Shown here: piece by piece, positions 1 through 64,000 of the stretch
How positions within the stretch are numbered: position 1 is the stretch's first letter
Layout of the letters: each line of letters begins with the position of its first letter
Source: Myxococcota bacterium
GTDB lineage: Bacteria > Myxococcota_A > Polyangia > Polyangiales > Sandaracinaceae
Reading direction: 5' to 3'
DNA: 64,000 bases
NCBI GenBank assembly: GCA_036149055.1
Contig: JAYZQJ010000017.1
Span: forward strand, 21,583-85,582
The notes under the pieces: generated by a model
The model's database searches: none
Told to the model about the DNA's origin: nothing
Seen by the model: only the letters and a program-made list of their open reading frames with translations
Program-made: the position numbers and the translations under genes

Positions 1-273
1 GCACTCGTAGAGGTAGAGATCGACCGTGTAGTGCTCGTACGGGTGGGTGCGGAAGCAGATCCACGGCTGCTGCACGCTCACCGCGACGCCGAGCCGCTCC
101 ATGATCTCGCGCGCGAGCGCCTCGACGTCGCTCTCGCCCTCCTCGACCCGGCCGCCCGGGAACTCCCAGAGCAGGGGCAGCACCGCGTTGGGGCGCCGCT
201 GGGTGATGAGGTAACGGCCGTCCTCTTCGACGACGGCCCCCACGACCCGGATGGTCTTGCGATCGTCCGACAC
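1..273 (-). CDS. NUDIX hydrolase (MutT-like), 3' end runs off the window
   Basis: Not in the ORF track. Manual translation from GTG at 273 gives VSDDRKTIRVVGAVVEEDGRYLITQRRPNAVLPLLWEFPGGRVEEGESDVEALAREIMERLGV, containing a Nudix box. Confidence 0.85.
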   Translation of the reverse strand, partial: MSDDRKTIRVVGAVVEEDGRYLITQRRPNAVLPLLWEFPGGRVEEGESDVEALAREIMERLGVAVSVQQPWICFRTHPYEHYTVDLYLYEC

Positions 274-310
274 GAAGGCGGACTCATAGCAGCCGGAGGC
301 CGCGCCGTCA

Positions 311-631
311 CTACCCCCGCGGGTAGCGGCCGACCACGTCACGCTCCGGCCGGTCCACGCTGAGGATGGGGCTGGTGACCAGGTCACGGCCCGCCGCGTG
401 GAAGAAGAGCGACTCGCCGACCTTCGGCTGGCCCGGGTTGGGCATGATGCCGCCGCTCCGGTTGAAGCGGATCCCGCCGTGCACGCGGTTCTTCAGCGCC
501 AGGTGCGCGCGGAGCCACTCGCCGCTCCGGCGATCCTTGACGGCCACGCAGAGGTCACGCCGGACGTGGTACTCGGTGTTCCGCGTCACGAAGACCTTGT
601 GAATGCGCCGATCCTTGCCCTTGAATCCCAT
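311..631 (-). CDS. Hypothetical protein
   Basis: 106 aa ORF with host-like codon usage, GGAGG SD upstream, VFVTRNTEYH motif. Confidence 0.75.
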   Translation of the reverse strand: MGFKGKDRRIHKVFVTRNTEYHVRRDLCVAVKDRRSGEWLRAHLALKNRVHGGIRFNRSGGIMPNPGQPKVGESLFFHAAGRDLVTSPILSVDRPERDVVGRYPRG

Positions 632-681
632 CGGACACCTCCCTGAGCCGTGCGTCCAACCCGGAACCTACATGTAGGACA

Positions 682-1704
682 ATGGGGCACCAAAAAAGCG
701 ACGAACCGATCCTCCTCCGGGGGGACAACTTCACCCCGCCGTCCCGCACCCCGTGGGGCGGCCGCCGGATCCGCGCGCTCAAGGGCATGCCGCCCGGCGA
801 GCCGGTGGGCGAGTCCTGGGAGGTCTCGGTCGGGCCGAGCTTCCCGAGCGTGGACGGCGACGGCCGGCCGCTCTCGGAGCGGGTGGACGAGGGCTGGCTC
901 GGGGGCGAGCGGGCCCGCGGGGGCACCGCGCTGCTCGTGAAGCTGCTCGACACCGACGACGCGCTCTCGGTGCAGATCCACCCGAGCGACGACGCGCCCG
1001 GGCTCGCGCCGGACGAGTCCGGCAAGCCCGAGAGCTGGTACGTCGTGGACCACGCGCCGGGCGCGGGGCTCTACCTGGGGCTCTCGGAGGGCGCGACCGA
1101 GGCGCGCGTCCGGGCCGCGCTCGACGCGGGCGATGATTTGTCGGCCCTGCTGCCCTTCGTGCCGGTGGCGCCCGGCGACTTCTTCGTCATCGAGGCCGGC
1201 ACCCCGCACTGCATCGGCGCCGGGGTGCTCCTGGTCGAGCCGCAGCGGGTCCTGCCCGGGCGCCGCGGCGTCACCTACCGCTACTGGGACTGGAACCGGC
1301 GCTACGACGAGGCCGGGCGCCGCGACCCGGACGGCGAGCCCCGCGCGCTGCATCGCGAGGAGGCGCTCGGGGTCACGCGCTGGGACCTGCCGCGCGGCGA
1401 GGCGCTCCTGTCGCGGGTCCGGCACCGCGCCGGGCCCCCGCCCACCGAGGCCACGGTGGAGCTGCTCTCCGGCGAGGGCGCGCCGCTCCGCTCCGACGCG
1501 CTGGCGGTGGCGCGGGTGGCCGGCACCGGCGTGGTGACGCTGCCCGACTGGGATCGGCTCGCCGGGCTGACCGTGCTCTCCGGCGAGGTGACGCTGGGCG
1601 ACCGGGTCGTGCCCGCGGGCCGGAGCGCCGCCCTCCCCGCGCGCTGGCGGCCCCGGCAGGCCACCCTGAAGCAGGCGCACGCGATCTTGGCCGCGACCCC
1701 CTGA
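682..1704 (+). CDS. manA: Mannose-6-phosphate isomerase, class I (cupin)
   Basis: Motifs PWGG, GESWE, LLVKLLD..LSVQIHP, GKPESW, GTPHCIG. Confidence 0.8.
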   Translation: MGHQKSDEPILLRGDNFTPPSRTPWGGRRIRALKGMPPGEPVGESWEVSVGPSFPSVDGDGRPLSERVDEGWLGGERARGGTALLVKLLDTDDALSVQIHPSDDAPGLAPDESGKPESWYVVDHAPGAGLYLGLSEGATEARVRAALDAGDDLSALLPFVPVAPGDFFVIEAGTPHCIGAGVLLVEPQRVLPGRRGVTYRYWDWNRRYDEAGRRDPDGEPRALHREEALGVTRWDLPRGEALLSRVRHRAGPPPTEATVELLSGEGAPLRSDALAVARVAGTGVVTLPDWDRLAGLTVLSGEVTLGDRVVPAGRSAALPARWRPRQATLKQAHAILAATP

Positions 1705-1722
1705 CGACACCAAGGAGCCGCC

Positions 1723-2760
1723 ATGGACTTCGACGCCATCCTCGTCTTCTCGTTCGGCGGCCCCGAGACCGCCGAGGACGTCATGCCCTTCCTCGAGAAC
1801 GTGGTGCGCGGCCGCCCGGTGCCCCGCGAGCGGCTGGAGGCGGTGGCCGAGCACTACCTGCACATGGGCGGCAAGAGCCCGATCAACGACCGCACCCGCG
1901 AGCTGATCGCGGCGCTCGAGGCGGAGCTCGCGGCGCACGGGCCCGCGCTGCCCATCTACTGGGGCAACCGCTTCTGGCACCCGATGCTCGAGGACACGCT
2001 CCGCCAGATGAAGGACGACGGCGTGAAGCGCGCGGTGGCGTTCGCGACGAGCGCGTTCTCGAGCTGGTCGGGCTGCCGCGCCTACCAGGAGGACGTCGCG
2101 AAGGCCCGCGAGGCGATCGGCGAGGGCGCCCCGGAGGTCGTGAAGATCCGCCCGTTCTTCAACCACCCGGGCTACGTCGAGACCTGCGCGGCGCGGCTGC
2201 GGGAGGGCCTGGCGCGGCTCCCGGAGGCGGCGCGGGCCGACGCCCACGTGATGTTCAGCGCCCACTCGATCCCGGTGAGCATGGCCGCCGGGTGCGACTA
2301 CGCGCAGCAGCTCGAGGAGCTGGCCCGGCTGGTCTCCGAGGAGGTCGGGGTGGCGAGCTGGGAGCGCATCTACCAGAGCCGCTCGGGCCCGCCGCAGGTG
2401 CCGTGGCTCGAGCCGGACGTGCTCGACGCGCTCGACGCCTTCGCCGCGCGCCGGCCGGGCGGCGCGGTGGTGATCGCGCCCTTCGGCTTCGTCGCCGACC
2501 ACATGGAGGTGGTCTGGGACCTCGATCACGAGGCGAAGGAGCGCGCCGAGGCGCTCGGGCTGACCTTCGCCCGGGCCCCCGCCGCGAACGACCACCCCCG
2601 GTTCGTGCGCATGGCCCGGGAGCTGATCGCCGAGTACGTCGAGGGCTGGGACGACCGCCCGGCGGTGGGCGCGCTGCCTCCGCGGCCCTTCCACTGCGTG
2701 CCCGGCTGCTGCCCGCAGGGGGCCTCTCGGCCCCGTCCCTTGACGGGGAAGGGAGCGTAG
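1723..2760 (+). CDS. hemH: Ferrochelatase
   Basis: SFGGPE, GGKSPIN, FSAHSIP, YQSRSG..WLEPD, GFVADHMEV.WDLD; AGGAG SD. Confidence 0.93.
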   Translation: MDFDAILVFSFGGPETAEDVMPFLENVVRGRPVPRERLEAVAEHYLHMGGKSPINDRTRELIAALEAELAAHGPALPIYWGNRFWHPMLEDTLRQMKDDGVKRAVAFATSAFSSWSGCRAYQEDVAKAREAIGEGAPEVVKIRPFFNHPGYVETCAARLREGLARLPEAARADAHVMFSAHSIPVSMAAGCDYAQQLEELARLVSEEVGVASWERIYQSRSGPPQVPWLEPDVLDALDAFAARRPGGAVVIAPFGFVADHMEVVWDLDHEAKERAEALGLTFARAPAANDHPRFVRMARELIAEYVEGWDDRPAVGALPPRPFHCVPGCCPQGASRPRPLTGKGA

Positions 2761-2777
2761 ACAAGAGTCCGCGCGCG

Positions 2778-3506
2778 ATGTCGAGCGAGCCGAACCTCCC
2801 CACCCCGCGCGTCTCGATCGTCATTCCGATCTACAGCGAGGAGGCGATCCTCCACGCGGCCGTCGTGGACCTCATCGATCGCCTCGAGCCGCTCGGGTGG
2901 CCCTACGAGCTGGTCCTCGCCGAGAACGGCTCGAAGGACGCGACGGTGCAGATCGCCGAGGAGCTGGCCGAGCGCTTCCCCGCGGTGCGCACCTTCTCCT
3001 TCGGCCAGCCCAACTACGGGGGCGCGCTGAAGCGCGGCATCCTCGAGGCGCGCGGCGAGTTCGTGATCTGCGACGAGATCGATCTCTGCGACACGGACTT
3101 CTACGAGCGCGCGATGGCGCTGCTCGAGACCAACGAGGCGGACTTCGTCGTCGGCAGCAAGGTCATGCCCGGCGCGAGCGACGAGCGGCCGTTCCTCCGC
3201 CGGCTCGGCACCCACGTCATCAACGGCATGCTGCGGGTGTCCCTGGGCTTCAAGGGCACCGACACCCACGGCCTCAAGGCCTTCCGCCGCGCCGCGGTCG
3301 TCGACGTCGCCCGGGCCTGCCTGGTCGACAAGGACCTGTTCGCGAGCGAGCTCGTCATCCGGGCCGAGCGCGGCGGCGTGCGCGTGGTCGAGATCCCCGT
3401 GCGTGTCCTCGAGAAGCGCCAGCCCTCCATCCACCTCTTCCGCCGCGTGCCGAACGTCATGAAGAACCTGACGAAGCTCTTCGTGGCGATCCGCATCAAG
3501 GGTTGA
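2778..3506 (+). CDS. Glycosyltransferase family 2
   Basis: VSIVIPIY, ENGSKD, GGALKRG, DEID, DTHGLKAF; ATG at 2778 lies within the longer track ORF. Confidence 0.88.
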   Translation: MSSEPNLPTPRVSIVIPIYSEEAILHAAVVDLIDRLEPLGWPYELVLAENGSKDATVQIAEELAERFPAVRTFSFGQPNYGGALKRGILEARGEFVICDEIDLCDTDFYERAMALLETNEADFVVGSKVMPGASDERPFLRRLGTHVINGMLRVSLGFKGTDTHGLKAFRRAAVVDVARACLVDKDLFASELVIRAERGGVRVVEIPVRVLEKRQPSIHLFRRVPNVMKNLTKLFVAIRIKG

Positions 3507-3511
3507 AGCCG

Positions 3512-4426
3512 ATGCGCCTCGCCGCCCTCAGCGTCGATCTGGACGAGATCGGCTGCTACGCGGCGATCCACGGGCTCGACGCGCCCGGCCGGTCGGGCCG
3601 CGCGATCTACGAGCGCGCCCTCCCCCGCCTGCGCGCGCTCTTCGCCGACGAGGGCGTGCCGTGCACCTTCTTCGCGATCGGGCGCGACCTCGACGGGGAC
3701 AACGGCGCGCGCCTGCGCATGCTCGCCGAGGAGGGTCACGAGATCGGCAACCACTCGCTCGATCATCTCTACGACCTCACGCGGCGCGACCGGCGCACGA
3801 TCACCGCGCAGATCGCCGGCGGGATGGAGGCGATCGAGCGCGCGGTCGGCGTGGTCCCGCTCGGCTTCCGGGCCCCCGGCTACACGATCACCGACGACGT
3901 CTTCTCGGTGCTCGGCGAGCTCGGCGTGGCCTACGACTCGAGCGTCTTCCCCTGCCCGGCCTACTACCTGGCGAAGACCGGCGCGATCGGCGCCATCCGC
4001 GCCCGCGGCCGCCGGAGCCAGAGCGTGGTCGACGATCCGCGGGTGCTGACCGCGCCCGCCGACCCCTACCGGGTGGGCAGGCCCTACTGGCGCCGCGGCG
4101 ACGGGGTGATGGAGCTGCCCATCGGGGTTTCCCGCGGGCCCCGCCTGCCCTACATCGGAACCAGCGTGGTGCTCTCGGGGGAGACCGGCGCGCGGCTCCT
4201 GTCGCGCGCCATCGTCGGCCGGCCGCTCGTAAACCTCGAGCTGCACGGCATCGATCTGGCCGACGCCGACGAGGACGGCCTGACCTGGCTGAGGCCGCAC
4301 CAGCCCGACCTGCGGCGGACCGCGGCGGAGAAGGAGCGCGCGCTGCGCAGCGCGATCGCGACCCTCCGGGAGGCGGGCTACCGCTTCGTCACGCTGGGGG
4401 AAGCCGCGGAGGCCTTCGCCGGTTGA
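3512..4426 (+). CDS. Polysaccharide deacetylase (CE4/NodB family)
   Basis: SVDLD, TFF, GHEIGNHS..H, GFRAPGY, YDSS motifs. Confidence 0.88.
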   Translation: MRLAALSVDLDEIGCYAAIHGLDAPGRSGRAIYERALPRLRALFADEGVPCTFFAIGRDLDGDNGARLRMLAEEGHEIGNHSLDHLYDLTRRDRRTITAQIAGGMEAIERAVGVVPLGFRAPGYTITDDVFSVLGELGVAYDSSVFPCPAYYLAKTGAIGAIRARGRRSQSVVDDPRVLTAPADPYRVGRPYWRRGDGVMELPIGVSRGPRLPYIGTSVVLSGETGARLLSRAIVGRPLVNLELHGIDLADADEDGLTWLRPHQPDLRRTAAEKERALRSAIATLREAGYRFVTLGEAAEAFAG

Positions 4427-4435
4427 GGCGGCGCG

Positions 4436-6085
4436 ATGGAGGGGGCGGGCACGACGACGAGCGCAGGCGGACGCGAGCTGCTCCAGAAGCGGGTGGCCGC
4501 GTTCGCGGCGAGCTTCGGCGGCATCATGCTCGTCGGCGTCCTCGCGCGCACGGTCGCGGTGCTGAGCTACCCGGAGCAGCTCTCCTTCGTCCCCGCGACC
4601 ACGATGGTCTTCCAGTTCGGCGCGACCGCGTGTCTCCTCGCCATCTACCTGCTCACCCGCGGCCGGCCGCGGAGCGCGCGCTTCGTCCGGGTGGTGGAGG
4701 CCACCGGGCTGCTCGGCGCGGGCGCCTGCCTCGAGGTCGTCGCCTACGGGATGACCGAGCGGCTGCTCTGGGCCGGGCAGCTCGACCGCCTGCTCCAGGA
4801 TCCGACCACCCAGCTCTTCGGGCTGTTCGCCCTGCTGATGCCGATGGTCGGCGCGTCCTTCGTGCTCACCTACGCGCTGGTCATGCGCGCGGCGTTCGTG
4901 CCGACCTCGGCCAAGCACACCGCGATCCTCACCCTCGCGGTCGGCTCGCCGCTGGTGGTCATCGGCTGGCTGGCCGGCAGCGGGGTGGACGGCGCGCGCC
5001 TCGAGTTCTTCTCCTCGAGCTCCCTCGCGCTCGGCGGCGCCGCGCAGTGGGTCGTCACCACCCTGGTCTGCACGATGATCTCGAAGGTCATCTACGGCCT
5101 GCGCGAGGAGGTGCGCGAGGCGCAGCGGCTCGGCCAGTACACCCTCGAGGGCCTCATCGGCGAGGGCGGGATGGGCATGGTCTACCGCGCGTCCCACGCG
5201 ATGCTCCGGCGCCCGACCGCGATCAAGCTGCTCGCCCCCGAGCGCGCCGGCCGCGAGTCGCTCGAGCGCTTCGAGCGCGAGGTGCAGCTGACCTCCCAGC
5301 TCACCCACCCGAACACGGTCACGATCTTCGACTACGGCCGCACCGCCGACGGCGTCCTCTACTACGCGATGGAGCTGCTCGACGGAGCCACGGTCGAGGA
5401 GGTGGTCGAGATCGACGGCCCGCAGCCGCCGGCCCGGGTGGTCCGGGTGATGGAGCAGGTCGCGGGGGCGCTCGGCGAGGCGCACGCCATCGGGCTCATC
5501 CACCGCGACGTGAAGCCGGCCAACATCGTGCTCGCGCGGCAGGGCGGCGAGCACGACGTCGCGAAGGTCGTCGACTTCGGGCTGGTGAAGGAGATCGAGC
5601 GACGGGTCGGCGCGACCGTGAGCCGCGAGGGCACCATCAGCGGGACCCCGCTCTACATGGCGCCCGAGATCCTCACCGAGCCCGACGCGGGCAGCCCCCG
5701 GAGCGACCTCTACGCGCTCGGCGCGGTCGGCTACTACATGCTCACCGGCGAGCACGTCTTCGAGGGCAAGACGGTGATCGAGATCCTCGGCCACCACATG
5801 CACAGCGAGCCGCTGCCGCCGTCGGTGCGGCTCGGCGATCAGGTGCCGGAGGACCTCGAGCGGCTCATCCTCGACTGCCTCGCCAAGAGGCCCGACGACC
5901 GGCCGCAGACCGCCTCCGAGCTGCGCCGTCGGCTCGAGCAGTGCGACGTGCCCCGGTGGACGCAGCGCAAGGCGCAGCTCTGGTGGGAGGCGCACGGCCC
6001 CGCCCTCACCTCGCGCCGCTCGTCGGGCCCGCCGCCGAAGAGCGCGACGACGATGACCGTCGACCTGATCACGCGAAGGGCGTGA
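4436..6085 (+). CDS. Membrane-anchored Hanks-type Ser/Thr protein kinase
   Basis: N-terminal hydrophobic helices; GEGGMGMVY, AIK, HRDVKPAN, DFG, GTPLYMAPE. Confidence 0.93.
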   Translation: MEGAGTTTSAGGRELLQKRVAAFAASFGGIMLVGVLARTVAVLSYPEQLSFVPATTMVFQFGATACLLAIYLLTRGRPRSARFVRVVEATGLLGAGACLEVVAYGMTERLLWAGQLDRLLQDPTTQLFGLFALLMPMVGASFVLTYALVMRAAFVPTSAKHTAILTLAVGSPLVVIGWLAGSGVDGARLEFFSSSSLALGGAAQWVVTTLVCTMISKVIYGLREEVREAQRLGQYTLEGLIGEGGMGMVYRASHAMLRRPTAIKLLAPERAGRESLERFEREVQLTSQLTHPNTVTIFDYGRTADGVLYYAMELLDGATVEEVVEIDGPQPPARVVRVMEQVAGALGEAHAIGLIHRDVKPANIVLARQGGEHDVAKVVDFGLVKEIERRVGATVSREGTISGTPLYMAPEILTEPDAGSPRSDLYALGAVGYYMLTGEHVFEGKTVIEILGHHMHSEPLPPSVRLGDQVPEDLERLILDCLAKRPDDRPQTASELRRRLEQCDVPRWTQRKAQLWWEAHGPALTSRRSSGPPPKSATTMTVDLITRRA

Positions 6086-6794
6086 CCGGCTCCCAGCCGC
6101 GCTTGCCGCGCGTCTCGACCGCCTCGCGCGCGAGCTGATCGGCCTTCTCGTTGAAGTCGTGGCCCGCGTGGCCGGGCACGTAGTGGAGGACCACGTCGTC
6201 GATCTGGGCCAGCGCGGCCTTCACGTCGCGGATCAGCTCCTTGTTCTTCTTCGGCTTCCAGCCCTTGGTCAGCACCCCGATCGAGTACTGGCTGTCGGTG
6301 TAGATGCGCACCGGCTTGTCGGTGCCGGCGAGCTCGGAGGCCGCGCGCAGGATCGCGGTCAGCTCCCCCACGTTGTTGGTGCCCTCGCCGAGGTACTCGC
6401 TCAGCTCCCGCGAGTCGTCGCCGTCGAGGATGAGGACGCCCAGGCCGGCCGGCCCGGGGTTGCCGCTGCAGGCGCCGTCCGCGTAGACGATGATCGCGCC
6501 CTCCTCGTGGGGCGGCGGCGCCGCGCTCTTCTTCGAGCTCTTCTTCTTGGGCTTCCTGGCCCCGCCCTTCGCGCTCGGCTGGCTCTCCGGGACCTCGGCC
6601 TCCGCGCAGTGCGCGTCGGGCAGGATCGCCGCGCCGTCCACCGGCGTCAGGTTGCGAACGCCGGCCCGGTAGGCGCGTCCGTCGTTCGGCTTGTACCGGA
6701 TCTCGACCCGGCCCCCTTCGGCGACGGGCTCTCCGGCGGCGTCGACGCGCGCGAGCACCTTGGCCCCGCGCAACAGCATCGGCTTCCACGGCAT
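6069..6794 (-). CDS. rnhA: Ribonuclease HI with N-terminal extension
   Basis: YADGACSGNPG, TNNVGEL, YTDSQY, VPGHAG..NEKADQLA. Confidence 0.9.
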   Translation of the reverse strand: MPWKPMLLRGAKVLARVDAAGEPVAEGGRVEIRYKPNDGRAYRAGVRNLTPVDGAAILPDAHCAEAEVPESQPSAKGGARKPKKKSSKKSAAPPPHEEGAIIVYADGACSGNPGPAGLGVLILDGDDSRELSEYLGEGTNNVGELTAILRAASELAGTDKPVRIYTDSQYSIGVLTKGWKPKKNKELIRDVKAALAQIDDVVLHYVPGHAGHDFNEKADQLAREAVETRGKRGWEPVTPFA

Positions 6795-6849
6795 CGCGCG
6801 ACTCCTACCACTTGCGAGCCCCGCGGGCACCCCTCATACGAGACGGGCC

Positions 6850-7782
6850 ATGCCCATTCGCGCCCGCCTGGTCGGCGCCGCCCTCCACTACGGCCTCCGC
6901 GCCGCCGCCGCCGCCGGCAAGCTCCGCCCCGACGCCCGCCTCGATCGGTACGGCATCGAGGTCGACTACGACGTGCCCTACGGGCCGGCGCGCCACGAGC
7001 GCCTCGACGTGTACCGCCCGGCGAGCGCGACCGGCCGCGCCGCGCTCTACCTGCACGGCGGCGGCTTCCGGATCCTGAGCAAGGACACCCACTGGATGAT
7101 GGCCAAGATGCTGGCCCGCTCCGGCTGGACCGTGTTCAACGCCGACTACCGCCTCGCGCCGCAGAACCCCTTCCCCGCCGCGATCGAGGACGCGTGCGCC
7201 GCGCTCGACTGGGTGATCCGGAACGGCGCCCGCTACGGCGCCGACCCGAACGAGCTGCTCCTCATCGGCGAGTCGGCGGGCGGCAACCTCGTCACCGCCC
7301 TCGCGCTCGCGACCACCTTCGAGCGGCCGGAGCCCTGGGCGAAGAAGGTGCACGCGCACGGCGTCGTGCCCCGCGCGGTGGCGCCGCTGTGCGGCATCCT
7401 CGAGGTCTCGAACGGCGAGCGGTACCTGCGGGACGAGCGGCTGCCCCCCGTGGTCCGCGCCCGCATCCAGCAGGTGTGCCGCGCCTACCTCGGTGACGAA
7501 GGCGACGAGGAGCGCCTGTTCTTCGCCGATCCGCTCCGCGTGCTCGAGAGCCCGCTCGAGCCGGCGCGCCCGCTCCCGCCCTTCTTCGCCTCGGTCGGCA
7601 CCGGCGACCCGATCCTCGACGACACCCGCCGCCTCCACCGCGCGCTCGAGCGCCGCGGCGTGCCCCACGAGGTGCGCTACTACAGCCGCGAGATCCACGC
7701 CTTCCAGGCGCTCTACTGGACCGCGCAGGGCCGCCGCAGCTGGGAGGATCTGTTCGCCTTCCTCGACGCCGTCAGCTCCTGA
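6850..7782 (+). CDS. Alpha/beta hydrolase (HSL-family esterase/lipase)
   Basis: HGGGF, DYRLAP, GESAGG, D-P-I, H-A-F catalytic motifs. Confidence 0.9.
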   Translation: MPIRARLVGAALHYGLRAAAAAGKLRPDARLDRYGIEVDYDVPYGPARHERLDVYRPASATGRAALYLHGGGFRILSKDTHWMMAKMLARSGWTVFNADYRLAPQNPFPAAIEDACAALDWVIRNGARYGADPNELLLIGESAGGNLVTALALATTFERPEPWAKKVHAHGVVPRAVAPLCGILEVSNGERYLRDERLPPVVRARIQQVCRAYLGDEGDEERLFFADPLRVLESPLEPARPLPPFFASVGTGDPILDDTRRLHRALERRGVPHEVRYYSREIHAFQALYWTAQGRRSWEDLFAFLDAVSS

Positions 7783-7784
7783 TC

Positions 7785-8270
7785 TCAGCTCCTGAACCAG
7801 GTGTCGCCCTCGGGCAGCGGGGGGCAGACGGCGTCCGGGTCCTCGACGATGCGCCAGTGGGTCTCGTCGGCGTCGCGCGCGAAGACGACCCGCTCGATGC
7901 CCTCGAGCCCGGAGGCGGCGGTCCCGAGCCGCCGCTCGAGGACCGCGTCGACGACGACCTCGATCTCCTCGCCGAACCGGTCGAGCACGTAGTCGGGGCT
8001 CTCGCGCGGGTAGTTGGCGAAGAGCCGCACGAAGCCCGGCGACGCCGGCCGGGCGTCGGGGTTCAGCCAGGCGAAGTCGGTGGCCATGCAGACGTCGACG
8101 CGCGCCGGCTCGGGCGGGCCAGCGTCTTCGACCGACCCTGCGTCATCGAGCCCTGCGTCATCGAGCCGCCCGGCGTCGATGGGCGCGGGGTCGATGGGCG
8201 CGGGGTCGAGGCCATTGGACAGGTAGCAGCCCTGGAGGGCGAGGAACGCGAAGCAAGCGAGGCGGGTCAT
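7785..8270 (-). CDS. Hypothetical lipoprotein
   Basis: MTRLACFAFLALQGC lipobox; DAG/PAPID repeats. Confidence 0.6.
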   Translation of the reverse strand: MTRLACFAFLALQGCYLSNGLDPAPIDPAPIDAGRLDDAGLDDAGSVEDAGPPEPARVDVCMATDFAWLNPDARPASPGFVRLFANYPRESPDYVLDRFGEEIEVVVDAVLERRLGTAASGLEGIERVVFARDADETHWRIVEDPDAVCPPLPEGDTWFRS

Positions 8271-8347
8271 CCAGGAGAGGATGACGCCGCCTCGCGGGGG
8301 CCGAAAATGGACCGGCTCCATGGGAGCCATGGGCACCGGCTATCGAT

Positions 8348-9043
8348 TCAGAACGCCGCGCGGAGGGCCCGGCGCTGGCCCGGGGCGAGGTCGACCTGGA
8401 GGACCTGGTCGGTGGTGCGGTAGCGGGCGAGCACCTCGTAGCTGCCGCTCGAGACGCGGCCGGCGACGCCGCTGCCCAGGGTGCCGACGACCCGGCCGTC
8501 ACGCTTCACGTAGGCGATGCCCGGGGCGTGCTGGCCGTTCGCGGTGAAGCGCACCTCGAGGATCGAGGTCTCGAAGGCGGCGCGCGCGGTGGCGAGCCCG
8601 TCTCGGGTCACCGTCACGCGCACCGTCTGCTGCGGGCGGTCGAGCGCCGAGGTCAGGGTGAGCGTGGCGTCGTAGGTGCCGACGGGCAGCTCGAGGGGCA
8701 CGGTGCAGTCGCCGCTGGCGAGCACGGCGCCACCCTGGCGGAGCTCGATCGTGCCCGGCGCGTAGCCGCCGTTGTCGGTGATGCCGCAGGCGATCCGGCC
8801 GCGCTCGGCGGGCGCCGGCGTGGGCTCGGGCTGGGTCCGGGTCATCGCGTGGCTGGGCCCCCGGGTCATCGGCCGCCACTGCTGCGCGGGCGGCGCGACC
8901 TGCCTCGGCTGCACCGTGTACGGTGTGGCCTGGGGGCTGTACCGGAAGGTCCGCAGGGTGTACTGGGCGTCGGCGGCCGAGCCGCTCAGGGCCAGTCCGG
9001 CGAAGAGGGCGAAAGCGAGAAGTTTCGTGAGGTTGGCCGTCAT
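8348..9043 (-). CDS. Hypothetical secreted beta-rich protein
   Basis: Signal peptide ending ADA-Q; two PEGA/Ig-like repeats (GTYDATL, GSYEVLA); AAGG SD. Confidence 0.7.
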   Translation of the reverse strand: MTANLTKLLAFALFAGLALSGSAADAQYTLRTFRYSPQATPYTVQPRQVAPPAQQWRPMTRGPSHAMTRTQPEPTPAPAERGRIACGITDNGGYAPGTIELRQGGAVLASGDCTVPLELPVGTYDATLTLTSALDRPQQTVRVTVTRDGLATARAAFETSILEVRFTANGQHAPGIAYVKRDGRVVGTLGSGVAGRVSSGSYEVLARYRTTDQVLQVDLAPGQRRALRAAF

Positions 9044-9136
9044 GTTCGTTCCTTGCACCGAACGGATCGACGCAGGCCGCCCCGGGGCATTCAAAGACGA
9101 GCGGCGTGCGGCCCCCAGGAGCGGTAGATCGGGGCC

Positions 9137-9328
9137 ATGCGGTACCGAGTCCGGTCCAGCTGGCGCACCCGCGTCCTGCTCTTGATCGCGGTGATCGTCG
9201 CCGGCGTGATCGCGTGGCTCCGCGTCGGCGACCAGCTCGACGCCTCTCCGCCCCCGCCTTCTTCGGTCGAGGCGCCTTCGGAGGACGAGCCCTACGCGGT
9301 CGACGTCGAGCTCGTGCCTTCGCCTTAG
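9137..9328 (+). CDS. Small single-pass membrane protein
   Basis: 63 aa ORF with one hydrophobic helix and host-like codons. Confidence 0.5.
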   Translation: MRYRVRSSWRTRVLLLIAVIVAGVIAWLRVGDQLDASPPPPSSVEAPSEDEPYAVDVELVPSP

Positions 9329-9345
9329 GCTGGCTTCGTCGGGGA

Positions 9346-9650
9346 CTTTTTACTCTCGCAAAGGCGCGAAGCCGCAAAGGGGCTTGGCGGGCGGCGACAT
9401 GGGGGCTCGCCGGCGCTCGGACCGCTGCTCGTTCGGGGAGTCTGCTTGAATTCGAATTGTCTCTCGCAGAGGCGCAGAGGCGCAGAGATGGGGCGTTGGG
9501 GGTGGATTGCGGTCGTCGCGCTGGGCGCGCACTGGAGGATCCTCGCGGGCTCCGGCTCGGCGGCTCCGCGGGGCGACGCCAAGCGAGGTGCGCGCCCTCC
9601 CACGGGCCTGCTCGCCCTCTGCGCCTCTGCGCCTTCGCGCCTTTGCGCGA
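9346..9650. repeat. Intergenic inverted-repeat (REP/REPIN-like) element built from CGCARAGG 8-mers
   Basis: CTCTCGCAAAGGCGCGAAGCCGCAAAG at 9353, CTCTCGCAGAGGCGCAGAGGCGCAGAG at 9461, and an inverted copy at 9617-9650. 9346-9415 recurs inverted at 62300-62371. Confidence 0.8.
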
Positions 9651-9721
9651 AATTATCTGTCACCCGATCGACCCGGAGCGAGTGAGGGTCGGGGACGATC
9701 TTCCCCATTTCCCCATCGCGG

Positions 9722-10867
9722 TCAGGACTCGGAGTCGGACGAGGACTCGGTCGCGGGCTCGGCCTCGGCCTCGGCCTCGGGCTCGGGCTCGGACTCGGTC
9801 GCGGGCTCGGGGGCGGAGTCGGGCTCGGGCTCGGGCTCGGGGGCGGAGTCGGAGGGGGCTTCGGCTTCGGAGGCGGAGCTGCGGAGCTCTCTCCACATCT
9901 CGAGCATGCCCTCGAGCTGGTCGGTCGAGGCCTGGGCCACCAGGCGCAGCTCGGCGCCTCGGACGCTCATGCGGATGGCGCGGAGGACGCGGCCGACGAC
10001 GGTGAAGCCGGCGCCGGGGGTCTCGAGGGCTCCGTCGATGCGGGCCTGGATGGCGTCGCGGAGGCGCTCGGCGTCGGCGGCGGTGGCCGTGCGGAGGGCG
10101 GCGCTGAGGGTCAGGCCGTCGCGCACGCCGACGCCGATGGCCAGGGCGCGCACGGTGGCGAGGACCGCGAGGTCGCCCTCGGCGCCGCGGGCGGCGCGGC
10201 GGAGGGTCGGGAGCCAGCGCTCGGGGAGCTCGCCGGCGAGCACCACGTCGCGTCCGGCGGCGACCTCGGCCCAGAGGGCGCCGAGGGTGCCGGTCGCGCG
10301 GGCCGAGGACGCGGCGCCGCGGTGGACGCGGATCGCTTGCGACACGCTCTCGCGATCGCCGCCGACCACGCCGTCGGCGCCGAGGAAGGCGGCGTGGCTC
10401 TCGCCGTGGGCCGAGGCGATCGCCGTCTCGCCCTCGATCTCGACCGGCTCGACCCCGCCGCCGCGCTCGTTCAGCACCGCCTCGACGCAGCGGACGAGCT
10501 GCTCGCGGCGGGATCGGCCGCGCGCCACCTCGCCCCGGGCGACGAAGCCGGCGTACTCGAACGGGTCCTCGTCGGGGCCGCTCGCGAAGATCACCACGTC
10601 GTCGACCAGGGCGAGCGGGTCGTAGCCGCAGACGCGCTCGATGCGGCGGGCGCCGGTCGCCTCCTCCTGGTCCATCGCCAGCCGCCAGATCGCGGAGTCG
10701 AGCAGCGCGTCGACGTCCACGCGGGCGACGACCCGGGCGTCCGCCGGCGCCACCGCGAGCGGATCGGCGGGCACGTCGTCTTCGCCCACCAGGCTCATCG
10801 CGATCCCGCCGCCGAGGATCACGACGGCGGTCAGCACCAGCCAGCGGGAGCGACGCCAGAGCTCCAT
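9722..10867 (-). CDS. Hypothetical membrane-anchored protein with acidic E/P/S tail
   Basis: N-terminal TM helix; low-complexity C-terminus; abuts the upstream gene. Confidence 0.75.
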   Translation of the reverse strand: MELWRRSRWLVLTAVVILGGGIAMSLVGEDDVPADPLAVAPADARVVARVDVDALLDSAIWRLAMDQEEATGARRIERVCGYDPLALVDDVVIFASGPDEDPFEYAGFVARGEVARGRSRREQLVRCVEAVLNERGGGVEPVEIEGETAIASAHGESHAAFLGADGVVGGDRESVSQAIRVHRGAASSARATGTLGALWAEVAAGRDVVLAGELPERWLPTLRRAARGAEGDLAVLATVRALAIGVGVRDGLTLSAALRTATAADAERLRDAIQARIDGALETPGAGFTVVGRVLRAIRMSVRGAELRLVAQASTDQLEGMLEMWRELRSSASEAEAPSDSAPEPEPEPDSAPEPATESEPEPEAEAEAEPATESSSDSES

Positions 10868-10868
10868 G

Positions 10869-12092
10869 TCAGGCCCGGCCGCGCAGCGCGCGGAGGAAGG
10901 CGTCGGCCTGCTCGAGGGGCACGCGGGTCAGCCGTAGCGGCCGCCGGGCGCGCGCGCTCAGGTCCATCGTGACCCGGCCGCGAGCGCCGGGGACGAGCAC
11001 GTCGAGCGCGAGGTCGAGCGCGGCCCCGCCGAGGATGAGCCCCGCGGCCACCAGCAGGAGGATCAGCTCGCCGCTCCGGGCGCCGTCGAAGAGCACCACG
11101 CCGCCGAGCAGGACCCCGACCGCGAGCGCGACCACGCCCACCAGCAGATGCAGCGCCGGGTAGCGGACCCGCCGCCCCGCGCCCTCGAGCGCGTCGAGGC
11201 GCCAGCGCTCCTCGCCGTCCCGGACCACCCGGCCGAGCATCGAGATCTCGGTGCGCACGGTGACCGCGCCGCCGCTCAGCTCCAGCGCGGCGCTCCGACG
11301 CACCCCGAGCAAGAACCCGAGCCCGCGGACCAGCCAGGTGAGGAGCGCCCAGCCGCTGACCCAGCGCAGCACCTCCACCGCCGAGCCCCGCGGGGCGCGG
11401 CCGAGCGCGCCCTCCACCCGGGTCGGGCCGACGCTCAGCTCGTCCGCGCCGTCGCCCGCGAGGGTGCTGGCGAGGAGCCGCGTCGGCTCGTCGAGCGCGG
11501 CCGAGCGGATGACGTCGCGCAGGGCGTCCTTGGCCGCGGCGGAGCTGGAGTCCGAGAGCGCGGTGAGCCGACCGGCGTTCCGGGCCCGGACCTCGGGGCG
11601 CTCGCCGTCGCGGCCGGCCGCCTCGTCCACCACCGCCTGCGCGACCTCGGCCCACACCTCCGCCGCGCGCGCCTCGTCGAGGAGCCGGTCGACGAACGGG
11701 TAGACCGCGTAGTCGGTGCCGAGCTCCAGCCAGTCGGCGTGCCGGACGAAGCGCCAGACCCGCTCCTTCCGGTCGGCGCCCTCCGTCCGGCCGAGGCCGG
11801 CCACCGCGAAGGCGGCCACGAGGGCGCGCTCCAGCGCCGAGTCCGGGCCCCGCTCCAGGATCGACAGGAGGTTGCCGGCCTCGGTGGCCGCGCCCTCCCG
11901 GGTGACCGAGTGCGCCTCGGCCCGCGCGGACACGAGCTTCTCACCCGCGTAGAAGGTGCGCCCCTCGGCCTGACGCGAGAGGAGATCGAACGCGAGCGCC
12001 GCGAGGGGGGCCTGGGCCTCCCCCGCCTCGCGCACGGCGGCGACCGCGCGCTCCACGTCGCTCGCCCGGACCGGCTGTGCCTCGCTCGCCAT
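10869..12092 (-). CDS. Hypothetical membrane protein
   Basis: 407 aa ORF with C-terminal TM helices and host codon bias. Confidence 0.75.
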   Translation of the reverse strand: MASEAQPVRASDVERAVAAVREAGEAQAPLAALAFDLLSRQAEGRTFYAGEKLVSARAEAHSVTREGAATEAGNLLSILERGPDSALERALVAAFAVAGLGRTEGADRKERVWRFVRHADWLELGTDYAVYPFVDRLLDEARAAEVWAEVAQAVVDEAAGRDGERPEVRARNAGRLTALSDSSSAAAKDALRDVIRSAALDEPTRLLASTLAGDGADELSVGPTRVEGALGRAPRGSAVEVLRWVSGWALLTWLVRGLGFLLGVRRSAALELSGGAVTVRTEISMLGRVVRDGEERWRLDALEGAGRRVRYPALHLLVGVVALAVGVLLGGVVLFDGARSGELILLLVAAGLILGGAALDLALDVLVPGARGRVTMDLSARARRPLRLTRVPLEQADAFLRALRGRA

Positions 12093-12131
12093 GGGCGGCG
12101 GAAGATAGCAGAGCCGGCCCGAGGGCCAACG

Positions 12132-13097
12132 TCAGCGCATCTCGACGCCGTACGCGACCCGGGCGATGTCGTAGACGTCGCCCGGCACGTTCACCGTCAC
12201 GGAGAGAGTACCGGCGGCGGCGCTCGCCGAGGCCACGTCCAGCGTCAGGAGGTGATCGGCGCCGGGGGCGAGCGTGATCGTCCCGGTGGCGAGGGCGACC
12301 CCGTTCACCGTCAGGTCGTCGACACTCCCCGCGGTCCAGTCGAGCGTGCGCGTCTCCGCGCCGTGGTTGACGATCCGGTGCGTCAGCCGATGCGGGCGCC
12401 CGACCTCGCCCAGGCTCGCGTGGTCGAGCCCGATCGAGAACGGGTTGGCCTCGAGCCGGAGCTCGATCTCGCCGGGGGTCAGCGTCGAGCGAGGGCCGTT
12501 GATCCAGGTCTCCTGCGGCGCGCTCGACCACCCGTCTCCGACCTCGTCGATCGGCGTGAACCGGAGCCCCAGGGCGGTCGCCGCCACGGCTCCGATCAGG
12601 TCGGGGTAGCTCGCGGTGAGGGTCACCTCGGTCTCCGTCTCCCCGCGCGCGACGCGCATGGTCAGCTCCTGCGGCGGGTGGTGCATCGTCCCAGCGTGTG
12701 TGATGGGAGTGAACGCCCATCGCGAGCCGGACGGATGAGTGAGCCGCCACCGGGCCTCGAGGCGATTCAGCCCCAACGGCTCCACGCCCAGGTGGCGCAG
12801 CGACACCCCGGCCCAGGGGATCGTGCGGCCCTCGACCGGCTCGGGCGCGACTCCTCCATCGGGGCCGGAGTCGGGGCCGGAGTCGGGGCCGGAGTCGGGC
12901 GGGGGCGCGCCGGAGTCGAGCCCCGGGTCCATCGGCACGGCGCAGTCGACCGGGGGCGGCGGAGGAGGCGGCGGAGGAGGAGGAGGCACGGACACGTCCG
13001 GGTGCCCGACGCCGGCGTCCTCGGGGTCGGGGCAGTGGCTCTGGTTGCAGGCGGCGGCGATCATCGCCGCGAGCGCGCACGTCGCGATTCGAAGCAT
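12132..13097 (-). CDS. Hypothetical lipoprotein with Pro-rich linker and Ig-like C-terminus
   Basis: MLRIATCALAAMIAAAC lipobox; GGAGG SD; poly-Pro and DSGP repeats. Confidence 0.7.
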   Translation of the reverse strand: MLRIATCALAAMIAAACNQSHCPDPEDAGVGHPDVSVPPPPPPPPPPPPVDCAVPMDPGLDSGAPPPDSGPDSGPDSGPDGGVAPEPVEGRTIPWAGVSLRHLGVEPLGLNRLEARWRLTHPSGSRWAFTPITHAGTMHHPPQELTMRVARGETETEVTLTASYPDLIGAVAATALGLRFTPIDEVGDGWSSAPQETWINGPRSTLTPGEIELRLEANPFSIGLDHASLGEVGRPHRLTHRIVNHGAETRTLDWTAGSVDDLTVNGVALATGTITLAPGADHLLTLDVASASAAAGTLSVTVNVPGDVYDIARVAYGVEMR

Positions 13098-13210
13098 GGT
13101 TCCTCCAGCCACCGCGAGAACGCAAGACATGCGCCACCGAGGTTTGCAGCGCCGGAGCGCGCGGAGGTGCCGCAGAACGTCAACTCCTCGCGCTGCGGTG
13201 ACGAGATGCG

Positions 13211-13999
13211 TCAGTCGGAGAGCGGCTCGACGGCGTCTCCGACCCGCAAGGTTCCGCTCCCATCGTGCACGCAGTTCTGCCCGAAGTAGACGCTGCGATC
13301 CCGCTTGCGGATGTTGGCGAGCGCGGAGAGATGGTCCCGGGTCGACTCTCCGCGGTCCGGATCGACGTCGATCACCGCGCAGCGCGCGCAAGCCTTCGTG
13401 CCGTGGAAGGTCACCGGGCCGATGCGGAAGCGCCCCCAGTCGTCCTCCGCAAAAGCCGACGCGCCCTCCACCACGAGGTTCGGTCGGAAGCGGCGCACGT
13501 CCGCCTCGGCGCCGAGCGCGCCGGCGAACGCCGCGAGGCTGCCGTCGCTCACCACCAGGAACGGGAAGCCGTCGGCGAAGGACACGAGGTCGCCCTCGCG
13601 CGCGTGCTCGAGGTCCACCTGCCGCCGAGTCCGGCGGGGCATGCGCACCAGCCGGACCTCTTGCCCGAGCGCGTCCGAGAGGAAGCGAGCCGGCTCGTCC
13701 CCCGCGTCGACCGCCTCGACGTCGTCCTCCCACACGGTGACCGAGAGGGGCGGCCCCTCGACCTCGCGGGAGATCCGCACCGAGGCCTCGCCGTGCGCGA
13801 TCACGAGCTCCCCGTCCTCCACGTGCGGCGCGAGGAGCGCCATCCGGGGCAGCGTGCGCTGGGTGAGGAAGTGCCCGCTCGGCTTCACGACCATGAAGCG
13901 GCGGTCGTGCACGAGGCCGCGGTCGTCGACCTCGGCCGCGTCGACCTGGACGCCGGCGAGGCTCTTGACGGGGTAGACCCAGATCTGTCCGAGGCGCAC
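13211..13999 (-). CDS. MOSC-domain protein (YcbX/mARC-like)
   Basis: IWVYPVKS, DRRFM, FADGFP, RRFRPNLVV, CARC, FGQN. Confidence 0.92.
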   Translation of the reverse strand: MRLGQIWVYPVKSLAGVQVDAAEVDDRGLVHDRRFMVVKPSGHFLTQRTLPRMALLAPHVEDGELVIAHGEASVRISREVEGPPLSVTVWEDDVEAVDAGDEPARFLSDALGQEVRLVRMPRRTRRQVDLEHAREGDLVSFADGFPFLVVSDGSLAAFAGALGAEADVRRFRPNLVVEGASAFAEDDWGRFRIGPVTFHGTKACARCAVIDVDPDRGESTRDHLSALANIRKRDRSVYFGQNCVHDGSGTLRVGDAVEPLSD

Positions 14000-14031
14000 G
14001 CCGCGAGCATGAGCCCCGGCCGGCCCCGCGT

Positions 14032-15111
14032 CTACAGCCCCAGCTTCTCGCGGAGCGCGGCGAGCTCCTCGTCGACGCTCGGATCCCGCTCCGGCTCGTC
14101 CGCCCGGGGCGCGGCGGGCTGGTCCGGATCGCCGAGGCGCTCGAAGCCCACCGGGAGCCCGGTCGGGCGCGCGCCCTCGAGCTCGCCCCGCGCGAGCCCC
14201 TGCACGATCTCGGCGGCCCGCGCCGCGCCCTGAGCCGCCTCGAGGCCGAGGGAGGCCTCCCGGCCCTGGGTCAGCGCCTCGTCGGCGAGCGCCGCGTCGA
14301 GGGTGACGGCGAGGGTCGCGGTGGAGTCGGCGAAGCGCGCGAGCTCGGCCTCCTCGATCACGTGGGCGAGCCGCAGCTCGCTCCGGCGCGGCGGCACGAA
14401 GATCAGCGCGGCCCCGGTCGCCATCCCTCGGATCGTCTCGGCGCCGCCGACCCGGCCGAGCACCGCGTCGGCGATCTGGTAGGCGTCGAGCGCGTCCGCT
14501 CCGTCGGCGAACATCATCGCGTCGAGCCCGTAGCCGGGCACCTGCTGGCGGAGCCGCCGGGCGAGCTCGGGATCGCTGCCGACGTCGAAGAGCCAGCGCA
14601 CGTCCTCGCGCACGAGCGAGAGCTGCACGAGCCCGGGCGCGAGGTCGCCCTGCTCGAGCGCGTGCCCCCGCACCACCACGCAGCGCCCCTCGACCTCGCG
14701 GGCCGCGCGCAGCGCGTCGCGATCCTCGGCCGGGCTCCACCCGTCGGGCGCGATCGGCCCCGCCACCCGCACCCGATCCCGGCGCGCCCCGAGCGCGATC
14801 ACCTCCGGCACGAGCGCCTCGTGCGGCACGATGACGAGGTCGGCGTCGAGCTCGCCGCGCCACTCCGAGCGCAGGAACGGCAGCACCGCCACCCGCAGCG
14901 GGACCCTCGCCTCGGCCGCCCGCTCCAGCGACCCGGCGTCCAGCGCGACCGCCACCCGGGCGTCCTCGAGCGACGTGGTCTCGGGCACCGGCAGCGCGAT
15001 CCCGCTGCCCTCCGCCTCGCCCTCGTCGCCCTCACCCAGCGCTCGCTCGAGCGCGGCCGCGATCCCTCGCCGGGCGGCCCCGGCGTCAGCGTCGTAGAGA
15101 ACTTTGATCAC
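14032..15111 (-). CDS. Degenerate GT-B glycosyltransferase-like protein
   Basis: GTG overlaps the stop of the upstream gene. DLVIVPHE..RVRVAGPI and YQIADAVLGRVGG resemble MGDG-synthase/MurG-like folds. Confidence 0.55.
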   Translation of the reverse strand: MIKVLYDADAGAARRGIAAALERALGEGDEGEAEGSGIALPVPETTSLEDARVAVALDAGSLERAAEARVPLRVAVLPFLRSEWRGELDADLVIVPHEALVPEVIALGARRDRVRVAGPIAPDGWSPAEDRDALRAAREVEGRCVVVRGHALEQGDLAPGLVQLSLVREDVRWLFDVGSDPELARRLRQQVPGYGLDAMMFADGADALDAYQIADAVLGRVGGAETIRGMATGAALIFVPPRRSELRLAHVIEEAELARFADSTATLAVTLDAALADEALTQGREASLGLEAAQGAARAAEIVQGLARGELEGARPTGLPVGFERLGDPDQPAAPRADEPERDPSVDEELAALREKLGL

Positions 15112-16559
15112 GAATGCCCCTGCCCACTTCCCGTGCCCCTGCCCGTGCCCGTGCCCATGCCCGCGAGCTCCGATTCTGATTCCGATTCCGGTTCTGCGTC
15201 CGAGACCGAATCCGAGACCGACTCCGAATCCGAGACCGAATCCGAATCCGAGACCGAATCCGAATCCGGGACCGAATCCGAGACCGATTCCGAGCCCGCG
15301 ACCGGCTCCGATTCCGAGCCCGCGACCGGCTCCGAGACCGACTCCACCTCCGGCGCGACCTCGTCCAGATCCTCCCCCGCCGTGGCCCTCGCCTTGGCGG
15401 CGGCCATCTCCGCCGAGTCCGGCAGCCCCTCCTCGGCGAGCATGCCGGAGAGGGGGCGACCGGGGTGCAAGTAGAGGTGACTCTTGCGGTACCAGGCGAG
15501 CAGGCGCATCACGAAGATCTTCGCCACCGCGGCCGCCGGGACCGAGAGGAGCACGCCGAGGAAGCCGAAGAGCTCGCCGCCGACCATGAGCGCGATGAGC
15601 ACCCAGATCGCCGGGAGACCGACCTTGTCGCCGACGATGCGGGGCGTGATCACGAAGCCCTCGAGCACCTGGATGATCGTGTACGCGGCCACCACGCCGA
15701 TGATCTGACCCCAGCCCTGCCAGCTGAGGAGGCACATCAGCAGGGCCAGGACGAGCGCGGTGGCGCCGCCCACGTAGGGGATGAACGAGACCAGGCCGGC
15801 GACGATGCCGATCGGGATCGCGAGGCGCACCCCGGCGATGGAGTAGGCGACCGCGTAGAGCACCGCGAGGGCCAGCATCACCAGCACCTGCCCGCGGATG
15901 AACTGGCCGAGGACCTCGTCGACCTCGCGGGCCACGTCGACCACGAACGGGCGGTAGCGGAGCGGCACCAGGTCCCGGATGCCCGCGGTCATGCGGTCGA
16001 AGTCGTGGAGCAGATAGAAGGCGATCACCGGCACGATGAGCAGGCTCGTCACCACCGCCAGGAGCGAGGTCGTGCGGCCCCAGATCCAGCCCGCGATCGT
16101 GCCCATCACCGTGGCCGCGCGCCCGGCGAGATCGGTCGGCGCCAGATCGCCGCCCTCGCCGCCGTCCTCCACCAGCGCGCGGAGGTCGTCGAACGAGTGC
16201 GGCACCTCCACGCCGTAGGTGGCGAGCCACGGCTCCACCGTGCGGCGGATCCCCTCGAGCTTCTCGGGCAGCTCGCTCGCGAAGAGCGCCACCTCCCGGA
16301 CCACCATCGGAACGAGCACCAGCGCGCCCAGCGTCATCGCGCCGAGGGTCAGCGCCAGGAGGATCACGATGCCGACCGCGCGGGGCAGGCCTCGCTCCTC
16401 GAAGCGATCCACCAGCGGATCGAGCAGGTAGGCGATGAGGAACGCGAAGAAGATCGGCGTGAGCACGCCGCGGAGCGCGTAGACCGCGAGCCCCACCCCG
16501 GCGATCGCGATCAGCGCGAGCAGCCAGCGCGGGAACCGGACCCCCTCGGAAGACGCCAC
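15108..16559 (-). CDS. AI-2E family transporter
   Basis: AYLLDPLV, FIRGQ, FIPYVG, QVLEGFVITPRIVG, GFLGVLLSVP; acidic S/D/E repeat tail. Confidence 0.9.
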   Translation of the reverse strand: MASSEGVRFPRWLLALIAIAGVGLAVYALRGVLTPIFFAFLIAYLLDPLVDRFEERGLPRAVGIVILLALTLGAMTLGALVLVPMVVREVALFASELPEKLEGIRRTVEPWLATYGVEVPHSFDDLRALVEDGGEGGDLAPTDLAGRAATVMGTIAGWIWGRTTSLLAVVTSLLIVPVIAFYLLHDFDRMTAGIRDLVPLRYRPFVVDVAREVDEVLGQFIRGQVLVMLALAVLYAVAYSIAGVRLAIPIGIVAGLVSFIPYVGGATALVLALLMCLLSWQGWGQIIGVVAAYTIIQVLEGFVITPRIVGDKVGLPAIWVLIALMVGGELFGFLGVLLSVPAAAVAKIFVMRLLAWYRKSHLYLHPGRPLSGMLAEEGLPDSAEMAAAKARATAGEDLDEVAPEVESVSEPVAGSESEPVAGSESVSDSVPDSDSVSDSDSVSDSESVSDSVSDAEPESESESELAGMGTGTGRGTGSGQGHS

Positions 16560-16649
16560 GAGGTCTTCTAACACGTGACGCGAGCGCATCTTCACGCTTC
16601 GCGGCCGCCGCCGTACCAGGTACCCTCCGACGGGAAAAGTGCGGGGCCC

Positions 16650-18173
<1,524 letters not shown>

Positions 18174-18205
18174 GCCGCGAAAACACCTCATGATGTGCGC
18201 GTGGG

Positions 18206-18934
18206 GTGAAGGCGAAACAGAGGTGGCCGGAGGAGGGGCGCCTCACCCGGCGTGAGCCCGTGGGCGACGAGGAGCTCGCGGCGCTGGGCGCGGTCGTGCT
18301 CGGCGGCGCCCTCGGGGTGCCGGGCATGCTCGCCGCCGGGCCGGTCGGCGCTCTGGTCGGCCTCGCGGCCGCGGCGAGCGCCTTCGGCTACGCGGAGGTG
18401 AAGCGCTGGCTGCACCGGGACGGCGCCCGGACCTTCGCCATGCGCCGCCGCATCCGCGCGCTGGGCGGGCCGGCGCCGATCGGGCGCGCGCAGCCGGGCC
18501 TGCGCCGGGTCGAGGGCCGGGTGAAGATCCTCGAGCCCGCGCACCTCGACGGACCCTGCGCCGCGTGGTGGGCCCGCCGCGTGGAGATCGAGCGCCGCTT
18601 CGACGGCCTGAGCCGCTCGGGCCGCCCGGTGCACGTCTTCGAGGAGCGCCAGGGCTGCGGCAACCTCGCCATCGTCGACGAGACCGGCGTGGCGCTCGTC
18701 GTCGGCTCCCGGGCCACCCTCTGGTGCGAGTCGGCGTTCGCGAGCTTCGGCCCGGGCGGCGGCATCCTCCGGCTCGACGAGGGCGATCGCGTCGAGGTCG
18801 TCGGGCTGGCGCGCCGCGGCGAGAGCCAGCGCGCGAGCGACGACGCCCCGAGCGGCTACCGGCACGCGGCGAAGTGCCTGCTCTTCGATCAGTCGCCGCT
18901 GCTGATCTTGCGCGAGCCGCGCCGGGTGCGCTGA
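18206..18934 (+). CDS. Hypothetical membrane protein, GIDE-like beta domain
   Basis: TM segment followed by VEGRV..IVDETGVALV..LDEGDRVEVVG pattern; start uncertain. Confidence 0.55.
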   Translation: MKAKQRWPEEGRLTRREPVGDEELAALGAVVLGGALGVPGMLAAGPVGALVGLAAAASAFGYAEVKRWLHRDGARTFAMRRRIRALGGPAPIGRAQPGLRRVEGRVKILEPAHLDGPCAAWWARRVEIERRFDGLSRSGRPVHVFEERQGCGNLAIVDETGVALVVGSRATLWCESAFASFGPGGGILRLDEGDRVEVVGLARRGESQRASDDAPSGYRHAAKCLLFDQSPLLILREPRRVR

Positions 18935-19071
18935 TCGCGGACGAGGTCGCTCGCCTTCACGTCGGGCTTCTGCAGCACGCGCGGCTTCTTGCGCCGGCCG
19001 GCCATCTTCCAGACCAGGTACGCGACCGCCGCCAGCCACACGAGCCCCGCGGCGACGACCTGCCAGCTCAT
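18889..19071 (-). CDS. Small FeoB-associated membrane protein
   Basis: ATGA overlap with the feoB stop; MSWQVVAAGLVWLAAVAYLVWKM TM helix plus basic tail. Confidence 0.65.
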   Translation of the reverse strand: MSWQVVAAGLVWLAAVAYLVWKMAGRRKKPRVLQKPDVKASDLVRDQRTRRGSRKISSGD

Positions 19072-21245
19072 GTGAACCCGAGCAGCAGCCCGCCCTGATA
19101 GGTCAGCAGCGCGCCCACGTAGGCGAGCGCCGTCATGTAGGCGACCATGAAGAGCGGCCACTTCCAGGTCCCGCTCTCGCGCTTGATGACCGCCAGGGTG
19201 CTCATGCACTGGGCGGCGAGCACGAAGAAGACCATCAGCGAGAAGCCGCTCAGCGGGGTGAACAGGAGGCTGCCGTCGTCGCGGCGCGCCTCGGCGAGGG
19301 CGGCCCGGAGCGGCACGCTCTCCTCGTCCTCCTCCGCGCCGATGCCCCACACCACGCCGAGGGTGCTGACGAGCACCTCGCGGGCGGCGAACGATCCGAT
19401 CAGCCCGACGCCGATGCGCCAGTCGAACCCGAGCGGCTCGATCAGCGGCTCGATCGCGTGCCCCAGCTTGCCGGCCGCGCTGTGCGGCAGCTGCGCCTCG
19501 GCCTCGCGCGCGTCGAGCTCCCCGAGCCGCTCCTCGAGCGCCTCGCCGGACAGCGCCTCGCTCGCCTCGGCCCGCAGGCCGTCGAAGCGCGCGGTGACCG
19601 GCTCGCTCGTGGGGTACGAGAGGAGCCCCCAGAGCACGATGGTGATCGCGAGGATGATCGTGCCCGCGTCGGTGAGGAAGGTCTGGACCCGACGCCAGAC
19701 CGCCGAGCCCACGTTGCGCGCGCCCGGCACGCGATAGGGCGGCAGCTCGAGGACCAGCGCGGGGCGGGGACCGCGGAGCACCGTGCGCCGCATGACCGCC
19801 GCCGCGCTCAGCGTCGCGAGCACGCTGAGCGCATACATCGTGAAGAGCACGAGCGCGCCCATCGAGATCACGCCGCCCACCCGCTCGTTCGCCGGGAACA
19901 CCACCGCGATCACGAGCGCGTAGATCGGCAGGCGGGCGCTGCAGCTCATCAGCGGCAGGGCCAGCATCGTGACCAGGCGGTCCTTGCGGTTCTCGATGGT
20001 GCGCGTCGCCATCACCGCGGGCACCGCGCAGGCGAAGCCGCTGAGGAGCGGGACGAACGCCTTCCCGTGCAGCCCGACGCCGCTCATCACGCGATCGATC
20101 ACGAAGGCGACGCGGGCCAGGTAGCCGCTGTCCTCGAGCACCGCGATGAAGACGAAGAGCAGCGCGATCTGCGGCACGAACACCACGACGTTGCCCACGC
20201 CCGCGATCACGCCCTCGACGAGGAGATCGGTCAGCGGGCCGGGCGGCAGCGTGGCGACGGTCAGCCCCTGCGCCGCGCCGACGGCGTCCTCGATCAGCCC
20301 GATGAGCGGGTCCGACCACGCGAAGAGCGCCTCGAAGAGCACGAACATCACGAGCGCGAAGGCGGCGAGGCCGAGCACCGGGTGGGTCAGCGCCGCGTCG
20401 AGCCGGGCGGTGAGCGCGCGGGTGGCCCCGCCCTCGGGCGCCGTCACCGCGTCGCGCACCCAGCCGTCGATCCGCGCGTAGCGCGCCGCGATCAGCTCGC
20501 GGTCGACGTCGCGCCCCGTCTCCTCGGCCCGCGCCCGGACCCCGGCCACGACCTCCCGGAGCGACGCCGGCACGCCGACCAGCTCGTCGTCCCCGAGCGA
20601 CAGGAGCGCCCAGGTCGAGCGCGCCCGGATCGCCGACGCCGGCTCGTCCGGGTGCAGCCCCGACGCCACCGCCTCGATCTCGACCACGTCGGTCTCGAGC
20701 GGCCCCTCGAGCGGCTCCGGCGCGCGCGCCTGGGCTTCGTCGGCGAGCGCCTCCTTCACGGCCGCGCCGAGCGCGTCCAGCCCCTCGCGCCGCACGGCCG
20801 AGATCGAGACCACGCGCGCGCCGGTGCGCGACGCCAGCGCCTCCTCGTCGACGGCCACGCCCATCTTGCGGGCCTCGTCGATCATGTTGAGCGCGATGAC
20901 CGTCGGCCGGCCGGTCTCGACGATCTGGAGCGCGAGGTAGAGGTGCCGCTCGAGCGCGGTCGCGTCGGCCACCACGATCACCGCGTCGGGCGCGGGCCCC
21001 TCGGGCGGCAGGATCGCGTCGACCGCGACCTGCTCCTCGGGCGAGCGGGCGCTGAGGCTGTAGGTGCCCGGGACGTCGAAGAGCTCCACCGAGTCGCCGC
21101 CCACGCTCCAACGGCCGCTCCGGCGATCGATGGTGATGCCCGGGTAGTTCCCGGTCCGCGCGCGGGCGCCGGTGAGCGCGTTGAAGAGCGTGGTCTTGCC
21201 CGCGTTGGGGTTGCCCGCGAGGGCGACGGTCCGGCGCGCGCTCAT
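19068..21245 (-). CDS. feoB: Ferrous iron transporter B
   Basis: GNPNAGKT, NYPGIT, DVPG, NMID, GYLARVAF, GFACAVPA, MSCSARLP, AREV. Confidence 0.96.
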   Translation of the reverse strand: MSARRTVALAGNPNAGKTTLFNALTGARARTGNYPGITIDRRSGRWSVGGDSVELFDVPGTYSLSARSPEEQVAVDAILPPEGPAPDAVIVVADATALERHLYLALQIVETGRPTVIALNMIDEARKMGVAVDEEALASRTGARVVSISAVRREGLDALGAAVKEALADEAQARAPEPLEGPLETDVVEIEAVASGLHPDEPASAIRARSTWALLSLGDDELVGVPASLREVVAGVRARAEETGRDVDRELIAARYARIDGWVRDAVTAPEGGATRALTARLDAALTHPVLGLAAFALVMFVLFEALFAWSDPLIGLIEDAVGAAQGLTVATLPPGPLTDLLVEGVIAGVGNVVVFVPQIALLFVFIAVLEDSGYLARVAFVIDRVMSGVGLHGKAFVPLLSGFACAVPAVMATRTIENRKDRLVTMLALPLMSCSARLPIYALVIAVVFPANERVGGVISMGALVLFTMYALSVLATLSAAAVMRRTVLRGPRPALVLELPPYRVPGARNVGSAVWRRVQTFLTDAGTIILAITIVLWGLLSYPTSEPVTARFDGLRAEASEALSGEALEERLGELDAREAEAQLPHSAAGKLGHAIEPLIEPLGFDWRIGVGLIGSFAAREVLVSTLGVVWGIGAEEDEESVPLRAALAEARRDDGSLLFTPLSGFSLMVFFVLAAQCMSTLAVIKRESGTWKWPLFMVAYMTALAYVGALLTYQGGLLLGFT

Positions 21246-21493
21246 GACCGCTCTCGCACGTCGGCGAGCGCGATGCCCGCGGCCTCCTGCCGGCGGATGC
21301 TGAGCGAGTAGCTGCGCACCCGGAGCTCGATGGGATCGCCGAGCGGCGCGACCCGCACGACCTTCACCCGGGTGCCCGGGAGCACCCCCATCTCCATCAG
21401 CCGGCGCGACACCGCGCGGGGGCCGCGGACGTCGACCACGGTCGCTTCGGCGCCGACCGAGAGGTCGGCGAGGGTCGGGCCTTCGTCACTCAC
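21242..21493 (-). CDS. feoA: Ferrous iron transport protein A
   Basis: RRLMEMGVLPG..RVAPLGDPI..LSIRRQEA; overlaps the feoB start. Confidence 0.93.
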   Translation of the reverse strand: MSDEGPTLADLSVGAEATVVDVRGPRAVSRRLMEMGVLPGTRVKVVRVAPLGDPIELRVRSYSLSIRRQEAAGIALADVRERS

Positions 21494-21500
21494 GGAGGAA

Positions 21501-21518
21501 CGATAATCGTTCTCGCAA
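21501..21518 (-). promoter_or_regulatory. Fur-box-like operator upstream of feoAB
   Basis: Minus strand reads TTG-CGAGAAC-G-ATTATCG, resembling the 7-1-7 TGATAAT-N-ATTATCA site; lies just upstream of the feoA GTG. Confidence 0.65.
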
Positions 21519-21623
21519 CCGCGGCAAGCCGGCGTCGCACACGTGATTCCCCCGGGAATTTCACCTCGATCGGCGACCGTACGAAGATTACACTGTCCGA
21601 GGATGATTCCGGAACGGGTGAAC

Positions 21624-22388
21624 ATGCGAGAGTCGACGTCGGCCGGGGGGCTGGTGGCGAGCGCGGTGGCGGAAGCCGTCGGCGCGTTCGCGGCCCCTCG
21701 GGTGCGGGCGAAGGTGCTCGAGCTCGCCCTCCGGTGGGCCCGACGCGGGGACATCCCCGAGTGGGGTCCCGACGTGCGCGACTTCGTCGAGGGACCGCTG
21801 CTCCGGGCGACCGAGGAGCTGCTGGGCGCGGACCTCGCGTCCGCCATCTCGGACGAGCTCGCGCCGATGGTGCGCATGCTCGACGACGCCGAGAGCTCGG
21901 GCGTGCGCAAGAGCGTGCCCGCGCCGCCCGCCCTCCCCGACTTCGAGCGCGCCCCGGCGCCGCTGCCCGACCGGCCGCGCGCGACGGGTCACCGCCTGAT
22001 GGCCACCGACCCCGCGCCGAGCAGCCTGCCGATCGTGCTGATCGCGAGCGGCGACCCGGGGGCGGTCGAGGCCCTGAGCCTGGCCCTGGCCGGCCACGCG
22101 ACGGTCGAGCCGGTACGTGACGCGCTCGCCATCCTCGAGAACCTCGGGGGCGACGACGCCGCGGTGGTGGTCATGGACTGCCGCCGCCCGGTGGTGCGGG
22201 TCGAGACCCTGCTCGCGCTCTCGCCCGAGCTGCCGCCCGACAGCCGGGTCGTGCTCTGGGGCGAGCCGCGCAACCTCGACGACTCGCTCCGCATGCTCGG
22301 CGTCGGCCTGCCGCCGTCCTGGGTGCGCTGCGGCCGCGAGGCCCGCCAGGACGACGTGGCGGCGGTGTGCCGCGTGATCTCCACGTGA
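21624..22388 (+). CDS. Hypothetical protein with degenerate receiver-like C-terminal domain
   Basis: IVLIAS..VVVMDC..VVLWG beta/alpha pattern; start uncertain. Confidence 0.6.
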   Translation: MRESTSAGGLVASAVAEAVGAFAAPRVRAKVLELALRWARRGDIPEWGPDVRDFVEGPLLRATEELLGADLASAISDELAPMVRMLDDAESSGVRKSVPAPPALPDFERAPAPLPDRPRATGHRLMATDPAPSSLPIVLIASGDPGAVEALSLALAGHATVEPVRDALAILENLGGDDAAVVVMDCRRPVVRVETLLALSPELPPDSRVVLWGEPRNLDDSLRMLGVGLPPSWVRCGREARQDDVAAVCRVIST

Positions 22389-22410
22389 GCGCGTGGTAGC
22401 CCGAGGGCGC

Positions 22411-23337
22411 ATGACGCTGCCCGCGCTCGCCCCGCCCTTCCCCGACGTCGACAGCGCCGCGGCCGGCCTCGAGGCCGCCGACTACCTCGCCGATCGCGAG
22501 ACCGTCGTCGTCGCCTGGCTCGCCGGCCAGCTCGGCCGCCCCCTGCTCCTCGAGGGCCCGCCCGGCGTCGGCAAGACCGAGCTCGCCAAGGCCGTGGCCC
22601 GGGCCACCGGCCGGGAGCTGGTCCGCTTGCAATGCTACGAGGGCCTCGACGAGGCCAAGGCGCTCTACGAGTGGGAGTACGGCAAGCAGATGCTCTACAC
22701 CCAGCTCCTCCGGGACACCGTCGCCGAGACCGTCGCCGGCGCCCGGGACCTCGGCGAGGCCGTCGAGCGCGTCGCGGCGCACGACGCCGCCTTCTTCCAC
22801 GAGCGCTTCCTCGCCCCGCGCCCGCTCCTGGCCGCGCTCCGGAGCGAGGCCCCCGTCGTCCTGCTCGTCGACGAGGTCGACCGCAGCGACCCCGAGCTCG
22901 AGGCGCTGCTGCTCGAGGTCCTCAGCGACTTCGCCGTCAGCGTCCCCGAGCTCGGCACCCTCCCCGCGCGCAGCCGCCCCTACGTCGTGCTCACCAGCAA
23001 CGCCACCCGCGAGCTCACCGAAGCCCTGCGCCGCCGCTGCCTGCACCTCACCCTGGACTTCCCGAGCGAGAAGCGCGAGCTCGCCATCGTGCGCCGCCGC
23101 GTCCCCGAAGCCCAGGACGCCCTCGCCGCCCAGCTCGTCGCCTTCGTCCAGTCCGTGCGTGCTCTCGACCTTCGCAAGACCCCTTCCGTCGCCGAGACCC
23201 TCGACTGGGCCCGCTCCCTCGTCCTTCTCGGCGCCGAGGCCCTCGACCCCGCCCTCGTCCGCGACACCCTCGGCGTCCTCGCCAAGCACCGCGAAGACGC
23301 CGAGCGCATCGAAGCCACCCTCCACGAGCACCTCTGA
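22411..23337 (+). CDS. MoxR-family AAA+ ATPase (CoxD-like)
   Basis: LLEGPPGVGKT, RLQCYEGLD, LLVDEVD, LTSN, ALRRRC, SVAETLDW. Confidence 0.93.
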   Translation: MTLPALAPPFPDVDSAAAGLEAADYLADRETVVVAWLAGQLGRPLLLEGPPGVGKTELAKAVARATGRELVRLQCYEGLDEAKALYEWEYGKQMLYTQLLRDTVAETVAGARDLGEAVERVAAHDAAFFHERFLAPRPLLAALRSEAPVVLLVDEVDRSDPELEALLLEVLSDFAVSVPELGTLPARSRPYVVLTSNATRELTEALRRRCLHLTLDFPSEKRELAIVRRRVPEAQDALAAQLVAFVQSVRALDLRKTPSVAETLDWARSLVLLGAEALDPALVRDTLGVLAKHREDAERIEATLHEHL

Positions 23338-23355
23338 CGGGGGGGCGAGCGGCGG

Positions 23356-24174
23356 CTACTCGGCCATCAGCTCGCGGACCAGCGCCGCGTCGTCGAGCGG
23401 CTCGGTCGCCGGGTCGCCCTTCTCGAGCGCGCCGCGCAGCCAGGGCCAGTGCGGGCCGCGGTTGCGGCAGCCCTGGGCGCGCTCGCGCTCGGTGCAGAGC
23501 ACCCGGATGTGGAAGTGGTCGTCGTGGGGGCTCGCGTCGGCGGGCTGGTGCAGCACGAACGCGGCCCGCGCGATGGCGCGGGGGTCCGGCTCGTGGGCCT
23601 GCGCCCAGCGGAGCAGCCGGGCCTTCACGCCGCGGCTCACGAAGATCCACTGCACCGCCCAGTCCTCGTCGAGCAGCAGGGTGCGCACGAAGTGCCAGTT
23701 GCGCGCGTCGTCGAAGAGGAAGAGCGCCGGCGCCTGCCCCTCCCGCGCGTCCACCGCGAAGCCGAAGCGGTTGTAGGCCAGCCAGCCGCGCGCCTCCCGG
23801 GACCGGCCGCTGGGATCGGTGACGTAGAAGAGCACGTCGGCGTCGCGCCCGGTCCGGTGGCTGCCGTGGCGGTGATGGCGGCCGCCCCAGGGCGACGACA
23901 GGTCTCCGACCCGCACCGGCGCGCTGCCCGGGAAGCGCCCCGCGACCGAGGCCGCGGCGCCCTCGAGCGCGGCGATCAGGCGGGGCGTCCCGTAGCGCGT
24001 CGCCTCGCCCGGCCGCGCGCGCACGTAGCCCTCCCCGCGGTCCGGCAGCGCCCTCCCGTCGCGCAGCACGCCGTGGTTCGTCACCCCGAACGACAAGGGC
24101 TCGTCCGGCGCGGGGACGAAGCCGAGGCAGCCCGTCATCAGCGCGAAGACGACCGGCGCGGCGCGGCGGAGCAT
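23356..24174 (-). CDS. mepA: Penicillin-insensitive murein endopeptidase (MepA family), lipoprotein
   Basis: Lipobox MTGC; GDLS..GG..HGSHRTGRDAD; HDDHFHIR. Confidence 0.85.
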   Translation of the reverse strand: MLRRAAPVVFALMTGCLGFVPAPDEPLSFGVTNHGVLRDGRALPDRGEGYVRARPGEATRYGTPRLIAALEGAAASVAGRFPGSAPVRVGDLSSPWGGRHHRHGSHRTGRDADVLFYVTDPSGRSREARGWLAYNRFGFAVDAREGQAPALFLFDDARNWHFVRTLLLDEDWAVQWIFVSRGVKARLLRWAQAHEPDPRAIARAAFVLHQPADASPHDDHFHIRVLCTERERAQGCRNRGPHWPWLRGALEKGDPATEPLDDAALVRELMAE

Positions 24175-24233
24175 GCCCACTGGATAACACGGGGCTTGAC
24201 GCGGGGCGCCACTCACGTAGATCCCCGGGCCGC

Positions 24234-25256
24234 ATGGAAGACGAGCTCGAGCCGATGGGCCAGCTGGCCGCGCACCTCGACCGGGGCTGGGACCTCGTGG
24301 CGAAGGGAGACCTGCGCCGCGCCGCGCTGAGCGCCGAGAAGTCGCTCGAGCTCGATGAGGCCTCCCCCGAGGCCCACAACCTGCTCGGCTACATCGCCCA
24401 GGCCGAGGGTCAGGACGAGGACGCGCTCGAGCACTACCAGCACGCGCTGGAGCTCGACGAGGGCTACGTGGACGCGATGCTGAACGCCGCCGACGTGCTG
24501 GTGCGCATGCAGGACCACGACGCGGCGCTCGCCATGGTGCACGAGGCGCTCGACTGGCTGCAGGACGACGAGATCGACGAGCGGACCGACGCGATGCTGG
24601 TCGAGCTCGACATCCACCTCTTCCGCGGTGAGCGCGAGGCGGCGGCCAGCGTGGCCCGCGACCTGCCGACCGGCCCCTTCGAGAACCCGGGCCTCGTGCT
24701 CCACGTCGGCCGCGCCAAGCTCGACACCGGCGACCTCGACGGCGCCGAGCCGCTCATCGAGCAGGCCATCGGGCAGCAGCCGCCGACCTCGGACGCGTTC
24801 TACTACCACGGCCTGATCCGCGAGCAGCGCGACGACGCGCGCGGCGCCCTGCTCGCCTTCCTCCAGGCCCGCGAGCTCGACGCGCGCATGCCGCCGATGC
24901 CCTGGAGCCTCCCGCGCGAGCAGCTCGAGCAGCGCGTGCAGGCGGTCTTCGGCGGCCTCCCGGCCGAGCTGACCCGCGTCCTCGAGGGCGCGCTGGTCGT
25001 CGTCACCGACCTGCCCGGCGCCGAGATCGTCGCCGACGGCGTCGACCCGCGCATCCCGGTGCTCCTGGACGTGCCGGCCGAGGAGGCCGAGGCGCCGACC
25101 CGCGTCGTGCGCGTCTTCCTCTACCAGCGCAACATCGAGCGCGTCGCCGCCGGCGTGCTCGAGATCGACGACGAGATCCGGCGCGCCCTGGAGGCCGAGC
25201 TCCGCGCGACCTTCCCGCACCTCGACGAGGCCGCGCCCCCGGACCCGGAGCCCTAG
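24234..25256 (+). CDS. TPR protein with C-terminal zincin-like domain lacking HExxH
   Basis: TPR repeats (EAHNLLG, AFYYHG); C-terminal DLP..DPR..LYQRNIER followed by RALEAEL. Confidence 0.75.
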   Translation: MEDELEPMGQLAAHLDRGWDLVAKGDLRRAALSAEKSLELDEASPEAHNLLGYIAQAEGQDEDALEHYQHALELDEGYVDAMLNAADVLVRMQDHDAALAMVHEALDWLQDDEIDERTDAMLVELDIHLFRGEREAAASVARDLPTGPFENPGLVLHVGRAKLDTGDLDGAEPLIEQAIGQQPPTSDAFYYHGLIREQRDDARGALLAFLQARELDARMPPMPWSLPREQLEQRVQAVFGGLPAELTRVLEGALVVVTDLPGAEIVADGVDPRIPVLLDVPAEEAEAPTRVVRVFLYQRNIERVAAGVLEIDDEIRRALEAELRATFPHLDEAAPPDPEP

Positions 25257-25346
25257 CTCGGCGCGCCCGCCCGCTGGGACGGCCCGGACGCGATTTGACC
25301 CGGTCCCCGTCCGCGGGCAACGTCCCCGCCCATCGAGGTGTCACAC

Positions 25347-26300
25347 ATGGTCAATCGTTCGCTCGTGCTCTTCTTCTCCTTCGGGCTGGTCGCCTGCTCG
25401 CTCGGCGCTCGCCCGCCCGGACGCCTCGGCGATGGTGGCGGCGCCGCCCCCACGGCCGACGGAGGCGCGCCTGCGCCGGGGAGTGACGCGGGTGAGTGCG
25501 TCCCCTCGCCGGAGGACACGCCCGAGACCTGCTCGGACGGCCTCGACAACAACTGCAACTTCCAGTGGGACTGCTCGGACGTGGCGTGCTCGGGGGTCGG
25601 CGACTGCCCGATCTGCGGCACCGTCGACACGCCCCTCGGCGCGCCGCTCGCCCTCCCCGACGGCGTGGGAGGCTCGAGCTGCGCGAGCGACGCGGACTGC
25701 CCCGGCGAGCAGACCTGCTTCACGATCGACGGGATCTTCGGGCCCACACAGGAGTGCCGCGAGTCCTACCGCTCGACGCTCAGCTTCATCGGCTTCGGCG
25801 GCGCGACCTTCGACTCCGTGAACGACATCACGTCGATCTGCGTGGTGATGGAGCACTCCTGGATCCGGGATCTCGAGATCGCCCTCGAGGCGCCCAATGG
25901 CGCCCGCGTCCGGCTGCAGGAGTTCCTCGGGCAGGAGGGCGGCGAGGTCTACCTCGGCACGGCGAACGATTGCGACGACGACGGGGCGCCCTCTCCGGGC
26001 ACCGGCGCGCGCTACTGCTGGACGCCGACCGCGACGCGCCAGTCGATGCTCGACTACGCCAACGCGATGGGAGCGATGGACAGCGTGCCCTCCTGCAGCG
26101 GCTCCGGCGCCGTCGACAGCCTGCCCCCGGGGGACTACTCCGCGGCCGACGACTGGTCGAGACTGCTCGGCGCCCCTCTCAACGGCGACTGGACCCTCTC
26201 GGTCACCGATCTCTGGGGCATCGACAACGGGTACATCTTCGAGTGGTCGATCTCGTTCGATCCGACGACCGTCGAAGACTGCTCCTCGCCGCTGATCTGA
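25347..26300 (+). CDS. Cys-rich lipoprotein with proprotein-convertase P-domain
   Basis: LVAC lipobox; ETCSDGLDNNC repeat; HSWIRDLEIALEAPNG and NGDWTLSVTD..DNG. Confidence 0.8.
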   Translation: MVNRSLVLFFSFGLVACSLGARPPGRLGDGGGAAPTADGGAPAPGSDAGECVPSPEDTPETCSDGLDNNCNFQWDCSDVACSGVGDCPICGTVDTPLGAPLALPDGVGGSSCASDADCPGEQTCFTIDGIFGPTQECRESYRSTLSFIGFGGATFDSVNDITSICVVMEHSWIRDLEIALEAPNGARVRLQEFLGQEGGEVYLGTANDCDDDGAPSPGTGARYCWTPTATRQSMLDYANAMGAMDSVPSCSGSGAVDSLPPGDYSAADDWSRLLGAPLNGDWTLSVTDLWGIDNGYIFEWSISFDPTTVEDCSSPLI

Positions 26301-26325
26301 CCGAACACCCCTTCGCCGAATCGGC

Positions 26326-27333
26326 TCACAGCATCGCGTCGATGGCGCGGACCATGTCGGCGTCGAGGGCGCGGTGGTGGGCGATGCGGACGTCGAGGTC
26401 CCGGTCGCGGAAGCGTGCGAGGGCGCGGCCGATGGCGCTGGCGATCCACGCTGGCGCGTTGCCGAAGGCGCCGCCGCCGAGGAAGGTCAGCCACACCTTG
26501 CCGGATCCTTCGCGCTCCTCCGCGTCGAGCAGCGCGCAGCGCAGGGTCGCCTCGTAGGCCGCGTCGAGCACGAGGGTGGCGAGCGGCCGCCAGAGCGCGA
26601 GGCTCCCGCTCGCGTAGCCGCAGGAGAGCGCGGAGCAGAACGCCTGGGACACACGGCGCGGCGCGTCGGGGGGCGTGAAGCGGGTCGCGAACGTGACCTC
26701 GACGCCGGTCTGGAGGCCGACCCGCAGCGCCCCCATCAGCGCGTCCCGGTCCGCCGCCTCGAGCGCCTCGCCCAGCGCGCGGAGCTTCTCGGGGGTGGAG
26801 AACGTGTAGCCGTTGCGCACCTCGACCAGCCCGCCCGCCTCGCCGAGCGCCGCCTGCACCCCGGCGAGGTTCTCGATCTGCCGGTCGCGCGTCTGACCGG
26901 CGCGCCCATCCACCGGAGCGAAGTAGTTGCGGTACACCGTCGCCGCGCCGGCGGCGAGCGAGCAGGCCGGCCCCTGCGTCGGGTCCATCGCGTACTGCGT
27001 CACCCCGTCCTCGGGCACGTCACGAGGGTCCGCGAACTCCAGGCAGTTGAGCTGCGACGCCACCTGGAACAGCGCGCCCTCGTTCTCGGGCCGCGCGTGC
27101 AGCTCGAGCACGTCCCCGGTCACCTCGTGCGTCACCCGGAGCGCGCCCGGCCGCGCGTGAACGGTGCGCTCCCGGAGCGACGCGAGCGACGGCGTCTCGA
27201 AGCGCCCGACCGCGAAGCGCCGGCCGTTGGCGCGCGACACCAGCGCCTCTCCGTCCAGCGCGAAGCGCGCGCGCGTCGCCTCGTAGTCGCCCTCCGGGAA
27301 CCCGAAGAGCTGCTCGAACCAGGTCTGCGTCAT
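26326..27333 (-). CDS. Conserved hypothetical protein, macro/PARG-like
   Basis: LFQVASQLNCLE, TQGPAC, LTFLGGGAFGN motifs. Confidence 0.7.
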   Translation of the reverse strand: MTQTWFEQLFGFPEGDYEATRARFALDGEALVSRANGRRFAVGRFETPSLASLRERTVHARPGALRVTHEVTGDVLELHARPENEGALFQVASQLNCLEFADPRDVPEDGVTQYAMDPTQGPACSLAAGAATVYRNYFAPVDGRAGQTRDRQIENLAGVQAALGEAGGLVEVRNGYTFSTPEKLRALGEALEAADRDALMGALRVGLQTGVEVTFATRFTPPDAPRRVSQAFCSALSCGYASGSLALWRPLATLVLDAAYEATLRCALLDAEEREGSGKVWLTFLGGGAFGNAPAWIASAIGRALARFRDRDLDVRIAHHRALDADMVRAIDAML

Positions 27334-27404
27334 GCTCGCCCACCCTACCCCGAAGGGCCCCCTCTTCGCGCTCCCCGCGTCGGTTCGGTGTAGGCTTTGC
27401 CGCC

Positions 27405-28025
27405 GTGGGTGGGACGGACGGGGACAAGCGGCGGCGGATCATCGCCGCGGCGGTGGAGCTGCTCGAGGAGGGCGGGCCGTCGCTCAGCTTCCGGGCGGTG
27501 GCGCGCGCGGCGGGGGTCAGCCGAGGCGCCGTGCAGCACTACTTCCCGGACCGCGACGCGCTCGTGCAGGGCTGCCTCGCGCACCTCGAGGAGGCGTTCG
27601 CGGAGATGGGCGTCGCGCTCGGCGGCGCGGGGCTCGAGCCGGGCGCGCCGTTCATCCAGGAGGCGGCGCGGCGGCTCTATCGCTTCGGCCGGGAGCACCG
27701 CACGCTGCTGCAGCTCCGCTTGCAGACGGCCGCGCCCGACGAGGTGGGCGGCGGGCACTGGACCCGCACGCTGACGCTCGGCCCCGGCGTGGGCGCGGTG
27801 GTCGCGCCGCACTCGACCGTGCCGCCCGCGGAGCTCGGCGCGACGGTGAAGTCGCTCGTCATGGCCATCGGTCGCTTCGCGTTCATGAGCGACGAGGAGC
27901 TGACCAACATGACGGGCGAGGACGACGTGGACGCGGCGAGCGACGCGGCCGAGCGCTACCTCGCGTCGTGCGCGCTCCGGCTGCTCCGCCCCGGCTCGCC
28001 CAAGGGCGCGGCGTCTACGGCGTGA
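27405..28025 (+). CDS. TetR family regulator
   Basis: IIAAA..LSFRAVARAAGVSRGAVQHYFPDRDAL HTH. Confidence 0.88.
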   Translation: MGGTDGDKRRRIIAAAVELLEEGGPSLSFRAVARAAGVSRGAVQHYFPDRDALVQGCLAHLEEAFAEMGVALGGAGLEPGAPFIQEAARRLYRFGREHRTLLQLRLQTAAPDEVGGGHWTRTLTLGPGVGAVVAPHSTVPPAELGATVKSLVMAIGRFAFMSDEELTNMTGEDDVDAASDAAERYLASCALRLLRPGSPKGAASTA

Positions 28026-28641
28026 GCAGCCGGACGGCCGTGCGCGCCACGTGCGCCTCGGCCAGCGCGAGCACCGCCTCCGGCGACGCCCCCGGCTCGG
28101 CCTCGACGAAGGCCGCCATGTCGTCGGGCTGGAGGATCGCGAGCCCGAGGATCATGGAAGCGAGCGCCTGCACCGCGAGCCTCGCCTCGATCTCCTCCAT
28201 CCCGCACATCGCGCAGAGCGCCGGGACCCAGCCCGCGAGCCCCCGGCCGAAGAGCAGCTGACGCCGCCGCGGGTGCAGCTCGCCGCGCACGATGGTGGTG
28301 CCCAGTCGGAAGCGCACCAGCGCCCGGTCGCGCCGCGCCCAGCTCCAGAACGCGCGGGCCGCGAGCTCGACGCTGCGCGCGGGCTGATCGACGCGGACCT
28401 CCGACACCACCGCGCCGACCGCGGCGTCGAGCCGCTCGTAGTAGCCGTCGAGGCAAGCCTCGAGCAGCTCCTCGCGCGAGCCGAAGTAGTACTGCACCGT
28501 ACCCTGACTGCAGCCCGCCTCGCGCGCCACCGCGCGGAGCGACAGCGAGCCGTGCTCTCCCTCCGCCTCGAGCACGCGGAGCGCGGCGGCGAGGATGGAG
28601 TCGTAGGTCTTTGCGCTGTCGGCGTCGGGCGGGCGTGCCAC
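28015..28641 (-). CDS. TetR family regulator
   Basis: ILAAA..LSLRAVAREAGCSQGTVQYYFGSREEL HTH; GTG start at 28641. Confidence 0.88.
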   Translation of the reverse strand: MARPPDADSAKTYDSILAAALRVLEAEGEHGSLSLRAVAREAGCSQGTVQYYFGSREELLEACLDGYYERLDAAVGAVVSEVRVDQPARSVELAARAFWSWARRDRALVRFRLGTTIVRGELHPRRRQLLFGRGLAGWVPALCAMCGMEEIEARLAVQALASMILGLAILQPDDMAAFVEAEPGASPEAVLALAEAHVARTAVRLLTP

Positions 28642-28764
28642 GGGCGAGCTCCTGCGCTGGGCACCATAGCGCGGACCGCCGCGCGACGTCGCCAGACCAC
28701 CGTACGATTCCGCCGATTGTCGGTCCGCCCTCCCAGTGACACCACATCTCGCAGGGAGGACCTC

Positions 28765-29625
28765 ATGAGCCGACACTCGATCATCGCAACCCTCATCACC
28801 CTCGGCGCGCTCGCGACCGGATGCACGGCCGAGAGCCGCGGCGAGCCCTCGCGAGACGAGGCCCGCGCGCTCGCCTCCAGCGGGAAGGCCGACGGGAGCG
28901 ATCTCTGCGCGCTCCACGGCTGGTACGACGACGCCGTCTGCGACGAGTTCTGCGAGCGCCCCGACCCGGACTGCGAGGGCAGCTGCGCGGTCGATGACGA
29001 CTGCCCCCAGCCGATGTGCGCGCCGGGCGGCCCCTGCCCCCGCTCGCGCTGCGTCGAGGGCGCGTGTGGCGTGGAGCTCGTGACCGAGGAGCGCTGCGCC
29101 GAAGGCAGCCGCGCCTGCGAGACCTGCGGGGGCGCCTACGTCTGCGCGCCGGACGGCATCTCGTGCCCGCTCGTCCGCTGCGACGAGCCCCTCGACGGAG
29201 GGTGCGCGCCCGGCGAGCAGCGCTGCGACGGCTGCTTCGGAGACGTGCTCTGCGCGCCCGCCGAGGTCTCGTGCCCGCTCGTGACCTGCGTCGGCCCCGG
29301 CCCCGAGTGCGCCGAGGGCGAGCGCGAGTGCGCCAGCTGCGACGGCGAGCTCGTCTGCGTCGGGCCCGACGGCCGGTGCCCCACCCCCGCCGAGTGCGAG
29401 GCGAGCGCGGCGTGCCCGGACGGTCAGCGCGCCTGCGAGACCTGCGGCGGGAGCTTCGTCTGCGCGCCGGCCGCGGTGTCCTGCCCGCTGGTCCTCTGCG
29501 ACGAGTCGGTCTGTCAGGACAGCTGCGCCTACGCCGGGGACGGCGAGTGTGACGACGGCGGGCCCGACTCGGACTACTCGCTCTGCCCGCTCGGCACCGA
29601 CTGCGCCGACTGCGGCCCGCGCTGA
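28765..29625 (+). CDS. Cys-rich repeat lipoprotein
   Basis: GGAGG SD; LATGC lipobox; GKAD motif; four C..G.R.C..C.G..VC repeats. Confidence 0.8.
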   Translation: MSRHSIIATLITLGALATGCTAESRGEPSRDEARALASSGKADGSDLCALHGWYDDAVCDEFCERPDPDCEGSCAVDDDCPQPMCAPGGPCPRSRCVEGACGVELVTEERCAEGSRACETCGGAYVCAPDGISCPLVRCDEPLDGGCAPGEQRCDGCFGDVLCAPAEVSCPLVTCVGPGPECAEGERECASCDGELVCVGPDGRCPTPAECEASAACPDGQRACETCGGSFVCAPAAVSCPLVLCDESVCQDSCAYAGDGECDDGGPDSDYSLCPLGTDCADCGPR

Positions 29626-29647
29626 GCCCTGGGGCCTTCCGCCGCCG

Positions 29648-31039
29648 TCAGTTGGGGGTGGCAGCGCCGGGCCGGCCGCAGCAGCGCTTGAACTTGGCGC
29701 CGCTCCCGCACTCGCACGGATCGTTGCGCCCGGGGCGCGCCTTGGCGGTGACCGGCCGGGGCGCGCCGTGCTCCTGGCGCTCGAGCTCGAGCGTCGCGAT
29801 GACGGCGCGCGCGTCGTAGGGGCGCCGGATCGCGTCCACCAGCACCTGGGGGAGATAGAGGTCGGTCGGCTCGCAGCTCGCGAGCCAGGGCAGCGCGCAG
29901 GCCACGTCCACGAGCCGCTCGGGCTGCAGCACGGCGCTCGTGTCCTGCGCGGAGAGCGAGCGCGCCAGATCGCGGGGTGCGTCCTCGCGGCGCTCGTAGC
30001 GAAACTCCTCCGGCAGGTGCTCGGCCACGTGCACCATCACCTCCTGCGACGCCTGCGCGTGGGCCTCCTCCAGCTCCTCCGGCGCATCGGCCAGCAGCTT
30101 GGTCAGCTCTCGCAGGATGCCGTCCATCGCCTGGAGGTACTCGCGATCCATCTCGACGTACGCGCGCCTGGCGCGCAGGAGCTTGAACGCCTCGCCCCGG
30201 GCCTTGGCGCTGTGCAGCCCCACCGCGGCGGTCGCCAGGAAGCCGTCCGCCAGCCCGAAGAACGTCACCGGATCGCGGAGCCGCGCCTTGAGCCCCGGCA
30301 GCTGCGCCTTGCCGACGCGCGCGGTCGACCACAGCGCGCGGTAGACCACGGCGCCCACCCCGCTCGAGACGCCCGGCCACGACCAGGTGAAGCTGCCGTC
30401 GGCGAGCACCCGGGCGAGCATCTCGCGGCTCGACTGGCTGAGCGCGGCGAGCACGTAGAGGTGCGAGCACGCCCAGAGATCGGACCAGTACCGCCGGAGC
30501 GCGCGCTCGTGCTTTCGCTTGGGCCGCGTCACCCCCACGAGGCGCCGCTTGGCGAGCAGCACGTCCGAGCTGACGTCGACGCACGCCCGCAGGAGCGAGT
30601 CCCCGAGGAGCGGCTCCCACCGGGCGATGTCCTCGAGCTGCTCCCGGCTGAGGTAGGGCCCGGCCTCGTAGAGCTGGTTGAACTTCTGGCGGAGCAGCCC
30701 CTCGTTCTCGGCGCAGTACTCCAGCTGCGCGATCATCTCGCGAGCCCGCTCGACGTCGCGCGCCGCCGCGTCCAGCTGCGCCCGCGTCACCACCGGCAGA
30801 TCCACCCGCATCCCGCGCGCGAGGCAGGTGACGAAGCGCCCCTCGCGCGTGACGATCACATACGGCCCCTCGACCGGGTCCACGAGCGCGAGCGCCACCC
30901 GCTCCGCGCCCTCCGGCAGCTTGGCTCGCTGCAAGGTCGCCCCGAGCAGCGCCGGGTCGTTGTAGAGCCGCAGCGCGAGCTCGACCTGCGGATCGGCCAA
31001 CCGATCCAGACGCCGGAGAAAGTGCGCCGCGTGCCCCAC
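29648..31039 (-). CDS. SEC-C motif-containing protein
   Basis: C-terminal PGRNDPCECGSGAKFKRCC. Confidence 0.85.
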   Translation of the reverse strand: MGHAAHFLRRLDRLADPQVELALRLYNDPALLGATLQRAKLPEGAERVALALVDPVEGPYVIVTREGRFVTCLARGMRVDLPVVTRAQLDAAARDVERAREMIAQLEYCAENEGLLRQKFNQLYEAGPYLSREQLEDIARWEPLLGDSLLRACVDVSSDVLLAKRRLVGVTRPKRKHERALRRYWSDLWACSHLYVLAALSQSSREMLARVLADGSFTWSWPGVSSGVGAVVYRALWSTARVGKAQLPGLKARLRDPVTFFGLADGFLATAAVGLHSAKARGEAFKLLRARRAYVEMDREYLQAMDGILRELTKLLADAPEELEEAHAQASQEVMVHVAEHLPEEFRYERREDAPRDLARSLSAQDTSAVLQPERLVDVACALPWLASCEPTDLYLPQVLVDAIRRPYDARAVIATLELERQEHGAPRPVTAKARPGRNDPCECGSGAKFKRCCGRPGAATPN

Positions 31040-31109
31040 GCTACATAGCTTGACGGAACACGCGGCGGATTCCAAGTCAGCTCGGACGCAGCCCATCCAG
31101 TCCGCCGGC

Positions 31110-32267
31110 TCAGTGGAGCAGCGCGCGAAGCGCCAGAAGACCGGCCGCCGCGACGAGCAGCGCGACGAGCGTGCAGACCTCGGGCGCCTGCGAATGCCGG
31201 CGGGACGGCACGTAGCCCGGCTGCTCCCGGAGCGTGGCGACCCGCTCGCGCAGCGCCCGATGGCCGCCGCCCGTGGCCTCGTGCACCTGGGCGAGGTTGT
31301 AGTGGTAGAGACGGATGAGCGCGCTCGCGTAGGTCGACTCGTCGTGTTCGAAGCCCGCCGCGTCCGACCGATCCTCGCTGCGGCGCCAGTACAGCGCGAG
31401 CCCCACCCGCAGGACCATCGCCAGCAGGGCGATGGGCACGAACGTCGTCATCGCGTCGTGCAAGGACGGCTCGCGAGCCAGGTAGCCTGCGAGCGCGGCC
31501 AGTCCCAGCTTCCCGTACAGCGGGGTCAACCTGGAGAGGCGCATGGGCCCGCGCTCTCCGAGGTGCTCGAGCTCGTGCGCCACCACGGCGCGCAGCTCCG
31601 ACTCGTCCAGGGCGAGCAGCGCCCCACGCGTAACCGCGACGCTCCTCGCGAAGGGCAGCGCGAACGCGTTCGCGAGGCTCTCGTCCACCACGTACACGCC
31701 ATAGACCCGCACCTTCAGCTCATGAGCGAGCGCGCGGGTCGACCGGTCCAGCTCGCTCGGCGCGCCGCGGAGGTACCCCACCGCGACGAGCCACCGCGGC
31801 GCGAAGCGCTGGTAGACGGTCGCCGCGATCAGCGCGGCGCACAGCATCGTGAGCGGCTCGGCCCACTCCGACGCGACGAGTAGCAGGGTGCTCACCCAGA
31901 GGAGGCGAACGGGCAACTCCGCCATGAGCCGACGCGCCGCCTGACCGCGCGTGACCTCCAGCGGGAAGTCCATGGCGGCCATGATCTCCCGCCCGAGCAG
32001 GCGCGCCGCGAGCCGCTGACCGACGAGAGTGGCGAGGTAGAACGTCAGCGCCCAGCCGAGCCCGCCGAGCCACCAGCCCATCGCCAGGGCGACCGGTCCA
32101 GCCGCCGCTCCGTACACGGCGGCGTGCCGCAACGGCGTGACCCGCCGAGCCCGCTCTCCCCAGAACAGCTCTCGCCGCGGAGGCCGCAGGAGCCGATACA
32201 CGTACGCCGGGACGACGATCGCCGACGCGGTCGCCGAGAGACACCACGCAGCCAGCCAGAACAGCAC
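31110..32267 (-). CDS. M48 family (HtpX/Ste24-like) membrane metalloprotease
   Basis: TM helices; NAFA, AVVAHELEH, SEDRSD. Confidence 0.8.
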   Translation of the reverse strand: MLFWLAAWCLSATASAIVVPAYVYRLLRPPRRELFWGERARRVTPLRHAAVYGAAAGPVALAMGWWLGGLGWALTFYLATLVGQRLAARLLGREIMAAMDFPLEVTRGQAARRLMAELPVRLLWVSTLLLVASEWAEPLTMLCAALIAATVYQRFAPRWLVAVGYLRGAPSELDRSTRALAHELKVRVYGVYVVDESLANAFALPFARSVAVTRGALLALDESELRAVVAHELEHLGERGPMRLSRLTPLYGKLGLAALAGYLAREPSLHDAMTTFVPIALLAMVLRVGLALYWRRSEDRSDAAGFEHDESTYASALIRLYHYNLAQVHEATGGGHRALRERVATLREQPGYVPSRRHSQAPEVCTLVALLVAAAGLLALRALLH

Positions 32268-32478
32268 CGCCCGAAGCTACCGCCGGTCGCGAGAACAACG
32301 CAACACTCGTTTCGCGCCGCCGACCACAGGGGCGGAGCTCGGCGTGAGTCAGGCCATCCTCGGCCGCTCCCGGTCGCCGGCGAGCCCCCGTTCGATCCCC
32401 GTCGCCGCCCGCGCAGCCACCGGCCGCGATACGCCCTGACCGACCGGAGTCACCTGCGCTCGGTGCTATGCTTCCGGG

Positions 32479-32661
32479 GTGAGCGCGCCCGATACCGATG
32501 GAGACGTCACTCCGAGCGCTGCCGACAGGCTCCGCGAGCAGGCGCGTCGGTTCGACGCGATGATCGAGCGCTGGGAGGCCGAAGACGTCGAGGACGAGCC
32601 GGACTGGAGCGTCGAGGACGTCGGACCGCTGAACCTCCGAACGGTCCGTGACGAGACGTGA
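32479..32661 (+). CDS. Small acidic protein, putative antitoxin
   Basis: 60 aa, RWEAEDVEDEPDW; GTGA-coupled to a PIN-like fragment. Confidence 0.55.
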   Translation: MSAPDTDGDVTPSAADRLREQARRFDAMIERWEAEDVEDEPDWSVEDVGPLNLRTVRDET

Positions 32662-32759
32662 AGCTCATCCTCGACACCAGTCCGCTGAGGCAGCTGGTCA
32701 CCCTGCGCAAGGCAGCGCTCTGTGACGTAGTGAAGCTCGGCGTGTCGGCGCACGGCTGA
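32658..32759 (+). pseudogene. Truncated PIN/VapC-like toxin (33 aa)
   Basis: Manual translation VKLILDTSPLRQLVTLRK..; matches the PIN N-terminal strand and Asp, then stops early. Confidence 0.5.
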
Positions 32760-32840
32760 GGGGCACCCTGCTCCGCCGACGCGGAGCGTTCCGGGGGACT
32801 CACTGCTCGATACAGGCGACGAGCGGTCGAGTCGGTCATC

Positions 32841-33430
32841 TCACCGGCTCTGCCGCGCCCGCTCGAGGAGCGCCAACACCTCGCGGTAGCCTTCGGTCTC
32901 TGCGATCTCGAAGAGCGTGAGCCCCTCGGCGTCCTTCGCGAAGAGGTCGGCGCCGCGTTCGAGGAGACACGCCACGTTCTCCGGGTTGTCTCCGCCCACC
33001 GCCCACCCGAGGGGCGTCAGGCCTGCCATGGAGTCCTTGCCGGGCTCCACGGCGGCGCCCGCCTCGACGAGTAGCTCGATGCAGCGCCGGTCGTCGGGCC
33101 ACTCGGCGGCGCAGTGCAGCGGGGTCTTGCCGTCGTACTGGACGCGGTTGGGGTCTGCGCCGTAGCTGAGGAGGAGCGCGAGCGCCTCGGCTTTCCCTCT
33201 GACGCGACGTGAATGGCGGCGTAGTCGCCCGCCGGGTCGACCACCGCGCCCGCCGCGAGCAACGCCTCCGCGACACGCAGGGAGCCGCACGCGACGGCGA
33301 GGAAGAGAGGCGGCGGCCCGCCGGGCAGGTCGCGGTTGGCGAGCTCGGGCCCATGGACGTTCAGCAGGCGTTGCACCTCGGTGACGTCATCGGTCCGGAT
33401 CGAGGCCTCGATCCCGGCAGCATCCGTCAT
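32841..33430 (-). pseudogene. Ankyrin-repeat protein split by a -1 frameshift
   Basis: 5' frame has PPLFLAV..LLAAGA..AIHVASEG; 3' frame has GKAEALALLLSYGADPN..TPLHCAA..TPLGWAV; the frames switch at ~33191-33197. Confidence 0.8.
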
Positions 33431-33473
33431 GCTCGTACCATCGCCCCAAACTACGCAGGGATCGAGAGGCGCG

Positions 33474-34022
33474 TCAGACCCAGCCGCAGAACCCGGGCGC
33501 GTCGTGGAGATGAAACGCGTCATTGTCGAGCACGTCGTCCAGCGGCACGCCCAGCGCGTCGGACATCTGGAGGACGGCGCCCTCGGGGTCCGCCGCGATG
33601 TCGGCTCGCGCCGGCAGCGCCACGCCGAACGGCTCCGCGTCACCGAAGAAGTGCACCACCTCCCCGTGGGCGCCACTGCAGAAGCCCGCGGTCTGCTCCC
33701 CTCGGGACGAGGCGAGCGCGACCCCGTGCTCCCCGCCGGCGCCGGAGAGGAGAAAGTACCGCGGGCGCCCACCGCCGGCCGCGGCGAAGTCGGCCCACGC
33801 CTGCGGCGAGCCCTCGCCTACCTGGACGCCGAGCAACGACGCGCCGGTGATCACGTAGCTGGTCTCCCCGCGCGTCGCGACGCCGATCCGGCCTGGCCGC
33901 ACGCGGCCGAACACCAGCTCCCGGTGCCGCCGCACGTCCGTCGACGGCTCGAGGGCTCTCTCCCCCAACCGCTCCGCGAGCGCCCGCGCCTCGATCACCA
34001 GCATCGACAGGTTCCAGCCCAT
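33474..34022 (-). CDS. Hypothetical protein (immunity-like)
   Basis: MGWNLSMLVIE start; plausible globular ORF co-oriented with its neighbours. Confidence 0.6.
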   Translation of the reverse strand: MGWNLSMLVIEARALAERLGERALEPSTDVRRHRELVFGRVRPGRIGVATRGETSYVITGASLLGVQVGEGSPQAWADFAAAGGGRPRYFLLSGAGGEHGVALASSRGEQTAGFCSGAHGEVVHFFGDAEPFGVALPARADIAADPEGAVLQMSDALGVPLDDVLDNDAFHLHDAPGFCGWV

Positions 34023-34137
34023 CGAAGCACGATGCAGCGTAAGCCCCGCGGACAGCAAGCGGCCAGGTCTCGATACGCCCGGTCCGGTCTGGGTGGCCGC
34101 CCGTCGTCGTCCTGAATGGCAGTGTCAGCGGTGGGCG

Positions 34138-35004
34138 CTACTCGAGCTCGTCGACGACGCGCAGCCCGGGCTCGCGGGTGAACCCGTCGGCGGTCCGGCG
34201 ACCGTGCAGCTCGAAGCGGGAGGTCACGCCGTCGCAGTCGAGGTCACCCTCTGCGCGGAGCACGAACGCGTCCCCGTCGACCTCGATCGAGTAGGCGTAG
34301 CGGACGGGATCCGCGAAGCCGATCCCGAGCGCCGCGAACGCGGGCGGCGCCGAGGCGGGCCACGCCAGGGTCTCACCGCACGGGATCGTCGCCGGCGTGC
34401 GCGGCGCGGCGCTCGGGAAGGTGCCGGTCCCCGTGACCTGCGTGTAGATCGCCTCGAGGTTCTGGCGCGCCTCCTCCGGCAGGCGCCGCTGCACGACGAT
34501 CGGCGCGAATCGGAGCGCGATCCATCCCAGAAACACGGTGCGCGCGAGCCCCGGCTGGTAGCCCTCGACCGACAGCTCGAGGCGGTGCTCGCCGTACCGA
34601 AAGTGCCCCGCCTCGTCGATCGAGATTCTCCGCCCGTCGAGCTCGAGCTGGCCGTCGACGAAGTGCATCGGCGCATCGTCTCCCGAGGACAGGATGACGC
34701 GGCCCTCCGAGGTCACCGACAAGAGCGGATCCCCCTCGTGGTCGACGACCTGGCTGTCGCCGCGAAGGGTCGCCGCGTGCTCGCCTCCCTCGAGGGTGAT
34801 CCGGCCGTCCGTGCCCAGCGCCCCGAGCGGCTCCCCGTTCTCGAGGTAACGCAGCGCGGGGTAGGAGCTCGTCTGCCCTGCGGCCGACGGGCCGTCGGAC
34901 GCGGCGCCGCCTCCAGGCGCCGAGGTCGCGTCACCTGCCGGCGGAGAGGAGGTCGCGCCGCACGCGCACAACAGGACCGCGAGCGAGATCGAGGCTCTAC
35001 GCAT
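34138..35004 (-). CDS. Lipoprotein with C-terminal type IV pilin-like globular domain
   Basis: LLCAC lipobox; EARQNLEAIY..YAYS..AEGDLDCDG resembles the deltaproteobacterial PilA head. Confidence 0.65.
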   Translation of the reverse strand: MRRASISLAVLLCACGATSSPPAGDATSAPGGGAASDGPSAAGQTSSYPALRYLENGEPLGALGTDGRITLEGGEHAATLRGDSQVVDHEGDPLLSVTSEGRVILSSGDDAPMHFVDGQLELDGRRISIDEAGHFRYGEHRLELSVEGYQPGLARTVFLGWIALRFAPIVVQRRLPEEARQNLEAIYTQVTGTGTFPSAAPRTPATIPCGETLAWPASAPPAFAALGIGFADPVRYAYSIEVDGDAFVLRAEGDLDCDGVTSRFELHGRRTADGFTREPGLRVVDELE

Positions 35005-35093
35005 CCCGCGGTGTAACAGCTCTCGGCGCCCGGCCGCCACCAGCACTCGCCCCGCACGTTCCGCCGAACTCTCGCTGAGCCCTGACGATCGGA

Positions 35094-35354
35094 TCATCCA
35101 TCTGCCCCGTGAGCTTCCTTCGAGCTCCCATGGGTTGGCGCAACTGCGACAAGCAGACTGACGAGACCAGCAAACAGAACCATAGGCGCTAGACAGTAGG
35201 CAAAGGCGAGTGCGACCAGCGTGGTCGTCGAGACGACGCCAGATGGAGCATCGTCTGCGACGCCTGCTGCCCCCTCGAAAACGGCGTATGCGGTCACAAA
35301 GAGAAGGGTAGCAACCCCCGCCGCCCCAGCCCTGCGATGCAAAGCTCTACTCAT
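35094..35354 (-). CDS. Small two-TM membrane protein
   Basis: 86 aa with two hydrophobic helices; lower GC. Confidence 0.5.
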   Translation of the reverse strand: MSRALHRRAGAAGVATLLFVTAYAVFEGAAGVADDAPSGVVSTTTLVALAFAYCLAPMVLFAGLVSLLVAVAPTHGSSKEAHGADG

Positions 35355-35369
35355 TCGACTGGCCCACTA

Positions 35370-35690
35370 TCACTCTACGCCGAGGGCGGTAATCTCGCCC
35401 TCTCCTATGACTCCTGACTCCCAGAGCGTGAATCGCATTCCGACCCTGACGTGTGCGAGCACCTCGTTCGAAGACAAGAACACGAGAGGCACATCAGAAG
35501 CGGTTTCACCCGGGAAGAGCGTCCGCTCATTGCGGCTCAACAAGAGACGACAGTCATAGCCGTGTGCAGAGAGTGCTGGCGAATCCTGGAAGAAGACCGG
35601 ACATGCGTAGTCCCCTCCGTTGCCAATCGGATGCTGCTTTCCACCCTGCTCCGGAGCCATCAGGCAAACTCTTGCTGTGACATACTTCAT
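35370..35690 (-). CDS. Stand-alone EF-Tu domain III-like protein
   Basis: ARVCL..EQGGKQHPI..Y..V.F..PGE..GMRFTLWESGVIGEGEI parallels the EF-Tu C-terminal barrel. Confidence 0.65.
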   Translation of the reverse strand: MKYVTARVCLMAPEQGGKQHPIGNGGDYACPVFFQDSPALSAHGYDCRLLLSRNERTLFPGETASDVPLVFLSSNEVLAHVRVGMRFTLWESGVIGEGEITALGVE

Positions 35691-35747
35691 CTTCGCCTCA
35701 ATGGCACCGGAGAGCTAGCTAGTATGGCCGCGGACCAGGAGCACCCA

Positions 35748-35770
35748 GGGCGGTTGCGCTGCGACTCGCG
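35748..35770 (+). repeat. Copy of the island repeat family
   Basis: GGAGCACCCAGGGCGGTTGCGC, similar to GGGCACCCGGGGCGGGTTGCGC at 47657. Confidence 0.55.
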
Positions 35771-35792
35771 GCGGAGGCTGGCGTGCAACGAA

Positions 35793-36116
35793 CTAGGCGA
35801 ACAGTGCTCGGTAGTGTTCCTGCTGCGACCCGACGAGAGACGGAACGGGCAGCCTGCACAGTCGGCGCAAGGTCTCGCCGTCGAGCTCCCACCATTCTTT
35901 CAGCTCACAGAGCGCGTTCAACTGCGCCTCCTGACATTCGACATCGTCCTCGCCGAGTCGCAGGGCCACCAGCAATCGTGTCACCAGAACCACCTGAGAT
36001 GAGGTCAGAGCGCGCGCGAGGTCGGTGATCTCGTCGGCGCCCCTCGAGCGCTCCCGACTCGCCGGGGAGAGCATCGCGCGAACAGTTTCCAAGAGCTCCT
36101 CACTGGCGACGGGCAC
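35793..36116 (-). CDS. Small helical (HEAT-like) hypothetical protein, immunity-like
   Basis: AGGAGG SD before GTG 36116; ERSRGADEITD..CQEAQLNALCEL. Confidence 0.6.
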   Translation of the reverse strand: MPVASEELLETVRAMLSPASRERSRGADEITDLARALTSSQVVLVTRLLVALRLGEDDVECQEAQLNALCELKEWWELDGETLRRLCRLPVPSLVGSQQEHYRALFA

Positions 36117-37776
36117 CGTTCTCCTCCTGGCCACGGCTGTCATTGGCGTTTGCGGATGCCGCAGCGTGGTGCGGGCTGCGCGGATTGCGAAACCGAGCTC
36201 CGCGTGCACCCGGGGGTTCCTCGCGCGTGCGACTCGGCTGGAGCGGCTCGACGGGGACTCGGCCCCAGAACCAGCGGCGCGCGTCGCGCTCGCCGCAGGG
36301 TCCAGGAACGGCGCGACGGACGAGCGCGCTTCCGTCCGACGCGAGCAGGAACGTGTCGCGCACGTCCGCTCGAACGCAGCGCTCGGACACCGTCCGCCGG
36401 AGCTCCCCGCCGCCGACCTCCGAAGGTCGCAGGCAGCCGGCCGGGCGGTCGCGGGGGATCGTGCGCCAGTCGCCGAGGCCGGCGTCCCAGCTGAGCGCTC
36501 GATCGGCCCAGACCAGCTGAGCCCAGAAGTCCTCCCCGTCCCCGCCCGCTTCGATGGTGTCCGCGCCACGCCGGGACCACCCGCGCGGGTCGGTCTCCTC
36601 CAGGAGAAGACGGTCCATCGGATCGAGGGCCGCGAGGTGCCCGTCGAGCGACGCGTCGGTGAGCGGCTCCAGCGTCCACGCGCGCGTCCCGTTCGCTCCG
36701 ACCGGTCGCGCCACCGCCAGGCTCCGGACCGGGTCGTCGGCGTCCGTCCGGTCTGCCGTCGCGTCACCGCAGCGCAGCAGGATCCACGCGCTGCGCAGCC
36801 CGATGAAGCGCACCTCGCATCGACCGGAGCCGAGCTGGACGGTCGACACTCCGCGGGTCTCGACGATGCGAAGCGACTCGCGGTCCCCGAGCACGCGCTC
36901 CCCTAGCACCAGGCCCCACTCGCGCGCCCAGCCTCGGCCGGCGGCCACTCGCTCTGCGACCCCACTCGCCGGGTGAAGGAGCAAGAGCGACCGAGGAGGG
37001 CCCTGGCAGCGGCGCAGCCCGCCGCACGAGTAGAGGATACTCGAGGCCTCTTGATGGGGAAGCTCGGCGAGCGTCCTCTCCGCAGCGCGATCGGCCAGGA
37101 TGTCCGCGACGACCCAGTCACCGACGAAGCGAACGCGGCTGATGAAGCCCTCGACCGGGATCGGCTCCGACGCACGCCGGGTCTCGGGCTCCCACACCCT
37201 CAGCGTGTGGCGGTCGGGGGTGAACGCGAGCCGTCCGCGAGGCCCGACCGAGGCCGCGTCGTACCCCGACCACAGGGCGCCGTGCGCCAGGACGGGGAGC
37301 GGCGTGGGCGCGGCACCGATGACCTCCGAGCGATCCTCGGACGCGTCCAGTCCGATGAGAGCGCCGCCCTCGACATAGTAGAGGTAGCGGCCGTCCGCGC
37401 TGCTACCCACGAGCACGTCGATCCGTCGCCCGGGCCCGACGCCGCGCACCAGATACGTGCCGAGCTCGTCACCGACCAGCTCCGCGGTGTGCCCGTTCGA
37501 GTACCAGCCGACGTGCACCCGCCCGTCGCCATCGGTGTCCTCTCGCGCCTCTCGCATGACCGCCCACCGAAGGTCCAGCGACGCAGCCACCGGCGCCCCA
37601 TCCCCAGCGCCGACCGGCGCCTCCCTCGGCTCGACCGCGTCGGACGAGACGCAGGCCGAGGTCCCCGGGCTCGCGACCCCCGGCGCCCCCACGCTCGCGC
37701 AGCCGGACCACAGGAGGACGAGCCCGAAGATCGGCGTTCGACGGACGCCCCTCGCCCGAGCGCTCGCTCGGGCCAT
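36100..37776 (-). CDS. Secreted/lipoprotein, beta-propeller-like
   Basis: LLWSGC lipobox; EDTDGDG; SADGRYLYY and GRLAF repeats; start uncertain. Confidence 0.6.
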   Translation of the reverse strand: MARASARARGVRRTPIFGLVLLWSGCASVGAPGVASPGTSACVSSDAVEPREAPVGAGDGAPVAASLDLRWAVMREAREDTDGDGRVHVGWYSNGHTAELVGDELGTYLVRGVGPGRRIDVLVGSSADGRYLYYVEGGALIGLDASEDRSEVIGAAPTPLPVLAHGALWSGYDAASVGPRGRLAFTPDRHTLRVWEPETRRASEPIPVEGFISRVRFVGDWVVADILADRAAERTLAELPHQEASSILYSCGGLRRCQGPPRSLLLLHPASGVAERVAAGRGWAREWGLVLGERVLGDRESLRIVETRGVSTVQLGSGRCEVRFIGLRSAWILLRCGDATADRTDADDPVRSLAVARPVGANGTRAWTLEPLTDASLDGHLAALDPMDRLLLEETDPRGWSRRGADTIEAGGDGEDFWAQLVWADRALSWDAGLGDWRTIPRDRPAGCLRPSEVGGGELRRTVSERCVRADVRDTFLLASDGSALVRRAVPGPCGERDARRWFWGRVPVEPLQPSRTREEPPGARGARFRNPRSPHHAAASANANDSRGQEENGARRQ

Positions 37777-37792
37777 CAGGAGCATCGGCCCG

Positions 37793-38023
37793 TCACTCGA
37801 AGTCCCACGGGATCTTCTCGCGGAAGACCGCGAGGGCCTGCTCCAGCAGCTCGAAGTCGAGCGACGCGAACTGGGAGACCGTGCGCGTCCTGGCGGTGTC
37901 GTCGCGGAAGATCTCGAGCACGAGCTCGCCGTCGGCGTAGATCTCCACCCCGATGCCGTCGCGACCGCTGACGTCGCTCGCGACGAGGCAGTCTTCGATC
38001 GGCGGGTAGCTCGCGTCACCCAT
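37793..38023 (-). CDS. Small acidic hypothetical protein (immunity-like)
   Basis: ASDV..RDG.GVEIY..LVLEIFRDD..IPWDFE; AGGA SD. Confidence 0.7.
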   Translation of the reverse strand: MGDASYPPIEDCLVASDVSGRDGIGVEIYADGELVLEIFRDDTARTRTVSQFASLDFELLEQALAVFREKIPWDFE

Positions 38024-38188
38024 GGCGTCCTGACCTTGCCTGATGAGGTGCTACTGGAGTTCGACATTCGTGCTGCTCTCGGCGCGACCGACTTGGGTAC
38101 ACTCGGATATGCACTCACCGCCGCCACGAACACAGCCTCTCACGACGGCTGTCGAAGCCCAACGTCCCCTCGACCCTTGCTCGCGGTG

Positions 38189-38644
38189 GTGAACGTGCCT
38201 GTTGAATCCGCTGAGGGCGTGTACGAGCGCGCTCGCGCCTACGTCGGTGCCCTCGGCTCTGTCTGGTGCCGACCGGCCGACTACGACGGCACGGACTCGG
38301 AGCTTCACCTGGCGGTTCGTAGCGCGTTCGGATGCGTTCTCGAGGTGGATGGCGCTGCCAGACTTCAGCCGCCGGAGTTCGTGTTCAAGATCGTCTTCTC
38401 CGGAGTTCGGCTTCTCCGAATCACGAACTGCTTTGGTGGCACCGGTACAGCGTCCCTCGTCAACGTGGAGGGGACCCATCTGAAGCGATTCTCGGTCCGA
38501 CCCGACTCCGGGGAGGCAGCCGTGATTGTCGAAGCCTCGCACTGCTTCCTCTCGGACCTCGATCCGAGGGACACGCGGCGAACTGGCGTCTGGTCTCCGC
38601 TACTCCTCGACGTCGAACGCGCTGCCGGCTCGCGTCGCACCTAG
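38189..38644 (+). CDS. Hypothetical protein
   Basis: Protein-like composition in the 3' part of the track ORF; start uncertain; opposite to the array orientation. Confidence 0.35.
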   Translation: MNVPVESAEGVYERARAYVGALGSVWCRPADYDGTDSELHLAVRSAFGCVLEVDGAARLQPPEFVFKIVFSGVRLLRITNCFGGTGTASLVNVEGTHLKRFSVRPDSGEAAVIVEASHCFLSDLDPRDTRRTGVWSPLLLDVERAAGSRRT

Positions 38645-38791
38645 CTCAGCGAGGGGGGCCTCACCGCGAGCTCGACAATCCGTCGGCTGCGCCTCGGCCG
38701 GCCACGCCGTCAGCGCGGAGACCAGCACCGTGACCAGGGCCAAACCTCGATCGTTTCGCAGGATGGTCACCGTTCACCCGGTGCGGCCGAG

Positions 38792-39409
38792 CTATCGAGC
38801 ATCGAAACCAAAATCGTCGGGGTATGGCTCGAACCGACCGGTCTCGAAGTACGGGTCTGGAGGTGCTGACAGAGCAGGCGGAAAGGCGGAGTGCAGGTCA
38901 CCTGCAACTCTCTGCATCACCGTACCACAGTCGTCGGAGACGACGGCCCGCATTCGACTATCCACTTGCCACATGAACGGCACCCAGCGACGCGAGCGGG
39001 GACTGAGGTACTGAAGCACCTGACCAGGGCAGGTACCGAACGGGCCGCTACGGAAAGGCACCGTGTAGTACCCCGGCCAGAGCCTGGTCGTGGCCCGAAG
39101 AAACCGGCCAGTACCGGCCAACTGCAACGTCACCTCCCCGCCGGAGACCAGGAGCGCGCTCGGGCCTTGCCATTCCGATTGTTCAGATACGAAGCCACAG
39201 GATCTCATGTGGCTCGCGTGCTGCTCCATCTCCGTTTCTGGGCAACTACCTCCCGCGGGAGCCCAGACCGCGTCGAGACTGACTCTGCTAGCGCCCGGGG
39301 GGTTCGCCCGCTCCTGGGTAGGTCGGCTCGGGGCACCGCACGCTGAGAGGTGCGAGCCCGCCACAACCGCGAGGACGGCTATCGCCAGGCTGTGATCGGA
39401 AATGACCAA
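38792..39409 (-). CDS. Hypothetical lipoprotein
   Basis: Hydrophobic N-terminus ending LSAC. Confidence 0.5.
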   Translation of the reverse strand: MVISDHSLAIAVLAVVAGSHLSACGAPSRPTQERANPPGASRVSLDAVWAPAGGSCPETEMEQHASHMRSCGFVSEQSEWQGPSALLVSGGEVTLQLAGTGRFLRATTRLWPGYYTVPFRSGPFGTCPGQVLQYLSPRSRRWVPFMWQVDSRMRAVVSDDCGTVMQRVAGDLHSAFPPALSAPPDPYFETGRFEPYPDDFGFDAR

Positions 39410-39444
39410 GCTGTCGTCCTCGAGCGCGGCAGGCGAGAAAAGGT

Positions 39445-40023
39445 CTACCAGAGAACGGCAACGACGTCTCCGCCCACCAACGAGAACTGGAGCGCCTGGT
39501 CCCTCGTGCCGATGCGTATTCGGCGGCGCTGCCCGCGGACCGAACGCAGGACCACCACGGCGAGGCCGTCAGGCCAAGCACCGTTCACGTAGACGATCGC
39601 ATCGTAGAGACTCGTGGTGTCACAGGGCAGGCAGAACCTCCGCCCTCCCTCTCTTCGAGCGACGGTGACAGAGGCACAGTGCGCTGTCTCCGTGCTGAGA
39701 TGTGCCCGCAGCCCGCATGAGCTCCAGTAATGGCGACCGCCTTGACAACCGACCCAGAGCACCGAGGCGAACACGATGAGGAGCACACGACGGAATCCCG
39801 AACCGCCGCTACCGACGAATGATGCTTGCACGCGCGAATCCGAGGGGCACCGACGAGCGAGGAACCAGCGCCGCCAGCGTGACCATGCGGTGGGCAGTAG
39901 CTCATCCATCCTCGTGGCCGGCGGGGACCCGTAGCCACACTCCGAAGCCTGGGCTGACGCTGCTCCAGGCACAGAGAGCGCGAGGGCCACCAAGAGCGAC
40001 AGGCAATACTGGACGAAGTTCAC
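39445..40023 (-). pseudogene. Possible chimeric ORF of two exported-protein fragments
   Basis: Signal-like VNFVQYCLSLLVALALSVPGAASAQ, then an internal second lipobox-like VLLIVFASVLWVGC. Confidence 0.3.
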
Positions 40024-40172
40024 AATGACCTTCCCCTCGGGAGGGTGAACCCGGACGCCCGCCGCCCTGCATGTTTGTCGCAGAGCATCATCATGCCTGA
40101 CGAGCCTTGCTGGCGATGTGGGCCGCGTGGAGACCCGCGCTTGGGTGGAGCTCGAATCCGCCGTCACTGCTC

Positions 40173-40766
40173 TCATCTCGCCCTCCTTCTGCGCCGCCGG
40201 CCACCTCGGCAGCACGCACCGAGCGTCACGATCACGAGCGAGAACGGCACGCCTTCGAAGGATCCGACCGGGCTCCCGACGGCTGAACAGGCGGCGCATG
40301 TTCGACTCGGGCTGCTGAGCTCGGGCCCGACATCCCGCCACTGTCGCAGGCGTCTCAGCGTAGGCTCGTAGTCGGCTGCTCCCTCGCGCACGTCATGATT
40401 GCAGAGGGAGACGTACGCGACCTCCCGATGGTACGCGAAGACGAGTGTGCGGCTTCCGACCATCGGGGCGTTCACCGGACACATCGAATGGTCGAAGCCC
40501 ACCGAGACGAGCTCGGCGGGGCGCCCCTTCAGGACCTCCTCGACTCGCGCCACGTACCAATCGGCGCCCGAGTCCGGGGGGTCTTCGTGCGGGCGAACGA
40601 GGACCACCCGGTAGATGAAGGTCGCCCCCGACCATGCTTCGCGAGCCGAGACGTGAGGGCAACTGCAAGCCTTGGCCGGGACCGAGACCAGGACGAGTCC
40701 AACGCACCCGACCAGGAAGATCACCCAGGAAGGCAGGCAGCTCACGCTCGGAGCGCTGGGGCGCAT
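40173..40766 (-). CDS. TIMP/NTR-like secreted protein with MYXO-CTERM-like tail
   Basis: Signal peptide then AKA-CSC; VEEVLKG; SMC; SLCN; C-terminal ACS..hydrophobic..RRRRRR. Confidence 0.65.
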   Translation of the reverse strand: MRPSAPSVSCLPSWVIFLVGCVGLVLVSVPAKACSCPHVSAREAWSGATFIYRVVLVRPHEDPPDSGADWYVARVEEVLKGRPAELVSVGFDHSMCPVNAPMVGSRTLVFAYHREVAYVSLCNHDVREGAADYEPTLRRLRQWRDVGPELSSPSRTCAACSAVGSPVGSFEGVPFSLVIVTLGACCRGGRRRRRRAR

Positions 40767-40894
40767 CGGGAACCTCGCCATCCGATCCCATCTTACACGG
40801 AGCTCGCGCCGCATCGCGCACCGTCACATGTGCGGGCGTCCCTGCCTCGGATCTTCCGATGGTTCGCGCCGCCGAGTGTTCTCGGTCGACCCGG

Positions 40895-42402
40895 CTACGG
40901 ATACGCGGGGGCTCCGGCGAGGAGTCGATCGATCCCGTCCAGGTTCCCGAGTCCGCTCACGCATTCAGCGTAGGCGTCGAGCTTCCGCCGCCAGGCGCCC
41001 GGCGACACGCCAACCACTCTGTCGCCGATCACGCGCTTCCCGCGCTCGGGGCACCGCACGGAGGCCGCCGCGATGGCCAGGGCGTGGGGGTGGTCATTCT
41101 GGATGAGCGCCCGGAGACAGAGCAGGGCGTCGTGCTCGACGACCTTTCGCAGGTAGGCGTCCGAGGAGTCCTGGGTCCGCATCAGACGCAGCTCGGAGGT
41201 GTCGCCGAGGACCTCCTGAATCTCGTGCCGCGTCGCCGCGGTGGGAGGTTCCAGCTCTCGCGCCTCGTGCCGCACCCGAGCCAGCGCGGCTGCGAGCACG
41301 AGCAGCGAGACGCCACGGCTCTCGAGATCGGCGCACACGATGGACGCCGCGGTGTCGAGGTGCGCCAGCTCGCCGAGCCACGTGCGCGCGGTCGATCGTA
41401 CCCACTCCAGGCACGTCGGGACGACCTGGGCTGCGAGCGCGATGCTGTCGGGCGCGGTCACGCGCTCGAGCACGGCCCAGTCTATCGCCCCCACGGCACA
41501 TTCCCCGTCGCCGAGGCTCTCGGGGAGGCAGTGACTCCAGGCCGCCGTCAGCAGGGAGCTCTGCACGCACCGCTCGCCGGCACGGAGCAAGCTGGCATGC
41601 GCGTCCCATGCGTTTCCGCTCGCGAGGTGGCGCGCCAGGGCGTCCCAGGTCAGCCCCAGCCCCGAGAGCATCAGGTCCGCCACCGGCGGTCCCTCCTGCT
41701 GCACGAAGGCCGCGCACTCCAGACCGACGGAGAGCCAACGCAGGCGTTCCTCGACCAGGGAAGCCCGCGCGAGATGGAGCGCGAGCGCGCCAGCCTCTAC
41801 GGCCAGCGCGCCCACGCCGTCGCGCGGACTGTCGCCGAGCGACAAGGGGCTCTTGCCCGAGATCGCTCGGCAGACTTCGGACTGGCGAGTGGCTTCGAGC
41901 GCGCCGAACAGATCCTCGAACGAAGGGACGTCGCGCTCCGCCGAGAAGCGCTGCTCGAGCAGCGACGTGGCCGCTGCGACGAACCGGCTCTCGTACCGCG
42001 GCACCGCGTCGCAGAGCACGGGGAAGACGTCGCAGCGCGTGGGGAAGCGCCTCGAGCGAGAGCCGCCCGCGACCCACCAATCAGCCCAGTCTCTCCAGAT
42101 GTTCTCGTTCATGAGCGGCACTTCGAGGAGGCGAGGGATCAGGTCCCCGCGAGAACTGCGGCGTTCAACCGCGCTCGCGTCGCCTCGAGCAGCGGCGCCA
42201 GCACCTGACAGGTGATGGCCCCGCCGCTTCGCACCGCCCGGAAGTACGGGAGAATCCATCCATCGGCGGCCTCGACGAGGCTCAGATAGTCGGACGGCAC
42301 GCTCGTTCCGAACGCGCGCACGATCTCCGCGTCGTCGACCGTCGCGCGGTGGGCGGAGGCTCGCGGCGGCACCAGCGCGACGAGTCGGTCCAGCGCGACC
42401 AT
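40895..42402 (-). pseudogene. SUKH/SMI1-KNR4-like N-terminus (42139-42402) probably frameshifted into a long helical ORF (40895-~42145)
   Basis: LDRLVALVPP..FGTSVPSDYLSLVE is an SMI1-like pattern; the two ORFs overlap in different frames. Confidence 0.45.
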
Positions 42403-42465
42403 GCGCGCTGGCTCCTCATCACGGGGGTCGATGGGGGAAGCGAAGGGGACGTCACGGGTCGAAGA

Positions 42466-43260
42466 CTACTCCACGCGGGTAGGCGAAGTGCCGGCGGCGA
42501 ACGAAGACAGCGCATCCCCGACCTGCGAGACGTGGATCAGCCACTGCTCCCGCCCGGCCGACTCTACCCGCAACGTGGCGCCGTCCCCGACTGACCTGAG
42601 GGTCAGGACGGCCCGACGATAGTTCTCGGCTTCGAGCCAGCAGCCCTCCTCGAGCACGACTCGCTCGGCGAAGCCTGTCGCGAATCCCAGATCCGAAGCG
42701 ATACGACGTCCCGCAGGGTGGGTGGCTTCTCCGTCGCGGGCGAGGCCCCGGACCTTCAAAGTCGGAAAGATCTCGCGCGAGCACGGCCTCTTCATGGAGG
42801 GCGCATTGTGCGCGAACCATCGACCCGCCAATCGGAGATCGTCGAACGCCCAGGTCTCCGACTCGTGGACGGGCACCAGCCTCCACGCTCGCTCGAGCGG
42901 ATACTCCGCGAACATGAAGTGACTACCCCAGAACAGGCAGAGGAGGCGCCCGTGGATGCCACAGACGGGCTCCAACCCCACTCGACTGGTAGCCACCAAC
43001 GCCCGCTGAGCGCCGTCCACCTCGTCCATCACGGACTCCGCCACGTCGAAGTCGATGGCGTCCATCCACGCGTCCTCACCCGCGACGCTTCCGAACACTA
43101 CGATCCCGCCGGAACACCAGAGGAACCGGTAGCGCAGGCCCCCATCAGCAGTCAGCGAGCTGAGCTGACGAGGCAAGACTTCGACCGACTCCCCATAGCT
43201 ACGCAGCACCTCGGCCACACGGCTGACTTCGTCCAGGCTCACACCCTCATCTCCGGCCAA
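42466..43260 (-). CDS. Hypothetical protein
   Basis: 264 aa ORF with TTG start 15 bp after the upstream stop. Confidence 0.5.
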   Translation of the reverse strand: MAGDEGVSLDEVSRVAEVLRSYGESVEVLPRQLSSLTADGGLRYRFLWCSGGIVVFGSVAGEDAWMDAIDFDVAESVMDEVDGAQRALVATSRVGLEPVCGIHGRLLCLFWGSHFMFAEYPLERAWRLVPVHESETWAFDDLRLAGRWFAHNAPSMKRPCSREIFPTLKVRGLARDGEATHPAGRRIASDLGFATGFAERVVLEEGCWLEAENYRRAVLTLRSVGDGATLRVESAGREQWLIHVSQVGDALSSFAAGTSPTRVE

Positions 43261-43274
43261 GCGCCACGAATATT

Positions 43275-43574
43275 CTACGAGCAGTCATCTCCAGCCAGTC
43301 GACCCTGGAGCTGCTCGAGGCGCCGTTGAAACCGTAGCTCGGCTTCGGCGACACCCATCGATGCTCCATCCCCGAAGATCTCGCAGGCGAAGATGATGCT
43401 CGTGAAGTCGCGGGCGGTGAGTTGGAAAGCCCGCGAGAACCAGTGCATCACGATTCCGCGACTGTACTTCGAAGCCGCCTCCCTCTCGTGAACCAAGTCT
43501 ACCATCTCAATCATTGTGGCGCCTCCGTGCGCAGCTGCGCGAAGAGCGTCCACAAGAGGTTCAGCGTCGCTCAT
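43275..43574 (-). CDS. Small helical hypothetical protein (immunity-like)
   Basis: MSDAEPLVDALR..HWFSRAFQL; AGGTGG SD-like sequence. Confidence 0.6.
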   Translation of the reverse strand: MSDAEPLVDALRAAAHGGATMIEMVDLVHEREAASKYSRGIVMHWFSRAFQLTARDFTSIIFACEIFGDGASMGVAEAELRFQRRLEQLQGRLAGDDCS

Positions 43575-43923
43575 CTGCCCCCCACCTGAACGCTGATGCA
43601 TACCCGCGCTCCCCGGCAATTCTGAGGCCCTCCACTCTCCCGAGGCGCAGACGCAACGCCACTCGTACCGCGAAGACTTGTCGGGCTAGGTGAGCCACAC
43701 TCATCCCTCCCAAACCACGCGAATCCAGGAACGGAAGGCTGCCGTTCTCCGGGGGCTCGACTCGTGCGGTTGTGTTCCCATGCTCGAGCGTACTCCGCTT
43801 CCCGGAAGCGTGTCGTCAGGCGTGGTCTCTAGCAAACCATCAGGCGCCCCGTGGACCTGCAGCGCCCGCTCGCCGAGCTCGCGGTGCTCTCCGTCCCCGC
43901 CCCGGGGTCGCGGGCGCGCCGCT

Positions 43924-44481
43924 TCAGTCCTCTTCGACGGAGCTCAGCCACGCTCGGAGGGCCTCGGGAGGGTTCAGCCTCCGGAGTCGCGGGGTGTTCG
44001 AGCCGTCGGGAGGGACGACCTCGACGCTCACCACGACGTCGTTGCGACGCTCGCCTCGACCGAACATGCCGTCGCGGTCGAGCCGGGCCATGGCGCGCTC
44101 CAGGCGGCCGAGTCTCAGCTCGGCCTCTCGCTCCAGTTCCTCCTCCGTTCTGAACCCGTGAAGAGGCGGCCTACGCGCCAGCAGCTCGTGTACGGCGCGA
44201 AAGTGATCCGCGCCGAAGTCACAGTAGGGCGAGTCTGCGTAGCTCCAGCGCAGCATGTCCCGCTCCTCCGCGTCGGCGTGAGCTGCCGCGAGCGCTTCTT
44301 CGGACCACGCCGAGAGCATGGGCGCCACGACATGGCCGTCCACGACCAGCGCACAGTAGTAGAAGCGCTCGGCCGGGTGCTCCCGGAACAGCTGCGAGAA
44401 CGCCCCCGTCGCGGCCGAGTAGATGGCGCTCTCGAGCTCCTCCACCGACGGGGGTGGCCCGGCTGGCTTCGAAAACGCCAT
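43924..44481 (-). CDS. DUF4303-like protein
   Basis: AFSQL..ERFYYCAL..WSEEAL..LRWSYADSPY..AMARLDRDGMFG..RLNP; start at 44481 inferred. Confidence 0.75.
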   Translation of the reverse strand: MAFSKPAGPPPSVEELESAIYSAATGAFSQLFREHPAERFYYCALVVDGHVVAPMLSAWSEEALAAAHADAEERDMLRWSYADSPYCDFGADHFRAVHELLARRPPLHGFRTEEELEREAELRLGRLERAMARLDRDGMFGRGERRNDVVVSVEVVPPDGSNTPRLRRLNPPEALRAWLSSVEED

Positions 44482-44880
44482 ACTACCCAAGTCAAAAAGC
44501 AGATCTGGATAGCTCGACCTCCAGACCACGGCAGCGCCGTATTCCGGATGCGCCTTCAAGCGGACAGCGACCTCCAGCGCGGTGTCGATGCTCCCGATCG
44601 CCGTCTCCATCGCCTCCAGCAGGTCGGTGGTGGGCGACGCCAGCGGCTTCCACGACGCATGGGGCTTCTTCTTCGAGACGGGCACGAACCGCGCCGCGGA
44701 GCCGGTCTGGAGTCGCTCCTCGGCGAAGCGGGCCTGTTCACGCGTGATCAACGAAGTCCTCCCGGTCGAGCGCAAGCGAGATGGAGGTCATACATGCGCG
44801 GCCGCGCAGGTGCTACTCAGCCCGCTGCGGGACACGCCGTCAGTCGGCGAGTCGGCGCCCGCCTCCCCGGCCCCGCCGCG

Positions 44881-44955
44881 GTGACCGCGCCGAGCATGCA
44901 GGCGCGGGGGACGTACGCGCTGACCACCCGGTGCACCTTCGGTGGCACTGGGACG
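44881..44955 (+). mobile_element. Putative N-terminal remnant of a RAYT/Y1 transposase ending at a repeat core
   Basis: VTAPSMQARGTYALTTRCTF resembles the RAYT N-terminal PR..G.TY.LT.RC; followed directly by GCACTGGGACG (44945-44955). Confidence 0.45.
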
Positions 44956-45147
44956 TGGCTCCATGCGAGCGCGTAGCGACCGCGAGACGCACCGGCCCGT
45001 GAACACCGTGGCCATCGTCAGTAGGCCGCGCGAAGCTCGGAGGATAGGCAACTATCGGGCACCCCATCAGACCGTGCATGGGTCAGCGAAGCCAGCCGAA
45101 GTGGATGAGCCGACGTGCTCGAACCGCGAGGCGGAGCCGTCATTCCC

Positions 45148-46041
45148 TCATGACCGGCCCTCGGGCGGAGGATACCGCTCCTGCAACAGTCCTCGAAGCT
45201 TGTCCACGAGCGTATCGAGCAGCTCCGCGCTCTGATTGAGGGTGCGGACCGCGTCGTTCCGCTGCTCCCCCAAGGCTATCCCCTCGACCTGATACTGCCG
45301 ACCATCGAACTCGACGAGACCAAGGCGCTGGCCTACCTCGAACGCATCGGAACCGCGATTGATCCCTCCATCAAATAGCAGATCGAAGTCGGCGTCGCGC
45401 CCACTTGGACCCACGCGACTCTTACGTAGCTGGGCGCGAACCCGATGTCCGATGCTCGAATCCCCATGTTTGATCAGGCCCAACTTACGGATACGAATGT
45501 CCAGCGACGCGAGATAGTGCAAGGTCTCACCACCAAAGGTGCATTCCGAGCTACCGAACATGACCCCCTCCCTCGGATAGGTCTGATTGGTGCAGAGCAG
45601 AACCGCATTCGCCTTGGCGACGAGCGGAACCAACTGCCGGAGTCCGGACCGAATCAACAGCTCGACAGGGTCTTGCGAGTTCGAAGCCGGCTCCGGCGGT
45701 AGCAGCTGAGCGACGGAATCGATGACCAAGACGGTGGGTTCGAGAGCACGCAAGCTAGACGCCACCTGTGCGAGTGCAGCCTCTCCGTTCTCTGGGCGGA
45801 TGATGTCCAGCTCGGACGTGTCGACGCCACGCTGCTCCGCCATCCGGAGGTCGAGCGCGTGGTCGGCATCCACCCAGACGGCTTTGCCGCCGCACGCCTG
45901 CGCCTCCGCCACCACGTGCAGCGCCACAGATGTCTTTCCGGCACCTGGCTCGCCGTAGAGGTGCACGAGAGCTCCCCTCGGGAATCCCGCGACGCCGGTC
46001 AACTCATCCAACATGAGGATTCCTGTCGAGACCACGCTCAT
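45148..46041 (-). CDS. Divergent RecA paralogue lacking the N-terminal domain
   Basis: GGAGGTGG SD; STG..LD..G.GFPRG, GEPGAGKT, DADHALD, PENGE, VIDSVA, TNQ, GVMFG..GG; RecA-type C-terminal domain. Confidence 0.85.
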   Translation of the reverse strand: MSVVSTGILMLDELTGVAGFPRGALVHLYGEPGAGKTSVALHVVAEAQACGGKAVWVDADHALDLRMAEQRGVDTSELDIIRPENGEAALAQVASSLRALEPTVLVIDSVAQLLPPEPASNSQDPVELLIRSGLRQLVPLVAKANAVLLCTNQTYPREGVMFGSSECTFGGETLHYLASLDIRIRKLGLIKHGDSSIGHRVRAQLRKSRVGPSGRDADFDLLFDGGINRGSDAFEVGQRLGLVEFDGRQYQVEGIALGEQRNDAVRTLNQSAELLDTLVDKLRGLLQERYPPPEGRS

Positions 46042-46149
46042 GGACCACCTCCCGTGAGCGCGGTTCTTAGCACGCCAGGGGCGCGGACGGCGCCTGAGTC
46101 GAAACGCCTGCTCGAGGCCGTGCCACCCCTCGCCTCAGCGCCGCCTCGC

Positions 46150-46383
46150 CGACCGGAGAGCACGCTCGCGGCGACGCGCTACCCAAGTTGAGAGGATAGG
46201 CGCGATGAGCGCCCTTCTCCGCTGGAGACGCACTTCTCCTTTAACGAGGCCCGCTGAAGGAGACCGCTCGACACGGAACAACGCGTTGATGAGCGCGAGC
46301 GCCTCACGAGCCCGCTCGCGCTCCGAGCTCATCGCCTCGAAGAAGTACCTCCGCGCGTGCGCCCAGCAGTTGACCTCGGTGAG
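46150..46383 (-). mobile_element. IS66 transposase (TnpC) internal remnant
   Basis: EVNCWAHARRYFFEA..AREALALINALFRVER is the IS66 signature. Confidence 0.8.
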
Positions 46384-46565
46384 CGGCAGCAGCAACAACA
46401 ACCGAGGCGGCGGAGGCGGTAGCGGCTCCGACGCGGGCGGCGGCTCTGGACAGCCGGGCAACACGCTCGAGAACAGCGGAGGCGGGGGCGGCGGCGCAGG
46501 TCGCATTCGGGTGAACAGCCTCGCAGGGTCGGGCGCGCTCAGCGGCGCCACGGTCACCGGCACGC
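46384..46565 (+). pseudogene. Fragment of a Gly-rich secreted-protein C-terminus
   Basis: NSGGGGGGAGRIRVN motif without a proper 5' end; fused to the antisense IS66 fragment. Confidence 0.45.
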
Positions 46566-46626
46566 AGCGAAGGCGCGATCACCCTCGGCGAACCATGAGA
46601 ATCGAGATGCGCCTCACGCTCGACCT

Positions 46627-46740
46627 CGAGGTCCGAAAATGAAGGGGCGGCGCGGCGGAGCACCTGGGACGGAATACGCGAAGCGCGGGGAGACGGAATA
46701 CGCGAAGCGCGGCCACCCGGGACGGAAAGCGCGGGCGCGG
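46627..46740 (+). repeat. Island repeat cluster 1
   Basis: GCGGCGGAGCACCTGGGACGGAATACGCGAAGCGCGGG with a tandem partial copy and CACCCGGGACGGAAAGCGCG; direct repeat of 47579-47667. Confidence 0.9.
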
Positions 46741-47406
46741 CGGGCGCACGCGAAGGAGCGGAGGTGGCCCGTGCTCGGGGCGGCGCGACTGGTGAAGCAG
46801 CACTCGTGGGCAGAGCCCGCCTCACCGAGGAAGTGGGAGCCGGGGCCGATCCCGAGCTTTCGAGTGATCGACGACCCCGAGCACGACGCGCACTGCCGGA
46901 TGGAGGTGCTGGGCTTCCGCGGGGATTACGCGGAGGCCCGAGAGGCGCGGCTTCGCGGCGAGAACGTCGTGTGGCCGGCGGGCACGTACCTGATGAAGGT
47001 GCAGCACGGCGTCGAGGTGGCGGCGCCAGATCGCGAGTCGGTGCTCGCGGCGGACGACGTGTACGAGGAGCTGCCGGCGCGGCTCGGTGCGGAGGAGTGC
47101 CGGGCGATCAGCGAGCGACTTCGCGAGCTCTGCGTGCGCGTGGACCCGGAGCAGCAGGAGGACGCGCTCGGTGCGCGGATCGACGCCGGGGCCGAGAACG
47201 AGGTCACGCGGCGTGAGTCGCGGCGGGTTGAGACCGGCGGAGAGGAGACGCCGGCGCGACTCGTGACCTTGCGCGGCAACCTGAGGGTGCGGGAGCCCGA
47301 GACGGTGGGAGAGCCGCCGGACGTCCAGACCGGCGAGGACACGAGCGTGGCCCCGCGCGACGAGCGGGATGACGACGAGCCTCCCGACCAAACCGGCGAC
47401 AAGTAA
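46741..47406 (+). mobile_element. C-terminal remnant of a RAYT-like (Y1/HUH) transposase
   Basis: VLGAARLVKQ..P..FRGDYAEAREARLRGENVVWPAGTYLMK resembles myxobacterial RAYT C-termini; no HUH core present. Confidence 0.6.
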
Positions 47407-47411
47407 GCTCG

Positions 47412-47440
47412 GCGCGGCTCGGTGACGGCTCGAGCCGCGC
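47412..47440. terminator. GC-rich hairpin after the transposase-remnant stop
   Basis: Perfect 10-bp inverted repeat GCGCGGCTCG/CGAGCCGCGC; no U-tract. Confidence 0.4.
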
Positions 47441-47578
47441 ACAGCTGCGTCCGCCGTAGGGGTCGGCTGCGACGGATCCGCTGGCTACGTACGGACCGGC
47501 GGCAGTAGGCTGCGGGGTGCGGCCGAAGTGACGTCCGCCGGTGGCCAACGCCGCCGAGAGCTCGCTGTCCCGTCGCCG

Positions 47579-47751
47579 CGAGGTCCGCCGAAGGGCCGTT
47601 GCGGCGGAGCACCTGGGACGGAATGCGCGAAGCGCGGGCGGAATGCGCGAAGCGCGGGGCACCCGGGGCGGGTTGCGCCTCGCGCGGGGCGGAGGCGGCG
47701 GACGGCGGCGCGGGCCAGGAGCGGCCTGGGGCGGTTTGCGCCTGGCGCGGG
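47579..47751 (+). repeat. Island repeat cluster 2
   Basis: GCGGCGGAGCACCTGGGACGGAATGCGCGAAGCGCGGG with a tandem partial copy, plus variants at 47657 and 47721. Confidence 0.9.
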
Positions 47752-47757
47752 AGAGTC

Positions 47758-48315
47758 CTAGCGCCAGTCCGGTATGGTCGACGCGCCGCCGAAGGTCCCC
47801 CCGGCAACGCCGAACGATGCCCCACCACCGTTGATCGCAGCGTGCCGCACTCCAGATTCCGACGCCTCGAATCTGGCGAAGCACGCACCTCCGTCGTCCG
47901 GCATCACCCCCACGAACCACGCGTCCCATGCAACGCAGTGGAACTGCAGGACGACCACGTCCGCGAGAACTCTATAGTGGCGAAAGTAGCGAGCATAGTG
48001 AGCGGCCACCAAAGCCCACTCCGAGCCAGCTTCAGAACCCAAAAACCGCTCAACAGATCTCTCCGCATCGCGCAGCCGTGACGGGACGGATACCGGATCA
48101 ACACCAGGTGCAATTTCCACCACGCCGAGCCAAGAGTTCCAAGCTACAAACAGCCCCGGCGTCGTGCCATCAAGTTGATGCCTGAAGAACCGCGGCTGAA
48201 CACTTTGATCTACAGCGGCAACGCTGGCGCATGACGAGCGCCTCCTCTCGGCCGAGCCGGTGCAGGCGCAGGCGAAAGCGAGTAGGGCGACAACGATCCA
48301 CCTGCGTCCGTCCAA
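47758..48315 (-). CDS. Hypothetical lipoprotein
   Basis: RRWIVVALLAFACAC lipobox; lower GC; start inferred. Confidence 0.5.
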   Translation of the reverse strand: MDGRRWIVVALLAFACACTGSAERRRSSCASVAAVDQSVQPRFFRHQLDGTTPGLFVAWNSWLGVVEIAPGVDPVSVPSRLRDAERSVERFLGSEAGSEWALVAAHYARYFRHYRVLADVVVLQFHCVAWDAWFVGVMPDDGGACFARFEASESGVRHAAINGGGASFGVAGGTFGGASTIPDWR

Positions 48316-48367
48316 ATGGCGCGAGCACTTCAATGAAGAACTAGCGCCGATCAAGGGCGTGGGAAGG

Positions 48368-48685
48368 CTACTGCGCTGTAAGGAAGGTCTGTGCATCATC
48401 GAACTCAGCCGAATCGAACTCTCTATCGAGTTGAGTATTGCTTGTCCCCGAAGGGTCCCCCAGTTCGGTGTGAGGAGTAGGCAAGTATTCGCCCCAATGG
48501 TCAACGTGAAGCTGGTGCCACGGATCTCGCAGGTCATTCTCCGAGACCACGAGAGGGTCAGGGTGTTCTCGCGTGCCGATAGTGTAGGCTTCGTTGAGCG
48601 AGCTGACTTCGTCGGTTACTGCGGAACCGATCCACATCCCGGGGCGGACAGCAACACCGCGAAAGCGCTGGTCTACGTGGGACAT
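48368..48685 (-). CDS. Small hypothetical protein
   Basis: MSHVDQRF..RPGMWIG; start sits just after repeat cluster 3 in transcription order. Confidence 0.4.
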   Translation of the reverse strand: MSHVDQRFRGVAVRPGMWIGSAVTDEVSSLNEAYTIGTREHPDPLVVSENDLRDPWHQLHVDHWGEYLPTPHTELGDPSGTSNTQLDREFDSAEFDDAQTFLTAQ

Positions 48686-48724
48686 CTCGTGTCCCTGCAG
48701 CAGTTCGTTCGGTATCTGGCGGAA

Positions 48725-48855
48725 GCTGGGCAGGGGAGCACCCGGGACGGAAAGCGCGGCGCGGGGGACGAGTTCGCGCTGATCCGTCGCCGCCGCGGCG
48801 GCGGGAGGGGCTGGGCAGGGGAGCACCCGGACGGAAAGCGCGAGCGCGGGAGGGG
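48725..48855 (+). repeat. Island repeat cluster 3
   Basis: GCTGGGCAGGGGAGCACCCGG(G)ACGGAAAGCGCG(A)GCGCGGG at 48725 and 48810. Confidence 0.9.
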
Positions 48856-48873
48856 AAACGCGCGGACGATCGA

Positions 48874-49200
48874 TCACCTCCCCTGTGGCGAGGTACTACC
48901 CGCACCAATGGGAATGTCCTCGGCCCAGTAGCGGTGGAGCCACTCGGTGAGGCTGTCTTCAGCGAACCCTGCCGCAAGCACCTCGTGACGCGCTGGAAGC
49001 TCGACGTAGCCCACCGCAAAGTCCGACAGGGTTAGGACTTGGTCTAGCGTATGGCCCGGGGGAGTCGAACATGCGACGCCACAACATGGCGCGAAGAAGA
49101 AGAACTCACCCGACCGCATCTTCAGCGGAAACACCGGACCGTAGTCGATCGGGCAATCCGCGACCTGATACAGCATGCGTTGATCGATCGTCGACTCCAC
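48874..49200 (-). CDS. Small hypothetical protein with Cys motifs
   Basis: AGGAGG SD; CPID..FFAPCCG. Confidence 0.65.
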   Translation of the reverse strand: MESTIDQRMLYQVADCPIDYGPVFPLKMRSGEFFFFAPCCGVACSTPPGHTLDQVLTLSDFAVGYVELPARHEVLAAGFAEDSLTEWLHRYWAEDIPIGAGSTSPQGR

Positions 49201-49579
49201 CCGTTCCTCCTGGATGCGAAGCCCTCATTGAGCTCCGCGTAGTCCCATTCTCATCTGCGAATACGGCCAGGGTTCCACCCGGCGGACGATAGTCGAGCAA
49301 CCGGCGGACGCCCCCGGGTCGCAGGCCTCGTGAATCTCCGTTCCAATGCTCGACGAGACTGCTGCCAACCAGGTCGACCGTTCGGCTACCTCTACCCGCC
49401 AGCTCCACCGCATGAGGAGCAAACCCTCGGAGCCCGGCCGGTGCCCCGAGCTCACCCGCACCGGCGTCGCCCAGGAGTGGAGGGTCCTCCTGGGCCCTGT
49501 CGAGCCCGATCCACAGCGCAGCGACAGCGAGCACCAGTAGCGAGCCAAGGGTCGCACTCCACCTGCGAGCCCGTCTCAT
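49106..49579 (-). CDS. Hypothetical membrane-anchored protein, possibly truncated
   Basis: N-terminal TM helix; 3' end overlaps the next gene by ~95 bp. Confidence 0.35.
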   Translation of the reverse strand: MRRARRWSATLGSLLVLAVAALWIGLDRAQEDPPLLGDAGAGELGAPAGLRGFAPHAVELAGRGSRTVDLVGSSLVEHWNGDSRGLRPGGVRRLLDYRPPGGTLAVFADENGTTRSSMRASHPGGTGGVDDRSTHAVSGRGLPDRLRSGVSAEDAVG

Positions 49580-49632
49580 CTCCGCAGAAGCTACCACTGC
49601 CACGGGCGTTCAAGCGCGGTCACGCTGCAGAT

Positions 49633-50085
49633 TCAGGTGCCATCGTCGACCTTCGAGATTGGCGATCGATCGTAGTACCCGCGTCGGTAGGCGCTGACGG
49701 CTTCGACCCGGCCAGCCTCGGCGTAGAGGGCCACGCCGGCCGTCGGGGAGTTGGCGCCGGCGTCGGCGGGCTCGACGCGATGACCGCGTCGCTCCAGGCG
49801 CGAGACCACGTCGACCAGGCTGTCCACGCCCGGCCGGATGGGGGTGCCATCCACGACGACCAGGGCGGGGAAGAAGAGCTCCACGAGCTCGAGGCGCTCA
49901 CGCTCGTCGAATACGAGGTGCGCGCCGATGGCGTCGAACGCGTCGGCGTCCTTCCGGACCCCGGCGCCCTTCGCGAAGACCGCGCTGGGCTCGCCGAGGA
50001 GCCGTCGGCAGGAGGCGCGTTCATCACCGAAGCGCACGCGCCCCGCCCCGACGAACCGCTCGACCGACCATTCCGGCGAATCCAT
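49633..50085 (-). CDS. Hypothetical protein (immunity-like)
   Basis: GAGRVRFG..R..LLGEP N-terminal pattern; GAGGTG SD. Confidence 0.65.
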   Translation of the reverse strand: MDSPEWSVERFVGAGRVRFGDERASCRRLLGEPSAVFAKGAGVRKDADAFDAIGAHLVFDERERLELVELFFPALVVVDGTPIRPGVDSLVDVVSRLERRGHRVEPADAGANSPTAGVALYAEAGRVEAVSAYRRGYYDRSPISKVDDGT

Positions 50086-50089
50086 GGGC

Positions 50090-50770
50090 TCACCTCAGCG
50101 CTTGCCAGGCGCGATCCATGTCGGCGGGCCACGGGAGGGTGAGGTCGAGGGTCTCGCCGGTAGGGGACGGGAGGCGGAGCCAGGTGCAGTGGAGCATGAC
50201 GCGGCGGGCGGTGACGACGCGGCCGTCGGCGAGCACGACGCGCTTGTCGCCGCCGTAGCGGACGTCGCCGAGGAGCGGGTGGCCGGCGTCGGCGGCGTGC
50301 ACGCGGAGCTGGTGAGTGCGGCCGGTGTGGGGGGTGAGCCAGAGGGCGACGCCGTGGCGGCCGCGCTCGTGCACGCGGTAGGTGGTCTTCGCGGCCTGCA
50401 CGCGCTCGCCCTTCGCGCCGGGGTCGACGGCGACGCGGAGGCGCTTGTCGCGCGGGTCGATGGCGATGGAGCGGGTCCACTCGCCTCGCTCGGGCTCGGG
50501 GGCGCGCGCGGCGAGGCCGAGGTAGCCGCGGCCGTAGGTGCCGGCGCGGCGCGCGGCGCGGAGGGCGTCGTTGCCCTCGCGGGTCCGGGCGAAGGTGACC
50601 ATTCCGCTCACCTCGGCGTCGAGGCGGGAGGTGGGGTGCAGCTTGCAACCCCACTCGGCCTCGGCCCGCAGGGTGAAGGACTCCTCGCCGCCGGGGGAGG
50701 TGGTGGGGACGCCGCTCGGCTTGACCAGGACGAGGAGGTGCGCGTCCTCGTGCACGACCTCAATGGGCAC
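50090..50770 (-). CDS. RluA family pseudouridine synthase
   Basis: LVKPSG, SRLDAEVSG, TGRTHQLRVH, GHPLLGD.RYG, LH. Confidence 0.9.
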   Translation of the reverse strand: MPIEVVHEDAHLLVLVKPSGVPTTSPGGEESFTLRAEAEWGCKLHPTSRLDAEVSGMVTFARTREGNDALRAARRAGTYGRGYLGLAARAPEPERGEWTRSIAIDPRDKRLRVAVDPGAKGERVQAAKTTYRVHERGRHGVALWLTPHTGRTHQLRVHAADAGHPLLGDVRYGGDKRVVLADGRVVTARRVMLHCTWLRLPSPTGETLDLTLPWPADMDRAWQALR

Positions 50771-53417
50771 GCGAGAGCACCCGCACCGTGCCGGCCGCGC
50801 CGTCGACCTCGAGCTCGTCGCCGGTCTGGATGGAGCGGGTGCCGCCCTTGACGTTGACGACGGTGGGCACGCCGTACTCGCGGGCCACGACGGCGGCGTG
50901 GCTGAGCGGGCCGCCGAGGTCGGTGACGACCGCGCCGGCGACGAGGAAGAGCGGCGACCAGCCGACGTCGGCGTAGGGCGCGACGAGGATCTCGCCCGCC
51001 TCGAGGGTGTCGGCGTCGGCCGGGCTCATCAGGACGCGCGCCTTGCCGACCACGCGGCCGCTGCACGCGGCGAGGCCGGTGAGCGCGTCCGCCGGGGCGC
51101 CGTCGCCGGTGGGCGCGGGCGGGAAGCCGACGAAGGTGTCCGGCGGGTCGGGCAGCGCGCGGTCGCGCTCGAGCTGGAGGCGGCGGCGCGAGACGAGGGG
51201 CTCGACCCGCTCGACGTCGCCCCGCAAGAAGGCGTGCAGCTCCTCGACCGAGAGGTAGAAGGCGGCGCCCGGGCCGATGCCGGGCTCGCGGACCATCATG
51301 CGGCGCGAGGCGTCGAGGCCGACCGCGCGGTAGAGGCCGAGGACCTGGACGACGTGGCTGCGCAGGCGCTCGCGCAGGCGGGTGAAGCGCTGCACCAGCG
51401 AGAGGAGGTGCCGCATGGCGACCTTGGCCGGGCCGGGCATGCGGCGCTCGAGCTCGGCGGCGGCCCGGTCGCGGACGGCGCGCTGGCGGCGCTCGATGTC
51501 GAGCGGGTTGTGGCCGTTCTTCCGCAGCAGGTGCGCGCGCAGGGTGGCGAAGGGGAGCGTGGGGTCCTCGCCCCAGCGGGGCTCGGCGATCTCGGCCTCA
51601 CGCGCCCCGCGGTAGCCGTAGGCGGTGAAGAAGCGCTCGAGCGCGCGGCGGGTCGGGCCCTCGGGCAGGAGCGCGACGCGGAGCGCGGCGGCCTCGTGGG
51701 CGAGCAGGACCTCGCGGGCCGCGTCCTCGGCGCGGGCGGTCTCGGCGATGTGCCAGAGGGTGAGCCCGGGGGCCGCGCTCTCCACGTCGCTCAGCCCGGT
51801 CAGCAGCTCGCGCTCGAGGCGCTCGGCCCGCTCGCGGAAGACCACCTGCAGCACGCCGCGCATGAGCAGCACGGTGGCCAGGAGGTTGCCGTAGACGTTG
51901 AGCATCACGAGGCCGCTGTCGTCCAGGAGGCGCTCGACCCGGTGCAGGACGCGGTCGAGGCCGGTGCTCGACAGCACCCGGAAGTCGATGGCGAGCAGCC
52001 GGCCGCGCTCCTCCGAGAAGGACGCGTCGAAGCGCTTCACCCGCTCGGTGAGGCCCGCGTTCTGCCGCACGTAGCGCGCGACGGTGAGCGGCAGGCGCAT
52101 CATGAAGCCGGTGGAGCCGCGGGACTCGACCTGCATCTCGAGGTGCTCGCCCTCCCCGCCCCCGCCGAGCGCGAGCAGCGTCTTGGGGCGCAGGCCGGGC
52201 ACCTGCGAGGCGATCTCCATGAACTCGGTGAGGTTCAGGTAGATGCGCCCGCGGAAGCTGCCGACGAGCTCGGCGTCGCGCGGGACCTTGCAGCCGAGGC
52301 TGCCGAAGGCGCGGCGGAAGCCGCGCTCGGAGAAGTCGCTGAGCACCGACCAGGTCATCGGGGTGGCGACGCCGGGGAGCGCCTCGCCGACGTTGACGTT
52401 GGACCAGACGATGCGGCCCCGCTCGCGGCCGGCCCGGCGCTTGGACGCGCGGCGGCGGGGCGGGCGCGAGAGCGCGGTGACGGGGCGGGCCTGCAGCAGG
52501 AAGAGGGTGCCGCCGACCGCCGCCCACTCGATGTCGCGCGCGTCGTCGAAGTGCCCCTCGACCCGGCGGCCGAGGTCGACGAGCGCGCCGAGGAGGTCTT
52601 CGCCGAGGCACTCGAGCTCGCGCTGCGGCTCCGGCACCTCCTCCTCGGTGACGCCGCCCGGGAGCCAGCGCGCGGCGAGCGCCTTCTCGCCGACGACCCG
52701 GTCGCGGACCCAGCCGGTGGCCTTGTCGACCCGGTAGGTGTCGGGCGAGACGCGGCCGTCCATCACCAGGTTGCCGAGGCCGTAGCTGGCGTTGATGACC
52801 ATCTCGCCGGGGTCGCCGCTGAGCGGATTCACGGTGAAGAGCGCGCCCGCGACCTCGGCCGGGACCATCGCCTGCACGACGATGCCGATGCCGGCCCGGC
52901 GCGCCTCGTCGAGCGGCAGGGTGCGCAGGTACGAGATCGCGCTCCGGGTGAGCACGCTGCTCCAGCACGCGCGGACCGCGTCGAACAGCTCCTCCTCGGT
53001 CTGGACGCCGAGCACCGTCTCGTGGAGGCCGGCCGCGCTCGAGGCCTCCTGGTCCTCGCGGGTGGACGAGGAGCGCACGGCGACCGCGACCGCGCCCTCG
53101 CTCTTGAGCGCGCTGAGCGCCTCGCGCAGGGCGGAGACGACGGCGGGCGGCAGCGGGGCGGCGAGCGCCTGGGCCCGGAGATCGGTGAGGCGCGTGTCGG
53201 TCAGGGCGCGCTGCGGCGCGGTGAGGAGCGCCCCGGGCTGATCGGCCTCGGGCAGCGCGGCCTCGAAGAAGTCCGCCGCCGCCTGGGCCTCGAGGGCGTA
53301 GGCCGCAGGGACGGGGAAGCCCGCGCGCGCGAGGGCGGCGAGGTTCTTCGCCTTCCCGCCAAAGGCGTCGGCCTTGCGGGGGACGATGGACTCGATACGG
53401 CGGACGAGGGCGCTCAT
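50760..53417 (-). CDS. PEP-utilizing enzyme with rifampin-phosphotransferase-like architecture
   Basis: GGKA, VAVRSS..ED..SAAG, VQAM, DIEWA, LQARPVT; central domain; C-terminal GGPLSHAAVVAREYG. Confidence 0.88.
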   Translation of the reverse strand: MSALVRRIESIVPRKADAFGGKAKNLAALARAGFPVPAAYALEAQAAADFFEAALPEADQPGALLTAPQRALTDTRLTDLRAQALAAPLPPAVVSALREALSALKSEGAVAVAVRSSSTREDQEASSAAGLHETVLGVQTEEELFDAVRACWSSVLTRSAISYLRTLPLDEARRAGIGIVVQAMVPAEVAGALFTVNPLSGDPGEMVINASYGLGNLVMDGRVSPDTYRVDKATGWVRDRVVGEKALAARWLPGGVTEEEVPEPQRELECLGEDLLGALVDLGRRVEGHFDDARDIEWAAVGGTLFLLQARPVTALSRPPRRRASKRRAGRERGRIVWSNVNVGEALPGVATPMTWSVLSDFSERGFRRAFGSLGCKVPRDAELVGSFRGRIYLNLTEFMEIASQVPGLRPKTLLALGGGGEGEHLEMQVESRGSTGFMMRLPLTVARYVRQNAGLTERVKRFDASFSEERGRLLAIDFRVLSSTGLDRVLHRVERLLDDSGLVMLNVYGNLLATVLLMRGVLQVVFRERAERLERELLTGLSDVESAAPGLTLWHIAETARAEDAAREVLLAHEAAALRVALLPEGPTRRALERFFTAYGYRGAREAEIAEPRWGEDPTLPFATLRAHLLRKNGHNPLDIERRQRAVRDRAAAELERRMPGPAKVAMRHLLSLVQRFTRLRERLRSHVVQVLGLYRAVGLDASRRMMVREPGIGPGAAFYLSVEELHAFLRGDVERVEPLVSRRRLQLERDRALPDPPDTFVGFPPAPTGDGAPADALTGLAACSGRVVGKARVLMSPADADTLEAGEILVAPYADVGWSPLFLVAGAVVTDLGGPLSHAAVVAREYGVPTVVNVKGGTRSIQTGDELEVDGAAGTVRVLSRAH

Positions 53418-53497
53418 CGCGAAAGGGCCGCGAGGATAGCAGCCGTTTGAACGCCGTGGGGCGGACCTCTACCCTGGCCGGGTCGGAGGCCCAGAAA

Positions 53498-54646
53498 ATG
53501 TCCCGCGCGCTCCTCGCTTTCTTCCTCCTCACCCTCACCGCCTGCGCTCAGGGCGGCGGCGACGACGATCGCCCGGACACGGGCGTGGTGACGCCCCCGA
53601 TGGACGCGGGCGCGACCGGGGACGCGGCGACGCCCGACATGGACTCCGGCGTGACGCCGTCCGACGCGGGGACCGGCGCCGACACCGGCGTGACGACCGA
53701 CTCCGGCGTCTCCCCCGAGGACTCGGGCGTGGCGCCCCCGGACAGCGGCGTGACCCCGCCCGACTCCGGGGTGGTCGGCTGCCGGAGCGCGGCCGAGTGC
53801 GACGACGGGCTCTACTGCAACGGCGCCGAGCGCTGCGAGCTCGGGAGCTGCGTGGCCGGCAGCCCCGCGGTCTGCGACGACTCGATCGCCTGCACCCGCG
53901 ATCGCTGCCTGGAGCCCACCTCCGGCACGACCCCGCGCTGCGACTACACGCCGGACGACACCCTCTGCGGCGCCGGCCAGATCTGCGGCGCGACCGGCTG
54001 CACCGCGACCTGCTCCGAGACGCCGTGTCGGCTGGTGCAGACCCAGTGCGGCTGCCCGGCCGGCCAGGGCTGCTACCTGAACGGGAGCTCCCGGCTCTGC
54101 GCCACCGCGGGCACCGCGGGCGAGGGCGCGAGCTGCTCGGGCGTCTCGAGCTGCTCCCCCGGCATGATCTGCATCGACGTCGGCCGCACCGCGACGCCGC
54201 TCAACCAGTGCAACCGCTTCTGTGACTCCGACGCCGACTGCGTGGGGACGGGATCGCTCTGCACCTACACGCTGAACGACGGCATGGGGGGCACGGTGCC
54301 GGGCGTCCGGGTGTGCTCCAAGGCCTGCGACCCGGTGGGGCGGACCGGCTGCCGGAGCGGCGCGGCCTGCCACATCTTCCGGGAGTCGATGGGCGCGATG
54401 CGCTACTTCTTCGACTGCGCCGGCCCGGTCGGCCTCGGCACCCAGGGCGCGTCCTGCACCGATCTGACCGACTGCGCGAGCGGCTACGCCTGCGCGGGCA
54501 CGCCGGGCACGTGCCTCCGGTACTGCGACTCGGTGGGCACGATCGGCACGGCCGGCGGCTGCCGCTCGAGCGAGGCCTGCTACGGGTTCACGACGCCGCT
54601 GATCGTCGGCGGCACCGAGTACGGGGTGTGCGACGCCTGGCCCTGA
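53498..54646 (+). CDS. Cys-rich lipoprotein
   Basis: LTAC lipobox; DSG/DAG linker; CDDGLYCNGAERC and many Cys repeats. Confidence 0.82.
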   Translation: MSRALLAFFLLTLTACAQGGGDDDRPDTGVVTPPMDAGATGDAATPDMDSGVTPSDAGTGADTGVTTDSGVSPEDSGVAPPDSGVTPPDSGVVGCRSAAECDDGLYCNGAERCELGSCVAGSPAVCDDSIACTRDRCLEPTSGTTPRCDYTPDDTLCGAGQICGATGCTATCSETPCRLVQTQCGCPAGQGCYLNGSSRLCATAGTAGEGASCSGVSSCSPGMICIDVGRTATPLNQCNRFCDSDADCVGTGSLCTYTLNDGMGGTVPGVRVCSKACDPVGRTGCRSGAACHIFRESMGAMRYFFDCAGPVGLGTQGASCTDLTDCASGYACAGTPGTCLRYCDSVGTIGTAGGCRSSEACYGFTTPLIVGGTEYGVCDAWP

Positions 54647-54653
54647 TGGGCGC

Positions 54654-54836
54654 TCAGCGTCTGCCCTTGAACCCCATCATGTCCTGGATGACGCCCTCGG
54701 AGGCCTCGGCGATCTCCATCTCCTCGCGCATCCGGTCCGCGCAGTCCTCGCAGAGCTTGAGGGTGCGGCGGCCGACCTTGAGCTTCACGACCTCGTCGGC
54801 CTCGATCTCGTCTTCGCATTCGCGGCAGATGGGCAT
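54654..54836 (-). CDS. Small zinc-finger-like protein
   Basis: CREC..CEDC; GGAGG SD. Confidence 0.7.
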   Translation of the reverse strand: MPICRECEDEIEADEVVKLKVGRRTLKLCEDCADRMREEMEIAEASEGVIQDMMGFKGRR

Positions 54837-54963
54837 CGGTTCCTCCCTTTTTCCCGGCGGCCGGCATTCGTGCTTGCCACCCGCGGCGGCTAATTCTACT
54901 TCTCGCTGGGCCCGAGGCCCATGTAGCCCTTCGAGGCCCTTCTCCTAGCCAAGGTACTGAGCA

Positions 54964-55560
54964 GTGGACGAGCGCATCGAGCAGATCCTGAGTTACTGGT
55001 TCGGCCAGCCCGCCGAAGGCGAAGAGCGGCCGAGCGGGCACGAGCTCTGGTGGGAGAAGAGCGCGCGGGTCGACCGCCACATCGAGAAGACCTGGGGCAA
55101 GTTGGTCGAGAAGGCCAAGGCCGGGGAGCTCGACGCCTGGACCAGCAGCGCCAAGGGCCGCCTCGCGGTCATCCTCCTGCTCGACCAGTTCCCGCGGAAC
55201 ATCTTCCGGGAGCAGCCCGACGCCTACGCCGGCGACGGCAAGGCGCTCGAGCTCTGCTACGACGGCCTCGACGAGGGCATGGACCGCACCCTCACGGTGG
55301 CCCAGCGCTGCTTCTTCTACATGCCGATGATGCACGCGGAGGACGTCGACGCGCAGCTCGCCTGCGTCGAGACCTTCCAGGAGCTCGTCTCCGAGGTGTC
55401 CGGCGAGGACAAGGAGCTCGCCGAGTCCTTCCTCCGCCACGCCGAGCAGCACCGCGACGTGGTCGAGCGCTTCGAGCGCTTCCCCACCCGCAACGCCATC
55501 CTCGGCCGCCAGTCCACCCCCGAAGAGAGCGCCTACCTCCAGCAGTCCGGCGCCCTCTGA
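54964..55560 (+). CDS. DUF924 family protein
   Basis: ILSYWF, ILLLDQFPRN, FFYMPMMHAE, RFPTRNAILGRQSTPEE. Confidence 0.9.
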   Translation: MDERIEQILSYWFGQPAEGEERPSGHELWWEKSARVDRHIEKTWGKLVEKAKAGELDAWTSSAKGRLAVILLLDQFPRNIFREQPDAYAGDGKALELCYDGLDEGMDRTLTVAQRCFFYMPMMHAEDVDAQLACVETFQELVSEVSGEDKELAESFLRHAEQHRDVVERFERFPTRNAILGRQSTPEESAYLQQSGAL

Positions 55561-55580
55561 CCTCCCGCCCCCTTGGGCGG

Positions 55581-56016
55581 GTCGCCAGAGCGACGAACGA
55601 GGGAGAGGGGAGGATGGAGACGAGGAGAAATCAGCTCGCCCTGGCCCTGCCCTCTCCGCCCTGACGCCGCCGGCGAGCCCGCCGTCCCGCCGCCCGCTCT
55701 CTTCCCGTGTCGCGCAGCGACACTTCCTCCCCGCCTCCCACCTCCCGTCTCCCTCTTCGCCCGAAGCTCTGCCGACCGGCGTGTCGCCAGAGCGACGAAC
55801 GAGGGAGAGGGGAGGATGGAGGCGAGGAGGAATCAGCTCGCCCTGGTCCGACCACGACCCGCTCGGCCCTGACGCCGCCGGCGAGCCCGCCGTCCCGCCG
55901 CCCGCTCTCGTTCCCGTGTCGCGCAGCGACACTTCCTCCCCGCCTCCCACCTCCCGTCTCCCTCTTCGCCCGAAGCTCTGCCGACCGGCGTGTCGCAAGA
56001 GCGACGAACGAGGGAG
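55581..56016. repeat. Tandem ~205-bp repeat (2.1 copies), each unit an imperfect inverted repeat
   Basis: Units start GTCGCCAGAGCGACGAACGAGGGAG at 55581 and 55783, with a GTCGCAAGAG variant at 55992; lies between convergent genes. Confidence 0.92.
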
Positions 56017-56027
56017 CGGTCGGAGGA

Positions 56028-57107
56028 TCAGAAGAGGGATCGCTCCAGGAGCCAGAAGGCGGCGAGGGTGGCGATGACGGCGGAGCCTCCCTGCACTACG
56101 TAGCGCTCGTAGCCTCTCCACCGGGCGAGGCGCTCGAGCGGCACGAGGAGGGCGGCGACGAAGGCGAGCTGGGCGAGCTCGATGCCGAGGTTGAAGGCGA
56201 CGAGGCTCAGGACCCGGGACTGGGCGGGGAGCCCGAGCTCGGCGAGCACGCCGCTGAAGCCGAAGCCGTGCACGAGGCCGAAGGCGAAGGCGAGCCACGG
56301 CATCGAGGCGCGCTGCTCGGGGCGGGCGAGGTTCAGGAGGGCGACGACGACGATCGAGCCGGCGATGACCGACTCGACGAGGCGGGAGGGGAGCACGACC
56401 CAGCCGAGGGCGGCGGCGATGAGGGTGACGCTGTGACCGAGGGTGAAGGCGGTGACGATCCAGGCGACGTCCTTGCCCGCGGCCCGGAGGCCCTCGCGGC
56501 GCGCCATGCCGCCGGCCGTCAGGATGAGCGAGAGCAGGAAGAGGACGTGGTCGTAGCCGGTCGCGAGGTGGAGCACGCCCTCCCAGAGGAAGCGGCCGAA
56601 GAGGCCGGACACCGAAGGCGGCGCGCCGAGGCGGAGTGACTGGCGGCCGACGCGGAGCACGTGGGCGTCGCCCTCCCCGGTCCAGCGCACCCGGACGAAG
56701 GCCTCGTGCTGGGCGTCGTCGCCGAAGATGGTGCCGTCCTCGAGCACGAGGTCGCGCGCGGGGGACGGGCAGCGGGCCCAGAGGCGCACCCGGACGCGGG
56801 GCTCTCCGTCGACCTCGACGCCCTCGGGGGCCTCGGCCTCCATCGCGCAGGCGCCGCCCTCCCCGCGCACCGAGAAGCCGCCCTCGAGCCAGGCCCGGAT
56901 GTCGGCGTCGCGGGCCAGCACCGCGTCGGGCGGGGTGTCCTCGTCCATGCCGAGGGAGACCGCGACGTCCACGGACTCGAGGTCCACGTCCACGAGGGCA
57001 CCGTCCTCGGTCCGCTCGACGGTGACGATCTTGGCGCTGCCACGGTGCGCCCGCGCCGGGACGGCGGCGAGGAGCAGGAGCAGCAGGGCGACGGAGGCGC
57101 GGCGCAT
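56028..57107 (-). CDS. HupE/UreJ family protein
   Basis: ARAH signal; [41 protein letters not shown]. Confidence 0.9.
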
Positions 57108-57198
57108 GCGGCGCGGACTCTACAGCGAATGCGTGCGTTCGGGCACGGCCCGGGCCGGGGCCGTTGTGATCGCGGGGAGCGAGCGCTACACCCGCCCC

Positions 57199-58608
57199 GT
57201 GGACCTCCTCGACGACCACTTCCACGACGAATGCGGCGTCTTCGGCATCTTCGGAGCGGAAGAAGCGTCGAACCTCACCTACCTGGGGCTGCACTCGCTG
57301 CAGCACCGCGGGCAGGAGAGCGCGGGCATCGTCTCGACCGACGGCGAGCGCCTCTACGCGCACAAGGCCCTCGGGCTGGTCCAGGACGGCTTCGGCCAGG
57401 ACATCCTGGAGAAGCTCCCCGGCCCGAACGCGATCGGGCACGTCCGCTACTCCACCGCGGGCGGCGGCGGGCTCAAGAACGCCCAGCCCATCGCGGTCGA
57501 CTACGCGCACGGCACCCTCGCGGTGGCCCACAACGGCAACCTCACCAACTTCCACCCGGTGCGGCAGCGTCTCGAGGCCGACGGCTCCATCTTCCAGACC
57601 ACGAGCGACACCGAGCTGCTCGTGCACCTCATCGCGCGCTCCAAGGCGGAGACCACTGCCGACCGCGTCGTCGAGGCGCTGCGCGAGGTCGAGGGCGCCT
57701 ACTCGATGGTCTTCATGACCCCGGACGAGCTGATCGCCGTCCGCGACCCCTACGGCTTCCGGCCGCTGTGCATCGGCATGCTGAACGACGCGCAGGTGAT
57801 CGCGAGCGAGCCGGTGGCGTTCCACCTCATCGGCGCCGAGTACCTGCGCGACGTGAAGCCGGGCGAGATGATCGTGATCGATCGCTCGGGCCTCCGGACG
57901 TTCATGCCGTTCGAGGAGCGGCCGACGAAGATGTGCATCTTCGAGTACGTCTACTTCGCGCGGCCGGACTCGGAGCTCAACGGGGTCAGCGTCTACGAGG
58001 CGCGCAAGCGCATGGGGCGCATCCTCGCGCGGGACGAGCCGGCCGACGCCGACCTCGTGATCCCGGTGCCGGACAGCGGCGTCGCCTCGGCGATGGGCTT
58101 CGCGAACGAGCTCGGCCTGCCCTTCGAGCTGGGCCTGATCCGCAGCCACTACGTCGGCCGCACCTTCATCGAGCCGGCGCAGTCCATCCGCCACTTCGGC
58201 GTGCGCCTCAAGCTCTCGCCGGTCTCGCACCTGCTGGCCGGCAAGAAGGTGGCGGTGGTGGACGACTCGATCGTGCGCGGCACCACCAGCCGCAAGATCG
58301 TGAAGATGCTGCGCGACGCGGGCGCCCGCGAGGTGCACCTCCGGATCAGCTCGCCGCCCACCCGGTGGCCCTGCTTCTACGGCATCGACACGCCCTCGCG
58401 CGGCGAGCTGATCGCGTCGAGCCACTCGGTCGACGAGATCGGCCGCTACATCACCGCGGACTCCCTCGGCTACCTCAGCATCGAGGGGCTGCGCGAGGCG
58501 GTCAGCGGCGAGGGCTTCTGCGACGCGTGCTTCAGCGGGGACTACCCGGTGCCGGTGCGGGCGCAGGAGGAGCGCGCCAAGAAGCAGCTCCCGCTCGTCG
58601 GGGTCTGA
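57199..58608 (+). CDS. purF: Amidophosphoribosyltransferase
   Basis: [58 protein letters not shown]. Confidence 0.97.
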
Positions 58609-58633
58609 TCGGCGCTGTGGTAGGCTCGCGCGC

Positions 58634-59797
58634 ATGCGAGCTGCACAGGCGCTCGCCGTCCTGCTCTGCGCGCTGACTCCGGGGGGAGCGCTCGCGCAGG
58701 AAGCAGAGGCGTCGAGCGAAACCCCAATGGACGCCGGCGCGCCCGATGGCGCGACCGCGGAGGCTCCCGACGCGGAGGAGGCGGAGGGCGATCCGCTCGG
58801 CGCGCTGCCCGACCGGAGGCTCCGCCTGGCGGTGCTCGGCAACCCGCCGTTCCACCTCGCGCGCGGCGGAGAGCCCTCGGGCATCAGCGTCGACATCTGG
58901 CACGCGATCGCGGCCCGGCTCGAGATCGACTACGAGCTGACCGTGGTGCCGAACGCGGGCGCCGCCATCGACGGGGTGGCCGAGGGCACCTACGACGGCG
59001 CGATCGGGCCGATCAGCATCACCAGCGCGCGCGCCGAGCGGGTGGGCTTCACCCAGCCCTATCACGAGGCCACGCTGTCGATCCTGACCCTGCCCGGCAG
59101 CAGCGGCGTCTGGTCGCGCGTCGAGCCCTTCCTCACCCGCGCGTTCTTCGGCGCGCTCGCGCTCCTGCTCGTCGTCTTGACGCTGGTGGGCGCGCTGATG
59201 TGGGTGGTCGAGCGCAAGGCCAACGACGGCTTCCCACAGAAGCCCTTGCCGGGGATCGGCGTCGGGATCTGGCTGGCGCTCGTGACGATGACGACGGTGG
59301 GCTACGGCGACAAGGCGCCGATCACGACCGGCGGGCGGCTGCTGACCGGCGTGTGGATGGTGATCTCGATGCTCACGGTGTCGTCGCTGACCGCCGGGAT
59401 CGCGACCGCCCTGACCCTCTCGCAGCTGGACCACGCCGCGATCGAGACCGCCGGAGAGCTGAGCGGCCGCCCGGTGGCGACGCTGCAGGGCACGACGGCG
59501 GAGGAGCTGGTGCGCCGCAACGAGGGCAACATCATCGCGGTCGAGAGCGTGCAGGAGGGCATCGACCGCCTGGTGGACGAGCGCGTCGACGCGGTGGTCT
59601 ACGACCGGCCGGTGCTGCAGTACCACCTGCGCGAGAACCAGTCGCTGGGCCTCGCGCTCTCGACCCACGAGTACGAGCCGCAGGGCTACGGCTTCGCCTT
59701 CCCGCTCGGCAGCCCGCTGGCTCACCAGGTCAACGTGCAGCTCCTCGCGCTCGAGGAGAGCGGACAGCTCGACGCGATCAAGGACGAGTGGCTCTGA
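58634..59797 (+). CDS. GluR0-like ligand-gated K+ channel (split SBP_bac_3 domain plus pore)
   Basis: Signal peptide, S1 ([17 protein letters not shown]), TM1, pore [11 protein letters not shown]2, S2. Confidence 0.88.
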
Positions 59798-59817
59798 AGC
59801 GGCTATCCTCCGGCGCG

Positions 59818-60573
59818 ATGCGCGCGGCGCTGATCATCGGCTCGGTCCTGACGCTGGCGTGCGGAGGCGCGACCGCGGGGGGCCGTGGAGGCGCGGGCGG
59901 CGCGGGCGGCGACGCGGAGGCGGCCTGCCCCGACGGCGAGGTGCGGCTCGGCGAGTCGTGCTGGAGCGCCCGCGGGACGCGCTGGCAGGTGACGGCCGAG
60001 GGCCCGGGCGGGCTCTACCGCTTCGAGCTCGATCTGCTCGCGGCCGGCCGGGTGCGCGCCTCCGATCACGGCGAGGCGAGCCCGGCGACCGACGAGTGGT
60101 TCCAGGACGGCGAGCTGCTGCGCGTCTTCCTGGGCGACCGCTTCGTCGAGTACCGCGCCCGGGTGACCAACGGCACGGTGCTGATCGGCGAGGCGATCAA
60201 CGTGCGCGGGCAGCGCTGGGGCTTCCGGGCCGACCGGCTCTTCGGGCGCGCGGCGTGCGCGGGCGGCGAGGCGACGCTCGAGGACGCGTGCCTGACGGTG
60301 GCGGGGACGCGCTGGCGGCTCGCGCTCGACGGTCAGGGGGAGCGCACCATCGCCTTCCTCGCCGGCGGGCGGGTGGCCATCGGGCCCGAGGACGACGAGG
60401 GCGCGGGCACGTGGGAGCAGACCGGCACCACGCTGGGCTTCACGCTCGGCGAAGAGGGGCCGCGGCTCGAGGGCGAGCTCGACGGGACCTCGGCCCTGTC
60501 CGGCCAGAGCGACGGGGGCGCGGCGTTCCGCGCGACCCGGGTCGAGACCGTCCCGCCGGTGATCCGCCCATGA
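59818..60573 (+). CDS. Hypothetical lipoprotein with internal duplication
   Basis: TLAC lipobox; two AC..GE..L...C....GTRW..LAxGRV repeats. Confidence 0.7.
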
Positions 60574-60989
60574 CGATGCCGCCCTTCCACCTCGCCTTCC
60601 CGGTGACCGATCTCGCGGCCACCGAGCGCTTCTACGTCGAGCTGCTCGGCTGCCGGGTCGGCCGGCGCGACGTGCGCTGGATCGACTTCGACTTCTTCGG
60701 CCACCAGATCAGCGCGCATCTGGTGGACGCGAGCGAGGCGGTCGACGCAAACGAGGTAGACGGCGATCAGGTGCCCGTCCGCCACTTCGGCGCCGTGCTC
60801 CCGTGGGACGCCTGGGAGGCGATGGCCGGGAAGCTCGAGGCGGCCGGCGTCGCCTTCCTCATCGCGCCCCGCGTCCGCTTCGAGGGTCAGCCGGGCGAGC
60901 AGGGCACGTTCTTCGTGCGCGACCCGTCCGGCAACGCCCTCGAGCTCAAGAGCTTCCGCGACCCCGCCGACCTCTTCCGCGCGGAGTGA
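60570..60989 (+). CDS. VOC/glyoxalase family protein
   Basis: [35 protein letters not shown]. Confidence 0.92.
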
Positions 60990-61014
60990 CCGCGTCTCAG
61001 AACCGCTCCCTGCC

Positions 61015-61602
61015 TCAGAACCGCCCAAAGGCGGCGAGCCCGGCGCCGTCTTCCCCGGCGGTCGGCAGGATGGCGAAGCCGCTCTCCTCGAGCGCGGCGT
61101 AGACGGTGTGCTCGCTCTGGATGGTGGCGCCGAGCACGAGCATCACGAGGCCGGCCGTCTGGAGCAGGCCGTCGAGCACGAGGTAGGGGGCCCAGCCGTC
61201 CTCGCTGAAGCCGGTGGGCTTGGTGGCGAGCTGGATCCAGGGCCCCGCGACGGGGATGAGCCCGAGGCCGCGGAAGCTCTCCCAGCCGGCCTGATAGCCC
61301 CGGTCGATGCTCCAGCCGGCGAACGGGCTGACGACCGCGCCGTGGATCAGCCAGCTCACGCCGAGCATCACCGCGCCGCTCACGATCAGCCCGATCTGGG
61401 GACGCGTGACGGTGCGCGGCTGAGGCTGCGGCTGCTGCGCGTAGGGCTGGGGCTGCGCGTAGGGCTGCTGGGGCTGCCCGTAGTACGGCTGAGGCTGTCC
61501 GTAGCCCTGCTGAGGCTGCCCGTATCCCTGCTGCTGAGCGCTCGCGGCGCTCGGCAGCGATCCGAGACAGGCGACGACGATGATGGCGAGCGTGACTCTC
61601 AT
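61015..61602 (-). CDS. Hypothetical secreted/membrane protein with Q/P/Y-rich region
   Basis: GGAGG SD; signal peptide; IPVAGPW motif; ends GRF. Confidence 0.72.
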   Translation of the reverse strand: MRVTLAIIVVACLGSLPSAASAQQQGYGQPQQGYGQPQPYYGQPQQPYAQPQPYAQQPQPQPRTVTRPQIGLIVSGAVMLGVSWLIHGAVVSPFAGWSIDRGYQAGWESFRGLGLIPVAGPWIQLATKPTGFSEDGWAPYLVLDGLLQTAGLVMLVLGATIQSEHTVYAALEESGFAILPTAGEDGAGLAAFGRF

Positions 61603-61778
61603 GCGACCTCCGGGCACACCACTCGGGCCGAGCCTACTGCGGGATGCGTTCCAGGGGGGATATACCCCGATTCGGCCGCGTTCTGACCCCTGGATGCGAA
61701 CTCCGGTTCGCGGCGGCGCGAAGCGCACGCACCGCCCGGGGTTGCGGACATGGCCGCCGCGGCACACGTTCCCGCGTC

Positions 61779-62279
61779 ATGACCGACCGACGGGACGAGG
61801 GAGACCGCTGGGACGCGGCTCAAGAGGGCGCCGAGCGCCTGCGCGAGGGCGACGTGGACGGCGCGATCGAGTGGCTCGAGCGCCTGGTCACCGAGCAGCC
61901 CGACAACGAGTACGCCTACTACTTCCTCGGGTCCGCCCACTTCGAGAAGGGCGCGTTCGACAAGGCGATGAAGGCCTACGTGGTCGCGCTCGAGCGGGCC
62001 CCCGGCTACGTCGGCGCGATGGTCCACCTCGGCCACACGCTGCGCATGCTCGGCCGCTACGACCAGGCCCTGCGCATGGGCCAGCAGGTCCTCGCCCGCG
62101 ACAAGGACGACCCCGACGGCCTCTACCTCATGGGCCTGACCCACTACGCCCGCGGCGAGGAGGCGGCCTCCGGCGCCTACCTGAAGCGCTTCCTCGAGAC
62201 CGGCCCCGAGGTCGAGGTCGCGCAGGAGGCGAGGGGCCTGCTCGAGATCATCGAAGGCAAAGCCCAGCCCCTGGAGTGA
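61779..62279 (+). CDS. TPR protein
   Basis: AYYFLG, AMVHLG, GLYLMG TPR repeats. Confidence 0.85.
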   Translation: MTDRRDEGDRWDAAQEGAERLREGDVDGAIEWLERLVTEQPDNEYAYYFLGSAHFEKGAFDKAMKAYVVALERAPGYVGAMVHLGHTLRMLGRYDQALRMGQQVLARDKDDPDGLYLMGLTHYARGEEAASGAYLKRFLETGPEVEVAQEARGLLEIIEGKAQPLE

Positions 62280-62299
62280 CGCTCACCGGCTCGGCCCCC

Positions 62300-62371
62300 C
62301 GCCGGCCAGCCCCCCATCCCGCTGCCCGCTCAGCCCCTTTGCGGCTTTGCGCCTTTGCGAGAGCCAAAAAA
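62300..62371. repeat. Inverted copy of the 9346-9415 intergenic element
   Basis: Reverse complement reads CTCTCGCAAAGGCGCAAAGCCGCAAAGGGGCTGAGCGGGCAGCGGGATGGGGGGCTGGCCGGCG. Confidence 0.8.
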
Positions 62372-62387
62372 GCCGAAGCGCCCTCGA

Positions 62388-63080
62388 TCAGAGCGAGTAG
62401 TCGCCGGGATCGAAGCCGATGCGCTCGAGGGGGACGCGGAGGTCGTCGGGGAGCGGGGCGGCGATCTCGAGCTGCACGCCGGTGTGCGGGTGGCGGAAGC
62501 GGATCTGGGCGGCGTGGAGCGCGAGACGCCAGAGGCCGAACTCGTGGCGGAAGCGGTCGTTCTCTTTGCCGTCGCCGTAGCGGGTGTCGCAGATCAGCGG
62601 GTGGCTGAGGTGCTTCATGTGCCGGCGGATCTGATGCAGGCGGCCGGTCTCCGGGCGCGCCTCCACCAGGGAGTAGCGGTCGAGGGCCACCGCGAGGCGG
62701 CGGTAGCGGGTCACCGCGTCGACCCGCTCGCCCTTCGGCTTGCGCGGGATCGGGTGGTCGACGACGCCGTCCTCGTCGGTCACGCCGCGCACGAGCGCGA
62801 GGTAGCGCTTCTCGATCGTCTTCTCGCGGAAGTGATCCTGCAGCATGCCGGCGGTCTCGCCGTCGAAGGCGAAGACGAGCGCGCCGCTGGTGGGGCGGTC
62901 GAGGCGGTGCACCGGGTGGACCCGACGCTTCATCAGGTTCCGCACCAGCTTGACGAGGTTGACCGGCGCCGCGTCCCAGCCCTTGTGGACCGAGACGCCC
63001 GCGGGCTTGTTCACGACGACCATGTGCTCGTCGCGATAGAGCTCGTCGATGCGATAGAGGTGGGCCTGTCCGGACAGCAT
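62388..63080 (-). CDS. Pseudouridine synthase, RluA/TruC family
   Basis: VNKPAG, VHRLDRPTSG, TGRLHQIRRH, HPLICD.RYGDG. Confidence 0.9.
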   Translation of the reverse strand: MLSGQAHLYRIDELYRDEHMVVVNKPAGVSVHKGWDAAPVNLVKLVRNLMKRRVHPVHRLDRPTSGALVFAFDGETAGMLQDHFREKTIEKRYLALVRGVTDEDGVVDHPIPRKPKGERVDAVTRYRRLAVALDRYSLVEARPETGRLHQIRRHMKHLSHPLICDTRYGDGKENDRFRHEFGLWRLALHAAQIRFRHPHTGVQLEIAAPLPDDLRVPLERIGFDPGDYSL

Positions 63081-63142
63081 GGGCGCCCGGAGCATGGTGC
63101 GGGGGACCTCCCCCTTCAAGGGTGTGCTATCCCCTGGCCGCC

Positions 63143-63895
63143 GTGATCGTCGTCATCCCCTGCTACAACGAGGCCGAGCGCCTGGACGAATCCCAGGTCC
63201 GGGCCCTGCTCGCGTTCGAGGGGACGCGCGTGCTCTTCGTCGACGACGGCTCGACCGACGGGACCGCCGACCGCCTCGCCGCGCTCTGCACCTCGATCGG
63301 CTACCGCGCGACCTTCGACGTGCTCCCCGAGAACCGCGGCAAGGCCGAGGCGGTGCGGCGCGGCATGCAGCTCGCGCTCGCGCGGGCCGAGAAGCTGGGC
63401 GACACCATCGTCGGCTACATCGACGCCGACTTCGCCACGCCGCCGAGCGAGGTGGTGCGGCTGCGGGACGAGCTGGCCAGGAGCCACGCTCAGGTCGCGC
63501 TCGGCTCGCGGGTGGCCCGCCTCGGCGCGGCGATCGCGCGCAAGCCCACGCGGCACTACCTGGGCCGGGCGTTCGCGACCACCGCGAGCTTCGTGCTCGG
63601 GCTCACCGTCTACGACACCCAGTGCGGCGCGAAGCTCTTCAAGGACTCGGCGGCGCTGCGGGCCGCGCTCGAGCAGCCCTTCTCCAGCCGCTGGTCGTTC
63701 GACGTGGAGCTGCTCGGGCGCCTGCTGGCGGGCGGCATGGGCCCGCGCGACATGATCGAGATCCCCCTCGCCCAGTGGGAGGACGTCGGCGGCAGTAAGC
63801 TCAGCGCGAAGGGCGCGCTGCGCGCCGGCGTGGACCTCATCGCGCTCGGGGCCCGCGTGCGCCGCAAGGGCCCACGCGGGTTCTTCCCCGAATGA
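63143..63895 (+). CDS. Glycosyltransferase family 2 (dolichyl-phosphate glucosyltransferase-like)
   Basis: VIPCYNE, DDGSTD, NRGKAEAV, DAD, DTQCGAKLF, FDVEL. Confidence 0.9.
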   Translation: MIVVIPCYNEAERLDESQVRALLAFEGTRVLFVDDGSTDGTADRLAALCTSIGYRATFDVLPENRGKAEAVRRGMQLALARAEKLGDTIVGYIDADFATPPSEVVRLRDELARSHAQVALGSRVARLGAAIARKPTRHYLGRAFATTASFVLGLTVYDTQCGAKLFKDSAALRAALEQPFSSRWSFDVELLGRLLAGGMGPRDMIEIPLAQWEDVGGSKLSAKGALRAGVDLIALGARVRRKGPRGFFPE

Positions 63896-63899
63896 CGAC

Positions 63900-63960
63900 G
63901 GGGACGATCCTATTAGAATCATCGATCTCGGAGATCGCTGAGTTGAATAGGATCGTCCCC
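63900..63960. repeat. Long palindromic hairpin (REP-like or terminator)
   Basis: 15-bp perfect inverted repeat GGGGACGATCCTATT/AATAGGATCGTCCCC enclosing an inner CGATCT-CGG-AGATCG stem. Confidence 0.75.
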
Positions 63961-64000
63961 GGGTCCGCATTCGCAGGCGAGGTCGGCGACGCGGTGGTCG

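What the first reader, a model, noticed from the sequence alone, without database searches (positions are those of the whole stretch)
35748..48855. Co-oriented hairpin repeat family punctuating an orphan-gene array: candidate RAYT/REP-driven, integron-like cassette system
Seen: about 10 copies or variants of GAGCACCYGGGRCGG(AA/TT)..GCGCG(A)AGCGCGG at 35748, 44945 (core only), 46658, 46692, 46714, 47607, 47639, 47657, 47721, 48736 and 48821. All are on the + strand, in intergenic or junction positions, while the neighbouring cargo genes are on the - strand. I saw none outside the island. Several carry GCGAAGC. Established: d(GCGAAGC) forms an exceptionally stable ssDNA mini-hairpin, and HUH/Y1 transposases (IS200/605, RAYTs) recognise ssDNA hairpins. 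Inference: the repeats are recombination or insertion sites through which foreign genes were captured one at a time, like attC sites but served by a Y1 enzyme. Many cassette junctions lack a visible copy, so the model is only partly supported.
Basis: partly seen in the sequence, partly recalled or inferred. Interest (0 to 1): 0.82.

Follow-up and report, generated by a model that had tools for sequence, protein, structure and literature searches.

The report
Transposase end-copies bordering foreign genes
The repeats are same-facing copies of the tail end of a little-studied single-strand-DNA transposase element of myxobacteria; the enzyme likely cuts at this end and joins it to unrelated DNA, which would explain why some, but only a minority, of the foreign-gene junctions in this island carry a copy.

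Summary
The repeat family is real: 9 of the 11 listed copies are confirmed, all on the + strand; 35748 is degenerate and 44945 is unsupported. It is not a free-standing cassette site. It is the last ~35 nt of the right end of a ~410-aa HUH-Y1 (RAYT-like) element that is intact elsewhere in this genome and broken here: a 3' half at 46729-47406 and a 57-nt start from another copy at 44878. The 25-kb island is absent from the same site in four relatives. Across the order these elements carry one-sided stuttered end repeats (36 of 52 loci). In this genus, end copies also border low-GC genes, often 3-8 nt from a convergent stop codon. Only 4 of ~22 island junctions carry a copy, most strain breakpoints lie elsewhere, and no integron integrase or attC boxes were found. 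Intact genes share an upstream motif with comM, radC and comEA. Best reading (0.5): one-ended Y1 cut-and-join, possibly during DNA uptake; untested. The scan noted similar end arrays on other DNA before. New variant of a known kind.

The parts
25257..50089 (.). ~25-kb variable island between a TPR gene (24234-25256) and an RluA-family gene (50090-50770)
   Evidence: In G001 the two flanks are 21 nt apart (C44:14920/14942); they are also adjacent in G002, G003 and G010
35739..35771 (+). Degenerate end copy between genes 35370-35690 (-) and 35793-~36128 (-)
43924..44751 (-). DUF4303 gene (island cargo, no repeat at its ends)
   Evidence: PF14136 E 1.5e-37
44878..44934 (+). 57-nt start of a RAYT-like gene, without its upstream motif
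   Evidence: 98% identical to the start of the intact gene on C215; no promoter-motif hit in 25001-51000
45148..46041 (-). Divergent recA-like gene, 63% GC
   Evidence: PF00154; 38% and 34% identical to two other recA-family loci in the genome; not found at E<1e-75 in 300 other genomes
46135..46641 (-). IS66 transposase fragment; 46178-46500 is missing in other strains
   Evidence: PF03050 E 1.4e-11; joint 46177/46501 in 5 of 7 distinct runs laid
46641..46745 (+). End-derived cluster of three units fused directly to RAYT coding sequence
   Evidence: strain variants carry a different end copy and other DNA after 46641
46729..47406 (+). 3' half (from about residue 205-213) of a RAYT-like gene; the HUH and catalytic Tyr region is absent
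   Evidence: 51% aa identity to intact C215 paralogue; 57-61% to four 426-429 aa proteins; in run X8 a contig has 301 further bases before 46757 whose end reads like RAYT coding sequence
47412..47440 (+). Conserved hairpin just after the stop codon, first landmark of the right end
   Evidence: Found after 13 RAYT 3' ends in G000; 11-bp stem, 2 pairs with two-sided changes in 15 sequences
47606..47750 (+). Native terminal repeat of the right end plus three stutter copies
   Evidence: Same position (~150-200 nt after the hairpin) as terminal motifs of paralogues; 8-nt insertion at 47638 in X2, X12, X18
47758..48330 (-). Orphan lipoprotein-like gene, 63% GC; stop codon 7 nt from the repeat end
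   Evidence: only homologue in 301 genomes is C28:7522-8070 (35% identity), ~500 nt from another end array
48368..48685 (-). Orphan ORF, 57% GC; starts ~40 nt before the next end copy
   Evidence: no family hit
48725..48866 (+). Distal end copies of a second subtype: short unit, ~85-nt unit, partial tail
   Evidence: 92% identical over 83 nt to a right end at G001:C12; left matches of 11 and 52 nt to that native end
48874..49200 (-). Orphan ORF, 61% GC; stop 8 nt after the last partial unit (24 nt after the last full unit)
   Evidence: Atlas hits all under 0.9

Best explanation
The repeats are copies of the last ~35 bases of the right end of a long myxobacterial HUH-Y1 (RAYT-like) element, and the enzyme, likely supplied from intact copies elsewhere in the genome, likely nicks single-stranded DNA at the outer edge of this end and joins it to unrelated DNA. 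Shown: identity of the repeat as the element end; the HUH-Y1 signature and predicted fold of the enzyme; one-sided, co-oriented stutters; distal copies that share the outer boundary but start at variable points (mostly 9-23 nt before the core, sometimes 50-100 nt, sometimes inside the RAYT gene); strain-level turnover. Inferred: such one-ended joining, completed at the other end by microhomology or host recombination, would give stutters, end-to-gene-interior fusions and end-bordered blocks of foreign DNA. Adjacent deletion plus selection would then trim the flank to just after a functional stop codon. Inferred further: the enzyme is likely made together with DNA-uptake genes, so incoming single-stranded DNA would be a substrate. 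The result is opportunistic capture and reshuffling inside an already variable island, not an ordered one-gene-per-site cassette system.
For: Element anatomy is repeated in 13 right ends in G000 and in G001. H59, H61 and Y124 are invariant in 42 proteins; the model has pLDDT 84.7 and its top Foldseek hit is TnpA-REP 4er8, E 6e-5. 36 of 52 loci have a repeated motif 60-520 nt after the stop; 1 of the 36 has inverted copies upstream. Similarity between copies at different loci most often ends 32-36 nt after the core start (9 of 30 copies; 2 run on to 54 through a shared stutter, 19 stop earlier). End-to-RAYT-interior fusions occur here (46745), at G001:C67 and at G001:C12. A convergent stop lies within 12 nt of 5 of 15 model-defined array ends, against 4.4% of random island positions (p 3e-4). 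Stutter copy number differs between near-identical strains at 4 loci (L099, L101, L105, L108). At 46641, 5 of 7 runs have another end copy, followed in X8 by ~2.4 kb of other DNA. The C215 element plus a convergent passenger gene is a 2.35-kb insertion relative to G001, G002, G004 and G010. The upstream motif is shared with comM, radC and a comEA-like gene in G000 and G010, comM and radC in G001, and radC in G018. E. coli TnpA-REP cleaves and strand-transfers ssDNA (PMC8266576, passages); its gene is reported up-regulated on competence induction (cited in PMC5581495, passage).
Against: No cleavage site, circle or strand transfer was observed; contigs cannot show them. Only 4 of ~22 island junctions carry a copy. 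Breakpoints at 38645/40163, 42421/42478, 46177/46501, ~43580-43725 and 32795 are not at repeats. Most elements have no distal copies or foreign flank: 1 of 10 G000 stutter arrays has atypical DNA downstream, and 4 of 16 G001 right-end loci have distal copies. Downstream GC is only slightly lower than upstream (0.670 vs 0.684; 25 of 40 loci; p 0.013, kin not independent). No consensus structure was found for the terminal ~90 nt in 15 ends. The 46633-46641 overlap seen in X12 fits plain recombination between two end copies. The promoter role of the shared motif is a prediction, and it was found before only 18 of 45 genes.
Confidence: 0.5

Rival explanations
1. The ends follow the cargo: short end copies are REP-like non-autonomous units that the Y1 enzyme inserts just after stop codons in islands that were built by other means (toxin-immunity module swapping, illegitimate recombination). 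They mark junctions but did not create them.
For: Left ends also sit 8-12 nt after stop codons in 3 of 4 near-identical copies of one subfamily. Distal copies start 9-23 nt before the core in most cases, as a defined mini-unit would. Flanking genes at C28 and G001:C12 are SMI1/KNR4 immunity genes or Rhs modules. Most breakpoints lack repeats.
Against: Copies are not dispersed: 11 hits on 2 contigs. RAYT genes are themselves cut and fused to foreign DNA or to end copies (window; G001:C49, C67, C13). An element plus passenger gene fills an empty site.
Confidence: 0.25
2. Passive debris: several elements landed in a hot-spot island; replication slippage made the stutters and host recombination between end copies made the fusions, with no enzyme action after the first insertion.
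For: The window's RAYT is broken and its two fragments come from different subfamilies. Stutters are 20-64 nt GC-rich tandem units. The 9-nt overlap at 46633-46641 fits recombination.
Against: Slippage would not confine stutters to the same position after the gene in unrelated end sequences (36 of 52 loci), nor place short copies 0.4-5 kb away in the same orientation with non-homologous left joints.
Confidence: 0.17
3. One reading: the repeats are attC-like sites and single genes are excised and integrated as cassettes by a Y1 enzyme.
For: A few blocks are tightly bracketed: 47758-48685 here, and a single 233-aa ORF at G001:C67 between copies at 5862 and 6626. The site lies right after the stop codon on the gene's strand in several cases.
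Against: 4 of ~22 junctions; the brackets of a block differ in sequence; no precise repeat-to-repeat single-gene indel in 7 runs; blocks include gene fragments (IS66, IstB, RAYT halves); no attC boxes or integrase.
Confidence: 0.08

Closest known systems
TnpA-Y1 subclass 2.1 (= Group 1 RAYT; Quentin 2018 PMC6006769, parts 2-5 of 10 read; Bertels 2017 PMC5581495, passages)
   Same: NH-u-H motif, Tyr ~61-63 residues later, Y-x-x-x-NP in the family consensus, TnpA-REP fold, several divergent copies per genome, no canonical REPs, deltaproteobacterial hosts
   Different: ~410-450 aa against a median of 238; QP instead of NP in this genus; no Pfam hit; conserved post-stop hairpin and one-sided stuttered terminal repeat, which the sections read do not describe. 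Placement was by motifs, not by a tree.
TIRtrons / TIRYTs (Di Nocera 2013, PMC3733652, passages)
   Same: RAYT-like gene with an element-specific end sequence that can form clusters
   Different: No inverted copy at the left end in 35 of 36 loci with a motif; copies are direct and 3'-sided
REPtrons (TnpA-REP with GTAG REPs; PMC8266576, passages)
   Same: Same fold; each enzyme subfamily has its own repeat; local amplification recalls BIME formation (recalled)
   Different: No GTAG-footed palindrome as the repeat, no inverted pairs, no genome-wide spread (11 hits on 2 contigs)
IS91-family one-ended transposition (PMC13181058, passages); ISCR elements (recalled)
   Same: Works-like comparison: HUH enzyme, two unlike ends, one fixed end joined to variable adjacent DNA
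   Different: Different enzyme family; no target tetranucleotide or circles shown; units here are often only 35-100 nt
Integrons (attC cassettes; features recalled)
   Same: Co-oriented orphan genes with a site just after some stop codons
   Different: No integrase, no attC boxes, sites at a minority of junctions

Membership tests
TnpA-Y1 class 2 (RAYT-like) | HuH motif and catalytic Tyr | tested here: met
   H59, H61, Y124 invariant in 42 intact relatives; absent from the window's fragments
TnpA-Y1 class 2 (RAYT-like) | TnpA-REP/IS200 fold | tested here: met
   Predicted model of the G001:C39 protein; top hits 4er8, IS608 and ISDra2 TnpA
TnpA-Y1 class 2 (RAYT-like) | Y-x-x-x-NP signature | tested here: inconclusive
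   NP in the 42-sequence consensus; QP or QV in the 9 proteins of this genus
TnpA-Y1 class 2 (RAYT-like) | Curated profile cut-off | tested here: not met
   NF047646 33.6 bits vs cut-off 80; no Pfam hit for 4 intact proteins
TnpA-Y1 subclass 2.1 | Phylogenetic placement and C-terminal HTH or 2.1.1 tail | not tested
   No tree with reference subclasses was built; no HTH family hit
REPtron | GTAG-footed palindromic REPs on both sides of the gene | tested here: not met
   Repeat is a direct, 3'-only motif that folds no better than shuffles; a GTAG holding the stop codon lies ~5 nt before the single post-stop hairpin in some copies
REPtron | Many dispersed REP copies in the genome | tested here: not met
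   11 hits on 2 of 289 contigs
TIRtron | Terminal inverted repeats | tested here: not met
   Inverted upstream copies in 1 of 36 loci (L164), none in this genus
Integron | IntI integrase | tested here: not met
   TIGR02249 best 87.7 bits vs cut-off 265, on other contigs
Integron | attC with RYYYAAC/GTTRRRY boxes after each gene | tested here: not met
   0 box pairs in 25256-50090; no Rfam match
IS91/ISCR | IS91-type transposase | tested here: not met
   No Pfam family hit; fold and weak profile hit point to TnpA-REP
IS91/ISCR | Fixed ori end with variable other end | tested here: inconclusive
   Outer boundary at +32 to +36 in 9 of 30 copies; left starts variable
IS91/ISCR | ssDNA circular intermediates and tetranucleotide target | not testable with these tools
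   Only contigs were available

The most novel reading that the evidence does not exclude
A competence-induced HUH-Y1 'end-joiner': when these predatory myxobacteria take up DNA, the enzyme ligates incoming foreign single-stranded DNA to its chromosomal end motif, giving a homology-independent route for acquiring whole orphan and immunity genes. The element would then be a domesticated gene-capture device rather than a plain parasite.
Probability: 0.2. Interest if true: 0.85.

Novelty: new variant of a known kind. Interest (0 to 1): 0.5.

Why it matters
No activity for the second-largest class of Y1 enzymes (subclass 2.1 / Group 1 RAYT) is described in the papers I read, and what RAYTs do for their hosts is called largely unknown there (PMC6006769, PMC5581495). 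This family, found in 111 of 251 genomes of the order, offers a defined ~35-nt substrate, a predicted cut edge and a predicted inducing condition, so the question becomes directly testable. If one-ended joining of foreign DNA is confirmed, it would be a route of gene gain in predatory bacteria that is distinct from integrons, REPINs and IS91 capture.

Tried and rejected
PF01797 search of the genome found 9 other Y1 loci and missed this family. Seven of them have a different flanking repeat; two share only the upstream motif. Single short motifs (four families, 59-221 hits each) showed no link to atypical DNA genome-wide: 3-12 hits with atypical DNA downstream, about the 5% expected. First idea that one RAYT was split by cargo: rejected, because the stub is 98% like C215 while the 3' half is closest to another subfamily. 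First reading of the 46641/48801 joint as a clean repeat-to-repeat deletion: rejected, because in X8 it is a 30-nt match to an end copy followed by other DNA. CRISPR-like duplication of the repeat around each block: not supported, because brackets differ. Conserved long hairpin for the terminal 90 nt: not found. Orientation to replication by local GC skew: 32 of 52 negative, not pursued. First downstream gene convergent in 31 of 48 loci, p 0.06, crude gene calls. Hand-set array ends gave 13 of 22 within 27 nt of a convergent stop; set after seeing the sequences, so only the model-defined count is used. CTAG enrichment in the island (0.86 vs 0.12 per kb) may reflect foreign composition only. 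Cargo function: no PADLOC or PHROG hit beyond the recA-like gene and one weak hit. The search for related loci in genome contigs gave 1 distant locus. RNA run X18 covers parts of the region but contigs cannot show transcription. Literature: 7 searches; 'REP-associated tyrosine transposase' with 'myxobacteria' returned 0 papers. Supplements were not opened; those of PMC6006769 and PMC3733652 may list relatives. Rows dropped before counts: one duplicate locus and three fragment hits; one search also dropped one fragment and loci with under 350 nt upstream.
Full report
Setting. The window is G000:C17:21583-85582 of a 9.9-Mb, GC-rich genome. A 59% identical homologue of the transposase fragment is labelled Sandaracinaceae by its source, which points to a myxobacterium. 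In the congeneric G001 the TPR gene ending at window 25256 and the RluA-family gene starting at 50090 are 21 nt apart; the flanks are also adjacent in G002, G003 and G010. So 25257-50089 is a ~25-kb insertion. Its right part (35-50 kb) is compositionally atypical and holds about 22 mostly orphan genes, nearly all on -.

Observation. Nine of the 11 listed copies are real and lie in three clusters on +; 35748 is degenerate and 44945 is unsupported. The unit is a GAGCACCYGGG core, a short linker, a GCGC-N3-GCGC mini-stem and a GCGCGG end. The loop varies, GCGAAGC occurs 4515 times in the genome, and the 36-nt units fold no better than shuffles. Elsewhere in the genome the model finds only two hits, both on C28.

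What the repeat is. 46729-47406 encodes the C-terminal half of a protein with intact ~410-aa paralogues on C215, C268, C7, C128, C195 and C74. In 42 relatives H59, H61 and Y124 are invariant. The predicted structure (pLDDT 84.7) matches TnpA-REP and IS608/ISDra2 TnpA. NF047646 hits below its cut-off and Pfam gives nothing. The family was found in 111 of 251 genomes of the order, G000 and the unpublished G023 included. The gene is followed by a conserved hairpin (13 such ends in G000; two pairs with two-sided changes), ~150-200 variable bases, and a subfamily-specific terminal motif that is usually stuttered. 47606-47750 is that native terminal array. The clusters at 46657 and 48735 are displaced copies; 48766-48850 is 92% identical to a G001 right end. 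The 57-nt stub at 44878 is 98% identical to the start of the C215 gene and comes from a different subfamily than the 3' half. No catalytic domain is left in the window.

Pattern in relatives. Of 52 loci, 36 have a repeated motif 60-520 nt after the stop and 16 have none by this exact-word test; inverted upstream copies occur in one. In G001, 4 of 16 right-end loci (C67, C22, C12, C96) have further co-oriented copies 0.4-5 kb downstream, bordering lower-GC DNA; C49 shows a RAYT gene cut by foreign DNA that ends at an end copy. The other 12 have none in the DNA held, some of it short. End copies fused to the interior of a RAYT gene occur in the window, at C67 and at C12. Copies share their outer boundary most often at +32 to +36 (9 of 30; 19 stop earlier, 2 run on) and start at variable points, most distal ones 9-23 nt before the core. 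A convergent stop codon lies within 12 nt of 5 of 15 model-defined array ends against 4.4% of random island positions. Adjacent genes include SMI1/KNR4 immunity genes and Rhs modules. The gene at 47758 has its only homologue among 301 genomes at C28, ~500 nt from an end array. The C215 element and a convergent passenger gene fill a site that is empty in four relatives, with a degenerate ~20-nt duplication. Against a general capture role: only 1 of 10 stutter arrays in G000 has atypical DNA downstream, and the GC drop downstream is small.

Strain variation. Contigs from seven runs (seven studies) were laid. At repeats: after 46641, five runs carry another end copy, followed in X8 by ~2.4 kb not in the window; X12 also has a contig that begins at 46633, which suggests loss of a block between two end copies, though the two contigs were not shown to share a chromosome; X8 has more RAYT-like sequence before 46757; three runs have 8 extra bases at 47638; X2 breaks at 35565 and 35792. 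Not at repeats: 38645/40163 (all four runs), 42421/42478, 46177/46501, ~43580-43725 and 32795. Near-identical strain contigs differ in stutter number at four loci. No allele gained or lost exactly one gene plus one repeat.

Regulation. A ~100-nt motif precedes 19 places in G000: RAYT-like genes of this and a second family, three rpn/yhgA genes, comM, radC, a comEA-like gene and two unnamed genes. It precedes comM, radC, comEA-like and rpn genes in G010, comM and radC in G001 and radC in G018, and 18 of 45 family genes against 0 of 42 control stretches. It contains a sigma-54-like -24/-12 pattern (consensus recalled). comEA, comM and radC are named as competence genes in PMC12378983 (passages). 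PMC5581495 (passage) cites a report, not seen by me, that the E. coli RAYT gene is induced with competence. The window has no copy of the motif.

Mechanism. HUH-Y1 enzymes nick ssDNA, hold the 5' end on a tyrosine and transfer it to a 3'-OH (PMC8266576, passages). An enzyme that binds its right end and nicks at the outer edge would, acting in trans, give stutters, short displaced copies, end-to-interior fusions and one-ended joints to foreign DNA; deletion and selection would bring the joint close to a stop codon. This resembles one-ended transposition of IS91 (PMC13181058, passages) in outcome, not in family. All enzymatic steps are inferred (0.5). Rivals: ends inserted after the cargo arrived (0.25), passive debris (0.17), true cassettes (0.08).

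Comparison and verdict. The enzyme fits TnpA-Y1 class 2, nearest subclass 2.1 by motifs (PMC6006769, parts 2-5 read), but the element fails the defining tests for REPtrons, TIRtrons (PMC3733652, passages) and integrons. Seven literature searches found no description of this one-sided myxobacterial family; the library is partial and supplements were not read. The scan has noted comparable end arrays for other Y1 families on other DNA, none on this sequence. Verdict: real feature, correctly tied to a RAYT-like enzyme, over-read as an integron-like system; new variant of a known kind; interest 0.5.

Noticed in passing
G000 C275:3072-3170, C275:31697-31792, C232:14725-14824, C167, C204, C33; G010 loci L193, L202, L205, L208: A ~100-nt promoter-like motif shared by RAYT-like genes, rpn/yhgA genes, comM, radC and a comEA-like gene: a candidate competence regulon in these myxobacteria
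   Followed up: partly
L083 (G000:C28) 846-890 and 6860-6885; L084 ~2790-2820; L188 (G000:C9:~30589): A second short motif (core CTGGTTCGGGTCTCG) lies beside end copies in both genomes and once alone before low-GC DNA; its source element was not found
   Followed up: partly
window 45148-46041: Divergent, short recA-like gene with only one 76% relative outside its own cluster and ~39% identity to ordinary RecA
   Followed up: partly
L085 (G001:C12) 10200-16000 and L086 (G001:C96) 680-9700: End copies bracket or abut Rhs toxin-immunity modules and orphan SMI1/KNR4 genes
   Followed up: partly
L001-L007 (G000 C132, C4, C83, C116, C198, C143, C29): A second Y1 family (PF01797-positive) flanked by many inverted copies of a different short repeat
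   Followed up: no
L093 against G000:C72:4317-6230: An element in a related strain is flanked by the same 1.9-kb region in permuted order: a tandem duplication around the element or a circle
   Followed up: no
L100 6691-6848; G000 C128:1-191, C150, C30: A ~160-nt mobile repeat present upstream of a RAYT gene in one strain and absent in G000
   Followed up: no
L164 (G139:C1): The one locus with inverted end arrays upstream as well as downstream of the gene
   Followed up: no
window 33188-33209: Four other strains have small indels here relative to the window, suggesting that the ankyrin gene (32841-33430) is frameshifted in this assembly
   Followed up: no
L141, L142 (G025:C20); L143 (G066:C3): Three RAYT-like genes in tandem, 5-8 kb apart, with lower-GC DNA between them
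   Followed up: partly
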